64,000 nt of DNA from a virus. Lineage: Duplodnaviria > Caudoviricetes. Each line of letters starts with the position of its first letter. Positions within the stretch are counted from its first letter, which is position 1. Positions 1 through 64,000 of this stretch are shown in pieces. The stretch lies in IMG/VR virus record IMGVR_UViG_3300027833_000011, one strand, 5' to 3'. A program made the position numbers and the translations under genes. The notes under the pieces are model-generated. The model saw nothing but the letters and a program-made list of their open reading frames with translations, did no database searches and was not told the origin of the DNA.

Positions 1-3
1 AAT

Positions 4-519
4 ATGGATAGGATGGATTCAATCAGTCCTATTTTAGATTCTATGAATAATGATAATATTGATTATTATATGGATAAGGGGTTGTATGAAGATGAGAATG
101 TGGTGTGGGTTGTGTATTCGTTAAGGACACATAACGAACCACCTGTTATTGATAGAGTTGAGGGTAAGAAACACATTGGATTATTTCACGGACCAGTACA
201 TGGGTTAACGACTGACGTTGGTTATGAATTTTCAGAAGGTTATGACCCGTTTAAATTTAAAGGTTGTGATTTGGTATTGTGTGGTGATATACATAAAAGA
301 CAGATATTTGATATTCCTGAAGGTAAGGCGTATATGGTCGGTTCGACAATACAACAAAACTTTGGAGAGTCAGTTTCAAAACATGGGTATGGTACCTACT
401 ATATAGATAAAGATGAATATTCGTTTACGGACTTAGATAATAAGTCACCTTTCTTACAATTTAAGATTACGGATATTGAGGACATTGAGAATGGGAAAGA
501 AGTTTTGCTTAACGCTTGA
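4..519 (+). CDS. Mre11/SbcD/gp47-like metallophosphoesterase nuclease, C-terminal part (probably starts upstream of the window)
   Basis: Motifs GLFHGPV, LVLCGDIHKRQ and GSTIQQNFGE typical of SbcD/Mre11 nucleases; the Rad50 partner is at 6906. Confidence 0.8.
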   Translation: MDRMDSISPILDSMNNDNIDYYMDKGLYEDENVVWVVYSLRTHNEPPVIDRVEGKKHIGLFHGPVHGLTTDVGYEFSEGYDPFKFKGCDLVLCGDIHKRQIFDIPEGKAYMVGSTIQQNFGESVSKHGYGTYYIDKDEYSFTDLDNKSPFLQFKITDIEDIENGKEVLLNA

Positions 520-1378
520 TAAAAACGTTTTAGATTTTTGTAAATTAAATGACATTGAAGATGTTAGGGAATTTGCTATAAAATGTTTTGAAAAGGGTCT
601 GACTATTGAGAAATATGGTGAGACACCTTTACTTATGCCCAAAGAAATCAAGACGGTGATTAAAGAAATTGAAAAAGAAGTAATCAAAGAAGTTGAAGTA
701 CCTGTTGAGGTCATTAAAGAGGTTAAAGTAGAGGTTCCCGTTGAGAAAATAGTGGAAAAAATTGTTGAAAAACCTATTGAAGTGATAAAGGAAGTCATTA
801 AAGAGGTACCAGTCGACAAAATAGTGGAAGTGGAGAAAGAGGTCGTTGTCTATAAAGAAAGACCCGTAGAAATCATAAAAGAGGTTGAGAAGATAGTTGA
901 AAAAGAAGTCCCAATAGAGAAAATTAAGGAAATCGAAGTAATTAAAGAGGTCTATATAACGGATGACAAGCAGGTTGAGGAACTTGGTGATAAAATAACA
1001 CAGTTAGAGAAACAAAATAAGGATTTGTCCCAAAAAGTGATTAAATTAGAGACAACTCCCCCTAAAATTGTGGAAAAAGAAATACCGATTGAGAAAATTA
1101 AGATAGTTGATAGGGAAGTCCCTGTTGAAATCATCAAAGAGGTTGAGAAAATAGTAGAAAAACCTATTGAAGTGATAAAGGAAGTCATTAAAGAGGTAAA
1201 AGTAGAGGTTCCTGTTGAAAAAATCGTCAAGATTAAGGATAACTCTGAAATAGAAAAATTGACTAAACATAATAAAGAATTAATTGAGTCATTAGCTAAA
1301 TATGACGAAATGTTTAGTAAATTTGAACAGAAAATAAGCGTTAAAAAATCAAAAAGAGATAATTTATATGATGAGTAG
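476..1378 (+). CDS. Val/Glu/Lys/Ile/Pro repeat protein (articulin/alveolin-like EVIKEVPVEKIVEK repeats) with coiled-coil segments; start may be 491
   Basis: Many EVIKEV, EVPVEKIVEK and KEVEKIVEK units over about 200 aa. Confidence 0.75.
   Translation: MRTLRMGKKFCLTLDKNVLDFCKLNDIEDVREFAIKCFEKGLTIEKYGETPLLMPKEIKTVIKEIEKEVIKEVEVPVEVIKEVKVEVPVEKIVEKIVEKPIEVIKEVIKEVPVDKIVEVEKEVVVYKERPVEIIKEVEKIVEKEVPIEKIKEIEVIKEVYITDDKQVEELGDKITQLEKQNKDLSQKVIKLETTPPKIVEKEIPIEKIKIVDREVPVEIIKEVEKIVEKPIEVIKEVIKEVKVEVPVEKIVKIKDNSEIEKLTKHNKELIESLAKYDEMFSKFEQKISVKKSKRDNLYDE
767..1198 (+). repeat. Exact 42-bp direct repeat (767-808 and 1157-1198) inside the repeat protein
   Basis: gaaaaacctattgaagtgataaaggaagtcattaaagaggta occurs twice. 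Confidence 0.9.
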
Positions 1379-1688
1379 TTTAATATTGTTTGCGTTTGTG
1401 GCATATGGTATGACCACAATAATAGTTTACGGTTCTATATTAGAAGGAATTCGTAATTTCATACATAAAAAGGGGGAAAATAATTCGTTTATGAAGTTTT
1501 TCTCAGACTTAGTAGGTTGTGTGTTATGTACATCGACATGGGTAGGATTCTTCTTATCAATAACGATGTTTTCACCAACTAATACTATTTATGGTATATC
1601 CCTACCGATGACAATATTCTTTGACGGAATGTTTTCAGCGGGAATAGTATGGGGAATAAACACACTTATAGAGTGGTTTGAAGATTAA
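1368..1688 (+). CDS. Small membrane protein, DUF1360-like
   Basis: Three hydrophobic segments and a CVLCTSTW (CxxC..W) motif. Confidence 0.55.
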   Translation: MMSSLILFAFVAYGMTTIIVYGSILEGIRNFIHKKGENNSFMKFFSDLVGCVLCTSTWVGFFLSITMFSPTNTIYGISLPMTIFFDGMFSAGIVWGINTLIEWFED

Positions 1689-2304
1689 TATTATGATTAA
1701 ATTTTTAAAGAAATTATTTAGTAAAGATGTTTTATTTGACTTATCAAAGATTGATGGGTTTGTTAAAAACTATGAATTAGACTTAGATAAGTTTGAAAAG
1801 GACTGGATGACAGGTGATGGTGTTTCTGATTACGTTAAAGGTGTTAATCACGAATGGTTATCTCCGGAATCGGTAAGTTTAGAAAATGAAGAAATACACA
1901 TAACGTCTATACATAGACCGATTAATGTTGGGGGTGAAATATTTGACTATAAAACAGGTGTGGTAACAACAACACGTTTTTTTAGTTATGGTTATTATGA
2001 GTTCTCAGTAGATTTACCAAACAAAAGTTCACATACGCCAACTGTTGAGATATTCAACCCTGAAAGTAACATTGAATTAGTTACGGGTAATTATGGGGTT
2101 AAAAAAATTGGTTTATTATATTTAAACAAGAAAATAGAACTTTACCACGACAATATTTTAGTTAAGAAGATTAAGAACGGGAATATAGGTTCTGAGGTGA
2201 AGTTAAGAATTAAGCACGGATTAAATCCTTCGGTTGAAGGTACCCACATTAAAGGTAACGATACTTTAAGGTTGATTAGTTTAGACTATTACAGAAAAAA
2301 ATGA
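1678..2304 (+). CDS. Degenerate GH16/ConA-like jelly-roll protein
   Basis: GVVTTTRFFSYGYYEF resembles the GH16 G..T...F.YG.FE segment; no ExDxxE catalytic motif seen. Confidence 0.45.
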   Translation: MKINIMIKFLKKLFSKDVLFDLSKIDGFVKNYELDLDKFEKDWMTGDGVSDYVKGVNHEWLSPESVSLENEEIHITSIHRPINVGGEIFDYKTGVVTTTRFFSYGYYEFSVDLPNKSSHTPTVEIFNPESNIELVTGNYGVKKIGLLYLNKKIELYHDNILVKKIKNGNIGSEVKLRIKHGLNPSVEGTHIKGNDTLRLISLDYYRKK

Positions 2305-3230
2305 TACTAAAATTAGGTTCTAAAGGTGAGAGTGTTAAAGAAATACAAGAGTTTCTCGGTATTACAATGGATGGTGATTTCGGTCCAAAAACTGAGAGAG
2401 CAGTTAAAGAATGGCAAAAGACAAAAGGACTATTTGTTGATGGTATTGTTGGTCCTTCCACTTGGAACGCTATGGGTATTGCTACTACTGATATATCGGA
2501 AATTGCGTTAACAGATGGAATAGTTATCAATAAGACTTATTTACCCGACGGTGAATATTATAAAGGGCCTGTGGATAAAGAATACTTATTTTTACACCAC
2601 ACGGCAGGTGGAAATAACCCATATAGAACTATATTACATTGGGGTAGAGACAGTAGAGGTAGAATTGCAACTGAGTTTGTTATTGGAGGTAAGTCAATTG
2701 ATGGTGACGACCAATACGATGGTGAGATAGTTCAATCATTTTCTGAAGGGGGTTATTCATGGCATTTGGGTAAGAATGGCTCACAACATATGCACGTACA
2801 CTCAGTAGGTATTGAGGTTTGTAATTATGGTTATCTAACTAAAGGTGGGTACAAAAAGAAAATTAATGGTAGACGTGTTTGGGTGGATAGAGACCCTGAT
2901 TCTTATTACGCATACACAGGTAGTAAAATACGTGAAGAGGATATTGTGTTTACTGAGGAATTTAGAGGTTATACTGCGTGGCACGCATACACAGACAAGC
3001 AAATTGAGTCTTTAAAGGAGTTAATACTTTACATCAAAGAAAGAGATGGTATTGACATACAAAAGGGATTAATTAGTGAATATAAAAAAAATGGTTTGGA
3101 TTCATTTGAATGGAATTCAGATGCATATTATGGTAGAATTAAGGGTATGTGGACACATACAAACACCAAAAAAGGTAAGTCAGATATGTCACCCCAACCC
3201 AAACTGATTGAGATGTTACTCAGTCTATAA
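2301..3230 (+). CDS. Endolysin: PG_binding_1 domain plus N-acetylmuramoyl-L-alanine amidase (Amidase_2)
   Basis: LKLGSKGESVKEIQ..DGDFGPKTERAVKEWQ..DGIVGPSTW; Zn ligands in FLHHTAG, WTHTN and SDMSP; IGIEVCN. Confidence 0.9.
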   Translation: MILKLGSKGESVKEIQEFLGITMDGDFGPKTERAVKEWQKTKGLFVDGIVGPSTWNAMGIATTDISEIALTDGIVINKTYLPDGEYYKGPVDKEYLFLHHTAGGNNPYRTILHWGRDSRGRIATEFVIGGKSIDGDDQYDGEIVQSFSEGGYSWHLGKNGSQHMHVHSVGIEVCNYGYLTKGGYKKKINGRRVWVDRDPDSYYAYTGSKIREEDIVFTEEFRGYTAWHAYTDKQIESLKELILYIKERDGIDIQKGLISEYKKNGLDSFEWNSDAYYGRIKGMWTHTNTKKGKSDMSPQPKLIEMLLSL

Positions 3231-3248
3231 AAAATACAAATTTTAATG

Positions 3249-3272
3249 AATCCTGTCAGAAATGACGGGATT
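3249..3272 (+). terminator. Stem-loop after the endolysin
   Basis: aatcctgtca-gaaa-tgacgggatt. Confidence 0.55.
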
Positions 3273-3286
3273 TCAAGTTTAATATA

Positions 3287-3718
3287 ATGAATATGGAAAG
3301 TTATAAAATTAGAAAGGCGGTCTTCGAAGATTTAGAAGATATTTGTCGATTATTAAGCGAATCGTTTATTGAAACCAAAGAACCGATTAGGTATTGGTGG
3401 AGAATAATGGAGAACACATCGATACATACATATGTGGTTGAGAGTGAAGGATATATTGTAGGTACGGCTACATTACACGTATTAGAAAAACTAATCGGTG
3501 GAGGTTCATATGTTGGGCAAATTGAGGATGTTTGTATATCAAAATCACACAAAGGTGAAGGGTTAGGACAAATGTTAGTCAATCAATTAATCGAATCCTC
3601 AAAAGAATTACGTTGTTATAAGGTTATTTTAAATTGTGATGAAAAATTAGTACCATTTTATGAGAAAAATGGGTTTTACCAGAAAGAAATACAAATGCGT
3701 TTGGATAATAAAAAATAA
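3287..3718 (+). CDS. GNAT acetyltransferase, glucosamine-6-phosphate N-acetyltransferase (GNA1)-like
   Basis: VGTATLHVLEKLI..GQIEDVCI..GEGLGQ..CYKVILNC..FYEKNGF follows the GNA1 consensus. Confidence 0.75.
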   Translation: MNMESYKIRKAVFEDLEDICRLLSESFIETKEPIRYWWRIMENTSIHTYVVESEGYIVGTATLHVLEKLIGGGSYVGQIEDVCISKSHKGEGLGQMLVNQLIESSKELRCYKVILNCDEKLVPFYEKNGFYQKEIQMRLDNKK

Positions 3719-3755
3719 AGTCATACTTTTGTGTTCTAATTAAAAAGATACTTAT

Positions 3756-3992
3756 ATGACGACAGTAACATTTAGCATTTGGGACGGTGGGAAACTAATC
3801 ACCGAATATCCTTTAGAGATTCAAGAAGAAAACATAGAGAAAACACATATTGACGCATCGTCAGTATGGGATGAGTATACTGTATTGGCAGAATGGGGTG
3901 ACGGGAAAACTGCTACAATCATGCCGTTCACATATTCCAACTCACTTAATGGGGAGGTGTCTAATAATCAACCAATTGAATTCCTACTATAA
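3756..3992 (+). CDS. Hypothetical protein
   Basis: 78-aa ORF in a co-directional run. Confidence 0.6.
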   Translation: MTTVTFSIWDGGKLITEYPLEIQEENIEKTHIDASSVWDEYTVLAEWGDGKTATIMPFTYSNSLNGEVSNNQPIEFLL

Positions 3993-3994
3993 TT

Positions 3995-4243
3995 ATGTTT
4001 AGAAAAGATGATTTATATACGTTATTTCTCGTGGTGATTATAATATCAGTGTTGGGAATTTCTCTCGGTTTTATATCGTTATTAGTGTTTTTTGTGTCTA
4101 ATCTATCGTTAATGGGGTCTTTAGTCGTTGCGACATTTACACACGTAATTTTGTTTTATATGTTATACCGTAAAATAGTAGGGGAGTTAAAAGAAATGAA
4201 TGTCGATGGTTTAGATTTCGATGATATCGAAGACTTAGGTTAA
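3995..4243 (+). CDS. Small two-TM membrane protein
   Basis: Two long hydrophobic stretches and an acidic tail. Confidence 0.6.
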   Translation: MFRKDDLYTLFLVVIIISVLGISLGFISLLVFFVSNLSLMGSLVVATFTHVILFYMLYRKIVGELKEMNVDGLDFDDIEDLG

Positions 4244-4249
4244 AAAAAA

Positions 4250-4281
4250 TTTGTGAGGGTCAGATATTTGGCTTATCTTTG
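4250..4281 (+). promoter_or_regulatory. Bacteroidota sigma70-type promoter (-33 TTTG, -7 TAnnTTTG)
   Basis: TTTG 4250-4253, 20-nt spacer, TATCTTTG 4274-4281, ATG at 4303. Confidence 0.75.
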
Positions 4282-4302
4282 TAGTATCAAAATAAAGAAA
4301 CT

Positions 4303-4851
4303 ATGACAAGACAAATAATCGAAAATACAACTGTAAACTATTGGGGTCAAACTCAGGACACTAAGAAAATCAAGGATGAATTATTCTGTGATAGCAACAC
4401 AATTGCTCAGAATGGGAGTTCATTGGCGATGTCAGAGAAAAATGACTGTGTGGTACGTGCGTTTATGGTTGTTTTAGATTTGTCTTACGATAAGACTCAC
4501 AAATGGGTTACAGATAACTTTAATAGAGTTCACCGAAAAGGGACGTATACTGGTCGTTACTTAACTAATGTCTTAGGTAAGAGAAAAAACTACAAAAAGA
4601 TTAGTTTGTTTGGTGTGTCTCCAGGTCGTACATATTCTTTCGGTAAGAAAGAGTTATACAACCCTAAATACAAGGGTAAAAAGACTTGTTATACGGTTAA
4701 GTCTTTCATGGAGAACTATCCGAAGGGACGTTATTTCATCATCGTTAAAGGTCACGCATTAGCTTTGGTTGACGGAGTATTATATGGTAACGGTAGTGAA
4801 CAGTTTAACGGATTTCGTAGAAGAATCCACTATGTGGTAAAGGTAGGGTAA
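4303..4851 (+). CDS. Conserved-looking phage protein with an NDCVVRA...GHALALVDG papain-like Cys/His motif pair
   Basis: NDCVVRAF and VKGHALALVDG motifs. Confidence 0.55.
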   Translation: MTRQIIENTTVNYWGQTQDTKKIKDELFCDSNTIAQNGSSLAMSEKNDCVVRAFMVVLDLSYDKTHKWVTDNFNRVHRKGTYTGRYLTNVLGKRKNYKKISLFGVSPGRTYSFGKKELYNPKYKGKKTCYTVKSFMENYPKGRYFIIVKGHALALVDGVLYGNGSEQFNGFRRRIHYVVKVG

Positions 4852-5105
4852 TGGAAAAAGAACACAGGTACGAAGATAACTTACACATTATAGATGTTAT
4901 CATAGATGAACTTATGTTGGTAAGAACAATTGAAGAGATTACGGAATTCGACAAGGCGGTTAACATTACGTTCTTAAAGATGTTCCCAACGGTTAATCCA
5001 CAGGCGGATATTATTGAGGGGTTGTTTAGGGATTACTGTAAGGATTATACGGTTAAGGTGTGGTATGAAAGTTTATTTAAAATACCGATTGAAAAGATTG
5101 TGTAA
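4851..5105 (+). CDS. Hypothetical protein
   Basis: Stop/start overlap (taatg) with the upstream gene. Confidence 0.6.
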   Translation: MEKEHRYEDNLHIIDVIIDELMLVRTIEEITEFDKAVNITFLKMFPTVNPQADIIEGLFRDYCKDYTVKVWYESLFKIPIEKIV

Positions 5106-5128
5106 TACAAACTTAAATATTATCTTTG
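5098..5128 (+). promoter_or_regulatory. Bacteroidota sigma70-type promoter
   Basis: TTG 5098-5100, 20-nt spacer, TATCTTTG 5121-5128. Confidence 0.75.
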
Positions 5129-5171
5129 TACTATCAATAAGAAAGATATAAACCTAAAAAATCCGATTCAA

Positions 5172-5705
5172 ATGACAAACGCCAAAAACATCATCGTAAA
5201 AAAAGCCGAAGAATTAATCGACTACTTAGTTCAGAAAGAAGAGTCTCGTTTCAACGACATCAAAGAAAGTTACGAACTTTTCTTAAAAGAAAACCCATCA
5301 GTATATCAGTACGGTCCTTACGAAAGAAAGAAATGTTACAGTCTATCTGAGAACGGAGAAACTGACTACACAAACGTAAGATATTTCTTCCACAACAGAG
5401 GAGCGGTTAAATTACTCGAAGAGGTAAGAATGGCGACTGACGAGAAAGGGATGGTTAAGTATCTTGAAAACTACCGAGAACTAAACAAAGTTAAATTGGT
5501 TCGAGCGATTGAGAAGTACATCACTGAAGACATGACCGTGAAAGGTGAGGTATACATCAACGAAGGTGTGAAAGGTGTTGAGGTGTCAGCGGAGGTTAAT
5601 ACAACTGAAGGGTTAAGAAACTTTAGAACCAACGCAATATTCGCAGGGGGATACATCCAAAGATATCACTACCGATACAGAGGAGGTCTTCACTTAGTGA
5701 AGTAA
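5172..5705 (+). CDS. Hypothetical phage protein
   Basis: 177-aa ORF with its own promoter and terminator and strongly biased codon usage. Confidence 0.75.
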   Translation: MTNAKNIIVKKAEELIDYLVQKEESRFNDIKESYELFLKENPSVYQYGPYERKKCYSLSENGETDYTNVRYFFHNRGAVKLLEEVRMATDEKGMVKYLENYRELNKVKLVRAIEKYITEDMTVKGEVYINEGVKGVEVSAEVNTTEGLRNFRTNAIFAGGYIQRYHYRYRGGLHLVK

Positions 5706-5710
5706 GACCA

Positions 5711-5740
5711 AAGGGGGACGAAAGTCCCCCTTATTTTTTG
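5711..5740 (+). terminator. Rho-independent terminator
   Basis: aagggggac-gaaa-gtccccctt followed by attttttg. Confidence 0.85.
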
Positions 5741-5749
5741 AGATAATGG

Positions 5750-5780
5750 TTGTGTAATACAAACATAATGACTATATTTG
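5750..5780 (+). promoter_or_regulatory. Bacteroidota sigma70-type promoter
   Basis: TTG 5750-5752, 20-nt spacer, TATATTTG 5773-5780. Confidence 0.75.
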
Positions 5781-5806
5781 TATAACAATAAAAAAAAACA
5801 AATATT

Positions 5807-6103
5807 ATGTCAGTCAACAAAGTTTTAGTTCACACACAGTACGAAGAAAATTATGGTTTTAATGAGGGTAACTATCATTGGAAGATGAAAGGTGGTCACA
5901 CATTTCAAATCGAGATGGATGTTGATTTATTAATGTATAGTGACGCGGAGAAAGTGTTCGGTGAGATGTTGGAATTACATTGTAATGACCATGAGCGTTT
6001 TACCTACGCAGGATTTGAAATCCAATGGCAAGAGCCAACGGTTTTGGGGACTCAGGAGGATTACATTAAGACGAATCAAGAACTAAATCCTGAGACTGTA
6101 TAG
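5807..6103 (+). CDS. Hypothetical phage protein
   Basis: 98-aa ORF downstream of a promoter. Confidence 0.7.
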   Translation: MSVNKVLVHTQYEENYGFNEGNYHWKMKGGHTFQIEMDVDLLMYSDAEKVFGEMLELHCNDHERFTYAGFEIQWQEPTVLGTQEDYIKTNQELNPETV

Positions 6104-6104
6104 T

Positions 6105-6833
6105 ATGGAAGGATATGTATACATAGCAAGAATCATTGACCACGGAGGTAAATTCGTAAATGGGTACCATAAGATTGGTCTCTCAAAACAGTATAAGGTA
6201 CGTGAGACACAGTTAAACTCAACGCACTTACCTTTTGATGTTATGATGGTAAGAGTCTTTGAAACGGAAGATATGAACAAATTAGAGGGTATTCTTCACG
6301 TTTGTTTCGAGGACTATAGAGTTATTAAAGAGTATGATGACCGTAGGAATATTACAACAGAGTGGTTTGATGTTTCGGATATTGACACCTTTCATTCACG
6401 ATTGGATAAGATGGTAAGTTATCTATCTGTTAAGGAATTGGATTTAGGTCTTAGTGTTGATAACGACGAAACCCTAACTGATGAAGAAAAGGTTGATGTT
6501 AAAAACAAAATTGGTCGGGCAAAGTCTACGAATCTAAAGGTTACCATTGGTGATAGAGTTATTACTAACAAAACCGCAAAAGAAACGTATGTGTCGGTTA
6601 TCAACGAAATCACTAACGGTGTTAACAGGTCAGTCATTGAATACAATTTCTCATCTTTCTTTAAAAACGATAAGGACGAGTTTAGAGACTCACTTAGTGA
6701 CCATAATAAGGTTATGATGGACTGTGGGATGTTTATGTCCACATGGGGTTCTAATGTAACTAAAATCAAACGAATTAAAATGATTTGTGAGAAGTTAGGG
6801 GTGGAAAATGTGGAGTGTGAAATTATCGATTAA
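6105..6833 (+). CDS. GIY-YIG superfamily T5orf172-domain protein with a C-terminal extension
   Basis: GYVYI..YHKIGLS..R..QL..LEGILH..F..YRV..EWF pattern. Confidence 0.8.
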   Translation: MEGYVYIARIIDHGGKFVNGYHKIGLSKQYKVRETQLNSTHLPFDVMMVRVFETEDMNKLEGILHVCFEDYRVIKEYDDRRNITTEWFDVSDIDTFHSRLDKMVSYLSVKELDLGLSVDNDETLTDEEKVDVKNKIGRAKSTNLKVTIGDRVITNKTAKETYVSVINEITNGVNRSVIEYNFSSFFKNDKDEFRDSLSDHNKVMMDCGMFMSTWGSNVTKIKRIKMICEKLGVENVECEIID

Positions 6834-6845
6834 CGGATAAAATAA

Positions 6846-6877
6846 AAGACCCTCACTATTGAAAGTGGGGGTTTTTT
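6846..6877 (+). terminator. Rho-independent terminator
   Basis: aagaccctcact-attgaa-agtgggggtttt with a T tract. Confidence 0.75.
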
Positions 6878-6905
6878 CTGTTATATTTAAAACAAAATAC
6901 GATTT

Positions 6906-9248
6906 ATGTTAGATAAAGATAAATTGGAAAATCCAAAGATAAAGATAGTATGGGAGGACGTTGCTGAGTCATTTACTCAGGAGAGAATTGCTCGTATTAA
7001 GTCTTATTTTTCGAAGAAGTACAAATCAAAGAATGTTACGGTTGTGACCAAAGTAGTGGTATCCAAAAACGAAGCAAAATTGGATTCCATTGATATGGCG
7101 GATAACATCTTAGACACACAATACCAAAAAGAGTTGGTAAAGGATTATATAAAGACTAATGACATTAAAGTTGAATGGGATTTATTATCTAAGTTAGATG
7201 ACCGTGTTAATAATGAAATAGATAAGTCACACCAAAACACAATAAGGTTTAGACAGTGGTATATTAAAAGGTTAGAGTTTTCTAACTTCTTATCTTATGG
7301 TGAGGGTAACACAGTTCCGTTTGACGACTTAGGTGGTATCACCTGTATTGAGTCTGACCCACCAAACTTCGGTGGTAAAACTGTATTAGCAGTGGATTTA
7401 TTAATGTTCTTATTCTTCAATAGAACAACAAAGACTAAAAAGAACGAAGAGATATTCAATCAATTTACAACCAAAGATGAGGTTCATGTAAGAGGTGATG
7501 TTATGATTGATGGTGACGAATACGTTATTGTCAGAAACATTAAGAGAAAACCAAAAAGAGCTGGTGGGTTTACCGTAACGTCTTCATTGGAGTTCATCAA
7601 GAAAATGAGTGACGGTTCACTAGTCAATCTGTCAGGTGAACAAAGAAGAGAAACTGAGGAGTTTATTAAGTCAGCCATTGGAACTGAAGATGATTTCTTA
7701 ACTACTATATTGACAACAGGTACAAATTTGGAGGAGTTAATCGATTCCAAACCTACTGCGTTGGGTCAGGTTTTTACTAAGTTTATTGGTTTAGAATCGT
7801 TAAGAGAAAAAGAAGATGTTGCTAAAAAGATATTTTCAGAATGGAACAAATCGTTAATCTCAAACGTATACAATTCTCAGGATTTAAAACAGACAATATT
7901 AGACTGTAAAGAGACCATCAAAGAAAATAAGGTTTTAATTGTTGATAAGACAAAACTATTGGGGATTAAAGAAGGTGAGTTAAAAAACGCAATTGATAAA
8001 AAAGATTTATTGATTGAGAAGAAACACTCTGATATCGATGAGGAATTAACCAAACTAAACCCTGAGAGATACTTAACAGAGATTAAGGAATTCGAGGATA
8101 AGGTTACGGTAACCAAACACTATTTTGAAGAAATTAAGGTGACCGAACCATCTAAATATTATCACGGTGACGAACATAAGGAAGTCAGAGATTCAATCAA
8201 TGAGGGTAAAGTTAATCAGACAATAAGTGAGAGAGTAATTAAAGAATTGGGAGAGATGATTACCCAACTTAAAGAGGGGGAGATTTGTCCTACATGTAAA
8301 AGAGCGTTGGACGATGTTGACCATACTGACGAAATTAAACAAAAAGAGAAAGAACTTAAGAAAGAAAAAAAATCACTTAAGTCCGTTGAAAAAGAACTTA
8401 TAACATTAACTGATAAAGATGAGAAACAATCCATCCTTAAGAAACAATTTGAGGATTATGACAGAGATAAGTTACGAAAAGAGAAGTATCGTTTAGAGTT
8501 AATGACTAAAGAGTTGGAATTAAAGTCTATGACTGATACAATGGACAAATGGGAGTCTAACAAGTATAAGTTAGAGGAGAATATGGTCATTGAAAAGGAT
8601 TTAATGTTGATTAAGACAAAGATTGACGGTTTAGCCGCTGAGGTTGATACGTTTAAGTACTTAATCCAAGACTATAACAACACTATTAAGACTAATGAGA
8701 CCAAAATCACAGAATCTGAACAATTAATGGATAAAATTGTGAAAGAAGAGGACTATAAGCAGATATTTGAGTCGTTCTTAGCGATATTTGGTAAGAACGG
8801 TATATCAAAGATGATTTTAAGGTCTATGATACCTGTTATCAACTCAGAATTAGCTCGTCTGTTGGAGGATAGTTGTAGATTCACATTAGATGTTAGAATA
8901 TCTGAAAAGAATGAGATAATGTTCGTTATGATTGATGATGAAACAAGAGTAGAGAAACCAATGGGTTCTGGTTCAGGGTATGAACGTACAATTGCGTCTA
9001 TGGCGTTAAGAGCGGTGTTATCTAAAGTGTCAGCATTACCAAAACCAAATGTTATAGTTATGGATGAGGTGTTTGGTAAAGTTGCTGATGAAAATTTAGA
9101 GATGGTTGGTGGATTTTTTAGAAAAATTAAAACATATTTTGAACATATATTTGTGATTACTCACAATCCATTAGTCAAAAATTGGTCTGACCATGTAATT
9201 ACTATAAATAAGAACGACAACGTTTCAAAAATTAAAAATATTATATAA
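6906..9248 (+). CDS. Rad50/SbcC/gp46-like SMC-type ATPase
   Basis: Walker A PNFGGKT, long coiled coil, zinc hook CPTCKR, signature-like GSGSGYE, Walker B VIVMDEVFG, H-loop VITHN. Confidence 0.9.
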   Translation: MLDKDKLENPKIKIVWEDVAESFTQERIARIKSYFSKKYKSKNVTVVTKVVVSKNEAKLDSIDMADNILDTQYQKELVKDYIKTNDIKVEWDLLSKLDDRVNNEIDKSHQNTIRFRQWYIKRLEFSNFLSYGEGNTVPFDDLGGITCIESDPPNFGGKTVLAVDLLMFLFFNRTTKTKKNEEIFNQFTTKDEVHVRGDVMIDGDEYVIVRNIKRKPKRAGGFTVTSSLEFIKKMSDGSLVNLSGEQRRETEEFIKSAIGTEDDFLTTILTTGTNLEELIDSKPTALGQVFTKFIGLESLREKEDVAKKIFSEWNKSLISNVYNSQDLKQTILDCKETIKENKVLIVDKTKLLGIKEGELKNAIDKKDLLIEKKHSDIDEELTKLNPERYLTEIKEFEDKVTVTKHYFEEIKVTEPSKYYHGDEHKEVRDSINEGKVNQTISERVIKELGEMITQLKEGEICPTCKRALDDVDHTDEIKQKEKELKKEKKSLKSVEKELITLTDKDEKQSILKKQFEDYDRDKLRKEKYRLELMTKELELKSMTDTMDKWESNKYKLEENMVIEKDLMLIKTKIDGLAAEVDTFKYLIQDYNNTIKTNETKITESEQLMDKIVKEEDYKQIFESFLAIFGKNGISKMILRSMIPVINSELARLLEDSCRFTLDVRISEKNEIMFVMIDDETRVEKPMGSGSGYERTIASMALRAVLSKVSALPKPNVIVMDEVFGKVADENLEMVGGFFRKIKTYFEHIFVITHNPLVKNWSDHVITINKNDNVSKIKNII

Positions 9249-9249
9249 T

Positions 9250-9990
9250 ATGAAGATTGATAGAGTTTATGTCATCACAATGGATATGAGTGATGAATAC
9301 AAAGATGAGTTATTTGAGAGAGTGTTAAATTTACCACTACCTTCAAATACACCTGTTGAGTTTAAACAAGGGTTTCCAGGTAAGGATTTATTGGAAAGAC
9401 CTGAAGACTTTCCTGAGTATCGTATATACCCACATTGGAACCTTAACAACCCAGAGGGTTGGTGGTGGTGGCAAAGACCAGCGTTATCAGGTGAAGCGGG
9501 TGGTATGATATCACACACAATGTGTTGGGAAGATGCGTATGAGAAGGGGTATGAAAATATTATGATTATTGAAGATGACTTTACGGTCGAAGAACCTATT
9601 GATTGGGGTATCTTTAAAGAACTTGATGGTTATGAATGGGATTTATGTTTAATGGCTCACAATTCATTACACGAACATTTTTCAGATATTATGAAACCTT
9701 TAAATATTGGTAGAGAACATTTTATCAGACCAACGTTCTTTTATAATACTCATACTTATATACTTTCTTCGGGAGGTATTAAGAAATTAGTTGAGGACCA
9801 TTTAGATGTGTTAAAACAAAATATTATAGTATCTGACGAATTTTTATCTGCAGTTACTTCATCACATCCAAGACCTGATTTAAGAGAGATGTACATAACT
9901 AATATGTCAGCGGTTGCTACAAAAGTTAATTATACAGGACAAACAAGAAGTGAAGGTTTGGGTAATTCTTTAACCGAGACTGAAAAGTAA
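9250..9990 (+). CDS. Glycosyltransferase family 25, resembling the C-terminal domain of collagen galactosyltransferase COLGALT
   Basis: VYVITM, RPALSGEAGGMISHTMCW, IMIIEDD, WDLCLM, YNTHTYILS..G.KKL, SDEFLS...HP. Confidence 0.75.
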   Translation: MKIDRVYVITMDMSDEYKDELFERVLNLPLPSNTPVEFKQGFPGKDLLERPEDFPEYRIYPHWNLNNPEGWWWWQRPALSGEAGGMISHTMCWEDAYEKGYENIMIIEDDFTVEEPIDWGIFKELDGYEWDLCLMAHNSLHEHFSDIMKPLNIGREHFIRPTFFYNTHTYILSSGGIKKLVEDHLDVLKQNIIVSDEFLSAVTSSHPRPDLREMYITNMSAVATKVNYTGQTRSEGLGNSLTETEK

Positions 9991-9992
9991 TA

Positions 9993-10000
9993 TATTTATA
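9993..10000 (+). promoter_or_regulatory. Putative phage-specific TATTTATA promoter element
   Basis: Immediately upstream of ATG 10005; motif recurs before many genes. Confidence 0.45.
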
Positions 10001-10004
10001 AGAT

Positions 10005-10559
10005 ATGGGATTAGATATTAGTTATTATAAACTTGGGAATAAAGTTGAGGTTGACGACACTATAGAAGAGTGGTCAGAAGAGTTTTATGACAAGTATGGG
10101 CACGATTTGATATGGTTATATAATAATTATGAAATGGAACAATCAGACGACCTTGACGGTTTTTATAACGCAGAAAGATTAGGTGGTTTTAGAGCGGGTT
10201 CGTATTCAGGATACGGACAGTATAGAAGGACCTTACGTAGATTATCTATTGTTGCGATGGCAGAAAATAAAGAACTGGCTGAAAAATATAAAGATGAAAT
10301 CCCATTTGACTTACAACTCAACTTTAGTGACTGTGAAGGGTTTATTGGTCCATTCTCAAGTGTTACTTTAAGAGACCAATATAGAGAATTTCATGGTCCA
10401 ATCATAAAAGACATTATAAAGATGGCTAAATATGGTGTAAAAACTGACATATACAAAGCTATCTCTAGAGAGGAGTTAGAGTATTTTGCTGGTTTGTATA
10501 TTAATTGGAAAACGGCATTTGAAGAAACTTCTAACGTAGGTGTTGTATATTACACCTAA
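10005..10559 (+). CDS. Hypothetical phage protein (MGLD start; GSYSGY and FSDCEG motifs)
   Basis: 184-aa ORF. Confidence 0.7.
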   Translation: MGLDISYYKLGNKVEVDDTIEEWSEEFYDKYGHDLIWLYNNYEMEQSDDLDGFYNAERLGGFRAGSYSGYGQYRRTLRRLSIVAMAENKELAEKYKDEIPFDLQLNFSDCEGFIGPFSSVTLRDQYREFHGPIIKDIIKMAKYGVKTDIYKAISREELEYFAGLYINWKTAFEETSNVGVVYYT

Positions 10560-10573
10560 TTGTTATATATTTG
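10543..10573 (+). promoter_or_regulatory. Bacteroidota sigma70-type promoter for clpP
   Basis: TTG 10543-10545, 20-nt spacer, TATATTTG 10566-10573. Confidence 0.7.
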
Positions 10574-10595
10574 TATCACACTAAAAAATTAATTT

Positions 10596-11270
10596 ATGGA
10601 TTATAGAGATATTAACGACTTTGGTCGTTTTGCTAAAGATAAGGGGATTTCAGGAATGAATCTTCACTACTTCAACCAAAAAGTAGAAAATTCAATGACA
10701 CCTTACATTTTAGAGGAGAGAAGTCTTAACGTAACACAAATGGATGTGTTTTCAAGATTAATGATGGACAGAATCTTATGGGTTTCGGGACCTGTAAATG
10801 ACCAAATGGCGTCTATTGTACAAGCACAATTACTATTCTTAGATAACCTTGACGATAGAGATATTTCAATGTATATCGATTCACCAGGTGGTTCTGTTAA
10901 AGCGGGACTTTCAATGGTTGATGTTATGGACTATGTGAATAGTGATATTGCTACCGTTAATGCAGGAATGGCGGCATCGATGGGTTCTGTACTGTTAGGT
11001 GCAGGAACCAAAGGTAAAAGGTCTTCATTAAGATTCTCACAAACAATGTTACACCAATCATCAGGTGGTGCGGTAGGTAACATTCAAGATGCTGAGATTT
11101 CTATGATTGAATGGAGAAAAGTAAACCAACAGTTATTTGAATTGTTAGGGGGTTACTGTGAAAAAGACGCAGAACAAGTTAAGAAAGATGCGACTCGTGA
11201 TTTCTGGTTAAGTGCTGACGAAGCGAAAGACTACGGAATTATTGATGAAGTTATTCGTAAACGAAGATAA
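10596..11270 (+). CDS. clpP: ATP-dependent Clp protease proteolytic subunit
   Basis: MTPYILEER..MDVFSRLMMDRI, YIDSPGGSV, catalytic Ser in GMAASMGS, His in MLHQSSGG, Asp in RDFW. Confidence 0.95.
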   Translation: MDYRDINDFGRFAKDKGISGMNLHYFNQKVENSMTPYILEERSLNVTQMDVFSRLMMDRILWVSGPVNDQMASIVQAQLLFLDNLDDRDISMYIDSPGGSVKAGLSMVDVMDYVNSDIATVNAGMAASMGSVLLGAGTKGKRSSLRFSQTMLHQSSGGAVGNIQDAEISMIEWRKVNQQLFELLGGYCEKDAEQVKKDATRDFWLSADEAKDYGIIDEVIRKRR

Positions 11271-11274
11271 AAGT

Positions 11275-11300
11275 AAAAAGGGACCTTAGGGTCCCTTTTT
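11275..11300. terminator. Bidirectional intrinsic terminator between convergent genes
   Basis: AAAAAGGGACC-TTAG-GGTCCCTTTTT. Confidence 0.85.
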
Positions 11301-11324
11301 TAGTATATATGTATGGTTGATTGG

Positions 11325-11822
11325 TTAGTATAGTTTGTCTCTAAAGAATACTGATTCCTCATCGGATAAGTAAGCCTCACCATTAGTTAATCTTTTTCTT
11401 TCGAACTCTAAGATACCCATAGCGACTTTTTTATCATATTCTTTATCGTCTGTCATAGGTATTAATGCGTCGTAATATATAAGACCTGTAAAACGTCTTC
11501 TAGTTCCGTCTTTATATGAAAACAATTCATCTACATCGTTTTCATCTAATTCAATTTGTCCAAATTCGCTTTCTTTGAAATGGTTTACTTGACTTAGTGG
11601 GTTTACTTCATCCTCATCTTCATCATCATCTTGTTCTGATAAGTTAGGGTTATCGTAGTTTTTGACCTTATGGTCTTCACCGTGAGCTAAGTCTTTTTGT
11701 TCTCCATTTGCGTAATCACTAAACGGTTCAGACTCAACATGCGTTTCATCAATTTCAGAGTTAGTCATAGATTCAACTATACGTTTAAATTGTGATTCGT
11801 CTAATTTAATTTTTTTACTCAT
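11325..11822 (-). CDS. Acidic hypothetical protein (MSKKIKLDESQFKRIVE start)
   Basis: 165-aa ORF; TATTTATA motif on the minus strand at 11855-11862. Confidence 0.7.
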   Translation of the reverse strand: MSKKIKLDESQFKRIVESMTNSEIDETHVESEPFSDYANGEQKDLAHGEDHKVKNYDNPNLSEQDDDEDEDEVNPLSQVNHFKESEFGQIELDENDVDELFSYKDGTRRRFTGLIYYDALIPMTDDKEYDKKVAMGILEFERKRLTNGEAYLSDEESVFFRDKLY

Positions 11823-11912
11823 TATAAAATGTTTTTAAGAATATGATTCTACTATATAAATATAAGAAAACCAAAACAAAGTTAATTTTTACCTATATAA
11901 ATGTAAATAATG

Positions 11913-11944
11913 TTTGGATATAAGTGAATTAATTTTTACTTTTG
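11913..11944 (+). promoter_or_regulatory. Bacteroidota sigma70-type promoter for the operon containing the phage sigma factor
   Basis: TTTG ending 11916, 20-nt spacer, TACTTTTG 11937-11944. Confidence 0.7.
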
Positions 11945-11964
11945 TCTACTTATAAAATACATAT

Positions 11965-12546
11965 ATGAATAAAAGAAATAAGTCATACCTACTTTTCCTT
12001 TATGGGATTTGGATAGATGAGAAAGATATTATACGTGCACTACAAGAGACACTAATAGTTGTAATTGACTCAGGGTATATGAAGTTTGTACACGGACCAG
12101 GTTCCGCTATTGTTTGTTTTAAGTCACAAGAAAGTTTTGAGGATTTATCTGAGTTTATACAAGATTCTTTACCAAACTACGTTACTAATCACATATTCAT
12201 TCCAAAACCAAGAAAATTATCACATAGATTTCCTGATGATATGGATAAACACTTATTTGATGTTGATACCAACACCAATGATTTAGTTGATAAGCAAAAT
12301 GAAAAATATGAATCACCACCTGATATCCCTATGAATATGGAGGACTTCGATAACCCAATTTTTGATGGTATTATAGGTAAAATAGATGAGATGTTTGAGG
12401 ACTTTGTAACAGATGTAAAGAAAATTACAAACAAATCAAATAATTTTAATATTGATGATATATTGGATAAGATTACAGAAAATGGCGTATCTTCGCTAAC
12501 CAAAGAAGAAAAAGAATTTTTAGATAAACAAAACAACCAAAAATAA
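11965..12546 (+). CDS. Hypothetical protein with a C-terminal DUF6576-like motif
   Basis: IDDILDKITENGVSSLTKEEKEFL C-terminus. Confidence 0.65.
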   Translation: MNKRNKSYLLFLYGIWIDEKDIIRALQETLIVVIDSGYMKFVHGPGSAIVCFKSQESFEDLSEFIQDSLPNYVTNHIFIPKPRKLSHRFPDDMDKHLFDVDTNTNDLVDKQNEKYESPPDIPMNMEDFDNPIFDGIIGKIDEMFEDFVTDVKKITNKSNNFNIDDILDKITENGVSSLTKEEKEFLDKQNNQK

Positions 12547-12549
12547 TAT

Positions 12550-13341
12550 ATGGCTAAATACACATCACACATCAACCAAGACGAGATATCACATTATCTT
12601 AAAGAGTTAAGAAAGATTCCTGTTATCACACCTGCTAGAGAAAAGGAACTGTCTAAAATTATGTTAAATCCGAATGTAACCCAAAGAGAGACTGATAAGG
12701 TACATAAAGAATTGTTGGAGGGTAACTTAAGATTTGTTATAACAGTGGCTAAAGACTACCAAGGTCAAGGTATTGATTTATCTGACTTGATATCTGAAGG
12801 TAATTTAGGTCTTATGAAGGCGATTAAGTCATTTGATTGGAGTAGAGGTTTAAGATTTATATCATACGCGGTATGGTGGGTTAAACAATCAATCTTCCAA
12901 TGTCTAAATGAAAATTCAAGGACTATTAGGTTACCTGTTAATGTTGTACAAGAAGTACAAAAGGCAAAAAAACAAGATAAACGTGTGGAGGATTTAAATC
13001 CACGTCTTAGTAATTTAGCACACGCAATCACCTTCGATGACCATATTAATGAGGAGGGTGACACTATGTTCGATTTATTAGAAGATGTTGAAGCGGTAAT
13101 GCCAGATTCAGCTTTGGACGGTAAAGATATAGTTAAAAGACAACTCCTTACTATTATGGATGTCTTAGACGAACGTGAAAATGCTATAGTTAAAGATTAC
13201 TTCGGAATCACTGGTACTCCAAGGACTTTAGAAGACATTGGTAATGATTTCGGACTTACAAAAGAAAGGGTCAGACAAATTAAAGAAAAGGCGTTACGTA
13301 AGTTACGTAATGAGTCAGACGCAATATTTGACTACTTATAA
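12550..13341 (+). CDS. RNA polymerase sigma70-family factor (group 1/2-like, no region 1.1)
   Basis: YLKEL, NLRFVITVAKDY, DLISEGNLGLMKA..FDWSRGLRFISYAVWWVKQSI, region 4 TLEDIG..FGLTKERVRQIKEKALRKLR. Confidence 0.93.
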   Translation: MAKYTSHINQDEISHYLKELRKIPVITPAREKELSKIMLNPNVTQRETDKVHKELLEGNLRFVITVAKDYQGQGIDLSDLISEGNLGLMKAIKSFDWSRGLRFISYAVWWVKQSIFQCLNENSRTIRLPVNVVQEVQKAKKQDKRVEDLNPRLSNLAHAITFDDHINEEGDTMFDLLEDVEAVMPDSALDGKDIVKRQLLTIMDVLDERENAIVKDYFGITGTPRTLEDIGNDFGLTKERVRQIKEKALRKLRNESDAIFDYL

Positions 13342-13393
13342 AAGTTTGACTATTTATAGTGATATGTGTATTATTTAAAAATACTATGTCATT

Positions 13394-14917
13394 ATGAGAA
13401 TACTTAGAGAACTACAGAAAAGAATATTCCCAACGTTGATAGCACTTACGGCATTGTCTGTGAGTCTTTCAGCTGCCTTTTATTCGGTAACGGGATTGAG
13501 TAAATTATTTGCGGGAGCGTCATTTCAAGTTATGGTAATGGCGGGTTCATTAGAAGTCGCTAAATTGGTGATAGCTTCGTTGTTATACCAATATTGGGGA
13601 CAGTTAAATAAAATATTAAGAACCTATCTGTCAGTTGCGACTGTGATATTGGTGATAATTACATCGGTAGGTATATACGGATTCTTGTCTGCGGCGTACC
13701 AAGAAACTGCAACGAAAACAGGGATTGTAGACAAAGAAGTTGAGTTATTAGAACTTAGAAAAAATAGGTTTGCTGAGAGTAGAGATTACTACTACCAAGA
13801 AAAAAAGTCTTTAGATGAAGGGATAAATCAATTAAGGAAAGGGTTATCTAATAACGTCATTCAATATAAAGATAAAGAAACAGGTCAGATTATAACCACA
13901 ACATCATCTTCAAACCGAAGAGCGTTACAAGAACAACTTAAGAGTGCTATAGAACAAAGAAGTCAAATTTCTATTAAGTTAGAACAGGCAACAGATTCTA
14001 TAAATTCAATAGAGGTTAAATCATTGACTGTAGAGACAGAGTCAGATTTGGCAGGTGAATTGGGTCCACTGAAATATTTGAGTGAATTGACAGATGTACC
14101 AATGAATAGGATTATCAATTACTTATTATTGATTATTATATTTGTGTTTGACCCTCTAGCAATATCTTTAGTGATTGCTGCTAACTTTGCGTTTGATAAG
14201 ATAAAACCTAAAAAGAAAGAGGTTGACGATAATACGGAGGTTGGACCACAACCAATGATTTTAAACGAAGATGTTTTATCACACATAGAAAAAGTATTAG
14301 ATAAAAAGGTTAGGGATGTCTCAGACCTTAAAGAACCTGATTCTGAACAAGGGGTAATGGTTGATGAAGAAGAAATCGACGAAGACAATATGTACGATGA
14401 AGATTACTACCAATGGGAAAAAGAATCTGTTGAAGAATTACATTTACGAGACATATCTGAAGATTTTGTAGAGGATATCATAATTGATAAATCCAACCAA
14501 GATGAGTTAATCAGGACAATGGCTAGTTTAGATAGTAGTGAAGTTTTACGTGAAATTAAGAAAGAGATTATGCCGGATAAAGATAATTCATGGGATAGTA
14601 CACTACAAGACGGTTTAGAAGATGAAGAATGGGATGAAGACCATGCGTTAGACCAAGTAATGAATGATATGGTTAAAGATTTCACTGAGGAGGATATTCA
14701 AAAAATAATTGACACCAACGAGGAGGAGATTGAACCTAATGAAGATTTAAAATTAGCGGCTGAAAAATTTAAAGATATAGTGGTCAATGACCCTGAAGAA
14801 GTGGTTGTTGAAGACACGTTAAAAGAGGTAGAACCACCTGTTAGTAAAACTAATGTGTCACCATATTTAAGAGTAGGAAATAGGGTAATACCGAGAAACA
14901 AGAGATATGGAAAATAA
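13394..14917 (+). CDS. Membrane protein: N-terminal TMs, coiled coil, TM, acidic tail
   Basis: Three hydrophobic helices, a coiled coil, LLLIIIFVFDPLAISLVIAA, then a D/E-rich region. Confidence 0.7.
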   Translation: MRILRELQKRIFPTLIALTALSVSLSAAFYSVTGLSKLFAGASFQVMVMAGSLEVAKLVIASLLYQYWGQLNKILRTYLSVATVILVIITSVGIYGFLSAAYQETATKTGIVDKEVELLELRKNRFAESRDYYYQEKKSLDEGINQLRKGLSNNVIQYKDKETGQIITTTSSSNRRALQEQLKSAIEQRSQISIKLEQATDSINSIEVKSLTVETESDLAGELGPLKYLSELTDVPMNRIINYLLLIIIFVFDPLAISLVIAANFAFDKIKPKKKEVDDNTEVGPQPMILNEDVLSHIEKVLDKKVRDVSDLKEPDSEQGVMVDEEEIDEDNMYDEDYYQWEKESVEELHLRDISEDFVEDIIIDKSNQDELIRTMASLDSSEVLREIKKEIMPDKDNSWDSTLQDGLEDEEWDEDHALDQVMNDMVKDFTEEDIQKIIDTNEEEIEPNEDLKLAAEKFKDIVVNDPEEVVVEDTLKEVEPPVSKTNVSPYLRVGNRVIPRNKRYGK

Positions 14918-15500
14918 TCAAAAGCCGTTTCATATTAGAAGAAAACAGAATAAGACTCAAATAATGTTAACTCACACATCACGTGACTTAAAATTTTATT
15001 TGATGACTTTGAAGTATAGATATGGTGGTAATTTTGAAAGAATACCGTCTTATCTTATTAGTAAAGAAGGAGTGGTTACCAATATGTTCGAAGCTAAATA
15101 TAGTTCAAATTACTTTGGAACGAGAAGAATTGATAACCGAGCGATTATAATTTCATTAGAAAATAATGGTTGGTTAAAAAAACATCACCTATCGGGTAAG
15201 TTTATGAACTGGGTTGGTGATATTTATTTTAAGAAGCCTTTCGAAAAGAAATGGAGAGGTTTCGGGTTTTGGGATTCTTATACTGATGAACAGTATAAGT
15301 CATTATCGGACCTAATAACAAAATTAAGTGAAGAGTTTGATATACCTTTGGAGTATGTAGGACACAACACTAAGATAACGGGGGTACAAAATTTTAAAGG
15401 TATTACCTCAAGGTCGAACTATTCGGATATACATACTGATGTGTCACCGGCATTTGATTTTAAAAAGTTAAAACAATATATAGATGAAAAACACGATTAA
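14907..15500 (+). CDS. Second Amidase_2-fold protein, probably degenerate
   Basis: LTHTS, YLISKEG, IISLEN, YTDEQYKSL, TDVSPAFDF parallel the 2301 amidase. Confidence 0.65.
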   Translation: MENNQKPFHIRRKQNKTQIMLTHTSRDLKFYLMTLKYRYGGNFERIPSYLISKEGVVTNMFEAKYSSNYFGTRRIDNRAIIISLENNGWLKKHHLSGKFMNWVGDIYFKKPFEKKWRGFGFWDSYTDEQYKSLSDLITKLSEEFDIPLEYVGHNTKITGVQNFKGITSRSNYSDIHTDVSPAFDFKKLKQYIDEKHD

Positions 15501-16005
15501 CGAATACGACCAAATTAAGACGTTACTTAAACGTTCAAGGGCGTTAACAGAACAAATTGATAATAGACAAAGTATTGATGATACGTCATCAGAAGATACT
15601 AAACCTGAAGAAAAGAGAGAAGAGTTCACTGTTTCAGGTGGTAAGATTGTTGTACACGGTTACGAAACAGAAGATATGAAGGTTACTGATGAGGAAAAAC
15701 AAAACTTTCAGGAGACAATGGATGAATTTGTAGAACAGGTTTCTGATTTAGTTGATTATAACGCATTACATCTTTATCCGGATAATATTGAATGGTCAGG
15801 TAAGTTAGTTAAATTTGACTTAGAATTCTTTTACACGTTAGGTGAAAACAACGGAGTATATCTAAACGGTCAAATGATTAAAATTGACGACGACTTTTTA
15901 GAGATGATTAGTAAGTTAAGAAACTACTATAAAGTATTCTCAAGTAAGTGGGCTAAATTAGTAGCAGCAAGAAAGAAAACAGAGATAGATGACGATTCTT
16001 TATAA
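15484..16005 (+). CDS. Hypothetical protein
   Basis: 173-aa ORF overlapping its neighbours. Confidence 0.7.
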   Translation: MKNTINEYDQIKTLLKRSRALTEQIDNRQSIDDTSSEDTKPEEKREEFTVSGGKIVVHGYETEDMKVTDEEKQNFQETMDEFVEQVSDLVDYNALHLYPDNIEWSGKLVKFDLEFFYTLGENNGVYLNGQMIKIDDDFLEMISKLRNYYKVFSSKWAKLVAARKKTEIDDDSL

Positions 16006-16885
16006 TATATTAGGTTATATAACTGATGGTTTGGGGTTGATTAAAAAATACCCTAAATTTTTCTTAGGTGTTGCTATTGCGATTTTTGTAATGTTATTTT
16101 TCAAACAATGCGAAGATAATAGACAACTTAAAAATAGTATTGAACAATTAGAGGTTAATATAGACAACGAGTCTAATAGAACCTTAAATAACATAAAGGC
16201 ATTAAGGGACAGTGTAATAACTATCAATGAGACTAATACCTATCTAAAAGGTGTTGTTAGAGTTAAGGATGGAGAGAACGAGATTTTATCAGAAAGGATA
16301 GGGAAACAAGTGGTTAAGATTAACACTCTAAAAGAAAAGTTAGACGATAAAATTAAAATTAAGAATGTTTATGTTACTGATATCACTTCAGAAATTGAAA
16401 CTAACGACGTATTAACTCAGGTTGATAGAGACACTTTAGGGAATATTGGTATTGGAATAAAGGATAGTAACCAAGTGTATTCTATTGAAACACAAACGTG
16501 GTTTAAGTTGATTCCTGATTCTACGAGTATGAAATTAAAATTGGTGGATAAGTACGGTTTCGGAAAAAGTTCACTATTAAAACAAAACTTTAATTTCTCA
16601 TTAACATTATCCCAATTAGAGTTACCAGACGGCAATACAAGGGTTCTTATAACCCCGTATGATACTTTTGGTAATGAGATACCAAAAAGTCTATTATCGA
16701 TACCATACGTTGACGGTGTTGATTTTATAGACATTGAGCCACAGTTAATACCTTCACCAATTAAGAAAAGAAAAAGGACAGGATTCGGTGTAATGATTGG
16801 ACCTAGTTTTGGGTTAAATCAATTCGATGGAGCCTTCAGACCGACATGGGGAATAGGAATAACTGTAGGTTATAAGATTTTCTAA
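15989..16885 (+). CDS. Membrane-anchored coiled-coil protein with a C-terminal Gly-rich beta-hairpin ending in Phe (lysis/spanin candidate)
   Basis: N-terminal TM FFLGVAIAIFVMLFF; C-terminus TGFGVMIGPSFG..TWGIGITVGYKIF. Confidence 0.55.
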   Translation: MTILYNILGYITDGLGLIKKYPKFFLGVAIAIFVMLFFKQCEDNRQLKNSIEQLEVNIDNESNRTLNNIKALRDSVITINETNTYLKGVVRVKDGENEILSERIGKQVVKINTLKEKLDDKIKIKNVYVTDITSEIETNDVLTQVDRDTLGNIGIGIKDSNQVYSIETQTWFKLIPDSTSMKLKLVDKYGFGKSSLLKQNFNFSLTLSQLELPDGNTRVLITPYDTFGNEIPKSLLSIPYVDGVDFIDIEPQLIPSPIKKRKRTGFGVMIGPSFGLNQFDGAFRPTWGIGITVGYKIF

Positions 16886-16897
16886 TATTTATTAGTA

Positions 16898-17146
16898 ATG
16901 GCACTAACAAAAACAGATACATTAAAGATAGAGAGAATGGTTCGTAAAGAGATGAAAGACTTTATGAGTAGCAGTCGAATAAAAAACCTTGTTATCAAAT
17001 CCGTAGAGGAGGAGTTATCGAAAAAAGGGGTTGTAGATAAAAAGCAAGTGGTTGATATTTCCACTAAAGCATTGGTTGAGTTGTTTAGACAATTATGGAT
17101 GAGAAGAAGTTTTTGGGAACAACCAGTAAAAAACATTAGACCGTAA
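16898..17146 (+). CDS. Hypothetical protein
   Basis: 82-aa ORF after TATTTAT at 16886. Confidence 0.65.
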   Translation: MALTKTDTLKIERMVRKEMKDFMSSSRIKNLVIKSVEEELSKKGVVDKKQVVDISTKALVELFRQLWMRRSFWEQPVKNIRP

Positions 17147-18207
17147 TGGATATTAAAAAAGACATAAAAAGTGCGTTGACTACTCACATGAGTAAAGTAG
17201 GTCACATTAACCAATCAAAAGACTTAAGTAATTTAAGTAATATGATTTCTGAGAAAACCGTAAAATTCGGAAAGAAAGAGGTCTATGAGATATTAGATGA
17301 GGTTATGACCGTAGAAGGTGATATTGACGAATTAAGGTTAAACCCTTTTGGTTCTAACATTAAAGACATTGAGAAAGCATCTGCTAGTTTTATCAAAGAA
17401 TTATCTAAGAAACTACCTAAGTTAAAAGTTCAGGATTTACAAAGACTTAAAGTATTATTTGGTCAGGTAGAATCGGAATTGAGAAACGTTAAGAACCAAA
17501 TCAATCTTGACGGTGTTGATGAACCAGAACCGTCTACAAAAGAAAAAATTATTAATAAGGTTAAAGGGATGATGTCAGAAATCACAGGAGCCGCTTCGGC
17601 AGGAGGATTTTTAGGTCCACTCTTTTCACCGATAGTAAAACAAAAAGGACCATCAAAACCAAATAAGAACAAAAAGTCTTATGAGGTTAAAGAAGATAAA
17701 GGTTTCTCAAAGTACTTAGAAACTGATGAAAACCCTAATGGTGAAACTGACGGGTTAACTCCTGATGTTTTAAATAACATTATCTCTAAGATTGTAAAAT
17801 CACATAATGGTGAAGAAGAGACCCCTAAAATGGACACAAAAGAGGCCACATTAGCGTCAAGTTCAGGGTCTTATGAGACACCATTCTTTTTGGCTAAGAA
17901 TAATAAGAATTGGAGAGGAGCTGCTAAGACATTATATAAAGGTGGTAAATTTGTGAAGGTAAAGGATAAATGTAAGACATTCCCATATTGCAACCAAGGG
18001 GATATAAAGGCGTTAGAATTATTTGAAAACGGGAAGTATTCAACGTTAGCTGAAAAGGTTGCCGACAAAATGGGTGAAGACCCATTAAAAGTTAAATCGT
18101 TAGTATTGAACAACATTGAAGAATCATTATTTCAGACAAGGATGAAAGAAAAGAATGAAAAGAATATTGAAAATTCAGAAAAAAACAATAAGATTAAGGA
18201 TAAATAA
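17146..18207 (+). CDS. Hypothetical protein (repeated E.T.A.S.G motif; KCKTFPYC)
   Basis: 353-aa ORF translationally coupled to the upstream gene. Confidence 0.7.
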   Translation: MDIKKDIKSALTTHMSKVGHINQSKDLSNLSNMISEKTVKFGKKEVYEILDEVMTVEGDIDELRLNPFGSNIKDIEKASASFIKELSKKLPKLKVQDLQRLKVLFGQVESELRNVKNQINLDGVDEPEPSTKEKIINKVKGMMSEITGAASAGGFLGPLFSPIVKQKGPSKPNKNKKSYEVKEDKGFSKYLETDENPNGETDGLTPDVLNNIISKIVKSHNGEEETPKMDTKEATLASSSGSYETPFFLAKNNKNWRGAAKTLYKGGKFVKVKDKCKTFPYCNQGDIKALELFENGKYSTLAEKVADKMGEDPLKVKSLVLNNIEESLFQTRMKEKNEKNIENSEKNNKIKDK

Positions 18208-18242
18208 TACTATAAAGATATTTATATTAAAAGACCATTAAG

Positions 18243-19130
18243 ATGAAACTAAATAAATTCAATAAAGAACTAGGTAATATTATCGAAAACGTCGTAAAAG
18301 ACGAAGTTCTTAAAACATTAAATATAACTGAAGAGGCTACGGTTTGTGAAAATTGTGGGTTAAATGAGACGGAATGTAAATGTCCCGTTAATGAAGAATC
18401 TGACGTAGATGAAGGAAATGCTTTTACAGATGCTAGGAGTAAGGCAATTGAAGCGGGTGAAGACTCGTTTACTGTTGACGGAAAAGAGTATCCGATTAAA
18501 GGAGACAAGGAAAAAGTTAAGGAATCTACTAAGAAAGTACTAACATTAACAGAATCAGAACTTATATCTCTTATTGAGAAGTTAGTTTCAGAACAATCAG
18601 TACCTGGAATTGATGAATACAAAAAGGCTCATAAAGAATCAGGTAAATTTAATAAAGATAATGACGAGATTGTCTCTAAAAAAATGTCTGAATATACAGA
18701 TGTTGAAGGAGGAGAGAAAAACGAATTTCCAAATCAAAATGGTGGTGAAGTAAAAGCCGATAGAGTTGAAGATGACGAAGAAATTGAGTTCATTGAAGAT
18801 ATGAAAGGTGGTATGACCGCTTTAGAGTATGACAGAACAAACGATGAATTTGAAGAAAAAGTAGAGAAACAACTTAAGGGAGATTCAACTCAAGGGAACG
18901 CTCAGGTTGATGAGGACAACGAACCATTAGGTAACGTAGTTCCAACAGAGACAGGTGAGAAGTTCGACAAGGCTCGTAAAAGACAAGGTCTTAACAAAGA
19001 AAAGAAAAAGGGTTATAATACATTTCCACAGAAAGTTGAGCAGGTTAAAGAGTCGTTGATAAACGATAAAGTATTATCAGATATGGATAAGATGAGACAT
19101 CTTGTTCTATATACGAAAAAGACTCAATAA
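18243..19130 (+). CDS. Acidic hypothetical protein with a CxxC..CxC cluster (possible head/scaffold-associated)
   Basis: TVCENCGLNETECKC; EGNAFTDAR..FTVDGKEYPIK; TATTTATA at 18219. Confidence 0.65.
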   Translation: MKLNKFNKELGNIIENVVKDEVLKTLNITEEATVCENCGLNETECKCPVNEESDVDEGNAFTDARSKAIEAGEDSFTVDGKEYPIKGDKEKVKESTKKVLTLTESELISLIEKLVSEQSVPGIDEYKKAHKESGKFNKDNDEIVSKKMSEYTDVEGGEKNEFPNQNGGEVKADRVEDDEEIEFIEDMKGGMTALEYDRTNDEFEEKVEKQLKGDSTQGNAQVDEDNEPLGNVVPTETGEKFDKARKRQGLNKEKKKGYNTFPQKVEQVKESLINDKVLSDMDKMRHLVLYTKKTQ

Positions 19131-19167
19131 GACTTGATATAACTTAAGTTTTTGGTATTCTTATTGT

Positions 19168-19638
19168 ATGAGTGATAATCAAAACTTTATAGTTACAGAG
19201 TTTTATCAATACCTAACCCAAGAGATGAACGAAAATCAAATAGAGGTATGGTTAAAGGCTAATAACATAATCCCCGAATATTCTGAACTATTCTACGATT
19301 TTGTAATGTCTTTGTATACTCTCGTAGAAATCACATACTTAGGAGACGATGTGGTGTCTGATGTCGATGACAAACAGGGACACTTCAATTGGTGCTTTAA
19401 CAAAGTCATTGATGACTTTGAGAAAGAAGGTATTGTGTTTTCACCTAAAGGTCAGCACTATGATTATTTTTGGTCTTTCTTTAAAGACGCATTTTACTAT
19501 GAAGAGACTAGAGAGACTGTAGAGAATATTGAGATATTCTTTAAAAATTTATTCAACCTAAAAGGTAAAAAGACTAAGAGTGAGTTAGATATGTATACTG
19601 ATTTATACAAAATATTAGAAAACGCATTAAAGTCTTGA
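19168..19638 (+). CDS. Hypothetical protein
   Basis: 156-aa ORF. Confidence 0.7.
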   Translation: MSDNQNFIVTEFYQYLTQEMNENQIEVWLKANNIIPEYSELFYDFVMSLYTLVEITYLGDDVVSDVDDKQGHFNWCFNKVIDDFEKEGIVFSPKGQHYDYFWSFFKDAFYYEETRETVENIEIFFKNLFNLKGKKTKSELDMYTDLYKILENALKS

Positions 19639-19686
19639 CATAACATAAAAAAGTGATTAACTTTTACATAAATAAAAACAATTGTA

Positions 19687-19860
19687 ATGGATACATTAAC
19701 AAAGATTAAAGAATTAACTGAGGTATTATCTTACGATTCTCAGAAAGCGATTGAGAAAGGTAATAAAAGTGCTGCTACAAGAGCTAGAAAAACGGCACAA
19801 GAGATAAAAAATCTTTTACAGGATTTGAGAAAAGAGGTTTTAGACGCAACAAAAAAATAA
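19687..19860 (+). CDS. Histone H1-like Hc1-family protein, 57 aa (below the ORF-track cut-off)
   Basis: Hand translation MDTLTKIKELTEVLSYDSQKAIEKGNKSAATRARKTAQEIKNLLQDLRKEVLDATKK; GNK.A.TRARK is the Hc1 hallmark. Confidence 0.8.
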   Translation: MDTLTKIKELTEVLSYDSQKAIEKGNKSAATRARKTAQEIKNLLQDLRKEVLDATKK

Positions 19861-19861
19861 G

Positions 19862-20041
19862 ATGATACATAAAATTGAATTATTCCTTTTTATCCTTTCA
19901 GTGTTCTATAATACTACATTAGTATTTAAGATGGTTAGAAATGTTCTTAGAACACCTCCACAACCGTTAAACTTAGAATGGAAAGATATGTTACTTTGGG
20001 GTATTTCATTATCATATATTATAACCTATATTTTAACATAA
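19862..20041 (+). CDS. Small two-TM membrane protein, 59 aa (not in the ORF track)
   Basis: Hand translation MIHKIELFLFILSVFYNTTLVFKMVRNVLRTPPQPLNLEWKDMLLWGISLSYIITYILT; fills the gap exactly between flanking genes. Confidence 0.6.
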   Translation: MIHKIELFLFILSVFYNTTLVFKMVRNVLRTPPQPLNLEWKDMLLWGISLSYIITYILT

Positions 20042-20042
20042 C

Positions 20043-20492
20043 ATGAGTTTATACAATCACATAGAAAAAATGGAACCTTACTTCCATTCAATAAGAAAAC
20101 ATAAAGGGTTTTTTATCATTGATATTAAACTACCGGATGATTGGAGATATAAGGATATTACATTTGAAAAGAAAGACGTTGTAGGTTTTAAAGACAATGG
20201 ACTAAAAGACGGTAAGAGATTCTTATCTTTCTTCTCAAAACAAGAAGAGATAGATATCGAAAATTCGGTTAACACAGTATTAGAGGTTATAGAATCAAAC
20301 AAAGAAAGAGAAGCCAAAGAATCGTTATTAAGAGAGAAAATGGTTGAACTTAAAAAACAGTTTGAACAAACGGACTTAGATACCCTTAAAAGTTTAGAAT
20401 TTGTATTTGACGCTACTGAAGAAATAGAAACAGAAATAGAAAGTCACGATGAAGGAAGTGAATTGGTTGAGCAGGGAACTGAAGAAGGATAG
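20043..20492 (+). CDS. Hypothetical protein
   Basis: 149-aa ORF. Confidence 0.7.
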   Translation: MSLYNHIEKMEPYFHSIRKHKGFFIIDIKLPDDWRYKDITFEKKDVVGFKDNGLKDGKRFLSFFSKQEEIDIENSVNTVLEVIESNKEREAKESLLREKMVELKKQFEQTDLDTLKSLEFVFDATEEIETEIESHDEGSELVEQGTEEG

Positions 20493-20637
20493 TCTTGAGG
20501 TTGAAACCCACAAACAAAATTTGATTAAACAAATAACTTTGTTAAATAAAGAAGTTGTTTCAAACACCGTAGTAGTTAATACGGAGAAAAAACGTTTAGG
20601 ATTGATATGGAGACTAAAAAAGGTGTTGGGGATATAA
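20449..20637 (+). CDS. Hypothetical protein
   Basis: 62-aa ORF overlapping both neighbours in an operon-like arrangement. Confidence 0.5.
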   Translation: MKEVNWLSRELKKDSLEVETHKQNLIKQITLLNKEVVSNTVVVNTEKKRLGLIWRLKKVLGI

Positions 20638-20840
20638 TGAATCAATTAGGTATAATCTCAGACCTATTAGAGAAAATAAATTTAGAGACAGAGAACGTAA
20701 AAGTTGACATAGATTTAAAATCTGAAGAGTTTGATGAAATGCACGATAAAGTAGTTCAAAAACGAGGATTGTTTGTTATTCCTAAAAAACATTTTAACGT
20801 AACAATTTCAGGTATTACATTCACATTTAGAAAAGTCTAA
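20607..20840 (+). CDS. Hypothetical protein
   Basis: 77-aa ORF. Confidence 0.55.
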   Translation: METKKGVGDIMNQLGIISDLLEKINLETENVKVDIDLKSEEFDEMHDKVVQKRGLFVIPKKHFNVTISGITFTFRKV

Positions 20841-21472
20841 TAAGAATAATGACGATATAAGGATTCCTTTGGGAATCCATTTTTTTGCAGTAAAATGTAT
20901 AAATCTTTACGTTGAGCGGTTGAAAAATCAATTACATACATAACATTTCCCATTCCATCGTCTAAAGACAGTTTACGAAGAATACCAAACAATCTCTGAC
21001 AATCATCTATGTTTTTAAGACCATAACCAATAATATTATCGTCTTTTTGTATGAATATCTTAGAATTAAGTGTAAAAACTTGTTTAAATTCACCACCACG
21101 TTTTATTCGTCTATATAATTCTTCAACATAGATAAATTCGTTGTTTTGGTAATCCCATATTTTTTCTTCAATGTCGTAATTATCTAAATTTAAGAATGTG
21201 TGTAATCCTGAAGTGAATTCTGCTTTCTGATTTCTACCTAAATCATCTTTAAAGAATAAGTCAGGAGATGGTACATCTAAAGTGGTAACTAACGCGATAT
21301 TATATTTGACTTTCTCTTTATTACGAAAGACTTGCGGAAAAATGGGTTTATCTTTATTTAGATATTCCTTATATTTCTTTTTAGTATTGTTTAAGTTATT
21401 GGACCTAAACAACACTCTTCTTTTTTTCTTATTAGAAAAAAGAACAATACAATATTTTTTATCAGTACCCAT
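20837..21472 (-). CDS. Hypothetical protein
   Basis: 211-aa ORF, back-to-back with the dnaJ-like gene. Confidence 0.7.
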   Translation of the reverse strand: MGTDKKYCIVLFSNKKKRRVLFRSNNLNNTKKKYKEYLNKDKPIFPQVFRNKEKVKYNIALVTTLDVPSPDLFFKDDLGRNQKAEFTSGLHTFLNLDNYDIEEKIWDYQNNEFIYVEELYRRIKRGGEFKQVFTLNSKIFIQKDDNIIGYGLKNIDDCQRLFGILRKLSLDDGMGNVMYVIDFSTAQRKDLYILLQKNGFPKESLYRHYSY

Positions 21473-22282
21473 ATGAATAATTATTACAAAATTTTAGGAT
21501 TAAGTAAAGACGCAAGTCAAGAGGACATTAAAAAGACTTATCGTAAACTTTCTAAAAAACACCATCCAGACATGGGAGGTGATGATGAAATGTTTAAAAA
21601 AATTAATGAAGCTTATAGTGTGTTGGGTGATGAGAAAAAAAGAAAAGAACATGACAATCCAAGACGTGGTTTTGATGATATATTCTCGTCAGGTGGTTTC
21701 GGTTCTGATTTTATGGAAAGTATGTTCAATCAAAGTAGGTCTCGTAGATACAGAGGTTCCGACATAAAAATTGACTTAACTATCACGGTAAAAGATTCTA
21801 TGATGGGAGGTGAGAAGGAAGTGTCATATTATCGTATGACTAAAGATTTCAGAGAAGAAAGACGTAGTATAAAGATTAATATACCACAGGGTGCAGACGA
21901 TGGTAATCTTTTCAGGGTTTCAGGTGGTGGTAATCAAGGGGAGTCCTCACCGGGTGATTTAATTATAATTATTAATATAGGTTCAGATGGAGTGTATTCA
22001 AAATCAGGTTTCAATCTTTTTTATAACTTAGAGTTGAACCCTTTAGAGATATTAACAGGTAAAGAGGTTACGATTGATTTATACTACAGTAAGATTAAAG
22101 TAAATATCCCATCGTGTGTTGATATGAATAAACAAATGAGAGTTAAGGGTAAAGGATTTAAAACACGAAGAGGTTTTGGTGATTTGTTTATTACATTTAA
22201 AGTAAAAACACCAAAAGAATTATCTGAATATGAATGGAGATTAGTTGAACAACTAAAAAAAGGAGACAATTTTAGAGATTAA
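21473..22282 (+). CDS. dnaJ: DnaJ/CbpA-type co-chaperone (J domain plus C-terminal domain, no zinc finger)
   Basis: NYYKILG..EDIKKTYRKLSKKHHPD, G/F region, GSDIKI..G..GDL, KGKG..GDLF. Confidence 0.9.
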   Translation: MNNYYKILGLSKDASQEDIKKTYRKLSKKHHPDMGGDDEMFKKINEAYSVLGDEKKRKEHDNPRRGFDDIFSSGGFGSDFMESMFNQSRSRRYRGSDIKIDLTITVKDSMMGGEKEVSYYRMTKDFREERRSIKINIPQGADDGNLFRVSGGGNQGESSPGDLIIIINIGSDGVYSKSGFNLFYNLELNPLEILTGKEVTIDLYYSKIKVNIPSCVDMNKQMRVKGKGFKTRRGFGDLFITFKVKTPKELSEYEWRLVEQLKKGDNFRD

Positions 22283-22411
22283 CTCGACCATGCCATAAAC
22301 AAACAGACTTCCTACGATTATCATTCCTATAATAACAGGTCTTTCAGTTTTTCTCAACTCTCTTTCGAGTTGTTCTCTCTGTTCTTTCTTTTTACATTTA
22401 TTACACGCCAT
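22253..22411 (-). CDS. Small membrane protein with an N-terminal CxxC (MACNKCKKK); start probably 22411
   Basis: Cys/Lys N-terminus and one TM helix. Confidence 0.5.
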   Translation of the reverse strand: MACNKCKKKEQREQLERELRKTERPVIIGMIIVGSLFVYGMVELISKIVSFF

Positions 22412-22463
22412 ATTAATCTTTTTTATAAAGTTATTAAAACGGGGTATTAAAGTAAAGTATTGG

Positions 22464-22721
22464 TTAGTAGTCCAAAAGTACGTCAGAACAATTTTCAACA
22501 CAAACAGTTTTGGTATTGTAACCTACATAGTCGAAAGTGATACTATCGCCTTCTACAAAGTTGATGGTATACCTTCCGTTAATATCTGTATATGTTTCAT
22601 CAATTGATGTTGATACGTGGACTAACATTAACTCATCACACATTTGTGAATCTTTAACTGTACCGCTTACGGTCTGTGTGATGTTTAAATTAAGTAATGT
22701 TAATAATAAAAAAATTCCCAT
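22464..22721 (-). CDS. Stand-alone carboxypeptidase-regulatory-like domain (SusC/TonB-dependent receptor N-terminal extension type) with signal peptide
   Basis: QTVSGTVKDS..TYTDINGRYTI..GDSITFDYVGY.TKTV. Confidence 0.7.
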   Translation of the reverse strand: MGIFLLLTLLNLNITQTVSGTVKDSQMCDELMLVHVSTSIDETYTDINGRYTINFVEGDSITFDYVGYNTKTVCVENCSDVLLDY

Positions 22722-22779
22722 ATATTTGTTTTAATACATATATATGAGAATAGTTAATAGTTATAAGTTTGTAGGTTAA

Positions 22780-23118
22780 TTAACCGTTATTAAAATCTAT
22801 ATAACTTACGGCAGATATCCTCATATTATCTTTATATTTAACCTCACCAATTAAAACACCTTCGAGGTTGTAAAATTTCCATTTACCTGAACGTTTACCT
22901 TTATAAAATTGTGCGGATGCTTGTAATTTACCATTTGTGTGGTAAGAATACCAATATCCGTCTTTTTTACCGTCCCAGTAGGTACCTTTCTCTAATAATT
23001 TACCATCGGTACTTGTGATTGTGACTTCTGAGTAACCATTTTTTGGAATGTTTTGACCGTATGATACAGTCATAATAAGTAAACCTAATAAAATTGTCAT
23101 TAATTTTTTCATCTTCAT
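22780..23118 (-). CDS. Secreted MORN-variant repeat protein (YwqK-like)
   Basis: Signal peptide; G.Y..GKKDG.W..Y...G.L...G.Y..GKR.G.W repeats. Confidence 0.75.
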   Translation of the reverse strand: MKMKKLMTILLGLLIMTVSYGQNIPKNGYSEVTITSTDGKLLEKGTYWDGKKDGYWYSYHTNGKLQASAQFYKGKRSGKWKFYNLEGVLIGEVKYKDNMRISAVSYIDFNNG

Positions 23119-23220
23119 AGTTTTTAGTGTTACGTTATAGTTAACCTAATATTAACTTAATATAAATATAATAAAAAGAGAACATAATATGAAGGTTTTT
23201 TAAAATTTAACTAAATAACA

Positions 23221-23252
23221 TTTGCCTTTTACCTTTTTTTATCTTACATTTG
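23221..23252 (+). promoter_or_regulatory. Bacteroidota sigma70-type promoter for dam
   Basis: TTTG 23221-23224, 20-nt spacer, TACATTTG 23245-23252. Confidence 0.75.
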
Positions 23253-23283
23253 TATACGATAAAAATTTAAATAGAGATAGAAT

Positions 23284-24162
23284 ATGTTTAGTTATATAGG
23301 AGGAAAAAGTAAAATAGGTAAATGGATTAAAGAGTTTATACCTACAGATATGGAAACTTATGTGGAACCATTCAGTGGTGCTTTTTGGGTTTACTATAAT
23401 TTAGATTTGGCGTTATACCCAAACTTAAAGACAGTGGTATATAATGATTTTAATAAGGTAAATGCTAACTTATTTGCTTGTGTAAAGAAATATGGTGAGT
23501 TTTACGAGTTTATTAAAGACATTCCCGCTCAAGAGAAAGATAGGTTTGAAAGATACCAAAAAGGAGCGTTTGAGGACTTTGATTTTGACCCAGACACCCC
23601 TAATTTTCAAAAAGGTTTGGAGTATATCTACGTTGTGACTCAAGTGTTTAGTGGGATTAGACCTGAAACGTCTAACTTCATAGATTTAAAGGGTAAATAC
23701 AATTCTAAATTCAACTCATTTAGAAATAAACTAAATAATCCCAAGTACTATAAGCATTTTCAAATGATAACGCATGTTAAGAATGAGGATTTTGAGGATA
23801 TCATTAATGAGTTTGATTCACCAACCACATATTTTTATTTAGACCCACCATATTGGAAAACTGAGGATTATTATTCTAACCAAGACTTTGACGTGACAGA
23901 CCACAAAAGACTTTCAGAGGTATTAGGTCGTATTGATGGTAAATATAGTCTATCTTACTACGATTTTGAGTTATTGAAAGAATACTACCCAAAAGACACC
24001 CATAGATGGACGAGTAAAGATTACGCAAAGGCTGCAGGTGCGGTATCAGGTAAAAAACAGACAAAGGCTAGTGAGTTATTGATTATGAATTATAATGATA
24101 CAACGTGGCAAGATGTTATTTTAGAAAAAGAAAATATTACAGACGATACATTTGGAAAATAA
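23284..24162 (+). CDS. dam: DNA adenine methyltransferase (Dam/D12 class)
   Basis: FSYIGGKS, YVEPFSG, YNDFN, FYLDPPY, ELLIMNY. Confidence 0.9.
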   Translation: MFSYIGGKSKIGKWIKEFIPTDMETYVEPFSGAFWVYYNLDLALYPNLKTVVYNDFNKVNANLFACVKKYGEFYEFIKDIPAQEKDRFERYQKGAFEDFDFDPDTPNFQKGLEYIYVVTQVFSGIRPETSNFIDLKGKYNSKFNSFRNKLNNPKYYKHFQMITHVKNEDFEDIINEFDSPTTYFYLDPPYWKTEDYYSNQDFDVTDHKRLSEVLGRIDGKYSLSYYDFELLKEYYPKDTHRWTSKDYAKAAGAVSGKKQTKASELLIMNYNDTTWQDVILEKENITDDTFGK

Positions 24163-24181
24163 CGATTTTTATGTATCTTTG
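24151..24181 (+). promoter_or_regulatory. Bacteroidota sigma70-type promoter
   Basis: TTTG 24151-24154, 19-nt spacer, TATCTTTG 24174-24181. Confidence 0.7.
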
Positions 24182-24218
24182 TACTTCATTAGAACATTTA
24201 ATAATAATAATTTAAGTC

Positions 24219-24347
24219 ATGGCAGCAAACACCAACACATTTAAAAAGGCTAAGAAAAAAAGACCGGGAGTTCACTCTAAGAATAACAATTCTGCGAGTA
24301 AAAACTCACCAAATTATCAGAAAAAATACAGAGGTCAAGGAAGATAG
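24219..24347 (+). CDS. Very basic 42-aa microprotein (not in the ORF track)
   Basis: Hand translation MAANTNTFKKAKKKRPGVHSKNNNSASKNSPNYQKKYRGQGR; has its own promoter and terminator. Confidence 0.65.
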   Translation: MAANTNTFKKAKKKRPGVHSKNNNSASKNSPNYQKKYRGQGR

Positions 24348-24352
24348 TCTAA

Positions 24353-24389
24353 AAAAATATCCCTCTAATTAATTTAGGGGGATATTTTT
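24353..24389. terminator. Intrinsic terminator
   Basis: aaaaatatccctctaa-ttaat-ttagggggatattttt. Confidence 0.75.
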
Positions 24390-24424
24390 GTTAAAAATAG
24401 ATATTTATTAATAAACGTATTAGT

Positions 24425-25873
24425 ATGAATTTTGAAAAATTAATCAGAGAAATGATTTTGGAAGATGCTCGTTTAGAGCACCTACTAAAAACACATGCTC
24501 ACAAGGATATAGTGAAAGTTAATAAGGAGACAGGAAAGAGAAAAGTCAAAAAGGCTCCTCTTACTTCAGACCAAATGATGATTATGGTTGGTAACGACCC
24601 AACATCAAGAATTGATGGTTTAGACTTAACACAACTACACGATGATGAAACATTAAAGAATATTTCTCCTGATTCTGTTAAAAAAACGGGTGAATACACT
24701 CAATGGATGGTTAAACAGTATAAGATGTTACCACAGATGACTGAGATTCCTTATGGTGAATCGGGGTATGATTCAGAATTATCAGAAAAACAAAGATTAT
24801 TTTTTGAGGATTTATATAAAACTAAAGAAGACTTAATAAAGTTTCACAGGTTTAAAACTACGGATAAGATTGAAGAGGCTGATATTAACAAATATACGAT
24901 TCGAGAGTTAGAGACACTTGTCGCTCCATTATCTTTGGAGTTAGCTACGAGTACTAAGGCTGAGAGAAAATCGTCTATGTTACATCCAGGTGCTGAATTT
25001 ATGGTGGAAACAGATAAATGGTATGTGGTTAAAATACATCGTAATGATGAGTTAGGAAAAGAAGCTGCCGTGTTCTACGGAGGGTCACAAAAACGTCCAT
25101 CAGAAGGGGAAACTAGTTGGTGTACATCGGCTCCTGGTATGAATTACTACTTTAACTACTTAAAAACAGGTCCTTACTACGTTTTTTTAGATAAAACAGA
25201 CACTAAAACGGGTAATGTTTCAGGATTACCAACACATAGATACCAATTCCATTTTGAGTCTAATCAGTTTATGGATGTTAATGATAGACAGATTGACTTA
25301 GTTAAATTCTTTAATGATAATCCTTCTTTAAAAGATGAGTTTAAAACGGTTATTACGTCACACTTCAGTAAAGCAAAAGGTAAGAGTTCTTCAAAAACTG
25401 TTGAGGTAAGTTACCCTTCAGATGGAATATCTAAGTTAATTGGATTGTATGGGTTTGATGATTTCTTCGAGGGTTTACCGTCTGATTTAGAAAGTTTTGA
25501 ATTTGAGTATTCAAACTCAGGGTATGGAAGTAATAAAGATGTTCAACCACCTAAATTAGCAATACCTGATAGTATTGGTAGGTTTACAAGTCTAAAAGTA
25601 TTGTTCTTCGATAACTGTATTGTGTCAATACCTGAAAGTATTTCTAAAATACCTTTAACTATCCTTTCAATACCAAACAACAAAGGTGTTAAATTACCTG
25701 ATTCGTTGGCTGACATGATTAACAACGGTACTTTAAATATTTTAGGTTTATCAGGTTCTGGATATACAATGGAGACATTACCACCAAAAATTGTTGAAGC
25801 GATTAAGAAAAGAGAAAGTGAAAGCGATACTAACCCAAGCGAAGAGACTGCGTTCTTAGTGATATTAGATTAG
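24425..25873 (+). CDS. Phage protein with a YGG..T.WCT..GPYYV domain and C-terminal leucine-rich repeats
   Basis: AAVFYGG..GETSWCTS..YLKTGPYYVF; IPDSIGRFTSLKVLFFDN, IPESISKIPLTILSI, LPDSLADM. Confidence 0.7.
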   Translation: MNFEKLIREMILEDARLEHLLKTHAHKDIVKVNKETGKRKVKKAPLTSDQMMIMVGNDPTSRIDGLDLTQLHDDETLKNISPDSVKKTGEYTQWMVKQYKMLPQMTEIPYGESGYDSELSEKQRLFFEDLYKTKEDLIKFHRFKTTDKIEEADINKYTIRELETLVAPLSLELATSTKAERKSSMLHPGAEFMVETDKWYVVKIHRNDELGKEAAVFYGGSQKRPSEGETSWCTSAPGMNYYFNYLKTGPYYVFLDKTDTKTGNVSGLPTHRYQFHFESNQFMDVNDRQIDLVKFFNDNPSLKDEFKTVITSHFSKAKGKSSSKTVEVSYPSDGISKLIGLYGFDDFFEGLPSDLESFEFEYSNSGYGSNKDVQPPKLAIPDSIGRFTSLKVLFFDNCIVSIPESISKIPLTILSIPNNKGVKLPDSLADMINNGTLNILGLSGSGYTMETLPPKIVEAIKKRESESDTNPSEETAFLVILD

Positions 25874-25877
25874 TAGT

Positions 25878-26150
25878 TTGATGGATAATGAGGTTATTAT
25901 TTACGTTAAAAACTTAAAAAAGTATTTAGTTAATTCCGCTAAGGCGAGAGAATTATTTCTCAGTAACGCCATTGACATTGATGACTTTATAAATGAGGTT
26001 GTTAAAGTGGCGAGAAACAATGTTAAGAAAGGTAAAGACCCACAACTCACACAAAAACAGTACGAAGAAGTACGTTTCAAACTCACAGACAAAGAATCCG
26101 ACATTCCTATGATAGAGATAAAAGGGTTCCCTCCATTTTTTTTAAATTAG
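25878..26150 (+). CDS. Hypothetical protein
   Basis: 90-aa ORF. Confidence 0.6.
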   Translation: MMDNEVIIYVKNLKKYLVNSAKARELFLSNAIDIDDFINEVVKVARNNVKKGKDPQLTQKQYEEVRFKLTDKESDIPMIEIKGFPPFFLN

Positions 26151-26195
26151 TGTTGTTTATTAATCAGTTTTTCTTATATTTCTAAAAAAGATTTA

Positions 26196-27602
26196 ATGAA
26201 AAACAGGTTAACTTTAGTGACGGTTGCGACTCATAAGACGCATGAGTTAGATAGGTTTATCGAATCCGCTAAATATCACGGATATGACTATGTTATATTA
26301 GGATTAGGGATGGAATGGACTGGTGGTGTTGCCGACAATGGTCGATTAGTATTTCCCGGTGGAGGAATGAAAGTGAATCTTCTAAAGAATTATCTATCCA
26401 CATATAAGGGGTCGAATAGCGATGTAATACTTTTTACAGACTCCTACGATGTTGTATTCAACGAAAAACCCGATGAGTTATTAAGTAGATGGGACGGCAA
26501 TGTATTATTTACCGCAGAAAAAACTTGTTGGCCTGACAGGGATTTGGAAGAAGAATATCCAAATTCACCTTACGGTTATAAATATTTAAATAGTGGTGGT
26601 TTTATTGCGACAGTTGGTGACCTAATTAATCTAACGGAAACTAAGTGTATGGACCACGACGATGACCAATTATATTATACACTAAAGTTTTTAAATGGTG
26701 ACAAGATTAATTTGGACTATAATTTAGACATATTTCAAACTCTTAATCAGTCTATTGATGATGTTGAAATACATGACGGTAGAGTTTATAATAAAGTGAC
26801 TAAAACGTATCCTATAGTTATTCATGCTAATGGAGGTGTTGGCCCAAGGACTTATTTAAACAAATTTTATAACGATATGAGACAACCAGAGCCTACATTA
26901 AAAAGATTAAACGGTAATGAAAGAGTGTGTTTACAAATGATATTTGATAAGAAACATACAAATCCGTCAATTATGGTTGAAAGTCTTTCCTACTTAACCT
27001 ATGATAAAAGATTAATTGATTTATCGTTTTATAATAATAACAAAGAAAATCAATGGGCTATTGAGAACTACATTAAAAATAATGAAGACAAATATAACTC
27101 AATCACACAGGTTTATGACGATAGTAAAGGGGTTTATGAGTTAAGAGAAATCTTATTTAAAAACGCCACACAATATGATGGGGATTATGTGTTACATAAT
27201 GACTCGTCGTTTATTATGAAAAATAAAGATATCATTCAATTATTAATGTCAGAAGGTAAGGATATTATCTCACCAATGATTAATACTGAACAAACGTTTA
27301 ACTCTAACTTTTGGGGTGGTGTTTCAGATGATGGGTATTATTTAGAGAGTTACGATTACCACGATATTAGAACGTACAATAAAAAAGGAACTTTTGTTGT
27401 TCCATTTATTAGTGGGGTGATGATGTTTAGTAGTGAAATATTAAAAACTGATTTATTTGTTACGATGTTTAATAATTTAGAAAAAGAAATTCTTAATTAT
27501 TATGGTGAAGACTACATGGTTGTATTGGCAAATACTATCAGAGACAAGAATTTGTTTATGTATGTAACCAATAAAAGATATTATGGAAAATTTTTTAATT
27601 AA
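26196..27602 (+). CDS. PLOD/LH3 (procollagen lysyl hydroxylase/glycosyltransferase)-like protein: GT plus accessory domains, no oxygenase domain
   Basis: LVTVAT, LGLGMEWTGG, GGGMKVNLLK, LFTDSYDVV, AEKTCWPD, YLNSGGFI, DDDQLYYT, HANG; accessory domain IISPMI..SNFWGGVSDDGYY..S.DY..GTFVVPFIS. Confidence 0.85.
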   Translation: MKNRLTLVTVATHKTHELDRFIESAKYHGYDYVILGLGMEWTGGVADNGRLVFPGGGMKVNLLKNYLSTYKGSNSDVILFTDSYDVVFNEKPDELLSRWDGNVLFTAEKTCWPDRDLEEEYPNSPYGYKYLNSGGFIATVGDLINLTETKCMDHDDDQLYYTLKFLNGDKINLDYNLDIFQTLNQSIDDVEIHDGRVYNKVTKTYPIVIHANGGVGPRTYLNKFYNDMRQPEPTLKRLNGNERVCLQMIFDKKHTNPSIMVESLSYLTYDKRLIDLSFYNNNKENQWAIENYIKNNEDKYNSITQVYDDSKGVYELREILFKNATQYDGDYVLHNDSSFIMKNKDIIQLLMSEGKDIISPMINTEQTFNSNFWGGVSDDGYYLESYDYHDIRTYNKKGTFVVPFISGVMMFSSEILKTDLFVTMFNNLEKEILNYYGEDYMVVLANTIRDKNLFMYVTNKRYYGKFFN

Positions 27603-27603
27603 A

Positions 27604-27636
27604 TTTGGACTACAAAGAAAAAAAGGCTTATCTTTG
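27604..27636 (+). promoter_or_regulatory. Bacteroidota sigma70-type promoter
   Basis: TTTG 27604-27607, 21-nt spacer, TATCTTTG 27629-27636. Confidence 0.75.
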
Positions 27637-27663
27637 TAGTGAACAAAAAGAGAAATAGAAATT

Positions 27664-28473
27664 ATGGCAGACTTATTAAAATATCACAAATCTTTACCTT
27701 TAACAGAACAAGAAATATTAGACAGAGCACCATCTGTTTTTGCAACAGAGGCTTCAGGTCACGTTTCAGAGAAGTACACTTTTATTCCAACAACTCAAGT
27801 TATTGAGGATATGGAGGAGTTAGGTTGGAAAGTATATTCGGCGGAACAAAGAACTGCTAGAACTAAGGTTAGAAACACACACACGAAACACTTATTACGT
27901 TTTCGTAACGACACTCTAACTGAAGTGTTAGGTTGTATTCCTGAGATTACACTAACCAACTCACACGACGGTCGAAACGCATTTCAATTCTATGTTGGAC
28001 TATACAGACCTGATATTCAAAGTTCTTTTGTAATTCGTCACGAAACGTTGAATGGTTTACGTATCAAACACCAATGGTACACGTTAAATGAGGTAAGAGA
28101 AGTAACACAAAAAGTTATTAATCACCTACCAGTTTTAATCGAACAGGTACAATTATTAAACAACACGACAATCGGTAAAACAGAACAAAGAGAATACGCG
28201 ATGAGAGCTATGATGACACGTTGGGGTAAAGACTACCCTTCAATTTTACATAGAGTCGTTATGAATCCGATTAAAGGTGAAACAGTGACATTGTGGGACG
28301 CATTTAACAACGTACAAAACCATATTCTAAACGGTGGTATCACTTACACATTAGCGTCTAAACGACAACAAACTGTAAGAGCGATTACAAACGTCGACTT
28401 AAAAATTAAAATCAACGAAGAGTTGTGGGAAGTGACCCAAGGGTATGTCAAACTAAAACAAAAAGTATATTAA
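27664..28473 (+). CDS. DUF932/DUF945-family protein
   Basis: RAPSVFA..VSEKYTFIPT..GW..HTKHLLRFR..PEITLTNSHDG..F..GLYR. Confidence 0.85.
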   Translation: MADLLKYHKSLPLTEQEILDRAPSVFATEASGHVSEKYTFIPTTQVIEDMEELGWKVYSAEQRTARTKVRNTHTKHLLRFRNDTLTEVLGCIPEITLTNSHDGRNAFQFYVGLYRPDIQSSFVIRHETLNGLRIKHQWYTLNEVREVTQKVINHLPVLIEQVQLLNNTTIGKTEQREYAMRAMMTRWGKDYPSILHRVVMNPIKGETVTLWDAFNNVQNHILNGGITYTLASKRQQTVRAITNVDLKIKINEELWEVTQGYVKLKQKVY

Positions 28474-28474
28474 C

Positions 28475-28500
28475 AAAAAGGGACCTCGAGTCCCTTTTTT
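28475..28500. terminator. Intrinsic terminator
   Basis: AAAAAGGGAC-CTCGA-GTCCCTTTTTT. Confidence 0.85.
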
Positions 28501-28529
28501 TATTCGGTAAAAACTCTTATCTTTACTCC

Positions 28530-30188
28530 ATGGTTGAAAATCTGTATAAGAATATTTTTGATGAACATAGGATTACGTATCACGAAGTGTCTAATGATGC
28601 GACTTTAATGCGTAACATAGAGGACCATAAAACCAATGCGTCTAGAATGGATGGGTATAGTAAACATAAGTTATATTATTTTACCGTATCTAAATATTCA
28701 GAAAATAAAGAAGACTTTATTGATGAATACGGTAATATGTTATGTGACTTGGAGAATACTCGAAGAACTGTTGTCGTTGAAAAAGAGGGGGATAAGGTTA
28801 GGTTATCTTTTTACTATTATAAGAAATTTAGGAAGGTGGGTAAGTTGTATTTTGCTAAGATGTACGACCGACATTATCTGACCTATAATTTAAAGACTAA
28901 TAATTTTTATATGACAAACGTTATGAAGTCGATAGGTTATAGAAGAAGTAAACGAATACGTTGTAACCCAACACATAATATTAGTCGAGTGGTTGAACAC
29001 ATTCATGACTTTAAGTTTACTAATGATGATTCAGAATATCTTAAAGTGTTTATGAGGGCTTTAGACCCTGAAACTAACTATGGTAAAGACAAGTACTTAA
29101 CATTTGAAGAGGCATTCATAAGATTCTTTGTTGGTAGAAATGGTATTAAAGGTCCAAATCATATGACATCGTTAATATTGAGAAATTATCCAGGTAAGAA
29201 GTCCTTAAAGAAGAATGGGTATAATCTAATACATTCAATATTAGATAATGTTGGGTTGAAAAGTAAGTACTTCGTTAGTTTAATGAACAACTATAAACCT
29301 GATTTAAGTTATTTGATTCAATATGCTAACCTATTAGGGTTAAAATATGTTAAGAGTATTAATAAGGAGTTTTTTAAGAAAGAGAGGGCTCCGTATGAAA
29401 CCTTTGTTGATTTAAAGAAAAAGTATTACGAAGATACGGAAAATTATCCTATTTACCAAAACATTACTGATTATGATAGAAAAAACATAGTTAAGGTTAT
29501 CAACGATTTTACGGTTACGAGTCCTGACACACCAATTAATAGTACACGTTCTATGAATATCACAGGGCTGATAAATGACCATATTAGGATTATGGATAAC
29601 TTAAGAACGTTTGAGGAGGATATTAAATTTAAGTCTAAGACTTATTCAGAATTTGAGCAAGAACACGTTAACTATAGTGAGAAGTATTCGTTATATAGAA
29701 ATTCTGAGGAGATTTACTACCAATATGATGAACAAATAATTAATGGTTTAAAGAATTCACAAAAAGGGTATGAGTACGTATTATTATCGAATGATATGGA
29801 CTACATAAATGAGTCTACACATCAAAACAATTGTGTTAGAACTTATATTGATAAGTTTGATTCTATAATCATTTCTGTTAGACTTGGGGGTAAAAGAATA
29901 ACGACTGAATTCACATACAAAGGTGATTGTATTCAAAAGAGAGGGTCTTATAATAGTGAAGTTGACGAATCTTTTAATGAGGGTATTATGGAGTTGGAAC
30001 GTATTATGAAAACTATTTATTTGAGTGGGGGGTTAAAACAACCAACTATCAAAATAAAGAATAAACTTAACGGAGACGAAAAACACTATACTATTAAAGA
30101 GTTAAAAACGAATGGGTATAGACGTTCTAAAGGTAATGAAGGTTTTTTGGATTTTGTCGACGATGAATTAGATTTTATGTTAATATGA
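28530..30188 (+). CDS. PcfJ-like domain protein (start at 28530 rather than 28425)
   Basis: DHIRIM..H..; C-terminal ESTHQNNCVRTY..IISVR..TTEF..Q.RG..N. Confidence 0.7.
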   Translation: MVENLYKNIFDEHRITYHEVSNDATLMRNIEDHKTNASRMDGYSKHKLYYFTVSKYSENKEDFIDEYGNMLCDLENTRRTVVVEKEGDKVRLSFYYYKKFRKVGKLYFAKMYDRHYLTYNLKTNNFYMTNVMKSIGYRRSKRIRCNPTHNISRVVEHIHDFKFTNDDSEYLKVFMRALDPETNYGKDKYLTFEEAFIRFFVGRNGIKGPNHMTSLILRNYPGKKSLKKNGYNLIHSILDNVGLKSKYFVSLMNNYKPDLSYLIQYANLLGLKYVKSINKEFFKKERAPYETFVDLKKKYYEDTENYPIYQNITDYDRKNIVKVINDFTVTSPDTPINSTRSMNITGLINDHIRIMDNLRTFEEDIKFKSKTYSEFEQEHVNYSEKYSLYRNSEEIYYQYDEQIINGLKNSQKGYEYVLLSNDMDYINESTHQNNCVRTYIDKFDSIIISVRLGGKRITTEFTYKGDCIQKRGSYNSEVDESFNEGIMELERIMKTIYLSGGLKQPTIKIKNKLNGDEKHYTIKELKTNGYRRSKGNEGFLDFVDDELDFMLI

Positions 30189-30778
30189 AAAAAACAATAA
30201 CAATGATTTTATGTATGTGTATTGTTACGGCATTTACATTAAGAGAACAACAACAATATGAGGACGTAACGATAACTACAGACATATACACAGTATTATA
30301 CTCTCAAGAATATGAACAACCACTTAAGTTAGATTATATAGTACAATGTCCTGGTGGTGGTGTTAGTAGAAAAGGGTTGGACTTCTATGGGGTTGACAGT
30401 GTGAAGACTTCAAACAATAATGATTATCGTAACAATGTTTGGGATAAAGGTCATTTAGCGCCAGCGGCTGATTTTAATTGTAGTCGAGAGATGTTAAAGA
30501 AAACATTCTCGTATTTGAATTGTGCTCTACAACACGAAGGTCTTAATAGAGGACCGTGGAGATTCTTGGAAGAATACGAAAGAGAGTTGGCGTTAGAAAA
30601 TGATACGGTTAAGGTTTCTGTGATAGTACATTTCGATAACGACACTGTATTACCAACAGGTGCTAAGATACCATCAGATTTCACTAAGATAATTATAGTG
30701 AATAATGACACCTTAACCTACAAATTCCCAAACAAAAATGTTAGAGGTAAAAAATGGGAAGAATTTGAGGTTAAGTAA
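30185..30778 (+). CDS. DNA/RNA non-specific endonuclease (NucA/EndoG type) with signal peptide
   Basis: WDKGHLAPAADF, TFSYLNCALQHEGLNRGPW..LE, IPSDFTKII. Confidence 0.9.
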   Translation: MKKTITMILCMCIVTAFTLREQQQYEDVTITTDIYTVLYSQEYEQPLKLDYIVQCPGGGVSRKGLDFYGVDSVKTSNNNDYRNNVWDKGHLAPAADFNCSREMLKKTFSYLNCALQHEGLNRGPWRFLEEYERELALENDTVKVSVIVHFDNDTVLPTGAKIPSDFTKIIIVNNDTLTYKFPNKNVRGKKWEEFEVK

Positions 30779-30823
30779 TTTACAACCTTAATATTATAAG
30801 GTATTATTATAAAAACAAAAATT

Positions 30824-31144
30824 ATGAAAAAAGTATCATACAGTGAATTTAAAGAGTTACAATCTGGTAACAATAGAATATTCGTAGATTTCTACGCCGA
30901 TTGGTGTGGACCATGTAAAATGATGTTACCTGTATTAGAAAAGGTGTCTGATGAAATGTCTGAGACTGGTGTGACCTTTGTTAAGGTTAACGCTGATGAA
31001 GAAAGAGAATTATCTGCAGAGTTTGGTGTTAGAGGGATTCCAACATTCGTTATGATTGACGAAGGTGAGGTTAAAAACAGATTCTCAGGTGTTAAGGGTA
31101 AAGCGGAATTAACCGAAAGTATTAAAGAAACATTCAATGTCTAA
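30824..31144 (+). CDS. trxA: Thioredoxin
   Basis: DFYADWCGPCKM, KVNADE, GIPT. Confidence 0.92.
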   Translation: MKKVSYSEFKELQSGNNRIFVDFYADWCGPCKMMLPVLEKVSDEMSETGVTFVKVNADEERELSAEFGVRGIPTFVMIDEGEVKNRFSGVKGKAELTESIKETFNV

Positions 31145-31412
31145 AGACGTATTCCTATACACAATGGACGGTTGTCCTTACTGTCAAGAGGTTAAAACAT
31201 TATTGGATAATGATAATGTTAAATACACTGAGAGAGATTGTGATGAATATGAAATGCAATATGAGATATTAAAATCTAATACTGAAAATAACGAATTTGT
31301 TCCTGCTTTTGAAATTAGGGATAATGAAAAAATGACTAAACGTTTCTTAGCTCCTGATAGAGATTTTGAAGAATTAGAACACGCGGTTTATTTAGTTAAA
31401 AAATACATTTAA
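31137..31412 (+). CDS. Glutaredoxin-like protein
   Basis: LYTMDGCPYCQEVK, FVPAF. Confidence 0.85.
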   Translation: MSKDVFLYTMDGCPYCQEVKTLLDNDNVKYTERDCDEYEMQYEILKSNTENNEFVPAFEIRDNEKMTKRFLAPDRDFEELEHAVYLVKKYI

Positions 31413-31945
31413 TGATAGTAGAGACAAACGTAGGGTTAGAGTATAAGGTACCTAAAGGACCGAGATTAAAATCAAGAAGAGAATTTCAGTTAGATAATGG
31501 GTTGGTAATTGCCACCTTTGATGGTGACTTAAGTGAGTTAGATTTTATGGTAAAATACTTAGACCCTAATGTTTCTAAAAGTTTAAGAACACCGTCTTAT
31601 TGTATGATTGGTGTTGATTTATTGTTAAAGGCACAACAGAATAAAGGTTTGACTAAAGATTTTGTTATTGAGTTTATTCAATTTTGGGATAACTTAGTTC
31701 CACCTTTAGATATAGAAAGTAGAGATAGTTACGTTTTTAACTTCGACAATGTTTTAGGAGATTATTCTGAATTAAACTTCTATGGTGAAATGTCGGTTGA
31801 GATGTTATCAACAGTCATTAATTTGTATGTGTTAAATGAGAAGTCTAAGTTAAAAGGTAAGAAGTTTAGGACCCTTTTAGAGAGTATAGTTAAATATTGT
31901 GATAACAATATGGACTACTTCACACTAATTTCTAAGATAAAGTAG
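31412..31945 (+). CDS. Hypothetical protein
   Basis: 177-aa ORF. Confidence 0.65.
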   Translation: MIVETNVGLEYKVPKGPRLKSRREFQLDNGLVIATFDGDLSELDFMVKYLDPNVSKSLRTPSYCMIGVDLLLKAQQNKGLTKDFVIEFIQFWDNLVPPLDIESRDSYVFNFDNVLGDYSELNFYGEMSVEMLSTVINLYVLNEKSKLKGKKFRTLLESIVKYCDNNMDYFTLISKIK

Positions 31946-31969
31946 TATTTATAGTTAATACTATCTACT

Positions 31970-32782
31970 ATGGAAAAAAAATACGAGATTAAAGTTAGAG
32001 ACAAAGGTTTTAGCGTGTTACGTACTGATGACGTAATAGGGTTTAAAACATATACGGTTGTTAATGAGAATGACAGTAACTACTATACCGTATCAGTTGC
32101 TAATAACGCAACCTTAAAAGAATCTAATAATGATGAGGTTTTTTATGTTATCAAAGAGAAAGGTAGAAGTATTATTAGAGAAAATATAAACACAATCTTT
32201 CCAACCACAATTGTAAATTACTTTCTATCGAATTTAAATGAAAATGAAGAGTATGTGGGGGAAGGTAATTCAGAAGAGGTTTTAGATTACCTTTACGACA
32301 CTTTCAATGGATTAAGTTACCGAGTAAGACATGTGATATATTACGACAACATAAAAGACTCTTTAGATTATGAATTCTTATTGATTATTGGAGGTGATTT
32401 GGATACTGTATATCTTTCAGTTAAGGAAAACGGTGATATTTTTGTTGTTGACAATGACGAAGTTCATTTGTTAGGTGATACAGGTTCTCCTGAGTATTTT
32501 GAAAAATCTTTATCTACTTACTTAAGTGGTATGGAACATTTTACTGCGATGGTTAATGAGGATACGGATGATGAGGTCATCATTGAGTCATTTAATCAAA
32601 CACACGGTATTGTAATAGAAAATAGAATCGCTCAAATATACAATAAGGATACTTCAAAATCTTGTGGTTATATTGATAGACGTAATGGCGTTTATAATTT
32701 AACAGAAGAAGTTAAATTATATGGGGTTGATAGATTAAAATCTATTGTTGAAAACTACGAAGTAAAACAATTACTTAAATAG
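31970..32782 (+). CDS. Hypothetical protein
   Basis: 270-aa ORF after TATTTATA at 31946. Confidence 0.7.
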   Translation: MEKKYEIKVRDKGFSVLRTDDVIGFKTYTVVNENDSNYYTVSVANNATLKESNNDEVFYVIKEKGRSIIRENINTIFPTTIVNYFLSNLNENEEYVGEGNSEEVLDYLYDTFNGLSYRVRHVIYYDNIKDSLDYEFLLIIGGDLDTVYLSVKENGDIFVVDNDEVHLLGDTGSPEYFEKSLSTYLSGMEHFTAMVNEDTDDEVIIESFNQTHGIVIENRIAQIYNKDTSKSCGYIDRRNGVYNLTEEVKLYGVDRLKSIVENYEVKQLLK

Positions 32783-32784
32783 TA

Positions 32785-33336
32785 CTATTGTCTTATTAGT
32801 AGGTCTATAAAGTGTTCTTTAAGGTCCATTCTTTCTTCTTCGGGGTAACTACACCACTGCCAAGTAATACTTGATTTAATCGTGTCTATTTCGGTCTGAA
32901 CTTTCTTACAGTTTTTCTCTAAGGTATCTAAATCTTTCTTATCAAATTCTTTTTCGATATCAATATCTAATTCGTCTGATAACATAACCAACTCCATTAG
33001 ATTTAAATTTTCATATGCTTTAGCTGCTTTTGAAAATATCTTATTCATCTTTTCGTCCTTAATAACATCAGGATGTGTTTTACGTGAGATATTACGGTAC
33101 AGTTCTTTTGCGATTTTAGAGTTGTTCTTAGGTTTAACTTCTTCGTTAAGTTCATCGATTAGTTTTTGACCCTCAGCGGATGCCTTATCAATACCATCAT
33201 GATTAGACTCGTCCATTAAGGTGTCTTTAAAGTCCTCCATAAATATTGAGGTATATTCCTCCTGTTGTGAAGTTACTTCGTCTAACTCTAATTGGAGGTA
33301 TTTGTATTTAAACACCCATTTTTTCGTTATGTTCAT
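32785..33336 (-). CDS. Protein with a central J domain (HPD motif)
   Basis: AKELYRNISRKTHPD..KMNKIFSKAAKAYE. Confidence 0.75.
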   Translation of the reverse strand: MNITKKWVFKYKYLQLELDEVTSQQEEYTSIFMEDFKDTLMDESNHDGIDKASAEGQKLIDELNEEVKPKNNSKIAKELYRNISRKTHPDVIKDEKMNKIFSKAAKAYENLNLMELVMLSDELDIDIEKEFDKKDLDTLEKNCKKVQTEIDTIKSSITWQWCSYPEEERMDLKEHFIDLLIRQ

Positions 33337-33337
33337 A

Positions 33338-34315
33338 TTAAAATATAATAAGTTCTTTGGTTTTGTCTAACTTTTCCCATTGAAATTTATCAGGATTATC
33401 AAAACCGTTAATATAGTAATCTTTATAATTTGGTGTGAAAAAATCTAACTTATCTTTCATTTGTTTAATTGATAGAGGAAAGACATCCATTACACAACTA
33501 TAAATATTTTTCATATCGTATTTCTCAGTACCAAATGAATTAATATTAAAACTTAATGGTGTAATTGAACTTTGATTAAAGTTAACACTTATTAAACATT
33601 CGTCCATTAATGAACTATTAACAATGTTTTTAGACATATACCTCAAATAAAGAGGTAGTATTCTATTTGGTGATAATGGGTCAGAACCAATGAATTGATT
33701 ATTGGTTGTTGGTAATTCGTGATAACTATGTAGAGTATTATTATTGGTATAGAACTCACTATGGGTTGTATATGTATTTAAGATACTTACAGATGGTTTC
33801 TCTAAGTTTGGGTCGTCGAGTCTAACAATATTTAAAACGTCTTTCTTAGACACACTCCTGTCGTTAGTCATAACAGTAATTGATATGACATTACATTCTT
33901 TAGTATCGTATGTTAATTGACAAATATGTGAGTGACTTTTACTCAACCCGTCTACAATTTTTTGAGAGATGTGTTTACCAATGGGGTATGAATTGACTAC
34001 GTTTTTTGTTGAGTACCCATAATAGTTACCATAATGTAGTGTGTCAGAATAAATTGGCGATTTTTGTTGAAAAAAATTAATCTCGGAGAACGTATTAAAT
34101 AACTCAAAATTATCTTGGAAAAGGTATGATTTCAAATCAATTAAGTTTGTAGTAGGAAGATAGATATTACAGTATTTACCAAATATTGAAGTATTTATAT
34201 TGTAAGGAAACAGATTGTTACACTCAATGAAGTAGTCCACAATAGATTCGCTAATAATATTAGGAATAGATTGTTTAGTTTTAACCGAATAAGACTTGTA
34301 ATTTCTGTATCTCAC
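33338..34315 (-). CDS. Highly diverged S-adenosylmethionine synthetase (MetK)-fold protein lacking catalytic motifs
   Basis: Co-linear with MetK: IISESIVD, QKSPI, YGYST, GSDP..R..YLRYMSKNIV..L.D.C, SFGT, F.WEK.DK; GHPDK, GAGDQG and GGGAFSGK are substituted. Confidence 0.7.
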   Translation of the reverse strand: MRYRNYKSYSVKTKQSIPNIISESIVDYFIECNNLFPYNINTSIFGKYCNIYLPTTNLIDLKSYLFQDNFELFNTFSEINFFQQKSPIYSDTLHYGNYYGYSTKNVVNSYPIGKHISQKIVDGLSKSHSHICQLTYDTKECNVISITVMTNDRSVSKKDVLNIVRLDDPNLEKPSVSILNTYTTHSEFYTNNNTLHSYHELPTTNNQFIGSDPLSPNRILPLYLRYMSKNIVNSSLMDECLISVNFNQSSITPLSFNINSFGTEKYDMKNIYSCVMDVFPLSIKQMKDKLDFFTPNYKDYYINGFDNPDKFQWEKLDKTKELIIF

Positions 34316-34403
34316 TTTTTTTTTTAATAAATGTATATAAATTATACTACATTATAAAGGAAGTGATATTTATAAAAGTATTAAAAAAGTAAAAAGATAA
34401 TAA

Positions 34404-36959
34404 ATGGCTAGGTATAGAAGGCTCACCACAACTACTACTTCAATCATTCAGGGCGTCCCGTCCACTATCGACACAATACAAGAATTAGCATCATTCGTAA
34501 ATGAAAATGCTATTATTAATGTTGATATAAACGGGTTAGACTTAGTAATTGATAGAAATAACGGAACACAAGACGTTATTGATTTAACTCCAATTGCGAC
34601 AGGAGAGGTAAGTGCGGTATCTATAATAAGTACTAATTTAAATAACGGTACTTTAACCTTAACCAAGTCAGACAACACAGAGTTTAGTGTTGATTTAAAA
34701 CAACTACAATTCATCGTTACACCTTCATTGGTTGGTAACGATTTAATTTTTACAGATTCTTTAGGTTCTACAATTAGTATTGACCTAACATCCTTCGACC
34801 AAACAGTTTCAGTTAATTCACTTTCGACACGTATTTCTTCAGAAGAAATCGGTAGAATCGAGGGGGATAACTCATTGTCTGGTTCGATAAATTCACTTTC
34901 AACTAGAATAGACAATAGTGGTTCTACGTATGACGATACTGCCGTGTATGGTGAGATATCTACGGTAAAAACGTCATTAGACGGTAGAATAGATGGTATT
35001 TCGATACCATCAGAATTTGATTCAAGTTCTTTAAATACTAGGGTTTCATCTGTAGAGAGTACGGTTAGCGGAATTTCAATTCCTTCGGATTTTGATTCAA
35101 GTTCGTTAACAACAAGAATATCATCTGTAGAGAGTACGGTTGATGGGATTTCAATTCCTTCGGAGTTTGATTCTTCTTCACTAACCAGTAGAATTTCTAT
35201 TGAGGAGAGTGTTCGTACGGATGGTGATACATCGATTTCACAGTCGATTAATCAAAGATTCAGTAATATAAGTGGTTCTATTTACGATGATACGTCATTA
35301 ACGACAAGAGTGTTGTCAATAGAAAGTAGTGTTGACGGAATATCAGTACCTACTGATGTGTCTGACTTAACTGATAATGGGGGTGTTTTAAATGGAACAA
35401 CGTATGATGATGCATCGATAGAGACGAGAATTTCTTCGTCAGTATCATCTTTAGATACGAGGTTTGAGAATAACAGTTCAACTTACGATGACACTGACAT
35501 ATATGGTCAGGTTTCCTCAGTTAAGGTATCATTAGACACTAGAATTGACGGGTTAGTAATACCTAACGAATATAATGATAGTTCTTTACAGACTAGAGTT
35601 TCTTCAGTAGAGAGTACGGTTAATGGTATTTCAATACCATCAGAATTTGACCCATCATCTTTAGAAGATAGGGTTTCTGTGGAGAAAGTTGGAAGAATTG
35701 CTGGTGATAATTCATTAACAATTCGTGTTAGTCAATTAGAAGTTGCTGACCCATCTATAGATAGTAGAATTTCAACGGAAGAGTCATCTCGTATATCGGG
35801 TGACACTTCGATAGACCAAAGATTTAGTAATCTTAGTGGTTCTATATATAATGACACATCATTAGTAAGTAGGGTATCGACATTAGAGGATACCGTTGGT
35901 GGTATATCTATTCCTTCAGAATTTGATTCTACATCACTTACAACAAGGTTATCGTCAGTAGAGAGTACGGTTAATGGTATTTCGATACCATCAGAATTTG
36001 ATTCAAGTTCAATTGAGACACGTATTACAACAAATGATACACATATCGTTTCTATTAATACTAGAGTATCAAACAAAGAAACATTAATTAGTGACGTATC
36101 AACAGAGTTGGCGTCATTATCTATACCATCAGAATTTAATTCTTCGTCTTTAACAACGAGAATATCTGCGATGGAGATTGTTCATGATTTAGACGAACAA
36201 TCAATCAATACAAAAATATCGAGTAATAGTTCAACAATAGCTTCATTAGATAATAAGTTATCGTTAACTGAAACTAATTTTAGTTCGGATATATCATCAT
36301 TAACAAGTTTAATTGGTGGGTTACAAACGGTTGTTAATAGTCAACAATCTACAATAGTCTCATTAGGGGATAAAATTGAAGAATGTTGTGATGGTCCTGA
36401 ACCAACTACAACAACTACAACAACTGAGTCACCTACAACGACTACTACAACAACTGAGTCACCTACAACTACAACAACAACGACTCAGAGTGGTACGACT
36501 ACAACGACAACGACATTAAATAGTAGTAACTCTTATCTATTATATGCTGACGCTGGGCCTGGTGCAGGACAAGTATTATACAATTCGAGTAACCAACAAT
36601 TCTATCCGTTCTTAGTACAAAATAGTCCAACAAATTTTAATGATTTTGTTACGGACAGACTTAACAATTCAAATAATATTACTATATTTAGTCATGACGT
36701 ATGTGCAGATAAAGACACCGTTACTTTTAGTTTGAATTTCCCAGGAAGTACAAACGGAGTACAGGCGTTCTACTTACATCCGTCGTCTCAAGGCACTATA
36801 GTTAATATACTTGATACGAATAATAACACTACCTATTCTGTGACACCAAGTAGTGGTCAATCAGTAACGATAGGTGGTGCTAACTATACTTTATATAGAT
36901 GGTTACAACCACAACCGAATGGTTCGACTTTCTCAATAAAGGTAAATAATTGTTTATAA
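34404..36959 (+). CDS. Putative virion fibre/structural protein with SSL.TR.SSVES repeats, a Thr-rich linker and a C-terminal beta domain
   Basis: PSTIDTIQELA fibre motif; repeated GISIPSEFDSSSL.TRISSVES; poly-Thr runs. Confidence 0.7.
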   Translation: MARYRRLTTTTTSIIQGVPSTIDTIQELASFVNENAIINVDINGLDLVIDRNNGTQDVIDLTPIATGEVSAVSIISTNLNNGTLTLTKSDNTEFSVDLKQLQFIVTPSLVGNDLIFTDSLGSTISIDLTSFDQTVSVNSLSTRISSEEIGRIEGDNSLSGSINSLSTRIDNSGSTYDDTAVYGEISTVKTSLDGRIDGISIPSEFDSSSLNTRVSSVESTVSGISIPSDFDSSSLTTRISSVESTVDGISIPSEFDSSSLTSRISIEESVRTDGDTSISQSINQRFSNISGSIYDDTSLTTRVLSIESSVDGISVPTDVSDLTDNGGVLNGTTYDDASIETRISSSVSSLDTRFENNSSTYDDTDIYGQVSSVKVSLDTRIDGLVIPNEYNDSSLQTRVSSVESTVNGISIPSEFDPSSLEDRVSVEKVGRIAGDNSLTIRVSQLEVADPSIDSRISTEESSRISGDTSIDQRFSNLSGSIYNDTSLVSRVSTLEDTVGGISIPSEFDSTSLTTRLSSVESTVNGISIPSEFDSSSIETRITTNDTHIVSINTRVSNKETLISDVSTELASLSIPSEFNSSSLTTRISAMEIVHDLDEQSINTKISSNSSTIASLDNKLSLTETNFSSDISSLTSLIGGLQTVVNSQQSTIVSLGDKIEECCDGPEPTTTTTTTESPTTTTTTTESPTTTTTTTQSGTTTTTTTLNSSNSYLLYADAGPGAGQVLYNSSNQQFYPFLVQNSPTNFNDFVTDRLNNSNNITIFSHDVCADKDTVTFSLNFPGSTNGVQAFYLHPSSQGTIVNILDTNNNTTYSVTPSSGQSVTIGGANYTLYRWLQPQPNGSTFSIKVNNCL

Positions 36960-36960
36960 T

Positions 36961-37842
36961 ATGGCTGACGAAATATTTCCAATTCAAGAAGGTGGTTTAA
37001 CAGTAGGAGGACCTATCGTACCAGCATCTGAAGATGCTACGTACGGAACGCACTTCTCATATTTAGGTGTTGGTGGGTATGTTGAAGTACCAACTGATGA
37101 TTATAGAAATGGAATCCCTGTGGGTTCAAACATAAATGCTGACGGATATTCTTCAGGTAGAAGAAGATTCGGTATGATGGTTTATGTTATTGAAGATAAT
37201 AAACTTTATAGACTATCACCTACAAAGGCTGATGGTAATAAGGTATCGTTATCTGATTGGGACACCGCAAGTGAAGCACAAAAGATTGTTTGGTTAGACC
37301 CTATGGCGTCTGCTTTTGACTTCTCGACGTTTTCACAAATAACGGGAACACAAGACGATGATGATGCTTGGGAGGAGTTAGATTTCACGTCAGGTGGAAG
37401 TAATACAGATACTAAAGTATCAGGCGCGACTCTAACGGGTTCGGTACTTTCAATAAAACAAAACAACGGAGAACCTAATATTAATTTAGATTTATCAGGT
37501 TTAGATGACCGTTTTGTATACGCTGGTAGTTATAACGCAGGGCAACTAACGTTAAATATATCAGGTGCTGATGATGTGGTAGTTCCATTACAGGGATTAG
37601 TAAACACCATAGCAGATACGGCATCATTTGATGCTACAACAAATAAAATAGTATTCTCAAGTGATGGAGGAGGTAGTCTATTTAGTGTGGACCTTTCAGC
37701 TCTTAAGGATAATGAAGATAATTTAGTCGCTTCAGAAGCAGTCGACGGTGAGGTTGATGTTGTTACTGAAGAAGAACTAACGCAGAGAATTAATGAAGAT
37801 TTTTCAGATTATTTAGATGATAATTTAAGTTCATTAATTTAA
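36961..37842 (+). CDS. Putative virion structural protein
   Basis: RRRFGMMVYV..LY.L motif and G..LTL..G...V.L beta modules shared with neighbouring genes. Confidence 0.6.
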   Translation: MADEIFPIQEGGLTVGGPIVPASEDATYGTHFSYLGVGGYVEVPTDDYRNGIPVGSNINADGYSSGRRRFGMMVYVIEDNKLYRLSPTKADGNKVSLSDWDTASEAQKIVWLDPMASAFDFSTFSQITGTQDDDDAWEELDFTSGGSNTDTKVSGATLTGSVLSIKQNNGEPNINLDLSGLDDRFVYAGSYNAGQLTLNISGADDVVVPLQGLVNTIADTASFDATTNKIVFSSDGGGSLFSVDLSALKDNEDNLVASEAVDGEVDVVTEEELTQRINEDFSDYLDDNLSSLI

Positions 37843-37912
37843 TGTAAAACGAGATACTTACAACCGGTGGGTTGTATTTATTAATAATAAACCATATATA
37901 AAAAAAAACAAA

Positions 37913-40429
37913 ATGGCAAACACACAATTTCAAGATTTAGCATCACTTATTGCGGGTAAGTTGAATTTAATCATTGGTAAAGTAAACACCAACACATCAG
38001 GAAGGACTTCATTAGGAGTTGCAATTTCTGACGAGGCGGCTACACGTTTATCAAATGACAATTCAATCGTAGCATTAATCGACGCTAACGATGCGAAAGA
38101 CGTATCATTAGAAACAAGAGTTTCAGGTGAAGAGGTCTTAAGAGTAAATGCTGACGGTTCTTTAACAACAAGAATCGGAGCGGAAGAGGTAGCAAGAGCG
38201 AGTGCTGATTTAGCGGCGTCTCAATCTGTTACTGCAAAATTAACATCAGTAGATTCGAGAGTAACTGCTGAGGAGTCTTCAAGAGTTGCGGGTGATTCAT
38301 CTGTAACAACTGCAATGACTAATAAAATTAATCAAGTTGAAGCGGATTCAATTTCTGCTGACGGTTCATTAGCAACTGCAATCGGTAACGAGGCGACTGC
38401 TAGAGTAAACGCTGACGGTTCTTTAACAACAAGAGTATCGAACGAAGAAGTAGCAAGAGAAAACGGAGACGTTTCAATCGCGGCTTTACTTTCGACTGAG
38501 GTTGTTGATAGAACAAACGCAGTATCTGCTGAAGCAACGGCTAGAGTTAATGGAGATAATTCATTAAACTCTAAAATTTCTTCTGAGACATCTGCAAGAG
38601 TATCGGCTATATCATCAGTAGATGTAGAATTAGCTGGTGGAGTTGGTTCAATTGAAACAAGATTATCAAACGAAGAATCGACATCAGCATCGGCTGACGC
38701 TTCTATCGTTGTTGCTTACCAAGCGGCTGACGTATCTTTAACTTCAAGATTATCGACTGAAGAAGAAGCAAGAGCTAACGGAGATTCTGCATTAGAGACT
38801 TCATTAAACTCTGAGATATCTTCAAGAGCATCAGGTGATGTGGTATTAGATGGTAAAATCTCAACAGAAGTTGTAAGAGCAACGGCTGCTGAAGGTTCAT
38901 TAAATACTAAAGTATCTGTTGAAACGGCAAGAGCGATTGGTGTTGAAGGTTCATTAGAAACAAGAATTTCTTCTGAAGAGGAAGCTACAGTATCTTTAGC
39001 TAACTCATTACAGGTTTACATGTCTGACGAAGTTGAGTCAATTGATGTAAGAGTATCAAACGAAGAATCGACATCAGCATCAGCTGACGCATCTATCGTT
39101 GTTGCTTACCAAGCTGCTGACGGTGTATTAGAAACAAGAATTTCTAATGAGGAAGTTGCAAGAGCAAACGGAGACACTGCATTAAATACTTCATTAACAT
39201 CTGAAATCTCTTCTAGAGTATCAGGTGACTTATCGTTAAACAACAAAATTGATTCAGAAATTTCAACTGAGGTTATCGCAAGAGACTCAGCAATTACTGG
39301 AGCGATTAACGACTTAGTGGATGGTGCAGGTGATGCATACAACACTTTAAGTGAATTACAAGCAGAATTACAAGATAACGATAGTGATATCGCTACTATC
39401 TTAACTGCACAAGGTTCTTTAAATACAAGAATTGGGGCTGAAGAGTCTGTATCTGCATCGGCTGACACATCTATCGAACTTAGAGTTTCAACTTTAGAGA
39501 ACGGTAATACATCAGCAGTAGATTCATTAGATGTAAGAGTAACGGCTGAAGAGTCAATCTCAATTTCATCTGACGCATCTTTAGAGACAAGAATCTCAAA
39601 TGATGAAGACGCATTAGCATCGGCGAAACTTTCATTAGGAAACGCTGACGGTTCATTAGAAACAAGAATTTCTGAAGAAGAATCAGTACAGGCATCTGTA
39701 GGTTCATCTTTAACAACAAGAGTTTCAAACGAAGAATCGACAAGATTGGCTAAAGATACTTCAATCGAGGTGGCTTACCAATTAGCTGACACTTCATTAA
39801 CAACAAGAATTTCTACTGAAGAAGTTCTTAGACAAGCTGGTTTAAGTATTTTAGCTTCTGATATCGAAGATGAAGAAGATAGAGCAATTGCAGTTGAAGG
39901 TTCGTTAAATACGAAACTTAACGCTGAAATCGCAACAAGTTCTACGGCTGACGCATCGTTAAACACGAAGGCTAACAGTTTAGAAACTAAATTTGACGGA
40001 GAAGTTGAGACTGAATCAATCGCAAGAGTTTCAGCTGATACTTCATTAACATCAAGATTATCAACTGAGGAAGTTGCAAGAGTTAACGGTGACGCATCTG
40101 TATTATCAGCGGCAACATCATCAGCAACGGCAGTATCAGTAGCACTATCAAGTGAGATTTCTTCAACTAATGCAGATTTCGTATCATCAGACGCAAGAGT
40201 ACTTGCTGAAGAAGGAGCGAGAGGAGCGGCAGACACGTCATTAACGACAAGATTATCGTCTGAAGAAGTTGCAAGAGCTAACGGAGACAATGCGATTAAC
40301 GTAGACCTTACATCATTAGAAACAAGAGTTTCAACGGATGAGGTTGAGTTATCAAGTCACATTGCTTTCCAAGGGACAGTTGCTGAATTCTCAACTGTAT
40401 TAGATGCTAACATTATAGCATTAAGTTAA
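37913..40429 (+). CDS. Long alpha-helical coiled-coil fibre protein
   Basis: D.SL.TR.S.EE.AR..GD repeats with ~18-aa spacing; GAGDAYNTLSEL motif. Confidence 0.75.
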   Translation: MANTQFQDLASLIAGKLNLIIGKVNTNTSGRTSLGVAISDEAATRLSNDNSIVALIDANDAKDVSLETRVSGEEVLRVNADGSLTTRIGAEEVARASADLAASQSVTAKLTSVDSRVTAEESSRVAGDSSVTTAMTNKINQVEADSISADGSLATAIGNEATARVNADGSLTTRVSNEEVARENGDVSIAALLSTEVVDRTNAVSAEATARVNGDNSLNSKISSETSARVSAISSVDVELAGGVGSIETRLSNEESTSASADASIVVAYQAADVSLTSRLSTEEEARANGDSALETSLNSEISSRASGDVVLDGKISTEVVRATAAEGSLNTKVSVETARAIGVEGSLETRISSEEEATVSLANSLQVYMSDEVESIDVRVSNEESTSASADASIVVAYQAADGVLETRISNEEVARANGDTALNTSLTSEISSRVSGDLSLNNKIDSEISTEVIARDSAITGAINDLVDGAGDAYNTLSELQAELQDNDSDIATILTAQGSLNTRIGAEESVSASADTSIELRVSTLENGNTSAVDSLDVRVTAEESISISSDASLETRISNDEDALASAKLSLGNADGSLETRISEEESVQASVGSSLTTRVSNEESTRLAKDTSIEVAYQLADTSLTTRISTEEVLRQAGLSILASDIEDEEDRAIAVEGSLNTKLNAEIATSSTADASLNTKANSLETKFDGEVETESIARVSADTSLTSRLSTEEVARVNGDASVLSAATSSATAVSVALSSEISSTNADFVSSDARVLAEEGARGAADTSLTTRLSSEEVARANGDNAINVDLTSLETRVSTDEVELSSHIAFQGTVAEFSTVLDANIIALS
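38666..39122 (+). repeat. Near-identical ~66-bp direct repeat encoding SNEESTSASADASIVVAYQAAD twice
   Basis: tcaaacgaagaatcgacatcagcatc.gctgacgc.tctatcgttgttgcttaccaagc.gctgacg near 38666 and 39056. Confidence 0.8.
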
Positions 40430-40446
40430 TAATATTAAGGTATGTT

Positions 40447-40474
40447 TATAAGGAGGGGGAAACCCCTCCTTATA
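40447..40474. other. Perfect 12-bp GAAA-tetraloop hairpin between fibre genes (no U tract)
   Basis: tataaggagggg-gaaa-cccctccttata. Confidence 0.75.
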
Positions 40475-40531
40475 TTAACTTATAAAAAATAAAACCTCGG
40501 AAACGAGGAGTGTATAAAAAAATAAAGAATA

Positions 40532-41962
40532 ATGACACAATACCAACAATTAGCAGGTCTAATCGCAGGAAAGTTAAATTCGATAATTACGAAAGTTAAC
40601 GTTAACACTGGTGATGTAGACGCTATCCAAGGAGGTTCATTAGATTCTAGATACTATACAGAGACAGAAGTTGATACATTCATCAGTAACTCCACTGCGA
40701 CTACATTAAATTTTAATGCGGACAATGGAGTTTTTACGTTAACAAAAGGAGACGGTTCTACAATCACAGTTGATTTAGACGGTAGGTTTACAGATAACGC
40801 TCATGCTGATGCAATGAACCAAGGAGTCGCTACTACAGATACACCAAATTTTGTTGGTGTGCAGGTAGGGACATTAAACGTATCTGAATTGACAACGGAC
40901 TTAGTTCCAGACACTGATTCAGCATTAGATTTAGGGGAAACTGACAAACAATATAACGATTTATATTTATCAGGTCAGATTTACCAATCAGGTGTACCGA
41001 TTCAATCGGCAGAATCAAAGCCTTTAGTTTATCACGAAAACTTTACGGGTGACGGTTCAACAACTGAATTTACAGTGTCTAAAACATTAACTTCGTTAAT
41101 TATGACGGACATTAATGGTTTAGTTCAGGAAAAGGGTGAGGATTTCACACACACAGATTATTCGAAAACTATAACATTTGCAAACGCACCACAATCGGGT
41201 GAGGTTGTACAGATAACATATTTCTATGGTGGGTCAAAACCTATCATGAAGTACGAGACATTTACTGCTAACGGTACTAGTGATAGTATTACAGTAAGTG
41301 ATTCGTTATCACAGGTTGTTTATGTTGAGATTAATGGTTTAGTACAACTTAAAGGAGATAACTACAACACAACGGGTAGTTTAATCGAATTTGAGGGTAC
41401 TCCAACATCAGGTTCTGAAATTGCAGTACTTTACTATAATACAGGTGACTCATCAGTATCGGGAACATCTAATAAACTTGCTAAATTTGGGGTTGACGGA
41501 CTTTCAGTTGTCGACTCATTAATTAGTGAAACAGGGAATACCGTTTCAATCACAGGAAATCTATTCGTAGGTGGTGATACCACAACAGTAAATTCAACAG
41601 AAGTTGAAATTGCTGATAAGGCAATCGTATTAGGAGCAGGAGCACAGTCTTCTGAACTTGCTGCGGCACCATCAGGAATAAAAATCGGTGATGAAGATTC
41701 TCCATTAGCGTCCATTTTATATAATGGAAGTGTATGGAATTTTGACGGAGGTATCGGTTCTTCTACTGTAATTAATAAATCACAATCAATAACTTTCTCA
41801 GGAGATGTTAGTGGTTCTGGTACGATTACAAATTTAGGGGATATTGAAATAACAAATATGGACTTTAATACATCGGCGTTAAGAACAGAAATGGACGACT
41901 ACATCGGTACGTATATACAATTCCGTAATGATTTAAATACGGGATTAAACTCGTTAGTATAA
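40532..41962 (+). CDS. Putative tail/fibre protein with two tandem GDGSTT.F-type beta modules
   Basis: ENFTGDGSTTEF..INGLVQ..D and ETFTANG..INGLVQ..N modules; N-terminus shared with 37913. Confidence 0.7.
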   Translation: MTQYQQLAGLIAGKLNSIITKVNVNTGDVDAIQGGSLDSRYYTETEVDTFISNSTATTLNFNADNGVFTLTKGDGSTITVDLDGRFTDNAHADAMNQGVATTDTPNFVGVQVGTLNVSELTTDLVPDTDSALDLGETDKQYNDLYLSGQIYQSGVPIQSAESKPLVYHENFTGDGSTTEFTVSKTLTSLIMTDINGLVQEKGEDFTHTDYSKTITFANAPQSGEVVQITYFYGGSKPIMKYETFTANGTSDSITVSDSLSQVVYVEINGLVQLKGDNYNTTGSLIEFEGTPTSGSEIAVLYYNTGDSSVSGTSNKLAKFGVDGLSVVDSLISETGNTVSITGNLFVGGDTTTVNSTEVEIADKAIVLGAGAQSSELAAAPSGIKIGDEDSPLASILYNGSVWNFDGGIGSSTVINKSQSITFSGDVSGSGTITNLGDIEITNMDFNTSALRTEMDDYIGTYIQFRNDLNTGLNSLV

Positions 41963-42027
41963 AATGGTTGAGTTATCAACTACGTTTGGAAACAAACAAA
42001 TAAATAAAATTAATAAACATTAAAAAA

Positions 42028-45000
42028 ATGGCATTAAGACAATTAGGATTATTCCAACTTAATACGAACCCAGGAACACAAGAAATTGATTTAGGTACTA
42101 CCGCTAATTTTCTTGATGAAATATTCGTTGATTCCATATCCGCAAACACTTATTTAGGTGACGGGTCTGGACTTACAATCGACGGTATTGATTCATTAGT
42201 CGATAGTCTTTCAATTGAAACTTCTGCAAGAACAGGAGCTGACACATCGTTAGCTACAAAAATTTCTACAGACGTTCAATCGGCAATCGACAACTTAGTA
42301 GATGGTGCACCAAGTGCGTTAGATACTTTAGTTGAGTTAGCATCCAAAATCGGTGAAGGTTCCATTAGTGAAGCAAACATCGTAGCTGAGATTAACTCAG
42401 TAGGTGTACGTGTAACTAATGAAGCGGCAACAAGATTGTCAGCGGATGGTTCGTTGGCGACTTTGATTGGACAAGTTTCAACGGGTGCGTCTTCAAACTT
42501 AGCGTCTGAGATTCTACAAACTGGTAATGAAGTAAATTCATTAACGACTAGAATTTCAACAGAAGAATCTGTTAGAGACACACAGGTAACATCATTAGCC
42601 AATGAGATTACAGGTGAGGTTACTGCTGATATTACTTCGGTTGATACAAGAATCACAGGAGTTGAGGGAGATTTAACTTCAGTAGAGACAAGATTGTCAA
42701 CTGAAGAGTCTACTATGGTGGTAACTGTAAATAGTTTAGGTACCGTAGTCGACGGAGACATATCGTCTGTAGTAACTAAGATAGGGGATGAAGAATCTTC
42801 TAGAATAGGGGCTGATAATTCATTAGCAACGTTAATATCTACGGAAGTAGTTAATAGAGAGAGTGAAGATAACGTATTAGACGGTAAAATAACCACAGAG
42901 GCATCATCAAGAGGTGTTGCTGATAATTCTTTAGGAGATAGAATTGACACCTTAGAAGATAATCCATATGACGATTCATCAATCAACACAAGAGTTGGTG
43001 GTGTTGAATCAAGTGCGAGTTCTTTAGGAGCAAGAATTTCATCTGAAGAGGTAGTTAGATTATCTAAGGATAATTCTATTGCGACAATTGCGGGACAAAA
43101 TACTTCAAGTATTAATACGGCATCGACATCATTAACGTCTAGAATTTCTACTGAAGAAATTGCAAGAACTACGGGTGTAAATTCTGTAAATGATAAAGTA
43201 GGTGTTGAGGCTTCAAGTAGAGTTGTAAAGGATGATTCATTAGACGCTAAAATAGATTCGGAAATATCAACACTTAAATTAGATGTTGTACAGAATGAAT
43301 CAGACATTAGTGGTGAAGAGACAATAAGAATTCAGAAAGATAACTCATTAGATAGTAAAATATCTACTGAAGTTGTTACTTTAGAGGCTAAAGACACATC
43401 TTTAGCAACTAGAATAGGTGTTGAAGAAGGTGCAAGAGCATCGTCTGACTCAGCATTAAGTAATGAGATTTCGGTTCAAGCATCGATGAGACAATCAGCG
43501 GATACGGCAATTTCAAGTCAATTAATATCAGATATTTCTGTATTAGTTGATGCTGATGATAATTTATCATCTGACATTGTTGCTGAAGAGTCTTTAAGAT
43601 ATGCGGCGGATGATTCATTAACAACTAGAGTTAGTAGTGTTGAATCGGAAGTTTCATCAAATAAAGCGTCTACAGACACTAGAGTGTTAACAGTTGAAGG
43701 TCAAATAGGTGGTATCGATGTTGATATTACAGGTTTAACTTCAGGAGTTAATAGTTTAGATAGTAAAATTGATTCAGAAATATCTTCTGAGGTAGTTGCA
43801 AGAAATTCAGCAATCGTTGTCGCTAAAGACGAAATCATTAACGGTGCTGGTGACGCTTACAATACGTTAAGTGAGTTACAAACTGCGTTAGAAGATAACG
43901 ACGGTGATATAACAACTATATTAACGGCACAAGGTTCTATTAATACTAGAATAACAACTGAAGAGTCTACTAGACTTTTAAAAGATAGTATTTTAGAGTC
44001 TGAAATTGATAATAAAACTAATTCGTTAGAAACTAGAATCAGTACATTAACATCTAAAGATGTTGTAATTGATTCAGATATAACGTCTGAAGTATCTTCA
44101 AGAGTGTCAGGAGATTTATCACTTAACAATAGAATATCAAGTGAAGAATCGGCTAGAGAATCTGCAGTTACTGCGATTAATGAAGCTGCTTACGATGATT
44201 CATCAATCAACACAAGAGTTGGTGGTGTTGAATCAGACTTATCTTCTGAAATTAGTTCAGAGGCGTCATCAAGAGTATTAGGTGACAATTCATTAAATAC
44301 TAAGATTGGTTCAGTATCTACGGCATTGGCGTCAGAGATAGGAACAACAAACGGTGAAATCACATCATTAAACACAAGAGTTTCTAACGAAGAAGATAAT
44401 TCTACGACATTAGAGAATTCTTTAGTGGGTGTTGATACATCATTACATAGTAGAATTTCTTCTGAAGAGGTTACTAGGAGTTTAGCAGTAAGTTCATTAC
44501 ATGTTAAATCGGGTAACATCACGGGAGATGTGACTTCTATAGCAAATAGAATACAATCTGAAGAGTCTACAAGACTATCAAGTGATAACATATTAACAGG
44601 TTCAGTTGGTTCAATCAATACGAGAGTTGCAACTGAAGAAGGTAAGTCGACATCATTAACAACGAGAGTTAGTAATGTAGAAAGTGATTTAACTTCAGAA
44701 GTTAATTCGGTTGACACAAGAATTGATAATATTGAGGCGGCTGCTTACGATGATTCATCTATCAATACAAGAATTGGTGGTGTTGAATCAGACTTAACAA
44801 CGGCTGAAGGTTCTTTAGAAACAAAAATAACTGCAGAGGAGAGTTCAAGAGTATTAGGTGATTCATCACTTACTACTGTAATTAGTACTCTACAATCGGA
44901 CTTAAATACTGAAATTGCATCTACAAATACGGAGATGACATCTTTAGATACGAGATTATCTACGATTGAATTGGATGACGAAACTGTTGAGTCTTCATTA

Positions 45001-48000
45001 GAAACTAAAATTGGTGGAGTATCTGCTGATTTAGCGACTGAGGTTGGAGTAAGAGGTACGGCTGACACTTCATTAACGAATAGAATTGCTAGTGAAGAAA
45101 CAAACAGAGTTTCTGCGGATTCATCTTTAGCTCTTTTAATCGGGGGTAACGCATCTGACATTAGTTCACTTAACGAATTATCGGGAGTGTCAATAACAGG
45201 TGACGTATTAAAAGTATCAGGTTCAAATCAAGCGTTTACTGTTGATTTATCACAGTTTAACGATAATACAGACAATTACATAACAGGAGCGGCACTTTCA
45301 GGTGATGTATTAACATTATCAAGAGTATCAGGTTCTGTAACGGTAGATTTAGGTCAATATCAAACCTCATCAGAGGTGGCATCACAAATAACAACGGCAA
45401 TCACAGGTTACGCTACTGAGAATTATGTTGATAGTGCAATAGCACCATTAGCAGTAAAAACGGTAGTATCTGCGGCTGACGCTTCATTAAACACTAAGAT
45501 AGATTCTTTAGACTCAAGTTTAGATTCAGAGATTTCATCTAGAATTGAAAGTGAGGATTATGTTATCGGTGCTGCGATGTCTAATGACACATTAAAATTA
45601 ACAAGAGCGAAAGGTGGTGTAGTATCAGTAGACCTGTCACAATTTATAGATGACACTGACACAGATAACTATATTACAGGAGCTGCGATATCAGGTGATA
45701 TACTAACATTAAGTAGACAAAACGGAGACGTTACGGTTAACTTAGGTCAGTATCAAACTTCTTCAGAAGTTGCATCACAGATAGCAACAGGTCTTGTAGG
45801 TTACGCTACTGAATCATATGTTGGTTCGGCAGTTTCACCTAAAGCTAATAAAACATATGTTGATTCACAAGACGCGTCATTAGCGACTAGAATAGATTCA
45901 ATTGATACGACAATCGCATCACACAATGAATTAGACGGAACAAGTTTCGTAGCTAACATACTTACAGTTTCAGGTTCTGAGGCTGACTACTCAGTAGATT
46001 TAAGTTCATTAGCAACAGACGTAAATGTTTCTTCAGGTTCATACAATTCAACAACAGGTACGTTAACATTAACGAAATCTGACGGTGGAACTGTTGCGGT
46101 AAGTAACTTCTATGTAGATGTAAACGGAGATAACTTTATCACGGGAGCAAGTGTAGTAGGTCAAAACTTAATCTTATCAAGACAAGGGTTAACGGATATT
46201 ACGGTATCTTTAGCTGGTTTTGTAACATCAGGTGAATTAACAACGGCAATTTCAGACTTCAAGTCAAGTTCAGCAATCGCAACTGATATATCATCAGCGG
46301 TGGCTACTGAATCAGGAATCAGAAGTTCGGCTGACAACTCATTAGCAGTTGCCATATCAGCGGTACAATCAGATTTCGATTCAATACCTGAAGATGAAAA
46401 TGATTATATTTCATCAGCGGCAATTGTAAGTAACAATTTAGTTATTACAAGAACTGACGGTGGGACAGTAACAGTTAGTTTAGCACAATTTATGGATGAC
46501 ACTAATACGGATAACTTCGTAACAGGTGCGTCTTTATCGGGTGATACATTAACATTAACGAGAGACTCAGGTAACTCTATTACAGTTAACTTAGGTCAAT
46601 ATCAAACTTCTTCGGAAGTAGGTGGACAAATAACATCAGCATTGGCGGGTTACGCTACTGAGAGTTATGTTGGTAGTGCAATTGCACCATTAGCGGTAGC
46701 ATCGGCAGTATCTACGGCTGATTCATCATTGAACACTAAGATAGACTCTTTAGAATCAAGTTTAAATTCTGAGGTCTCGTCAAGAATAGCAACCGAAGAT
46801 TATTTAGTCGGAGCTACAATGTCTAACGACACATTAAAATTAACAAGAAACTTAGGTGGTATTGTAACAGTTGACTTAGGTCAATTTAAAGACAATACTG
46901 ACAACTTCCTAACAGGAGCTTCTTTATCGGGTGATTTACTTACTCTAACAAGAAACTCAGGTGGTTCATTATCTGTTAACTTAGGACAATATCAAACATC
47001 GTCTGAAGTGGCATCACAGATAACCTCAGCAATTGCTAATTACGCTACTACATCATATGTTAATACTGCTGATACTTCATTGGCAAGTAAAATAACATCT
47101 GTAGACACAAGATTCGGTGGCTTACCATCTGAAGATTATGTAACAGGAGCGGTTATGTCTAACGACACATTAAAATTAACAAGAGCACAAGGTGGTGTTG
47201 TATCAGTAGACTTAAGTAGATATACTACGGCTTCTGAATTAACATCGGCTTTATCTCCATACGCAACCTCAGCGGTTACTTCTACACAGATTTCATCAGG
47301 AATCCAAACAGAAACAAACAGAGCGGTTGGTAAAGAGAACTCATTACATACAAGGATTGGTCAAGTATCAACGGCTTTAGGAACTGAGATTGGAACAACA
47401 AATAGTGAAGTTACTTCATTACATACGAGAGTTGGTTCAGTATCAACGGTAGCGTCGACAAATACTACGAACATTGGTTCAGTATCAGCACTAACAGGTT
47501 CATTAAGTTCAGATATCTCTACATTAGAGGCGTCTGGTTACGATGACTCATCTTTAGCAACAAGAATCTCAACAGAAGAGTCGACAAGGTTAGTTAAAGA
47601 TAATTCATTAAACACTAAAGTTGGTTCAGTATCTACGGCAATAGCTAACGAGATAAATTCAACTAATGGTGATATCACATCATTAAACACGAGAGTGGGT
47701 AATGAAGAAAGTACGAGAAGTACTAAAGACAGTTCATTAACAACTGCCTTATCTGCGGAAACCGCAGCAAGGATAGCTGGTGATGGTAGTTTAGGTACAC
47801 GTATTGATGGTATAAATGAATTAGACGGGTTAGTATTCTCATCTAACGTTTTAACGGTAGGTGGTTCTGAAAGTGACTTCTCTGTAGATTTAGGAGTATT
47901 AGCTTCTGATGTAACAGTTACAGGTGGTACATATAATTCAGGAACACAAACATTAAACTTAACGAAGAGTAATAATGATACTATCGCAATCTCAGGATTT

Positions 48001-48849
48001 GCTATTGACACTGACACTGATAACTTTGCTGATTCAGTATCATTCAATTCGACTAATGGTGTATTAACCATTGGTAGAACAGGGACGTTATCTGACATAT
48101 CAGTTGATTTAGATGGTAGATACTTAGTAGATACTGTAGACAACAACAACTATGTAGATGGTGCGAGTTTCAATACGACTAACGGTGTCTTAACAATAGG
48201 AAGGTCAGGTTCTTTATCTGATATTAATATTGATTTAGACGGAAGATTTACAGATAATGGTTACGCAGACGCAATGAACCAACATGTAAAAACTAACTCA
48301 GCGGTAACGTTCAGTACGGTTAATACAGGTCAGGGAGCGACTGAAGTACATTTAATGAATCAAAATGTTAGAACATCTGACACGGTAACATTCAATCAAG
48401 TTAACGCTAGTATTGGTGATATCGATGAAATCAGAATTGATACTACAACGTTAACAAGTTCATTAGGTGTCTTATCTATAAACACTGATGTGGAAATCAC
48501 GGGAGAGTTAAGAGCAACAAGTAAGTCGTTCTTAATCGACCATCCTACTCAACCTAACATGAAGTTACAATATGGTAACTTAGAGGGACCTGAGCATGGA
48601 GTCTACATTAGAGGTAAAGTAGGTGCTGACGGTATGATTGAATTACCAGAATATTGGACTGAGTTAGTACATGAAGATTCTATAACAGTACAGTTAACTG
48701 CTATTGGAGCACCAACAACACACTATGTTAAGTCTATTGAAGACAACAAAGTAGAAGTTGGTTCTGAAAGTGGTATAGTAAATGCTTTCTACACGATAAA
48801 CGCTGAGAGAAAGGATGTTTATAAATTAAGAGTTGAATTTCCAGCTTAA
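42028..48849 (+). CDS. Giant (2273 aa) tail fibre-like protein: coiled-coil shaft, repeated beta modules, C-terminal KSF.IDHP..EGPE domain
   Basis: LVDGAPSALDTLVELA; E..R..D.SL repeats; DNY.TGA.LSGD.LTL modules; KSFLIDHPT..LQYGNLEGPEHGVYIRG. Confidence 0.8.
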   Translation: MALRQLGLFQLNTNPGTQEIDLGTTANFLDEIFVDSISANTYLGDGSGLTIDGIDSLVDSLSIETSARTGADTSLATKISTDVQSAIDNLVDGAPSALDTLVELASKIGEGSISEANIVAEINSVGVRVTNEAATRLSADGSLATLIGQVSTGASSNLASEILQTGNEVNSLTTRISTEESVRDTQVTSLANEITGEVTADITSVDTRITGVEGDLTSVETRLSTEESTMVVTVNSLGTVVDGDISSVVTKIGDEESSRIGADNSLATLISTEVVNRESEDNVLDGKITTEASSRGVADNSLGDRIDTLEDNPYDDSSINTRVGGVESSASSLGARISSEEVVRLSKDNSIATIAGQNTSSINTASTSLTSRISTEEIARTTGVNSVNDKVGVEASSRVVKDDSLDAKIDSEISTLKLDVVQNESDISGEETIRIQKDNSLDSKISTEVVTLEAKDTSLATRIGVEEGARASSDSALSNEISVQASMRQSADTAISSQLISDISVLVDADDNLSSDIVAEESLRYAADDSLTTRVSSVESEVSSNKASTDTRVLTVEGQIGGIDVDITGLTSGVNSLDSKIDSEISSEVVARNSAIVVAKDEIINGAGDAYNTLSELQTALEDNDGDITTILTAQGSINTRITTEESTRLLKDSILESEIDNKTNSLETRISTLTSKDVVIDSDITSEVSSRVSGDLSLNNRISSEESARESAVTAINEAAYDDSSINTRVGGVESDLSSEISSEASSRVLGDNSLNTKIGSVSTALASEIGTTNGEITSLNTRVSNEEDNSTTLENSLVGVDTSLHSRISSEEVTRSLAVSSLHVKSGNITGDVTSIANRIQSEESTRLSSDNILTGSVGSINTRVATEEGKSTSLTTRVSNVESDLTSEVNSVDTRIDNIEAAAYDDSSINTRIGGVESDLTTAEGSLETKITAEESSRVLGDSSLTTVISTLQSDLNTEIASTNTEMTSLDTRLSTIELDDETVESSLETKIGGVSADLATEVGVRGTADTSLTNRIASEETNRVSADSSLALLIGGNASDISSLNELSGVSITGDVLKVSGSNQAFTVDLSQFNDNTDNYITGAALSGDVLTLSRVSGSVTVDLGQYQTSSEVASQITTAITGYATENYVDSAIAPLAVKTVVSAADASLNTKIDSLDSSLDSEISSRIESEDYVIGAAMSNDTLKLTRAKGGVVSVDLSQFIDDTDTDNYITGAAISGDILTLSRQNGDVTVNLGQYQTSSEVASQIATGLVGYATESYVGSAVSPKANKTYVDSQDASLATRIDSIDTTIASHNELDGTSFVANILTVSGSEADYSVDLSSLATDVNVSSGSYNSTTGTLTLTKSDGGTVAVSNFYVDVNGDNFITGASVVGQNLILSRQGLTDITVSLAGFVTSGELTTAISDFKSSSAIATDISSAVATESGIRSSADNSLAVAISAVQSDFDSIPEDENDYISSAAIVSNNLVITRTDGGTVTVSLAQFMDDTNTDNFVTGASLSGDTLTLTRDSGNSITVNLGQYQTSSEVGGQITSALAGYATESYVGSAIAPLAVASAVSTADSSLNTKIDSLESSLNSEVSSRIATEDYLVGATMSNDTLKLTRNLGGIVTVDLGQFKDNTDNFLTGASLSGDLLTLTRNSGGSLSVNLGQYQTSSEVASQITSAIANYATTSYVNTADTSLASKITSVDTRFGGLPSEDYVTGAVMSNDTLKLTRAQGGVVSVDLSRYTTASELTSALSPYATSAVTSTQISSGIQTETNRAVGKENSLHTRIGQVSTALGTEIGTTNSEVTSLHTRVGSVSTVASTNTTNIGSVSALTGSLSSDISTLEASGYDDSSLATRISTEESTRLVKDNSLNTKVGSVSTAIANEINSTNGDITSLNTRVGNEESTRSTKDSSLTTALSAETAARIAGDGSLGTRIDGINELDGLVFSSNVLTVGGSESDFSVDLGVLASDVTVTGGTYNSGTQTLNLTKSNNDTIAISGFAIDTDTDNFADSVSFNSTNGVLTIGRTGTLSDISVDLDGRYLVDTVDNNNYVDGASFNTTNGVLTIGRSGSLSDINIDLDGRFTDNGYADAMNQHVKTNSAVTFSTVNTGQGATEVHLMNQNVRTSDTVTFNQVNASIGDIDEIRIDTTTLTSSLGVLSINTDVEITGELRATSKSFLIDHPTQPNMKLQYGNLEGPEHGVYIRGKVGADGMIELPEYWTELVHEDSITVQLTAIGAPTTHYVKSIEDNKVEVGSESGIVNAFYTINAERKDVYKLRVEFPA

Positions 48850-48897
48850 GATGACTAAACATAATAACATAATAAATTTTAAAATTGATTCTTTGTA

Positions 48898-51714
48898 ATG
48901 GCTAAGAACATAATTATCACACCGAATTTAACAGGGACAGATAATCCAAACATAGCTATCACCAATGGAAATGAAGAGATTGTCATCGGCTTAAACGCCG
49001 GTGGCTCTCTTATCTTCCAAGATGGTGGTGGAGCTACGTTATTGGAACTGGACTCTAATGGTAACGCCACAGTAAAGAACCAAAACCTTAAAACTAATCA
49101 GTTTACAGTAAACTCACAAGACGCTTTCGACGAGTCCCTTTATGTAGGTCCATCAGGACACTTAAAAGGACAGAAAGGTATCAAAGGAAACATAGGACCC
49201 ACCGGAGCTCAAGGAGCGAAAGGAGTAATTGGGGCAAAAGGTTTGAAAGGATACATTGGTTCCGTAGGGGTGGTAGGTGCCCAAGGTGCTCAGGGTACTC
49301 AAGGACAAGTAGGTGCAACTGCACCACAAGGTCCAAAAGGCCCAATAGGAAATGCAGGTCCAATAGGACCCGTAGGACCAAAAGGAGGACAAGGTACTCA
49401 AGGACCTAAAGGTTACGTAGGTAATCAAGGGAGTAAAGGAGTAACAGGACCTAAAGGTCTAAAAGGAGGAGTAGGTCTACAAGGACCAAAAGGTGCTTCA
49501 CCTCAAGGACCACAAGGACCGCAAGGACCTCAAGGACCACAAGGACCGCAAGGACCTAAAGGTTATAAAGGGATAAAAGGTGCGACAGGGAATGTCGGAC
49601 CAACAGGTTATAAAGGTATCGCGGGTACTAAAGGTAACGAAGGACCCATAGGGGACAGAGGAGCCACAGGACTTAAAGGATACAAAGGTATTACAGGACC
49701 TAAGGGTCAGACGGGTAATAAAGGACCCAAAGGTAATGCCGGTGACCAAGGACCTACTGCATCGAAAGGTGTGTTAGGTAATAAAGGTACTAAAGGTAAT
49801 AAAGGTGTCATTGGCTCGAAAGGGTATAAGGGCAACAGAGGAACTCAAGGACCAAAAGGATATGAACCGAAAGGACCGAAAGGATACCAAGGACCGAAAG
49901 GATACAAAGGTATCAAAGGAAATAAAGGTATTAAAGGTATTACAGGACCAGGTGGACCGAGAGGTATACAAGGTGGTGGTGGTGACTTAGGACCTACGGG
50001 AACTGCAGGTATCAACGGACCAAAAGGACCAAGAGGTGTTCAAGGACCTGTCGGTACTCAAGGACCAAAAGGTTATAAGGGTGTCAAAGGTATCAAAGGA
50101 CCTCAGGGTACAAAAGGACCTCAGGGAGACCAAGGAGGACCAGGTGCTAAAGGTGTTATTGGAGGCCAAGGTAATAAAGGTATAAAAGGTAACGCAGGAC
50201 CAAAAGGTTATATTGGTTCTTCTATTAAAGGTAATAGAGGAGGACAAGGACCAACAGGTTATAAAGGTATCAAAGGTAATAAAGGTGTTAAGGGTATCAA
50301 AGGAAACTTTGGACCACAAGGACCTACAGGACTAAAAGGAAACCAAGGAGGACAAGGTGCTAAAGGATATGCTGGAGCTACAGGAACTAAAGGTAACCGA
50401 GGTGGTACTGGAGGTTCTGGAGACAAAGGTGTTACAGGACCAGGTGGACCAACAGGTGGAAAAGGTATTAAAGGTAACATAGGTGGCCAAGGAGCAAGAG
50501 GTAATACAGGAGCCCAAGGTTATCAAGGAGCAAGAGGTACTACAGGACTTAAAGGAAATAAAGGTATTAAAGGTTATCAAGGACCAGGTGGACCAACAGG
50601 TGGTAAAGGTATTAAAGGTAATATCGGACCAGGTGGACCAACAGGGCCAGGAGGTGATAGAGGACCAGGAGGTGATACAGGTGGTAAAGGTTACAGAGGT
50701 GACCAAGGACCTGTAGGACAGAAAGGTTATAAAGGAGCACCAGGTGGTAAAGGTATCAAAGGTAACATAGGTGGTCAAGGAGCGAGAGGTCCACAAGGAG
50801 GACAAGGGTCTCAAGGACCACGAGGTGGAACAGGACCAAAAGGACCTAAAGGTTACAAAGGTAATGCTGGTAACAAAGGTTATCAAGGTGCTAAAGGTAT
50901 CAAAGGTAATAAAGGAACTAAGGGTTATACAGGTACTCAAGGGTTGAGTGGTGACAAAGGTTATATAGGTGGACCAGGAGGACAAGGACCAGCTGGAGGT
51001 AATAATACGACTAAAGGTGGTAGAGGAGCTACAGGTTCTTCTCCAAAAGGTTATATTGGAGCACAAGGTAACAAAGGTGTTAAAGGTTTTATAGGTAATC
51101 AAGGACCGGGAGGTGACATATATTTGGTATCAAATTTCCCTGATGCACCAAGTGGACCAACAGGTGATAGAGGACCTACAGGTTCTAATGGTACATCTAA
51201 AGGACCAAAAGGATATGCAGGACCTTTAGGTGCTAAAGGTAATCAAGGACCAAAAGGACCAACGACTTTCGGAAGCAAAGGTAAGAGAGGTGCAAAAGGT
51301 ACTGGAGGACCAAAAGGACCTACAGGTTATAAAGGTATTAGAGGGCCGAATGGTTATAAAGGACCAAAAGGACCTACAGGAAATACATCTGATGCAAGAT
51401 TGAAAGAAAACATTAAAGAGTTAACAGGTGGTATTGAAAAAATATCAAAACTTAGAGGTGTTAAATTTGATTGGGTAGAAGGTTCTATACATAATGTACA
51501 CGAAGTTAAAGGTAGAGATGCTGGTTTTATCGCTCAAGAAGTTAATGAGGTTTTACCTGAGTTGACTAATATAATGAATGAAGAGAATGGTACGATGCAA
51601 GTTAACTACGCTAAGATGACTTCAGTATTAATTTCAGCGCTGAGAGAACAGAGGGAAATCGTTAAAGAATATACTGATAAACTTGAAATAATTAAATTAA
51701 ATCGTTCGAAATAA
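48898..51714 (+). CDS. Collagen-like fibre protein 1 with a C-terminal peptidase S74 intramolecular chaperone
   Basis: Gly-X-Y from ~49147 to ~51384; SDARLKENI..LRGVKFDW..GFIAQEV..VNY. Confidence 0.92.
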   Translation: MAKNIIITPNLTGTDNPNIAITNGNEEIVIGLNAGGSLIFQDGGGATLLELDSNGNATVKNQNLKTNQFTVNSQDAFDESLYVGPSGHLKGQKGIKGNIGPTGAQGAKGVIGAKGLKGYIGSVGVVGAQGAQGTQGQVGATAPQGPKGPIGNAGPIGPVGPKGGQGTQGPKGYVGNQGSKGVTGPKGLKGGVGLQGPKGASPQGPQGPQGPQGPQGPQGPKGYKGIKGATGNVGPTGYKGIAGTKGNEGPIGDRGATGLKGYKGITGPKGQTGNKGPKGNAGDQGPTASKGVLGNKGTKGNKGVIGSKGYKGNRGTQGPKGYEPKGPKGYQGPKGYKGIKGNKGIKGITGPGGPRGIQGGGGDLGPTGTAGINGPKGPRGVQGPVGTQGPKGYKGVKGIKGPQGTKGPQGDQGGPGAKGVIGGQGNKGIKGNAGPKGYIGSSIKGNRGGQGPTGYKGIKGNKGVKGIKGNFGPQGPTGLKGNQGGQGAKGYAGATGTKGNRGGTGGSGDKGVTGPGGPTGGKGIKGNIGGQGARGNTGAQGYQGARGTTGLKGNKGIKGYQGPGGPTGGKGIKGNIGPGGPTGPGGDRGPGGDTGGKGYRGDQGPVGQKGYKGAPGGKGIKGNIGGQGARGPQGGQGSQGPRGGTGPKGPKGYKGNAGNKGYQGAKGIKGNKGTKGYTGTQGLSGDKGYIGGPGGQGPAGGNNTTKGGRGATGSSPKGYIGAQGNKGVKGFIGNQGPGGDIYLVSNFPDAPSGPTGDRGPTGSNGTSKGPKGYAGPLGAKGNQGPKGPTTFGSKGKRGAKGTGGPKGPTGYKGIRGPNGYKGPKGPTGNTSDARLKENIKELTGGIEKISKLRGVKFDWVEGSIHNVHEVKGRDAGFIAQEVNEVLPELTNIMNEENGTMQVNYAKMTSVLISALREQREIVKEYTDKLEIIKLNRSK

Positions 51715-54662
51715 TGGCACTACAAAAAGGAAACAAAGGGATACATATATTCCCAAATAGAGTAGGTACGAATGAACCTAAAATAGAACTTTATCAAGGT
51801 TCTACTACGTATACACTAGAGGTAGAAGACAATACTAATGATGTTGTTATATTCTTAAATGGTACAGAGGTTGCTCGTATGAAATCATCAGGTGATGAAA
51901 GATTTCAAATTGTTGGAGACCTAATAATTGACGGAGATTTAAGAGACTCAAGTGGTAACGTAATCGTAACTCAATCAGGTATATACAACGGAACATTTCA
52001 AGGTACTACAGGTGACAGAGGACCTCAGGGACCTCAAGGTAACCAAGGACCTAAGGGAATAAAAGGACCAAAAGGTAACTTTGGACCTACAGGTCAGAAA
52101 GGACTTAAAGGTATTGCTGGTAATAAAGGTAATAAAGGTACTAAAGGTAATAATTCACCTAAAGGTGTTATTGGAGATAACGGACCAAGAGGAAATGACG
52201 GACCGCAAGGACCGCAAGGACCTCAAGGTGACAAGGGTATTAAAGGTAACTTAGGTGATAAGGGTGTAAAAGGTAACCGTGGATACCAAGGTGGAAACGG
52301 AGACAAAGGACCTATCGGAGCTAAAGGTTATAAAGGAACCAAAGGTATTAAAGGTAACGTTGGTAACAAAGGTATCAAAGGAGTTAAAGGTAATATCGGA
52401 GGTAACGGAGATTTAGGACCAACAGGTTCTAAAGGACTTAAAGGTGTTTTAGGTGTTAAGGGTTATACCGGACAACAAGGACCACAAGGACCTCAAGGAC
52501 CTAAAGGTTATCAACCAACAGGACCAATTGGACCAAAAGGTAATAGAGGATATCAAGGTGCTATTGGTGACAAAGGTTACCAAGGAGGACAAGGTGTCTC
52601 ACCTAAAGGACCAAAAGGTGGGAATGGTGATACAGGACCACAAGGACCTCAGGGTAATAAAGGACCGACAGGACCTAAAGGATATAAAGGTGTCGAAGGT
52701 GGACAATCATCTTCGGGTGTAGGTGTTATTACAGGACCTACAGGGCAGAAAGGTATCACAGGACCGCAAGGACCTACAGGACTGCAAGGACCAATTGGAA
52801 CACAAGGACCTCAAGGACCTAAGGGTTATAGAGGTGCTACGGGTCAGAAAGGATATGCTATCAATGATGACCCTACAACTTCGGGGCTAACGGCTCCTAA
52901 AGGACCAAAAGGACCACAAGGTTACATTGGTGTTACAGGACCAAAAGGTGGTACCGGTGATGGTGGAGATAGAGGACCTCAGGGAACTACAGGTAATGCT
53001 GGTTCAAAAGGTCAGATAGGGACACAAGGTGCTAAAGGTTATAAAGGTAATATTGGTGGACCTGGAGATAAAGGTTATACAGGTGGAAAAGGACCTAACG
53101 CAGCTGCGGGACCAAAAGGACCTAAAGGTAATGTTGGAAACAAAGGTGTAACAGGACCAGTTGGACCACAAGGACCTACAGGACCAATTGGGACTAAAGG
53201 TAATATTGGTAATAAAGGTGTTGTAGGAACCAAAGGTAACAAAGGTATCAAAGGACAAAAAGGAGCATCTCCTCAGGGACCTAAGGGTTACAGAGGACCA
53301 CAAGGTGGTCTAGGAAGTCAAGGACTACGAGGTGGAACAGGACCAAAAGGACCAAAAGGTTACAAAGGTAACAAAGGTGTTAAGGGTTATTTAGGTACCA
53401 AAGGAAACAAAGGTGTCAAAGGATATCAACCAGGTGGACCGCAAGGACCTACAGGGACTAAAGGAAATAGAGGTACTACGGGACCACAAGGACCTACAGG
53501 ACCTCAAGGAAATCAAGGTGGACAAGGTGGTCAGGGACCAAAAGGATATATAGGACCTTCATATAAAGGACCTACAGGTTATAAAGGTGTGGTATCAACT
53601 ATAGGAGACAGAGGTGCTACGGGACCAAAAGGGCCAAAAGGTTATAAAGGTAACGCAGGACCAAAAGGTTATAAAGGTATCAAAGGAAACAAAGGTGTCA
53701 AAGGATATCAACCACAAGGACCTACAGGAGATAAAGGGTACACAGGTGCTAAAGGACAAAAAGGTAATGTTGGACCTACAGGTCCTACAGGACCAACAGG
53801 TTCTAATGGTGCTAAAGGTAACAGAGGTGGTTTAGGACCTCAGGGACCAAAAGGTGTTAAAGGTAATAGAGGTAATACAGGACCAAAAGGACCGAAAGGA
53901 AACAAAGGTACCAAAGGAAACAAAGGTTACAAAGGTAATATCGGACCAGGTGGACCAACAGGACCAAAAGGCGTTAAAGGTAATAGAGGTAACTTTGGAC
54001 CAAACGTAGGACCAAGAGGACCTCAAGGTGGACAAGGACCAAGAGGATACCAAGGTAATTTTGGACCTCAGGGACCAACAGGTGGACAAGGTGGTTCAGG
54101 AGCCGGTGGAGGAACAGGACAAAAAGGTGGTACTGCCGCGGGTCTTAAAGGACCAAAAGGTTACGCAGCGTCTATTTCTTCTTTTGGTGGTTCAGGTGGA
54201 CCAACAGGTGCACAAGGTTTAAGAGGACCTCAAGGTTACCAAGGTTTAAGAGGACCTACAGGAGCTGCCGGTGGAGGTGGAGGAAGTGGACCAACAGGTG
54301 GTGGTTCATCATCCGAAGGACCATCCCTTGGTCGCTCTGATAAGAGACTTAAGTTAGACGTTAACTTAATATCTAATCCATTACAAAAAATCCAAGAACT
54401 AATACCTGTCGAATATGATTGGACAGATAAAGGTTTAGAGGATGGTCTTGTAAGTGGAGCCTACGGTAAACACGATATTGGTTTTGTTGCTCAAAACGCT
54501 AAAAAAGTGATACCAACTTTAGTACATACTAAAGACACGGGTTACTTAACATTGTCATACTCTAGAGTTGTTCCATTAATCATTGAAGCGATTAAGGAAG
54601 AACAGAAAAACATTGATATGTTAGAGGAAGAAATAAATAAACTTAGACTAAACAACAATTAA
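51714..54662 (+). CDS. Collagen-like fibre protein 2 with an S74 chaperone
   Basis: Gly-X-Y ~52002-54330; SDKRLK..PVEYDW..GFVAQ..LSY. Confidence 0.92.
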   Translation: MALQKGNKGIHIFPNRVGTNEPKIELYQGSTTYTLEVEDNTNDVVIFLNGTEVARMKSSGDERFQIVGDLIIDGDLRDSSGNVIVTQSGIYNGTFQGTTGDRGPQGPQGNQGPKGIKGPKGNFGPTGQKGLKGIAGNKGNKGTKGNNSPKGVIGDNGPRGNDGPQGPQGPQGDKGIKGNLGDKGVKGNRGYQGGNGDKGPIGAKGYKGTKGIKGNVGNKGIKGVKGNIGGNGDLGPTGSKGLKGVLGVKGYTGQQGPQGPQGPKGYQPTGPIGPKGNRGYQGAIGDKGYQGGQGVSPKGPKGGNGDTGPQGPQGNKGPTGPKGYKGVEGGQSSSGVGVITGPTGQKGITGPQGPTGLQGPIGTQGPQGPKGYRGATGQKGYAINDDPTTSGLTAPKGPKGPQGYIGVTGPKGGTGDGGDRGPQGTTGNAGSKGQIGTQGAKGYKGNIGGPGDKGYTGGKGPNAAAGPKGPKGNVGNKGVTGPVGPQGPTGPIGTKGNIGNKGVVGTKGNKGIKGQKGASPQGPKGYRGPQGGLGSQGLRGGTGPKGPKGYKGNKGVKGYLGTKGNKGVKGYQPGGPQGPTGTKGNRGTTGPQGPTGPQGNQGGQGGQGPKGYIGPSYKGPTGYKGVVSTIGDRGATGPKGPKGYKGNAGPKGYKGIKGNKGVKGYQPQGPTGDKGYTGAKGQKGNVGPTGPTGPTGSNGAKGNRGGLGPQGPKGVKGNRGNTGPKGPKGNKGTKGNKGYKGNIGPGGPTGPKGVKGNRGNFGPNVGPRGPQGGQGPRGYQGNFGPQGPTGGQGGSGAGGGTGQKGGTAAGLKGPKGYAASISSFGGSGGPTGAQGLRGPQGYQGLRGPTGAAGGGGGSGPTGGGSSSEGPSLGRSDKRLKLDVNLISNPLQKIQELIPVEYDWTDKGLEDGLVSGAYGKHDIGFVAQNAKKVIPTLVHTKDTGYLTLSYSRVVPLIIEAIKEEQKNIDMLEEEINKLRLNNN

Positions 54663-54664
54663 TC

Positions 54665-57505
54665 ATGGCTAAGAATATATTAATCACACCAAATAGAACA
54701 GGAACAGAGTCTCCTGAGATATTGTTAGTAAATAACGGTACTGTAGACTCAATCTTTACAATCGGTGAGAATCTTCCATTACTTATCGGTGAAGACGGAA
54801 CTCCGGCTGCTAGTTTTAGTTCAAACGGGTTTTTAACCCCTAACGGATTTAAAATTACGGGGTCGTTAAAAGTAAGAAATGGGAGTGGAACATCCGTTAC
54901 TGTATTAGATAATACGGGAACATGGACAGGTTCATTCACAGGAATAAAAGGATACCAAGGACCGCAAGGATATAAAGGTCAAAAAGGACCACAGGGTAAT
55001 ACGGGTGACTTTGGACCACAAGGTGACAGAGGTAACCAAGGTGGTTTTGGAGACAAAGGTTATCAAGGTGGACCTGGTGATAAAGGATATCAAGGTAACA
55101 TAGGACCAAAAGGACCAAAAGGTGTTATTGGAGATAAAGGTTTCAAAGGACTTAAAGGTAATTTAGGAACTCAGGGACCCGGTGGACCAATAGGTTCTCA
55201 GGGAGCACAAGGACCTACAGGGCCGAAAGGATACATTGGTAACCAAGGTGGTATAGGACCTCAGGGTAATACAGGACCAACGGGTGACGTAGGATATACG
55301 GGACCAAAAGGTGTTGTAGGACCAGGTGGACCTACAGGGCCAAGAGGTAACCAAGGAACACAAGGTATTTCACCTAAAGGACCAAGAGGTCCTCAAGGTG
55401 AAAAAGGTGTAACAGGAACTAAAGGTTTCAAGGGTACTAAAGGTATTACCGGTGGAAGAGGACCTCAGGGTCAGACTAACACAACCAAAGGACCGATAGG
55501 TTATAAAGGTGTTATAGGTACCAAAGGACAGAAAGGTATTATTGGTTCAACTTCACAACAAGGAGACCAAGGAAACCAAGGACCTCAAGGACCGGGTGGT
55601 AGTAAAGGAGTCATAGGTGCACAAGGTGCTACAGGTGATATCGGTGTTACAGGACCAAAGGGACTTAAAGGTAATGTTGGTGCTAGAGGATACCAAGGAG
55701 GTCAAGGAGGCCAAGGAGCTCAAGGTGGTACCACTAAAGGTAATAAGGGTATTACAGGACCTAAGGGTTATAAAGGTGGAAAAGGACCTGCAGTTGCTAA
55801 TGGACCAAAAGGACCAATAGGAGGAAAAGGTATTAAAGGTGTTTCTAATGTTAGAGGAGCACAAGGAAACCAAGGACCAAAGGGTTATATCGGTATTAAA
55901 GGTGTCAAAGGTGGTGTTGGAGATAAAGGTATTACAGGACCGGGTGGACCAACAGGACCTCAAGGTGTTCAAGGTGTTCAAGGTGATAGAGGTGGAACGG
56001 GTACTTCTTATACGGGTAATATTGGAGACAAAGGTTACCGAGGAGCACAAGGATACCAAGGACCTCAAGGTGGACAAGGACCTCAAGGTGGTAATACTAA
56101 AGGTTACGTAGGTAATCAAGGACCTACAGGACCAGGTGGACCGCAAGGACCTACAGGTCAAAAAGGAGCTACAGGTAATACCGGTGGTGGTGGTGATAAA
56201 GGTTACATTGGAGTTAAAGGAAACAAAGGTGTTAAAGGTTATCAACCACAAGGACCGGGTGGACCAACAGGACCACAAGGACCTACAGGACAAAAAGGTG
56301 TTACAGGACCTACAGGACAAAAAGGTGGACAAGGAAACCAAGGTGTTAAAGGTAATGTTGGTGGGAAAGGACCAAAAGGTTATCAACCACAAGGACCTCA
56401 AGGTAATAAAGGTATCAAAGGAAATAAAGGGGTAAAAGGTAATAAAGGGTACAAAGGTACCGCTACCGTTTCGTCTTTACCTAAAGGAGACAAAGGTCTT
56501 AAAGGATACAGACATTCTACAGGACCAAAAGGTTATCAACCACAAGGACCCGTTGGAGACAAAGGTTATACAGGTGGACCTGGTGATGGCGGACCTACAG
56601 GACCGGGAGGACCAACAGGTGGAAAAGGTGTTAAAGGTAACATAGGTGGTCAAGGTGCCAAAGGTAATGCTGGTGACACAGGTTATCAAGGAGCACAAGG
56701 ACCAAAAGGTGTTAAAGGTAATGACGTTTCTACTAAAGGACCTAAAGGTAATGTTGGAGCTAAAGGAGCTACAGGACCTACAGGACCAAAAGGTTATAAT
56801 GGACCAGGTGGAGACTTGGGTGACACACATCGAGGACCAAACGGACCTACAGGACCACAAGGTCCCCGAGGACCACAAGGTGGAGGTGGAGATAAAGGTT
56901 ATGCTGGATATACTCATTGGGTTAATTCAGGTAGTCCAAAACCGGTAGGACCTAAAGGTTTTAAAGGTACCAAAGGTGTCAAAGGATATACAGGACCTAA
57001 AGGTAATAGAGGTAATACAGGACCTAAAGGTTCTCAAGCACCACAAGGACCAAAGGGACTTAAAGGACCTTATACATTGGCGGCAACTCAAGGACCGATT
57101 GGTGACGCTGGAGCTTCAGGAAACACTAAAGGTTATAGAGGACTTCAGGGACCTAAAGGTTTTCGAGGAAACAAAGGTATTAAAGGATATGCCGGACCAG
57201 CTTCTGATAGAAGAGCTAAGACTAATGTTGAGTTAATTACTGATTCGTTAGACAAAGTATCTAAAATTAGAGGGGTTGAATTCCTATGGAAATCTGATTA
57301 TAAACCTAAAACTTTAGAAACACCAACGGATATTGGGGTTATTGCACAAGAGTTAAAAGAAGTCTTACCTGAATTAGTTATTGAAGGTAATGACGGATTC
57401 TTAAGAGTAAATTATCCACAAATCACATCTTTATTAGTCAATGCGTTTAACGAACAAAACAGTAAGTTAAATATGATTAAGAAAGATATCGATTCGATGT
57501 TATAA
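54665..57505 (+). CDS. Collagen-like fibre protein 3 with an S74 chaperone
   Basis: Gly-X-Y ~54941-57200; SDRRAKTNV..IRGVEF.W..GVIAQEL..VNY. Confidence 0.92.
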   Translation: MAKNILITPNRTGTESPEILLVNNGTVDSIFTIGENLPLLIGEDGTPAASFSSNGFLTPNGFKITGSLKVRNGSGTSVTVLDNTGTWTGSFTGIKGYQGPQGYKGQKGPQGNTGDFGPQGDRGNQGGFGDKGYQGGPGDKGYQGNIGPKGPKGVIGDKGFKGLKGNLGTQGPGGPIGSQGAQGPTGPKGYIGNQGGIGPQGNTGPTGDVGYTGPKGVVGPGGPTGPRGNQGTQGISPKGPRGPQGEKGVTGTKGFKGTKGITGGRGPQGQTNTTKGPIGYKGVIGTKGQKGIIGSTSQQGDQGNQGPQGPGGSKGVIGAQGATGDIGVTGPKGLKGNVGARGYQGGQGGQGAQGGTTKGNKGITGPKGYKGGKGPAVANGPKGPIGGKGIKGVSNVRGAQGNQGPKGYIGIKGVKGGVGDKGITGPGGPTGPQGVQGVQGDRGGTGTSYTGNIGDKGYRGAQGYQGPQGGQGPQGGNTKGYVGNQGPTGPGGPQGPTGQKGATGNTGGGGDKGYIGVKGNKGVKGYQPQGPGGPTGPQGPTGQKGVTGPTGQKGGQGNQGVKGNVGGKGPKGYQPQGPQGNKGIKGNKGVKGNKGYKGTATVSSLPKGDKGLKGYRHSTGPKGYQPQGPVGDKGYTGGPGDGGPTGPGGPTGGKGVKGNIGGQGAKGNAGDTGYQGAQGPKGVKGNDVSTKGPKGNVGAKGATGPTGPKGYNGPGGDLGDTHRGPNGPTGPQGPRGPQGGGGDKGYAGYTHWVNSGSPKPVGPKGFKGTKGVKGYTGPKGNRGNTGPKGSQAPQGPKGLKGPYTLAATQGPIGDAGASGNTKGYRGLQGPKGFRGNKGIKGYAGPASDRRAKTNVELITDSLDKVSKIRGVEFLWKSDYKPKTLETPTDIGVIAQELKEVLPELVIEGNDGFLRVNYPQITSLLVNAFNEQNSKLNMIKKDIDSML

Positions 57506-57528
57506 TTCTTTTAATAGTTTATTAATTT

Positions 57529-57558
57529 AAAACCCTCATCATAAAGATGGGGGTTTTT
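57529..57558 (+). terminator. Terminator closing the fibre operon
   Basis: aaaaccctcatc-ataaa-gatgggggtttttt. Confidence 0.8.
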
Positions 57559-57623
57559 TATTTACTGATACTACAGGTTTGTTATATTTATTAATATAAT
57601 AAAAACTTAAAATATATAGTATT

Positions 57624-57746
57624 ATGGGATGTGGATGTAAAAAGAAAAAAACTGAACAACCAGTTCAGACACCAAGACAAACAAACGAGGAGATTAAAAA
57701 TCAAATTAAAGTTGTTGTTAACAAATATAATAAATTAAAGAAATAA
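57624..57746 (+). CDS. 40-aa MGCGCKKKK microprotein (not in the ORF track)
   Basis: Hand translation MGCGCKKKKTEQPVQTPRQTNEEIKNQIKVVVNKYNKLKK; TATTTAT at 57585. Confidence 0.6.
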   Translation: MGCGCKKKKTEQPVQTPRQTNEEIKNQIKVVVNKYNKLKK

Positions 57747-57768
57747 GATAACGACTATATTTATTAGT

Positions 57769-58863
57769 ATGATGTTATTAAAAATGGTTAAGGAGATAAT
57801 AATGGACAACCTAAATGAAGGTACATCGTCCGATTATGAAACGCTTAGAAAAGTCTTTAAATATGATACCGAAAAGTTATACGGTTACTTACTTAAGAGA
57901 GGTGACTTAGACTCTTTTATTAATGACATTATCAAAGACGATAGTGACGAATCTAATGAGTTAATGAAAAATATTCTACACGGAATAATATCGGAGAAAG
58001 ATGTTGATTCGTTGTATAAATATACTTTACCGATTTTCTCTGACTTAATATTGAATCGTAATGAAATTATTATGGAATTAAACGGTAGAGAAGATTTGGC
58101 TAAATTCTTTTATCATGACAGTAGTATGTCTGAAGACACTACATCATCAATATTATCGGGGGAGTATGATGAACTTTTTTATAATGGATATAATTCAGGT
58201 AAAAGTGAAATGTTTTATTACCTTAGTGATTTAACTGACAAAAACATGAAATATTTAAAAGATTACATGGTCGATGAGGGGTTAAATAAAGAAGTCAATT
58301 ATAATGGAGATAACGAAGTATTAGAAGAATTGATTGGTAAGGATGATAATATCTTAACCAAAGACTGTTTTGATGAGATTTTTAGGAGTGAGGATAATAT
58401 AATTGATGCGTTATATAGTATTGATTTATTTGAAAGTATAGAAAACAATGTCTCTAACTCCTATGATAGAGCACAGATTGCTGCTATGGAAACTGAATTA
58501 TATAACAATCTAATGGGTTCTATTGAAGATTTTTTTGGTGGTCAGGGGGAATTTAAATACACAGAAAAGAGTGAATCATACAAACAGAAATATCCTGACA
58601 AAAATCACTCACCAACGACAACGTATGTGATAAAGATTTCGGAACAGTTATATTCTGATGTGATACATTGGTGGATTGAAGAAATCAGTGATTCCGGAAA
58701 TTCTATTGGATACTGGGGAGATTTTGAAGATGTATTAGAAGAATATTGTAATGACCATCTATCGTGGAGGGATTCAATGAGGTATAGTTTTCCTGAATAT
58801 GCTGACAGTAAACTATCTTCTGATTATATGAATGAATCTTTTATGGATGATTTATATTATTAG
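57769..58863 (+). CDS. Acidic hypothetical protein
   Basis: 364 aa, D/E/Y-rich; TATTTAT at 57758. Confidence 0.75.
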   Translation: MMLLKMVKEIIMDNLNEGTSSDYETLRKVFKYDTEKLYGYLLKRGDLDSFINDIIKDDSDESNELMKNILHGIISEKDVDSLYKYTLPIFSDLILNRNEIIMELNGREDLAKFFYHDSSMSEDTTSSILSGEYDELFYNGYNSGKSEMFYYLSDLTDKNMKYLKDYMVDEGLNKEVNYNGDNEVLEELIGKDDNILTKDCFDEIFRSEDNIIDALYSIDLFESIENNVSNSYDRAQIAAMETELYNNLMGSIEDFFGGQGEFKYTEKSESYKQKYPDKNHSPTTTYVIKISEQLYSDVIHWWIEEISDSGNSIGYWGDFEDVLEEYCNDHLSWRDSMRYSFPEYADSKLSSDYMNESFMDDLYY

Positions 58864-59426
58864 TCAAATAAAGATACTAACTTTTCCTTTATTACCATAC
58901 TTTTTACTGAATTGACATAGTTTTCTGATTCTGCGTATGAACGACTTAAATAGTTGTAGTACTGTTCTTCAGTTTTTAAATCTTTAAGGTATGTGCTTTG
59001 ATAAAATGCATAATCTAATACTGATGAGACCCAATCAGAATAATATGCGTGGTTTCTATTAGTTCCCAATGCGGTATTCACTCTAACACGAGCTTCTTTC
59101 ATACCAAATAGGTTATGGTTCTCAATGAATATATCACTTTCCCAGTATCCTGTTTCAACCATTGATTGTGCCATTACGATATGTGGAAACTTAATATTAA
59201 GACTCTTAAGTTCTGTTACTAAATTTTCTTTTGAAAAGTCATACGATTCATCATTAACACTCATTAGTATAATTTCTTTTTCATACCTATCAACTATTGG
59301 AGACTTAGAGTATCTACCATAGAAAAATGATATAATGTTTGTGAGTAGTAATAGATATAAGACATGTAATAGTCTCTTTTTGACGCTAACAAACATCAAT
59401 TTTTTCTTATCGTAACGATATAACAT
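58860..59426 (-). CDS. GH73 glucosaminidase (peptidoglycan hydrolase) with an N-terminal TM
   Basis: IVMAQSMVETG..NHNLFGMK..AYY..W..SV.DY..SYAESENY. Confidence 0.85.
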   Translation of the reverse strand: MLYRYDKKKLMFVSVKKRLLHVLYLLLLTNIISFFYGRYSKSPIVDRYEKEIILMSVNDESYDFSKENLVTELKSLNIKFPHIVMAQSMVETGYWESDIFIENHNLFGMKEARVRVNTALGTNRNHAYYSDWVSSVLDYAFYQSTYLKDLKTEEQYYNYLSRSYAESENYVNSVKSMVIKEKLVSLFD

Positions 59427-59531
59427 ATAAGGTCTTTATTTTTTGTTAATGTGATTGTAATTTAAAAGTGTTAAAATAATTGTATAAAGTCAAATTAATA
59501 CATATTTATAGTATATAAACGACTGACTAAC

Positions 59532-60632
59532 ATGTGGAAAAACAAAACAGTAGATAAGATATTTAAGTACTTTGGGTTCGACACTTCGGGTAGTTTTACT
59601 AATGACGAAGAAAAATCGGATAAACGTACTTCTGCCATTAAAAAAATGGAGATGTATGGTAAAATACCCAACGAAGTATTCCAAAAAGTAATAACATACG
59701 ACGACAACGAAATACAAAGAGAAAAACGTGCTGCTGAAGCTAAAAGAAGGGAAAGAGAGAGACTTTTAAATATTAGGGCAACAAAAAATTCAAATAGAGT
59801 GAATGACTCTTTTTCTGACGATTTACCAGCAAAGGCGGTATACCAATTCTTAATGGATGAACAAGTATTATCTTACGATGAGAATGATATCGATTCGTTT
59901 AAAAGTGAAAGAGAAGAATTACAACTCAAATTAAAAAAGATTAATACGAAATTAGAAAAATTAAACGGCTCAAATAACACATCGACTAAAGTTACCGATA
60001 TGATTGATGAGTTAGAAATTAAAGTAGACGAACTTGAATCTAAAATTGATGAGTTAACAGATGATATTGAAAGTGAAGACATTTATGAGACTTTATATGA
60101 AGATGACTGGACCCATTATGGGTTAAGACATTTTGAGACCGACCACGGAGATTATGCGGTTGGAATTGAATCCGAAGTTGAATCGGCGGCTAAGGAAAAT
60201 ATGGAGAGTTATCTGGATGAATTAGGTCTTGAGGGTATTAGTAGTTGGGTTGTTACTAACAACTTGGATGAAGATTCATTAGAAAAGGACTTAAAACAAC
60301 ATTATTATGAGTATTATAATGATGACGTTCGATATGATTTAGAATCATGGTTTAGTGATTATGATGAAGACGACGAAGAAACACACCCGAGTGAAGATGA
60401 TATTGAAGAGAAAGTTGATGAACTTGTAGATGATAGAGTTAGTGAGCTTTTAGATAATTTGGATGAAGTGTGGGAAAATGGGTATAGTATTTCAGATTAT
60501 GTTGATATGGATGGTGTTGCCGATGACATAATACAGGCAGACGGATATGGTCACGTACTATCAAGTTATGATGGAAATGAGAACATAGTAGAAATAGATG
60601 GGGTAGATTATTATATTTTTAGAACTAATTAA
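59532..60632 (+). CDS. Coiled-coil protein with an extremely acidic C-terminal domain
   Basis: Heptad segment followed by a D/E-rich domain ending DGYGHVLSSYDGNE..YYIFRTN. Confidence 0.75.
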   Translation: MWKNKTVDKIFKYFGFDTSGSFTNDEEKSDKRTSAIKKMEMYGKIPNEVFQKVITYDDNEIQREKRAAEAKRRERERLLNIRATKNSNRVNDSFSDDLPAKAVYQFLMDEQVLSYDENDIDSFKSEREELQLKLKKINTKLEKLNGSNNTSTKVTDMIDELEIKVDELESKIDELTDDIESEDIYETLYEDDWTHYGLRHFETDHGDYAVGIESEVESAAKENMESYLDELGLEGISSWVVTNNLDEDSLEKDLKQHYYEYYNDDVRYDLESWFSDYDEDDEETHPSEDDIEEKVDELVDDRVSELLDNLDEVWENGYSISDYVDMDGVADDIIQADGYGHVLSSYDGNENIVEIDGVDYYIFRTN

Positions 60633-60633
60633 T

Positions 60634-62139
60634 ATGTTAAACGAAGGAAGAAAAGAAAGATTAATAGCTAAATATCCAACATCTGAAGAGTTATTGACAG
60701 ACTACTTAAGTAATTCGGATATACATAAAAAAACTAACTACAAATACGCTGATTGGTATTTAACACAATACTTCGAAATTGGTAGTATGGAAGATATTCC
60801 TGAAATCGAAGATGGTGATGAGATATTAGAAAAATTCGATAGGTACCGTAAACATTTAGAAAAAAAAGATATTAACCAATATGAAACAATTGGGGAGTTA
60901 GCCGACGCTATTAGTGACTATGAACGTAAAAAACCTGTTAAGGTTTCAGATGACGAGTCCGTTAAGTTGGTTGACAATGAAGATATTATAGTTGTTAGAC
61001 CACTAACACATAATTCGTCTTGTAAATATGGTTCAGGTACTAAGTGGTGTACTACACACAAAGATACTAAGTATTTTACGCAATACGACGATAAGGGTAA
61101 TTTATATTACATACACAACAAACAGGTTGAGTCCGACAATCCTTTTTACAAAATAGCCGCTTTTATTAGATATACGGGAGATGAAGAATGGTACGATGCG
61201 TTAGATAAAAGAATGTCTGACGGTGAAGTTAAACTTGCTAAGTTGTTAATCAAAAAATACACATTAGATTTAATTAAAAATGATATACAACAAACAATAA
61301 CATCTATGAAATCGGAAACTTCTAATTTCCGTACAGAAGAATCAATGGTTAATCACGCCATAGAAACTTTAGAGGATAGGTTAGACTTTAGTTATACGGT
61401 GGAAGAGACTAACAATAGTAAGTATGGGTATGGTGAATTACCTGTTTGGTTTGAAGTTAATGGTGAGTTAGGTGAAGTTTTTGGGGGTACTATTTTGGAA
61501 ACGTTTATGATTGGAACCAGTGACCCTACAAAATATACGGGAGTGGTTTTAGGTCAAATGAGGATTGATGTTAATACGGAAAGAAATGAGTATAAGGTTA
61601 GTTATCAGATAGATTCTACATCAGGTATTTTTGGAGACCAAGATGAGGAAGAAAAATACCCAATCTTAAGATATGTTAAAGATATACACACTTACGGAAT
61701 GAGAGGGGATGACTTTAATTTTAACAATTGGTATGAGACGTTAATTCGTTTTAGTAATAAATTAGTTAATAACCCAGTAACGTTGAAGGCGATTACCGAT
61801 AACGTTTTTTGGTCTTCAAATAATGTTATGTCTACCTATAAATTTAATCGTAGAGGACCATTAACCAATAGTATGATAAAATACTTAGATGGTTTAGGTG
61901 ATAAGTTAGGTAGTAAACAAGATTTTCTTATTAAGAGTGGTAAAGTTAAGAAAGGTGATAATGGTGAGTTCACATCACCTAGTGGTGAATACCTAAATAT
62001 CGGAGGATACTTCTCAACATTCTTTGCATCACTTAAAGATGCTGGTATTATTAAATATGTTAGAGAAGGTAGAAGATTTATGATTACTAAGGGAGATAAT
62101 TATAAAGCATTTAAAGAGGGTAATTTAAGAAGAGTATGA
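60634..62139 (+). CDS. Phage protein with an SCKYG.GTKWCT..GNLYY domain (same motif family as 24425)
   Basis: KDINQY..L; VRPLTHNSSCKYGSGTKWCTT..YDDKGNLYYI. Confidence 0.7.
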   Translation: MLNEGRKERLIAKYPTSEELLTDYLSNSDIHKKTNYKYADWYLTQYFEIGSMEDIPEIEDGDEILEKFDRYRKHLEKKDINQYETIGELADAISDYERKKPVKVSDDESVKLVDNEDIIVVRPLTHNSSCKYGSGTKWCTTHKDTKYFTQYDDKGNLYYIHNKQVESDNPFYKIAAFIRYTGDEEWYDALDKRMSDGEVKLAKLLIKKYTLDLIKNDIQQTITSMKSETSNFRTEESMVNHAIETLEDRLDFSYTVEETNNSKYGYGELPVWFEVNGELGEVFGGTILETFMIGTSDPTKYTGVVLGQMRIDVNTERNEYKVSYQIDSTSGIFGDQDEEEKYPILRYVKDIHTYGMRGDDFNFNNWYETLIRFSNKLVNNPVTLKAITDNVFWSSNNVMSTYKFNRRGPLTNSMIKYLDGLGDKLGSKQDFLIKSGKVKKGDNGEFTSPSGEYLNIGGYFSTFFASLKDAGIIKYVREGRRFMITKGDNYKAFKEGNLRRV

Positions 62140-62831
62140 TAATAGATTGGTTAGAGAAGGGTCCTTTAGATTTAGAGTACAAACAATATAAATTATTGGC
62201 GTATCTAAAAGAGGTGGACCAAGATTGGAATCAATACTTATTATACCCACACTTAACAAACGTTGTTGAGTACAATAGATTATTAAATCTTATCTCAAAA
62301 AACAAATCAGAAATTGAAGAGTTATTTCCAAAAGAAATGGTTGGGATTGACTTAGAAACTAAAAAGATTATTTACGAAGTTAAACAACAACCCAATGAAA
62401 AGATGGGTGAAGACATTCAAGAGATTATTGAATGGGGAATTAGCAGGTTAGACGAATATAGTCAGATTGGTATTATCATATATGAAGACATAGCTGAGGA
62501 TATAATAGTTGAAAGAGTTGGGTTAGAAAGTAACGTAAAGGATGAAGGTTATATAATATTCAATGGGGATACGGTTAAGGTGTATTACTTTAATATCGGC
62601 AGAATTATAATGGATGTTGATGGAGGTAGATTTCTATTTACTAAGAAAGTTAAGGAGTTTAAAAGAAAAAAATTTCAAACAACTAACGACATAAAGTTAG
62701 AAATTTTAAAAGAGAGTACTCACTTGTCAATACCTGAATTTTATAGTGTTGAGGGACATAGACCATATCCGTTAGAGGAGACTGTATTACCTATGGTTAA
62801 AAGAAAAATAATGGTATACTCTAAGAATTAG
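62136..62831 (+). CDS. Hypothetical protein, Bacteroidota-like (W...PLDLEYKQYKLLAYL..LYP)
   Basis: 231-aa ORF; motif recognition only. Confidence 0.6.
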   Translation: MIIDWLEKGPLDLEYKQYKLLAYLKEVDQDWNQYLLYPHLTNVVEYNRLLNLISKNKSEIEELFPKEMVGIDLETKKIIYEVKQQPNEKMGEDIQEIIEWGISRLDEYSQIGIIIYEDIAEDIIVERVGLESNVKDEGYIIFNGDTVKVYYFNIGRIIMDVDGGRFLFTKKVKEFKRKKFQTTNDIKLEILKESTHLSIPEFYSVEGHRPYPLEETVLPMVKRKIMVYSKN

Positions 62832-62853
62832 TAATTACTATGTATTTATTAGT

Positions 62854-63132
62854 ATGAAAAAGATGTTTACAGGTATTAAAAATTGGATGAGAGACCTTTT
62901 AAGAGATGGTGATGGAGCACCGTCATCTAAAAGAATTATGGGTCTATTGTCGGGTATTAGTTTATGTGTGGCATTGTTCTTAAATGTTATCTTAGGAAAA
63001 CCTGTTGATTCTACTTTAGTAAATGCGGTCGCTGCTTTAGCTTTCGGAACATTAGGATTAACATCGGTTGAAAAAGTATGGTCATCTAAAAAAAGTGATG
63101 ACAAAAAAGAAGATACTCCACCTCAGGAGTAA
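62854..63132 (+). CDS. Two-TM holin-like membrane protein
   Basis: PSSKRIMG followed by two TM helices and a charged C-terminus. Confidence 0.55.
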   Translation: MKKMFTGIKNWMRDLLRDGDGAPSSKRIMGLLSGISLCVALFLNVILGKPVDSTLVNAVAALAFGTLGLTSVEKVWSSKKSDDKKEDTPPQE

Positions 63133-63145
63133 GACTACAACAAAT

Positions 63146-63176
63146 TTTGTTTTTTAAAATAAAAACCGTATCTTTG
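63146..63176 (+). promoter_or_regulatory. Bacteroidota sigma70-type promoter
   Basis: TTTG ending 63149, 19-nt spacer, TATCTTTG 63169-63176. Confidence 0.7.
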
Positions 63177-63198
63177 TATTCTAAAGAATAGATAAGAT

Positions 63199-63516
63199 AT
63201 GGATAGTATATATGCGAGTTTACCACACCCAGATGACTTCGAAGAGTATTTGAATGAGAATAAAGAATGGTATTTTAATTTGATTTACACAAAAATAAAA
63301 GACAATTTTGAGGGGGAGAAACTTGAAATTATTGAATTAATGACATTCACTTTCGAGGATGATGATAGTACCGTATTTGATATAACAGTCAGTCAGGAAG
63401 ATTTCATTCTAAATTTAGGGAATTGTTTGAATCATTATGAAGATGTGGAGGATTATGTTACCTGCTCAAAAATTAATAAATTAATTAAAGAAATTGAAAT
63501 GTATTATGGACTTTAA
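63199..63516 (+). CDS. Hypothetical protein with a C-terminal UVR-like motif
   Basis: YEDVEDYVTCSKINKL resembles E.E.YE.CA.I..L. Confidence 0.6.
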   Translation: MDSIYASLPHPDDFEEYLNENKEWYFNLIYTKIKDNFEGEKLEIIELMTFTFEDDDSTVFDITVSQEDFILNLGNCLNHYEDVEDYVTCSKINKLIKEIEMYYGL

Positions 63517-63793
63517 CGAATCGTTTACTTTTTATAGACTGATGATTTCAACTCCTATTGCTGAGGAAATTAAAGTGTGGAGGGTTGACGAGGAGAATTC
63601 TTTTCGTAAGGTACATGAAAGGTTTCAAAAAAAATACGTTAATAAATCTCAATGGTTCGTTAATACTGCGTTGTCTGGAATGAGTGATTCGTTTCCGTCA
63701 CCACATGGTAAACAAATGGATGGTGCGATGATATGTGAATTAGCGATGAATCGATTAGGTGAGAAAGAATCTGTAGATGATTGGAATAACTAA
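63494..63793 (+). CDS. Hypothetical protein
   Basis: 99-aa ORF overlapping the upstream gene. Confidence 0.55.
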   Translation: MKCIMDFNESFTFYRLMISTPIAEEIKVWRVDEENSFRKVHERFQKKYVNKSQWFVNTALSGMSDSFPSPHGKQMDGAMICELAMNRLGEKESVDDWNN

Positions 63794-64000
63794 AAGAAAT
63801 GAAGGTAATTAAGTTAATATTATTTATCATAACTGAAAGGTACAAAGAGTATAAAAAAAATAAGAGAAAATCGATTTGGGATTTATAGAAGTTTATATAA
63901 AAAGAAGTGGGTATGAAACAATTGGTTAAGTGGGCGATTGTTGAAAAAAGTAAATTTAAAAAATTCTTATAAAATATGGAGCATAAATTAAGTTATAGAG

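Follow-up and report, generated by a model that had tools for sequence, protein, structure and literature searches.

Three adjacent fibre genes, here called A, B and C, lie in a 64,000-nt stretch of DNA (the window) from a large, uncultured phage of marine origin. Rather probably, each gives rise to a homotrimeric collagen-like fibre of its own, and the three do not join in a single mixed ABC helix. Comparison across related lineages indicates that the common length of all three fibres is maintained by selection. New here are the recurrence of the trio in relatives, the conservation of its collagen spans through insertions and deletions that cancel, and the existence of a distant trio of another length.

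Architecture of the fibre genes

In agreement with the original prediction, the three genes are adjacent and tightly coupled, encode proteins of 938, 982 and 946 aa, and are all present on the + strand. Genes A and B overlap by 1 nt and genes B and C are separated by 2 nt, their start and stop codons being coupled. The open-reading-frame calls and Pfam matches delimit the following features.

48898-51714, + strand: fibre gene A, 938 aa (ORF call, Pfam)
48898-49167, + strand: gene A N-terminal domain, the putative anchor, aa 1-90
49168-51387: gene A collagen, aa 91-830, 236 triplets with 10 interruptions and one unbroken run of 86 triplets
51388-51711, + strand: gene A S74 chaperone, from Ser831
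51714-54662, + strand: fibre gene B, 982 aa (ORF call, Pfam)
gene B aa 1-96, + strand: N-terminal domain
52002-54305: gene B collagen, aa 97-864, 238 triplets with 14 interruptions, one of them a conserved break of 14 residues, INDDPTTSGLTAPK
54336-54659: gene B S74, from Ser875, set off from the collagen by a 10-aa spacer
54665-57505, + strand: fibre gene C, 946 aa (ORF call, Pfam)
gene C aa 1-92, + strand: N-terminal domain
54941-57202: gene C collagen, aa 93-846, 228 triplets with 18 interruptions
57203-57502, + strand: gene C S74, from Ser847

All three proteins match the Pfam collagen family PF01391 (E 1e-61 to 1e-75; 204-248 bits against a cut-off of 27.2), and their Gly columns are 96% conserved across orthologues. 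The collagen regions, which had been put at roughly 745-775 residues, measure 740 (A), 768 (B) and 754 (C). At 0.286 nm per residue these spans predict shafts of 212-220 nm, of which the value of ~215 nm is an upper estimate because the helix may be unstable over its full length (+80 per chain, few salt bridges, no hydroxyproline). A C-terminal Peptidase_S74 domain (PF13884) is found in each protein (A 58.2, B 40.9 and C 59.1 bits, cut-off 22; E 2.6e-10 to 5e-16), and the expectation of ~200-nm fibres that each carry their own S74 chaperone is borne out. The Ser-x4-Lys dyads that open these domains are likewise intact, as had been proposed (SDARLK in A, SDKRLK in B and SDRRAK in C), and the spacing is conserved in 18 of 18 homologues. 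Among solved structures, the S74 domain of gene A aligns with MYRF 7dc3 and with the intramolecular chaperone of a long tail fibre, 6f45 (E 5e-6), and in the latter alignment the Ser-Lys motifs match in position.

The N-terminal domain comprises ~90 aa and is beta-rich. The likeness of the N-termini of A and C, which had been noted for these two proteins, is indeed one of homology, but it is not limited to them, since the domain of B is homologous too and differs by a 5-residue insertion after Met-Ala. A tblastn search of phage records with the gene C domain gave no match, a word-indexed protein search with the gene A domain returned nothing, and an exhaustive profile search with the latter found only 35 matches in 1.84 billion representatives, mostly fragments. 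The same domain also leads a short collagen with S74 (P0012; 337 aa, with a collagen of about 160 residues), a protein of 654 aa that has no collagen (P0035) and, in one further locus (L011), a pair of unequal tandem genes. The fold model of the domain (pLDDT 73) had no Foldseek match in the PDB at E <= 0.001, and the best VIA-align Z of 5.8 is within noise, leaving no recognisable solved fold. Weak likenesses to triple-beta-helix fibres and spikes were discounted as evidence. When three copies of the gene A domain were modelled as a trimer, the ipSAE was 0.83 compared to 0.16 for the best of 3 controls, with at least 70% contact agreement between runs and a partner pLDDT of at least 69. In the calibration, 20 of 30 proteins solved as same-chain pairs attained this ipSAE mark, as did 1 of 23 single-chain structures; the calibration applies only roughly to the gene A model, which has three copies and used its own alignment.

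Recurrence of the trio and conservation of its length

A megablast search with 24 kb against 50,697 phage records gave no match. The trio recurs in A-B-C order in four related marine metagenome lineages (L021/L027, L022, L024 and L025), in which the identity of the upstream neighbour ranges from 96 down to 63%. The three genes are paralogues, as seen from the trees and from the homology of the N-terminal domains, and each constitutes an orthogroup (ultrafast bootstrap 87-100). Support in the S74 tree is 87 for A, 99 for B and 97 for C, and in the tree of the N-terminal domains it is 94 for A and 100 for B, gene C being the exception that does not resolve there.

The matching of lengths proved stronger than could be seen from the window alone, for it is conserved in the four related lineages and is repeated at another length in a distant clade. 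Over the five lineages, the window included, the collagen spans are 735-741 residues for A, 741-768 for B and 737-756 for C, at an orthologue identity of 53-57% (~55%). Spans for A, B and C are 738, 741 and 739 residues in L024 and 737, 742 and 737 in L025. The insertions and deletions that separate orthologues offset one another: between gene A of the window and its L024 orthologue there are seven events, which add 27 residues and remove 29, for a net change of -2. In the distant clade (L001) the trio measures 1026, 1023 and 1018 residues after removal of one 167-aa insert. The long branches in the trees give no clear one-to-one orthology between this trio and that of the window, so the longer length class could have arisen by an independent triplication and not by concerted change. 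The maintenance of one length in three paralogues, across deep sequence divergence and numerous indels that offset one another, suggests that length is constrained.

The equal lengths could instead be merely inherited from a tandem triplication without selection, the trio being redundant or host-range-variant fibres. The paralogy of the genes would suit this explanation, as would a separate triplication in the clade of the longer trio. We nevertheless give it little credence. Up to 16 indel events separate orthologues of ~55% identity, yet gains and losses cancel, with a net change in A of at most 6 residues, whereas drift in length is what one would expect of repetitive Gly-X-Y DNA, and other members of the family span anything from about 50 to about 300 triplets. 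No higher-order DNA repeat that would explain the equal lengths was found within the window, where only short arrays with a period of 9 to 54 nt occur.

One mixed helix or three fibres

The matched lengths had also been taken to allow an ABC heterotrimer, as in some animal collagens, and it is this part of the original prediction that finds little support. In such a fibre, of which C1q and type IV collagen are examples, one chain from each gene would enter a single mixed helix, with the diverged S74 and/or N-terminal domains choosing composition and register. Much in the locus is compatible with it. The collagen spans are near-equal (within 0.5% in L024, L025 and L001), the trio and its gene order are conserved, and translation of the genes is coupled through their start and stop codons; a heterotrimer, too, would require chains of equal length, a fixed gene order and such coupling. 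The homology of the S74 and N-terminal domains among A, B and C leaves room for mixed trimers, and a few breaks lie at roughly similar height, in A and B at offset 51 and in A and C as an 11-residue break about 90-100 residues from the C-terminal end. The interruption maps speak against it. Aligning the interruptions between the three chains, as had been suggested as a check, showed the maps to be chain-specific, with 7 sites in A, 10 in B and 14 in C conserved in all five lineages. In permutation tests of interruption positions, anchored at the N- or the C-terminus, coincidence between A, B and C in the window was no more than chance (all p > 0.15). Among 72 such register tests over the relatives, the few nominal values fall in L024 and L025, with p 0.009 as the lowest, and all lose significance on correction for multiple testing. 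Opposite the unbroken 86-triplet run of A, chains B and C would each place 6-7 breaks, with 14 extra residues in B and 30 in C. Because the interruptions are out of register, which is one of the outcomes that the original prediction had named as telling against a heterotrimer, this half of it is disfavoured. All chains are basic (+68 to +94, pI 10.2-10.6), with no charge complementarity among them, and the collagen is joined to S74 through spacers of unequal length. In the window these measure 0 (A), 10 (B) and 0 aa (C); in L024 they measure 0, 92 and 0 aa, the S74 of B standing apart while those of A and C abut the collagen; and a similar pattern is seen, with 98, 0 and 0 aa in gene order, in L001. 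In the last, the N-terminal domain of gene 2 has 49 aa versus 93 and 89 aa in its neighbours. The same modules are also found on single fibres of quite different build. We therefore regard the ABC heterotrimer as improbable; should it prove true, heterotrimeric collagen would for the first time be known from outside the animal kingdom. A broader proposal counts the heterotrimer as one of its two forms, the other being a nine-chain tuft of three homotrimers joined via their homologous N-terminal domains, its length matched to some dimension of the virion, for instance the tail. The three fibres would then be parts of one assembly in which equal length is structurally required and is not a shared optimum, and in both forms animal-type Glc-Gal-hydroxylysine would sit on collagen of vertebrate fibrillar length. 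This is unlikely in our estimation, and three distinct homotrimeric fibres remain the reading that we prefer.

An apparent coincidence of interruptions between the paralogues of the L001 trio, significant at a tolerance of 2, was rejected as evidence of register, as an 11-residue lattice inflates the test there.

Lysine-rich shafts and candidate modifying enzymes

Lysine occupies 85 (A), 86 (B) and 73 (C) of the Y positions, or 32-36% of them, and is found at X in 0-1 residues. The Y-position lysines are the best-conserved class of residues other than glycine (53%). K/R-Gly-D/E sequences are depleted, with 10 observed versus about 55 expected over nine chains. Two genes of the window encode candidate enzymes for the modification of these lysines.

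26196-27602, + strand: LH3/R699-type collagen glucosyltransferase, with glycosyltransferase and accessory domains and without a hydroxylase domain
9250-9990, + strand: GT25 glycosyltransferase (PF01755, 37.1 bits against a cut-off of 24)

The first aligns over its length with human LH3 (E 1e-55) and with Mimivirus R699 (E 4e-51), and it retains the DSYD and poly-Asp (DDDQLYYT) motifs; judged by these alignments, modification of the Y-position lysines of the fibres by this enzyme is probable. The second has as its best solved relatives the catalytic domain of the human procollagen galactosyltransferase COLGALT1 (E 7e-7) and is a predicted COLGALT-like or R655-like transferase. No PLOD-type lysyl hydroxylase was found within the 64-kb window. 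In a relative (G001) the trio is accompanied by the glycosyltransferase (E 4e-70) and by a hydroxylase domain of the PLOD type, which carries PF25238 and PF03171 and matches its animal counterparts at E 5e-30. The window contains no homologue of the 2OG oxygenase that adjoins the L001 trio. In the cultured cyanophage S-CAM9, a collagen-bearing, S74-ended gene annotated as tail fiber protein is immediately followed by two 2OG oxygenases and a PLOD-GT-like gene. On the strength of these gene contents, the fibres are probably glycosylated.

Gene neighbourhood and location on the virion

The trio closes a run of large acidic fibrous genes, and the neighbouring proteins all have a pI near 4.1. Its immediate surroundings contain the following elements.

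42028-48849, + strand: acidic fibrous protein of 2273 aa, adjoining the trio upstream
57529-57557, + strand: intrinsic-terminator-like hairpin with a stem of 12 bp and a T run after it, 24 nt past the gene C stop
57769-58863, + strand: acidic protein of 364 aa, pI 4.2, net charge -45

The gap of 48 nt between the 2273-aa gene and gene A has no terminator-like site, and the hairpin at 57529-57557 probably terminates the transcription unit that contains the trio. The 2273-aa protein gave a short match to the PHROG category minor tail protein (E 1e-7), and its C-terminal module corresponds to the widespread phrog_17490; neither for the protein nor for this module was a solved relative or a Pfam family found. 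The 364-aa protein follows the trio in all relatives of the window clade and lies near it in the distant clade, and an ESM Atlas search with it gave no usable match. Collagen-like ORFs beside a phrog_17490-type module in more distant phages (L047-L054) turned out to be Gly-rich but not collagen and were dropped.

The neighbourhood, the short PHROG match and the cyanophage annotation weakly suggest that the fibres belong to the tail. Alternatively, the three homotrimers might form hair on the capsid or neck, decorating the head in the manner of Mimivirus fibrils or phi29 head fibres and serving particle adhesion or shielding in place of receptor recognition. The window fibres would have no distal receptor-binding domain once S74 is released, they resemble Mimivirus fibrils in being polycationic and probably glycosylated, and their N-terminal domain has no recognisable tail-adaptor fold, all of which fits such a location. 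Against this, the trio ends the acidic fibrous run and adjoins the gene with the minor-tail-protein match, among cultured phages the proteins with the nearest S74 domains bear the annotation tail fibre protein, and some orthologues have a 92-98-aa domain just ahead of S74, as in receptor-binding fibres. We consider a capsid or neck location to be unlikely. That the proteins are not external fibres at all, but packaged polycationic DNA-binding or internal proteins, is hardly credible. The strongly positive chains, with a net charge of +74 to +94 each and a pI far from that of their neighbours, could be read in this way; however, an S74 chaperone and a modular N-terminal adaptor typify external fibres and spikes, the same N-terminal domain is carried by the 654-aa protein that has no collagen, and the phage encodes glycosylation enzymes.

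Proposed mechanism and implications

For three homotrimeric fibres we propose the following course of events. The ~90-aa N-terminal domain would trimerise and attach each fibre to the virion, tentatively at a tail or baseplate fibre module as the more probable site. The C-terminal S74 chaperone would trimerise as well, fix the chain register and zip the helix from the C-terminus, and then, by analogy with its family, cleave itself at the Ser-Lys dyad; its release from the window fibres would leave an essentially bare collagen tip. The mature shaft of about 740-770 Gly-X-Y residues would extend over roughly 212-220 nm, and the conserved breaks, a set of its own for each fibre type, probably serve as hinges. 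Its surface is polycationic, with Lys in a third of the Y positions and an acidic partner almost never adjacent. The Y lysines are likely substrates of a putative phage lysyl hydroxylase, the GT25 and the LH3/R699-like glucosyltransferase, which may produce glycosylated hydroxylysine as in Mimivirus and animals. The fibres may function as long, sticky, sugar-coated adsorption whiskers, kept by selection, as the comparison of lineages indicates, at a common length.

Collagen-like phage fibres with a self-cleaving S74 domain are already known, and any one of the three genes would by itself be ordinary. What is unusual is the length of the shaft, 740-770 residues and about 1020 in the related clade, which is close to that of vertebrate fibrillar collagen, the common length held by three paralogues, and a polycationic, Y-Lys-rich shaft that avoids the usual salt bridges in a genome that also has animal-type lysine-modifying enzymes. 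The fibres suggest adsorption via charge and glycans, not via a distal receptor-binding domain. If they fold and are modified as proposed, they would offer a tractable bacterial-virus model for register selection, interruptions and hydroxylysine glycosylation in collagen, and might yield recombinant collagens of great length, each equipped with its own domain for folding.

Comparison with known systems

Fibres of viruses and phages that combine collagen-like repeats with a C-terminal S74 chaperone of the endosialidase CIMCD type have been reported in polinton-like viruses as well (PMC12220804). The order of parts in the present proteins is that of S74 phage fibres, namely an N-terminal adaptor, a trimeric shaft and a C-terminal S74 with its Ser-Lys dyad. 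They differ from the known examples in that the collagen makes up the whole shaft of 740-770 residues (compared to 59 triplets in S-CAM9 and about 160 residues in P0012), in that S74 abuts the collagen, so that the predicted mature tip has no globular domain (in B with a 10-aa spacer), in the conserved equal length of three paralogues, and in the extremely cationic character of the shaft.

Mimivirus encodes collagens (L71, the R238-R241 cluster and others) and the modifying enzymes L230, R655 and R699 (PMC9546862; Luther et al. 2011 as cited there). Like the present phage, it has several virus-encoded collagen genes, some in tandem, with Lys frequent at Y, and its enzymes have counterparts here in the R699-type glucosyltransferase (E 4e-51) and the GT25 protein, with a PLOD-type hydroxylase domain present in a relative. 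The present virus is, however, a tailed phage with a bacterial host, its enzymes are unfused single-function genes, and its collagens have the S74 chaperone of phage type and a phage adaptor domain. To our knowledge, no length matching has been described for the Mimivirus collagens.

In complement C1q, three tandem genes give an ABC heterotrimeric collagen stalk, which has a single interruption at the same level in its chains. The present trio resembles C1q in its three adjacent paralogous collagen genes, their matched collagen lengths and the C-terminal trimerisation domain. It departs from C1q in its chain-specific, out-of-register interruption maps and in the differing spacers to the trimerisation domain, and there is no sequence relationship beyond Gly-X-Y.

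Prokaryotic collagens are represented by the collagen-like tail proteins of E. coli O157 prophages, EPclA and its relatives (PMC3368898), and by streptococcal Scl. As in these, the present collagens are of prokaryotic or phage origin and have no hydroxyproline; EPclA and Scl form homotrimers, as the present chains probably do. EPclA and Scl are far shorter, possess other trimerisation domains and rely on charge pairs, whereas in the present fibres the K-G-D/E pair is depleted and dedicated lysine-modifying enzymes are encoded.

Three tandem collagen fibre genes

Three adjacent genes of the window, termed A, B and C, encode fibres of the same build, with an N-terminal domain of ~90 aa, a long collagen shaft and a C-terminal Peptidase_S74 domain (S74), an intramolecular chaperone with a Ser-Lys dyad.

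Fibre genes of the window, with triplets and interruptions of the collagen span counted from maximal Gly-X-Y runs
48898-51714, + strand: A, ORF of 938 aa; collagen 740 residues, 236 triplets, 10 interruptions
51714-54662, + strand: B, ORF of 982 aa; collagen 768 residues, 238 triplets, 14 interruptions
54665-57505, + strand: C, ORF of 946 aa; collagen 754 residues, 228 triplets, 18 interruptions

The A and B genes overlap by 1 base, and 2 bases separate B from C. Each product matches Pfam Collagen (E 1e-61 to 1e-75) and, at its C-terminus, Peptidase_S74 above the curated cut-off, which bears out the three tightly coupled collagen-S74 ORFs of the original prediction. Its further claim of an N-terminus shared by A and C holds as homology, but is too narrow, as the N-terminus of B is homologous as well. 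The S74 dyads are intact, the start motifs being SDARLK (A), SDKRLK (B) and SDRRAK (C). The S74 domain of A aligns with the chaperone part of the solved long tail fibre 6f45 (E 5e-6), with SDARLK in register. At 0.286 nm per residue the spans correspond to shafts of at most 212-220 nm, the length expected if the helix is continuous. A hairpin resembling a terminator (12-bp stem and T run) lies 24 nt 3' of C; no such site was found between the upstream gene, for a 2273-aa acidic fibrous protein, and A.

Nearly all window genes lie on one strand, and phage-type functions are encoded among them (SbcC-like nuclease, ClpP, sigma-70 factor, DnaJ, thioredoxin, amidases and a glucosaminidase endolysin). 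The G+C content is ~33%, and 41-45% in the collagen genes. A search of 50,697 deposited phage genomes gave no near relative. The longest related contigs measure 171-184 kb, and one related contig is estimated to be 60% complete; the DNA thus comes from a large marine phage, probably a jumbo phage. The trio stands at the end of a run of large acidic ORFs (851, 293, 838, 476 and 2273 aa, all of pI ~4.1). The last of these has a short match to a "minor tail protein" PHROG (E 1e-7). Its C-terminus (48250-48846) closes with a widespread module of ~120 aa (phrog_17490/28536); on dozens of metagenomic and viral contigs, giant fibrous proteins of up to 3453 aa end in this module, which has neither a Pfam family nor a solved relative.

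Conservation of the trio and of its lengths

A metagenome scan with the C-terminus of the 2273-aa protein recovered relatives, and complete trios were present in four further lineages (loci L021/L027, L022, L024 and L025, whose upstream neighbours are 96, 86, 71 and 63% identical to that of the window). The order A-B-C is kept in each. A and B are separate orthogroups in the trees of both the S74 domain (ultrafast bootstrap 87 and 99) and the N-terminal domain (94 and 100); C is an orthogroup in the S74 tree (97) and was not recovered as one in the N-terminal-domain tree. The triplication is therefore older than the split of these five lineages.

Collagen spans of the trios (residues)
Locus: A, B, C
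Window: 740, 768, 754
L021: 741, 762, 756
L022: 735, 749, 748
L024: 738, 741, 739
L025: 737, 742, 737

In their collagen parts, the orthologues farthest apart share only 53-57% identity, one third of which is due to the obligatory glycines. Orthologues are separated by up to 16 indel events, in which residues gained and lost cancel: between the A chains of the window and L024 the changes are +27 and -29 (net -2), and between those of L022 and L024 they are +24 and -21 (net +3). No recent DNA repeat that would maintain the length was found, only short arrays with a period of 9-54 nt.

A more distant clade, represented by L001 and by L002 (part of a 184-kb viral contig), has a trio of its own: three collagen-S74 genes in tandem, headed by the same N-terminal domain. 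In L001 the collagen measures 1026, 1023 and 1018 residues (301, 302 and 298 triplets), once a 167-aa non-collagen insert near the collagen start of gene 1 is taken out. As the trios of the window clade and of L001 are each length-matched, matched fibre threesomes occur at two lengths in two clades. As the branches between them are long, the two kinds of trio may or may not correspond gene by gene as orthologues, and concerted change or independent triplication are both possible. The N-terminal-domain family as such leaves length free, given that one other carrier (P0012) has ~160 residues of collagen and another (P0035) lacks a collagen shaft, its body being 654 aa of non-collagen sequence.

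An acidic 364-aa protein (57769-58863; pI 4.2, net charge -45) is encoded 3' of the trio in L021, L022, L024 and L025 as well (86-38% identity), and near the trio in L001. It gave no family match and no Atlas match, and might partner the polycationic fibres or serve in their assembly.

Several relatives are of unusual build. The ~1020-residue collagens of L001 (5548-17404) follow an 11-residue lattice of three triplets plus a 2-residue insert, with 37-39 two-residue interruptions in each of the three chains and a super-repeat of ~132-144 residues ending in A-P-A or A-P-D. Extra non-collagen domains lie between collagen and S74 in the B chain of L024 (14476-17595; 92 aa) and in gene 1 of L001 (5548-10023; 98 aa, Cys-rich); neither these nor the 167-aa insert matched Pfam. 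In L002 (1620-14031), trio genes 1 and 2 are each split across reading frames, and their S74 parts occupy open frames of their own (355 and 276 aa); assembly errors in repetitive DNA or real frameshifts could be the cause. On the small metagenomic contig L011 (673-3322), the same N-terminal domain heads two genes in tandem whose bodies are unlike: a short collagen of 337 aa with S74, and a protein of >548 aa built as collagen-globular part-collagen. The N-terminal-domain profile matches 5-7 times in tandem in three metagenomic proteins (P0014, P0015 and P0025; 1298-2351 aa), so the domain may have arisen from a repeating beta unit of fibres or be able to act as one.

Homotrimers or a heterotrimer

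The original prediction had offered two arrangements, a single mixed triple helix of A, B and C or three homotrimeric fibres. The interruptions argue against the mixed helix. In the orthologue alignment each chain has its own set, whose positions and types are shared by all five lineages: 7 conserved sites in A (for example, the 11-residue break YLVSNFPDAPS), 10 in B (for example, the almost invariant INDDPTTSGLTAPK) and 14 in C (for example, HWVNSGSPKPV). Between chains they are out of register, the outcome that the prediction itself had named as telling against a heterotrimer. With N- or C-terminal anchoring, their coincidence did not exceed random placement in the window (all p >0.15); in the relatives nominal significance was reached only a few times, in L024 and L025 (lowest p 0.009 in 72 tests), and was lost on correction. 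An unbroken run of 86 triplets in A would lie opposite 6-7 breaks each in B and C, which add 14 and 30 extra residues, respectively.

Other properties of the chains point the same way. All are equally basic (+68 to +94, pI 10.2-10.6), so chain mixing would relieve no repulsion. The spacers from the collagen end to the S74 serine are unequal within trios (0/10/0 aa in the window, 0/92/0 in L024, 98/0/0 in L001), which is awkward for one S74 trimer registering one helix. The N-terminal domain of L001 gene 2 has 49 aa, against 93 and 89 aa in its neighbours, and the N-terminal and S74 modules also occur on stand-alone fibres or unequal pairs. Modeling of three copies of the A N-terminal domain gave an intertwined trimer (score 0.83, versus 0.16 for the best of three controls), with three runs agreeing in at least 70% of contacts and a partner pLDDT of at least 69. 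In calibration, 20 of 30 solved homodimers and 1 of 23 solved single-chain proteins score this high; for a model of three copies built on a custom alignment, this calibration is only rough. The model supports self-association of the domain and is compatible with mixed trimers too. On balance, three separate homotrimers are the probable arrangement and an ABC heterotrimer is improbable; what likelihood is left falls to other arrangements.

Shaft chemistry and candidate lysine-modifying enzymes

Of the Y positions, 32-36% are lysine (85, 86 and 73 residues in A, B and C), whereas X has 0-1 lysines; proline takes 26-31% of X and is almost missing from Y. The shafts of A, B and C contain no cysteine. 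Lysine at Y is the best-conserved non-glycine class among distant orthologues (53%). The Lys/Arg(Y)-Gly-Asp/Glu pair, a classical stabilizing salt bridge, is strongly depleted in all nine chains compared (window 49168-57202 and the L024 and L025 orthologues), with 10 observed versus ~55 expected overall and 0-3 versus 4-9 per chain; Asp/Glu-Lys inside one triplet showed no depletion in these chains. The lysines are thus kept free and not spent on salt bridges. Across 18 chains, the net charge is +68 to +94 at both ~740 and ~1020-1190 residues of collagen, and charge per fibre looks more constant than charge density.

Two candidate collagen-modifying enzymes were identified by sequence.

Transferase genes of the window
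9250-9990: GT25 protein, whose best solved relative is human COLGALT1
26196-27602: 468-aa protein, aligned over its full length with the glycosyltransferase (GT) and accessory domains of human LH3 (E 1e-55) and Mimivirus R699 (E 4e-51), retaining the DSYD metal site and poly-Asp loop

No lysyl hydroxylase was found within the 64-kb window. The related genome G001 carries the trio, the transferase (E 4e-70) and a hydroxylase domain of PLOD type, which matches those of animal PLOD proteins at E 5e-30 as well as Pfam PF25238 and PF03171; in L001 a 2OG oxygenase lies 2.6 kb from the trio. The two-domain transferase (GT plus accessory) is absent from deposited phages, and the few cyanophages with the GT half are those whose tail fibre S74 domains are closest to that of A.

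Discussion

By analogy with its family, the S74 domain would trimerize, register and zip the helix, and then cleave itself off. A and C of the window would then end in bare collagen and B would keep a 10-residue tail; some orthologues would retain a 92-98-aa knob. From its modularity and the model, the N-terminal domain may be a trimeric virion adaptor; we tentatively favor the tail or baseplate over the head as its site. The enzymes and the composition suggest that the Y-lysines are hydroxylated and glycosylated. More speculatively, the fibres might work as sticky whiskers, long and flexible, for attachment to anionic cell surfaces or particles, and the length they share might match some virion dimension. 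As a whole, with anchoring, cleavage, glycosylation and function included, this is the best explanation and a reasonably likely one, held less firmly than the homotrimers themselves.

Collagen-S74 fibres are already known as a kind (PMC12220804). What is new is that the trio is conserved with its lengths kept constant in two clades, at a different length in each; that each chain has a conserved interruption map of its own; that the result for a heterotrimer is negative; and that salt-bridge pairs are depleted. Mimivirus has eight collagen genes, some in tandem, and its R699 was experimentally shown to be a collagen galactosyl-hydroxylysine glucosyltransferase (PMC9546862). Synechococcus phage S-CAM9 (L115, NC_031922.1 27398-36254) is an independent, cultured example of a collagen-S74 fibre associated with putative modifying enzymes. 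Its 1830-aa "tail fiber protein" includes a collagen segment of 59 triplets and ends in S74, with lysine at 34% of Y positions (counted over 65 triplets). Behind this gene come one small ORF, two 2OG-Fe(II) oxygenases and then a 613-aa protein whose sequence includes a PLOD-GT-like domain; the same ~2.2 kb spacing is seen in S-PRM1 and S-8S53. Among metagenomic proteins, PLOD-GT is found fused to methyltransferase domains (~692 aa) and to GT25 (~720 aa); in contrast to the latter fusions, the present phage has its two transferases as separate genes, 16 kb apart.
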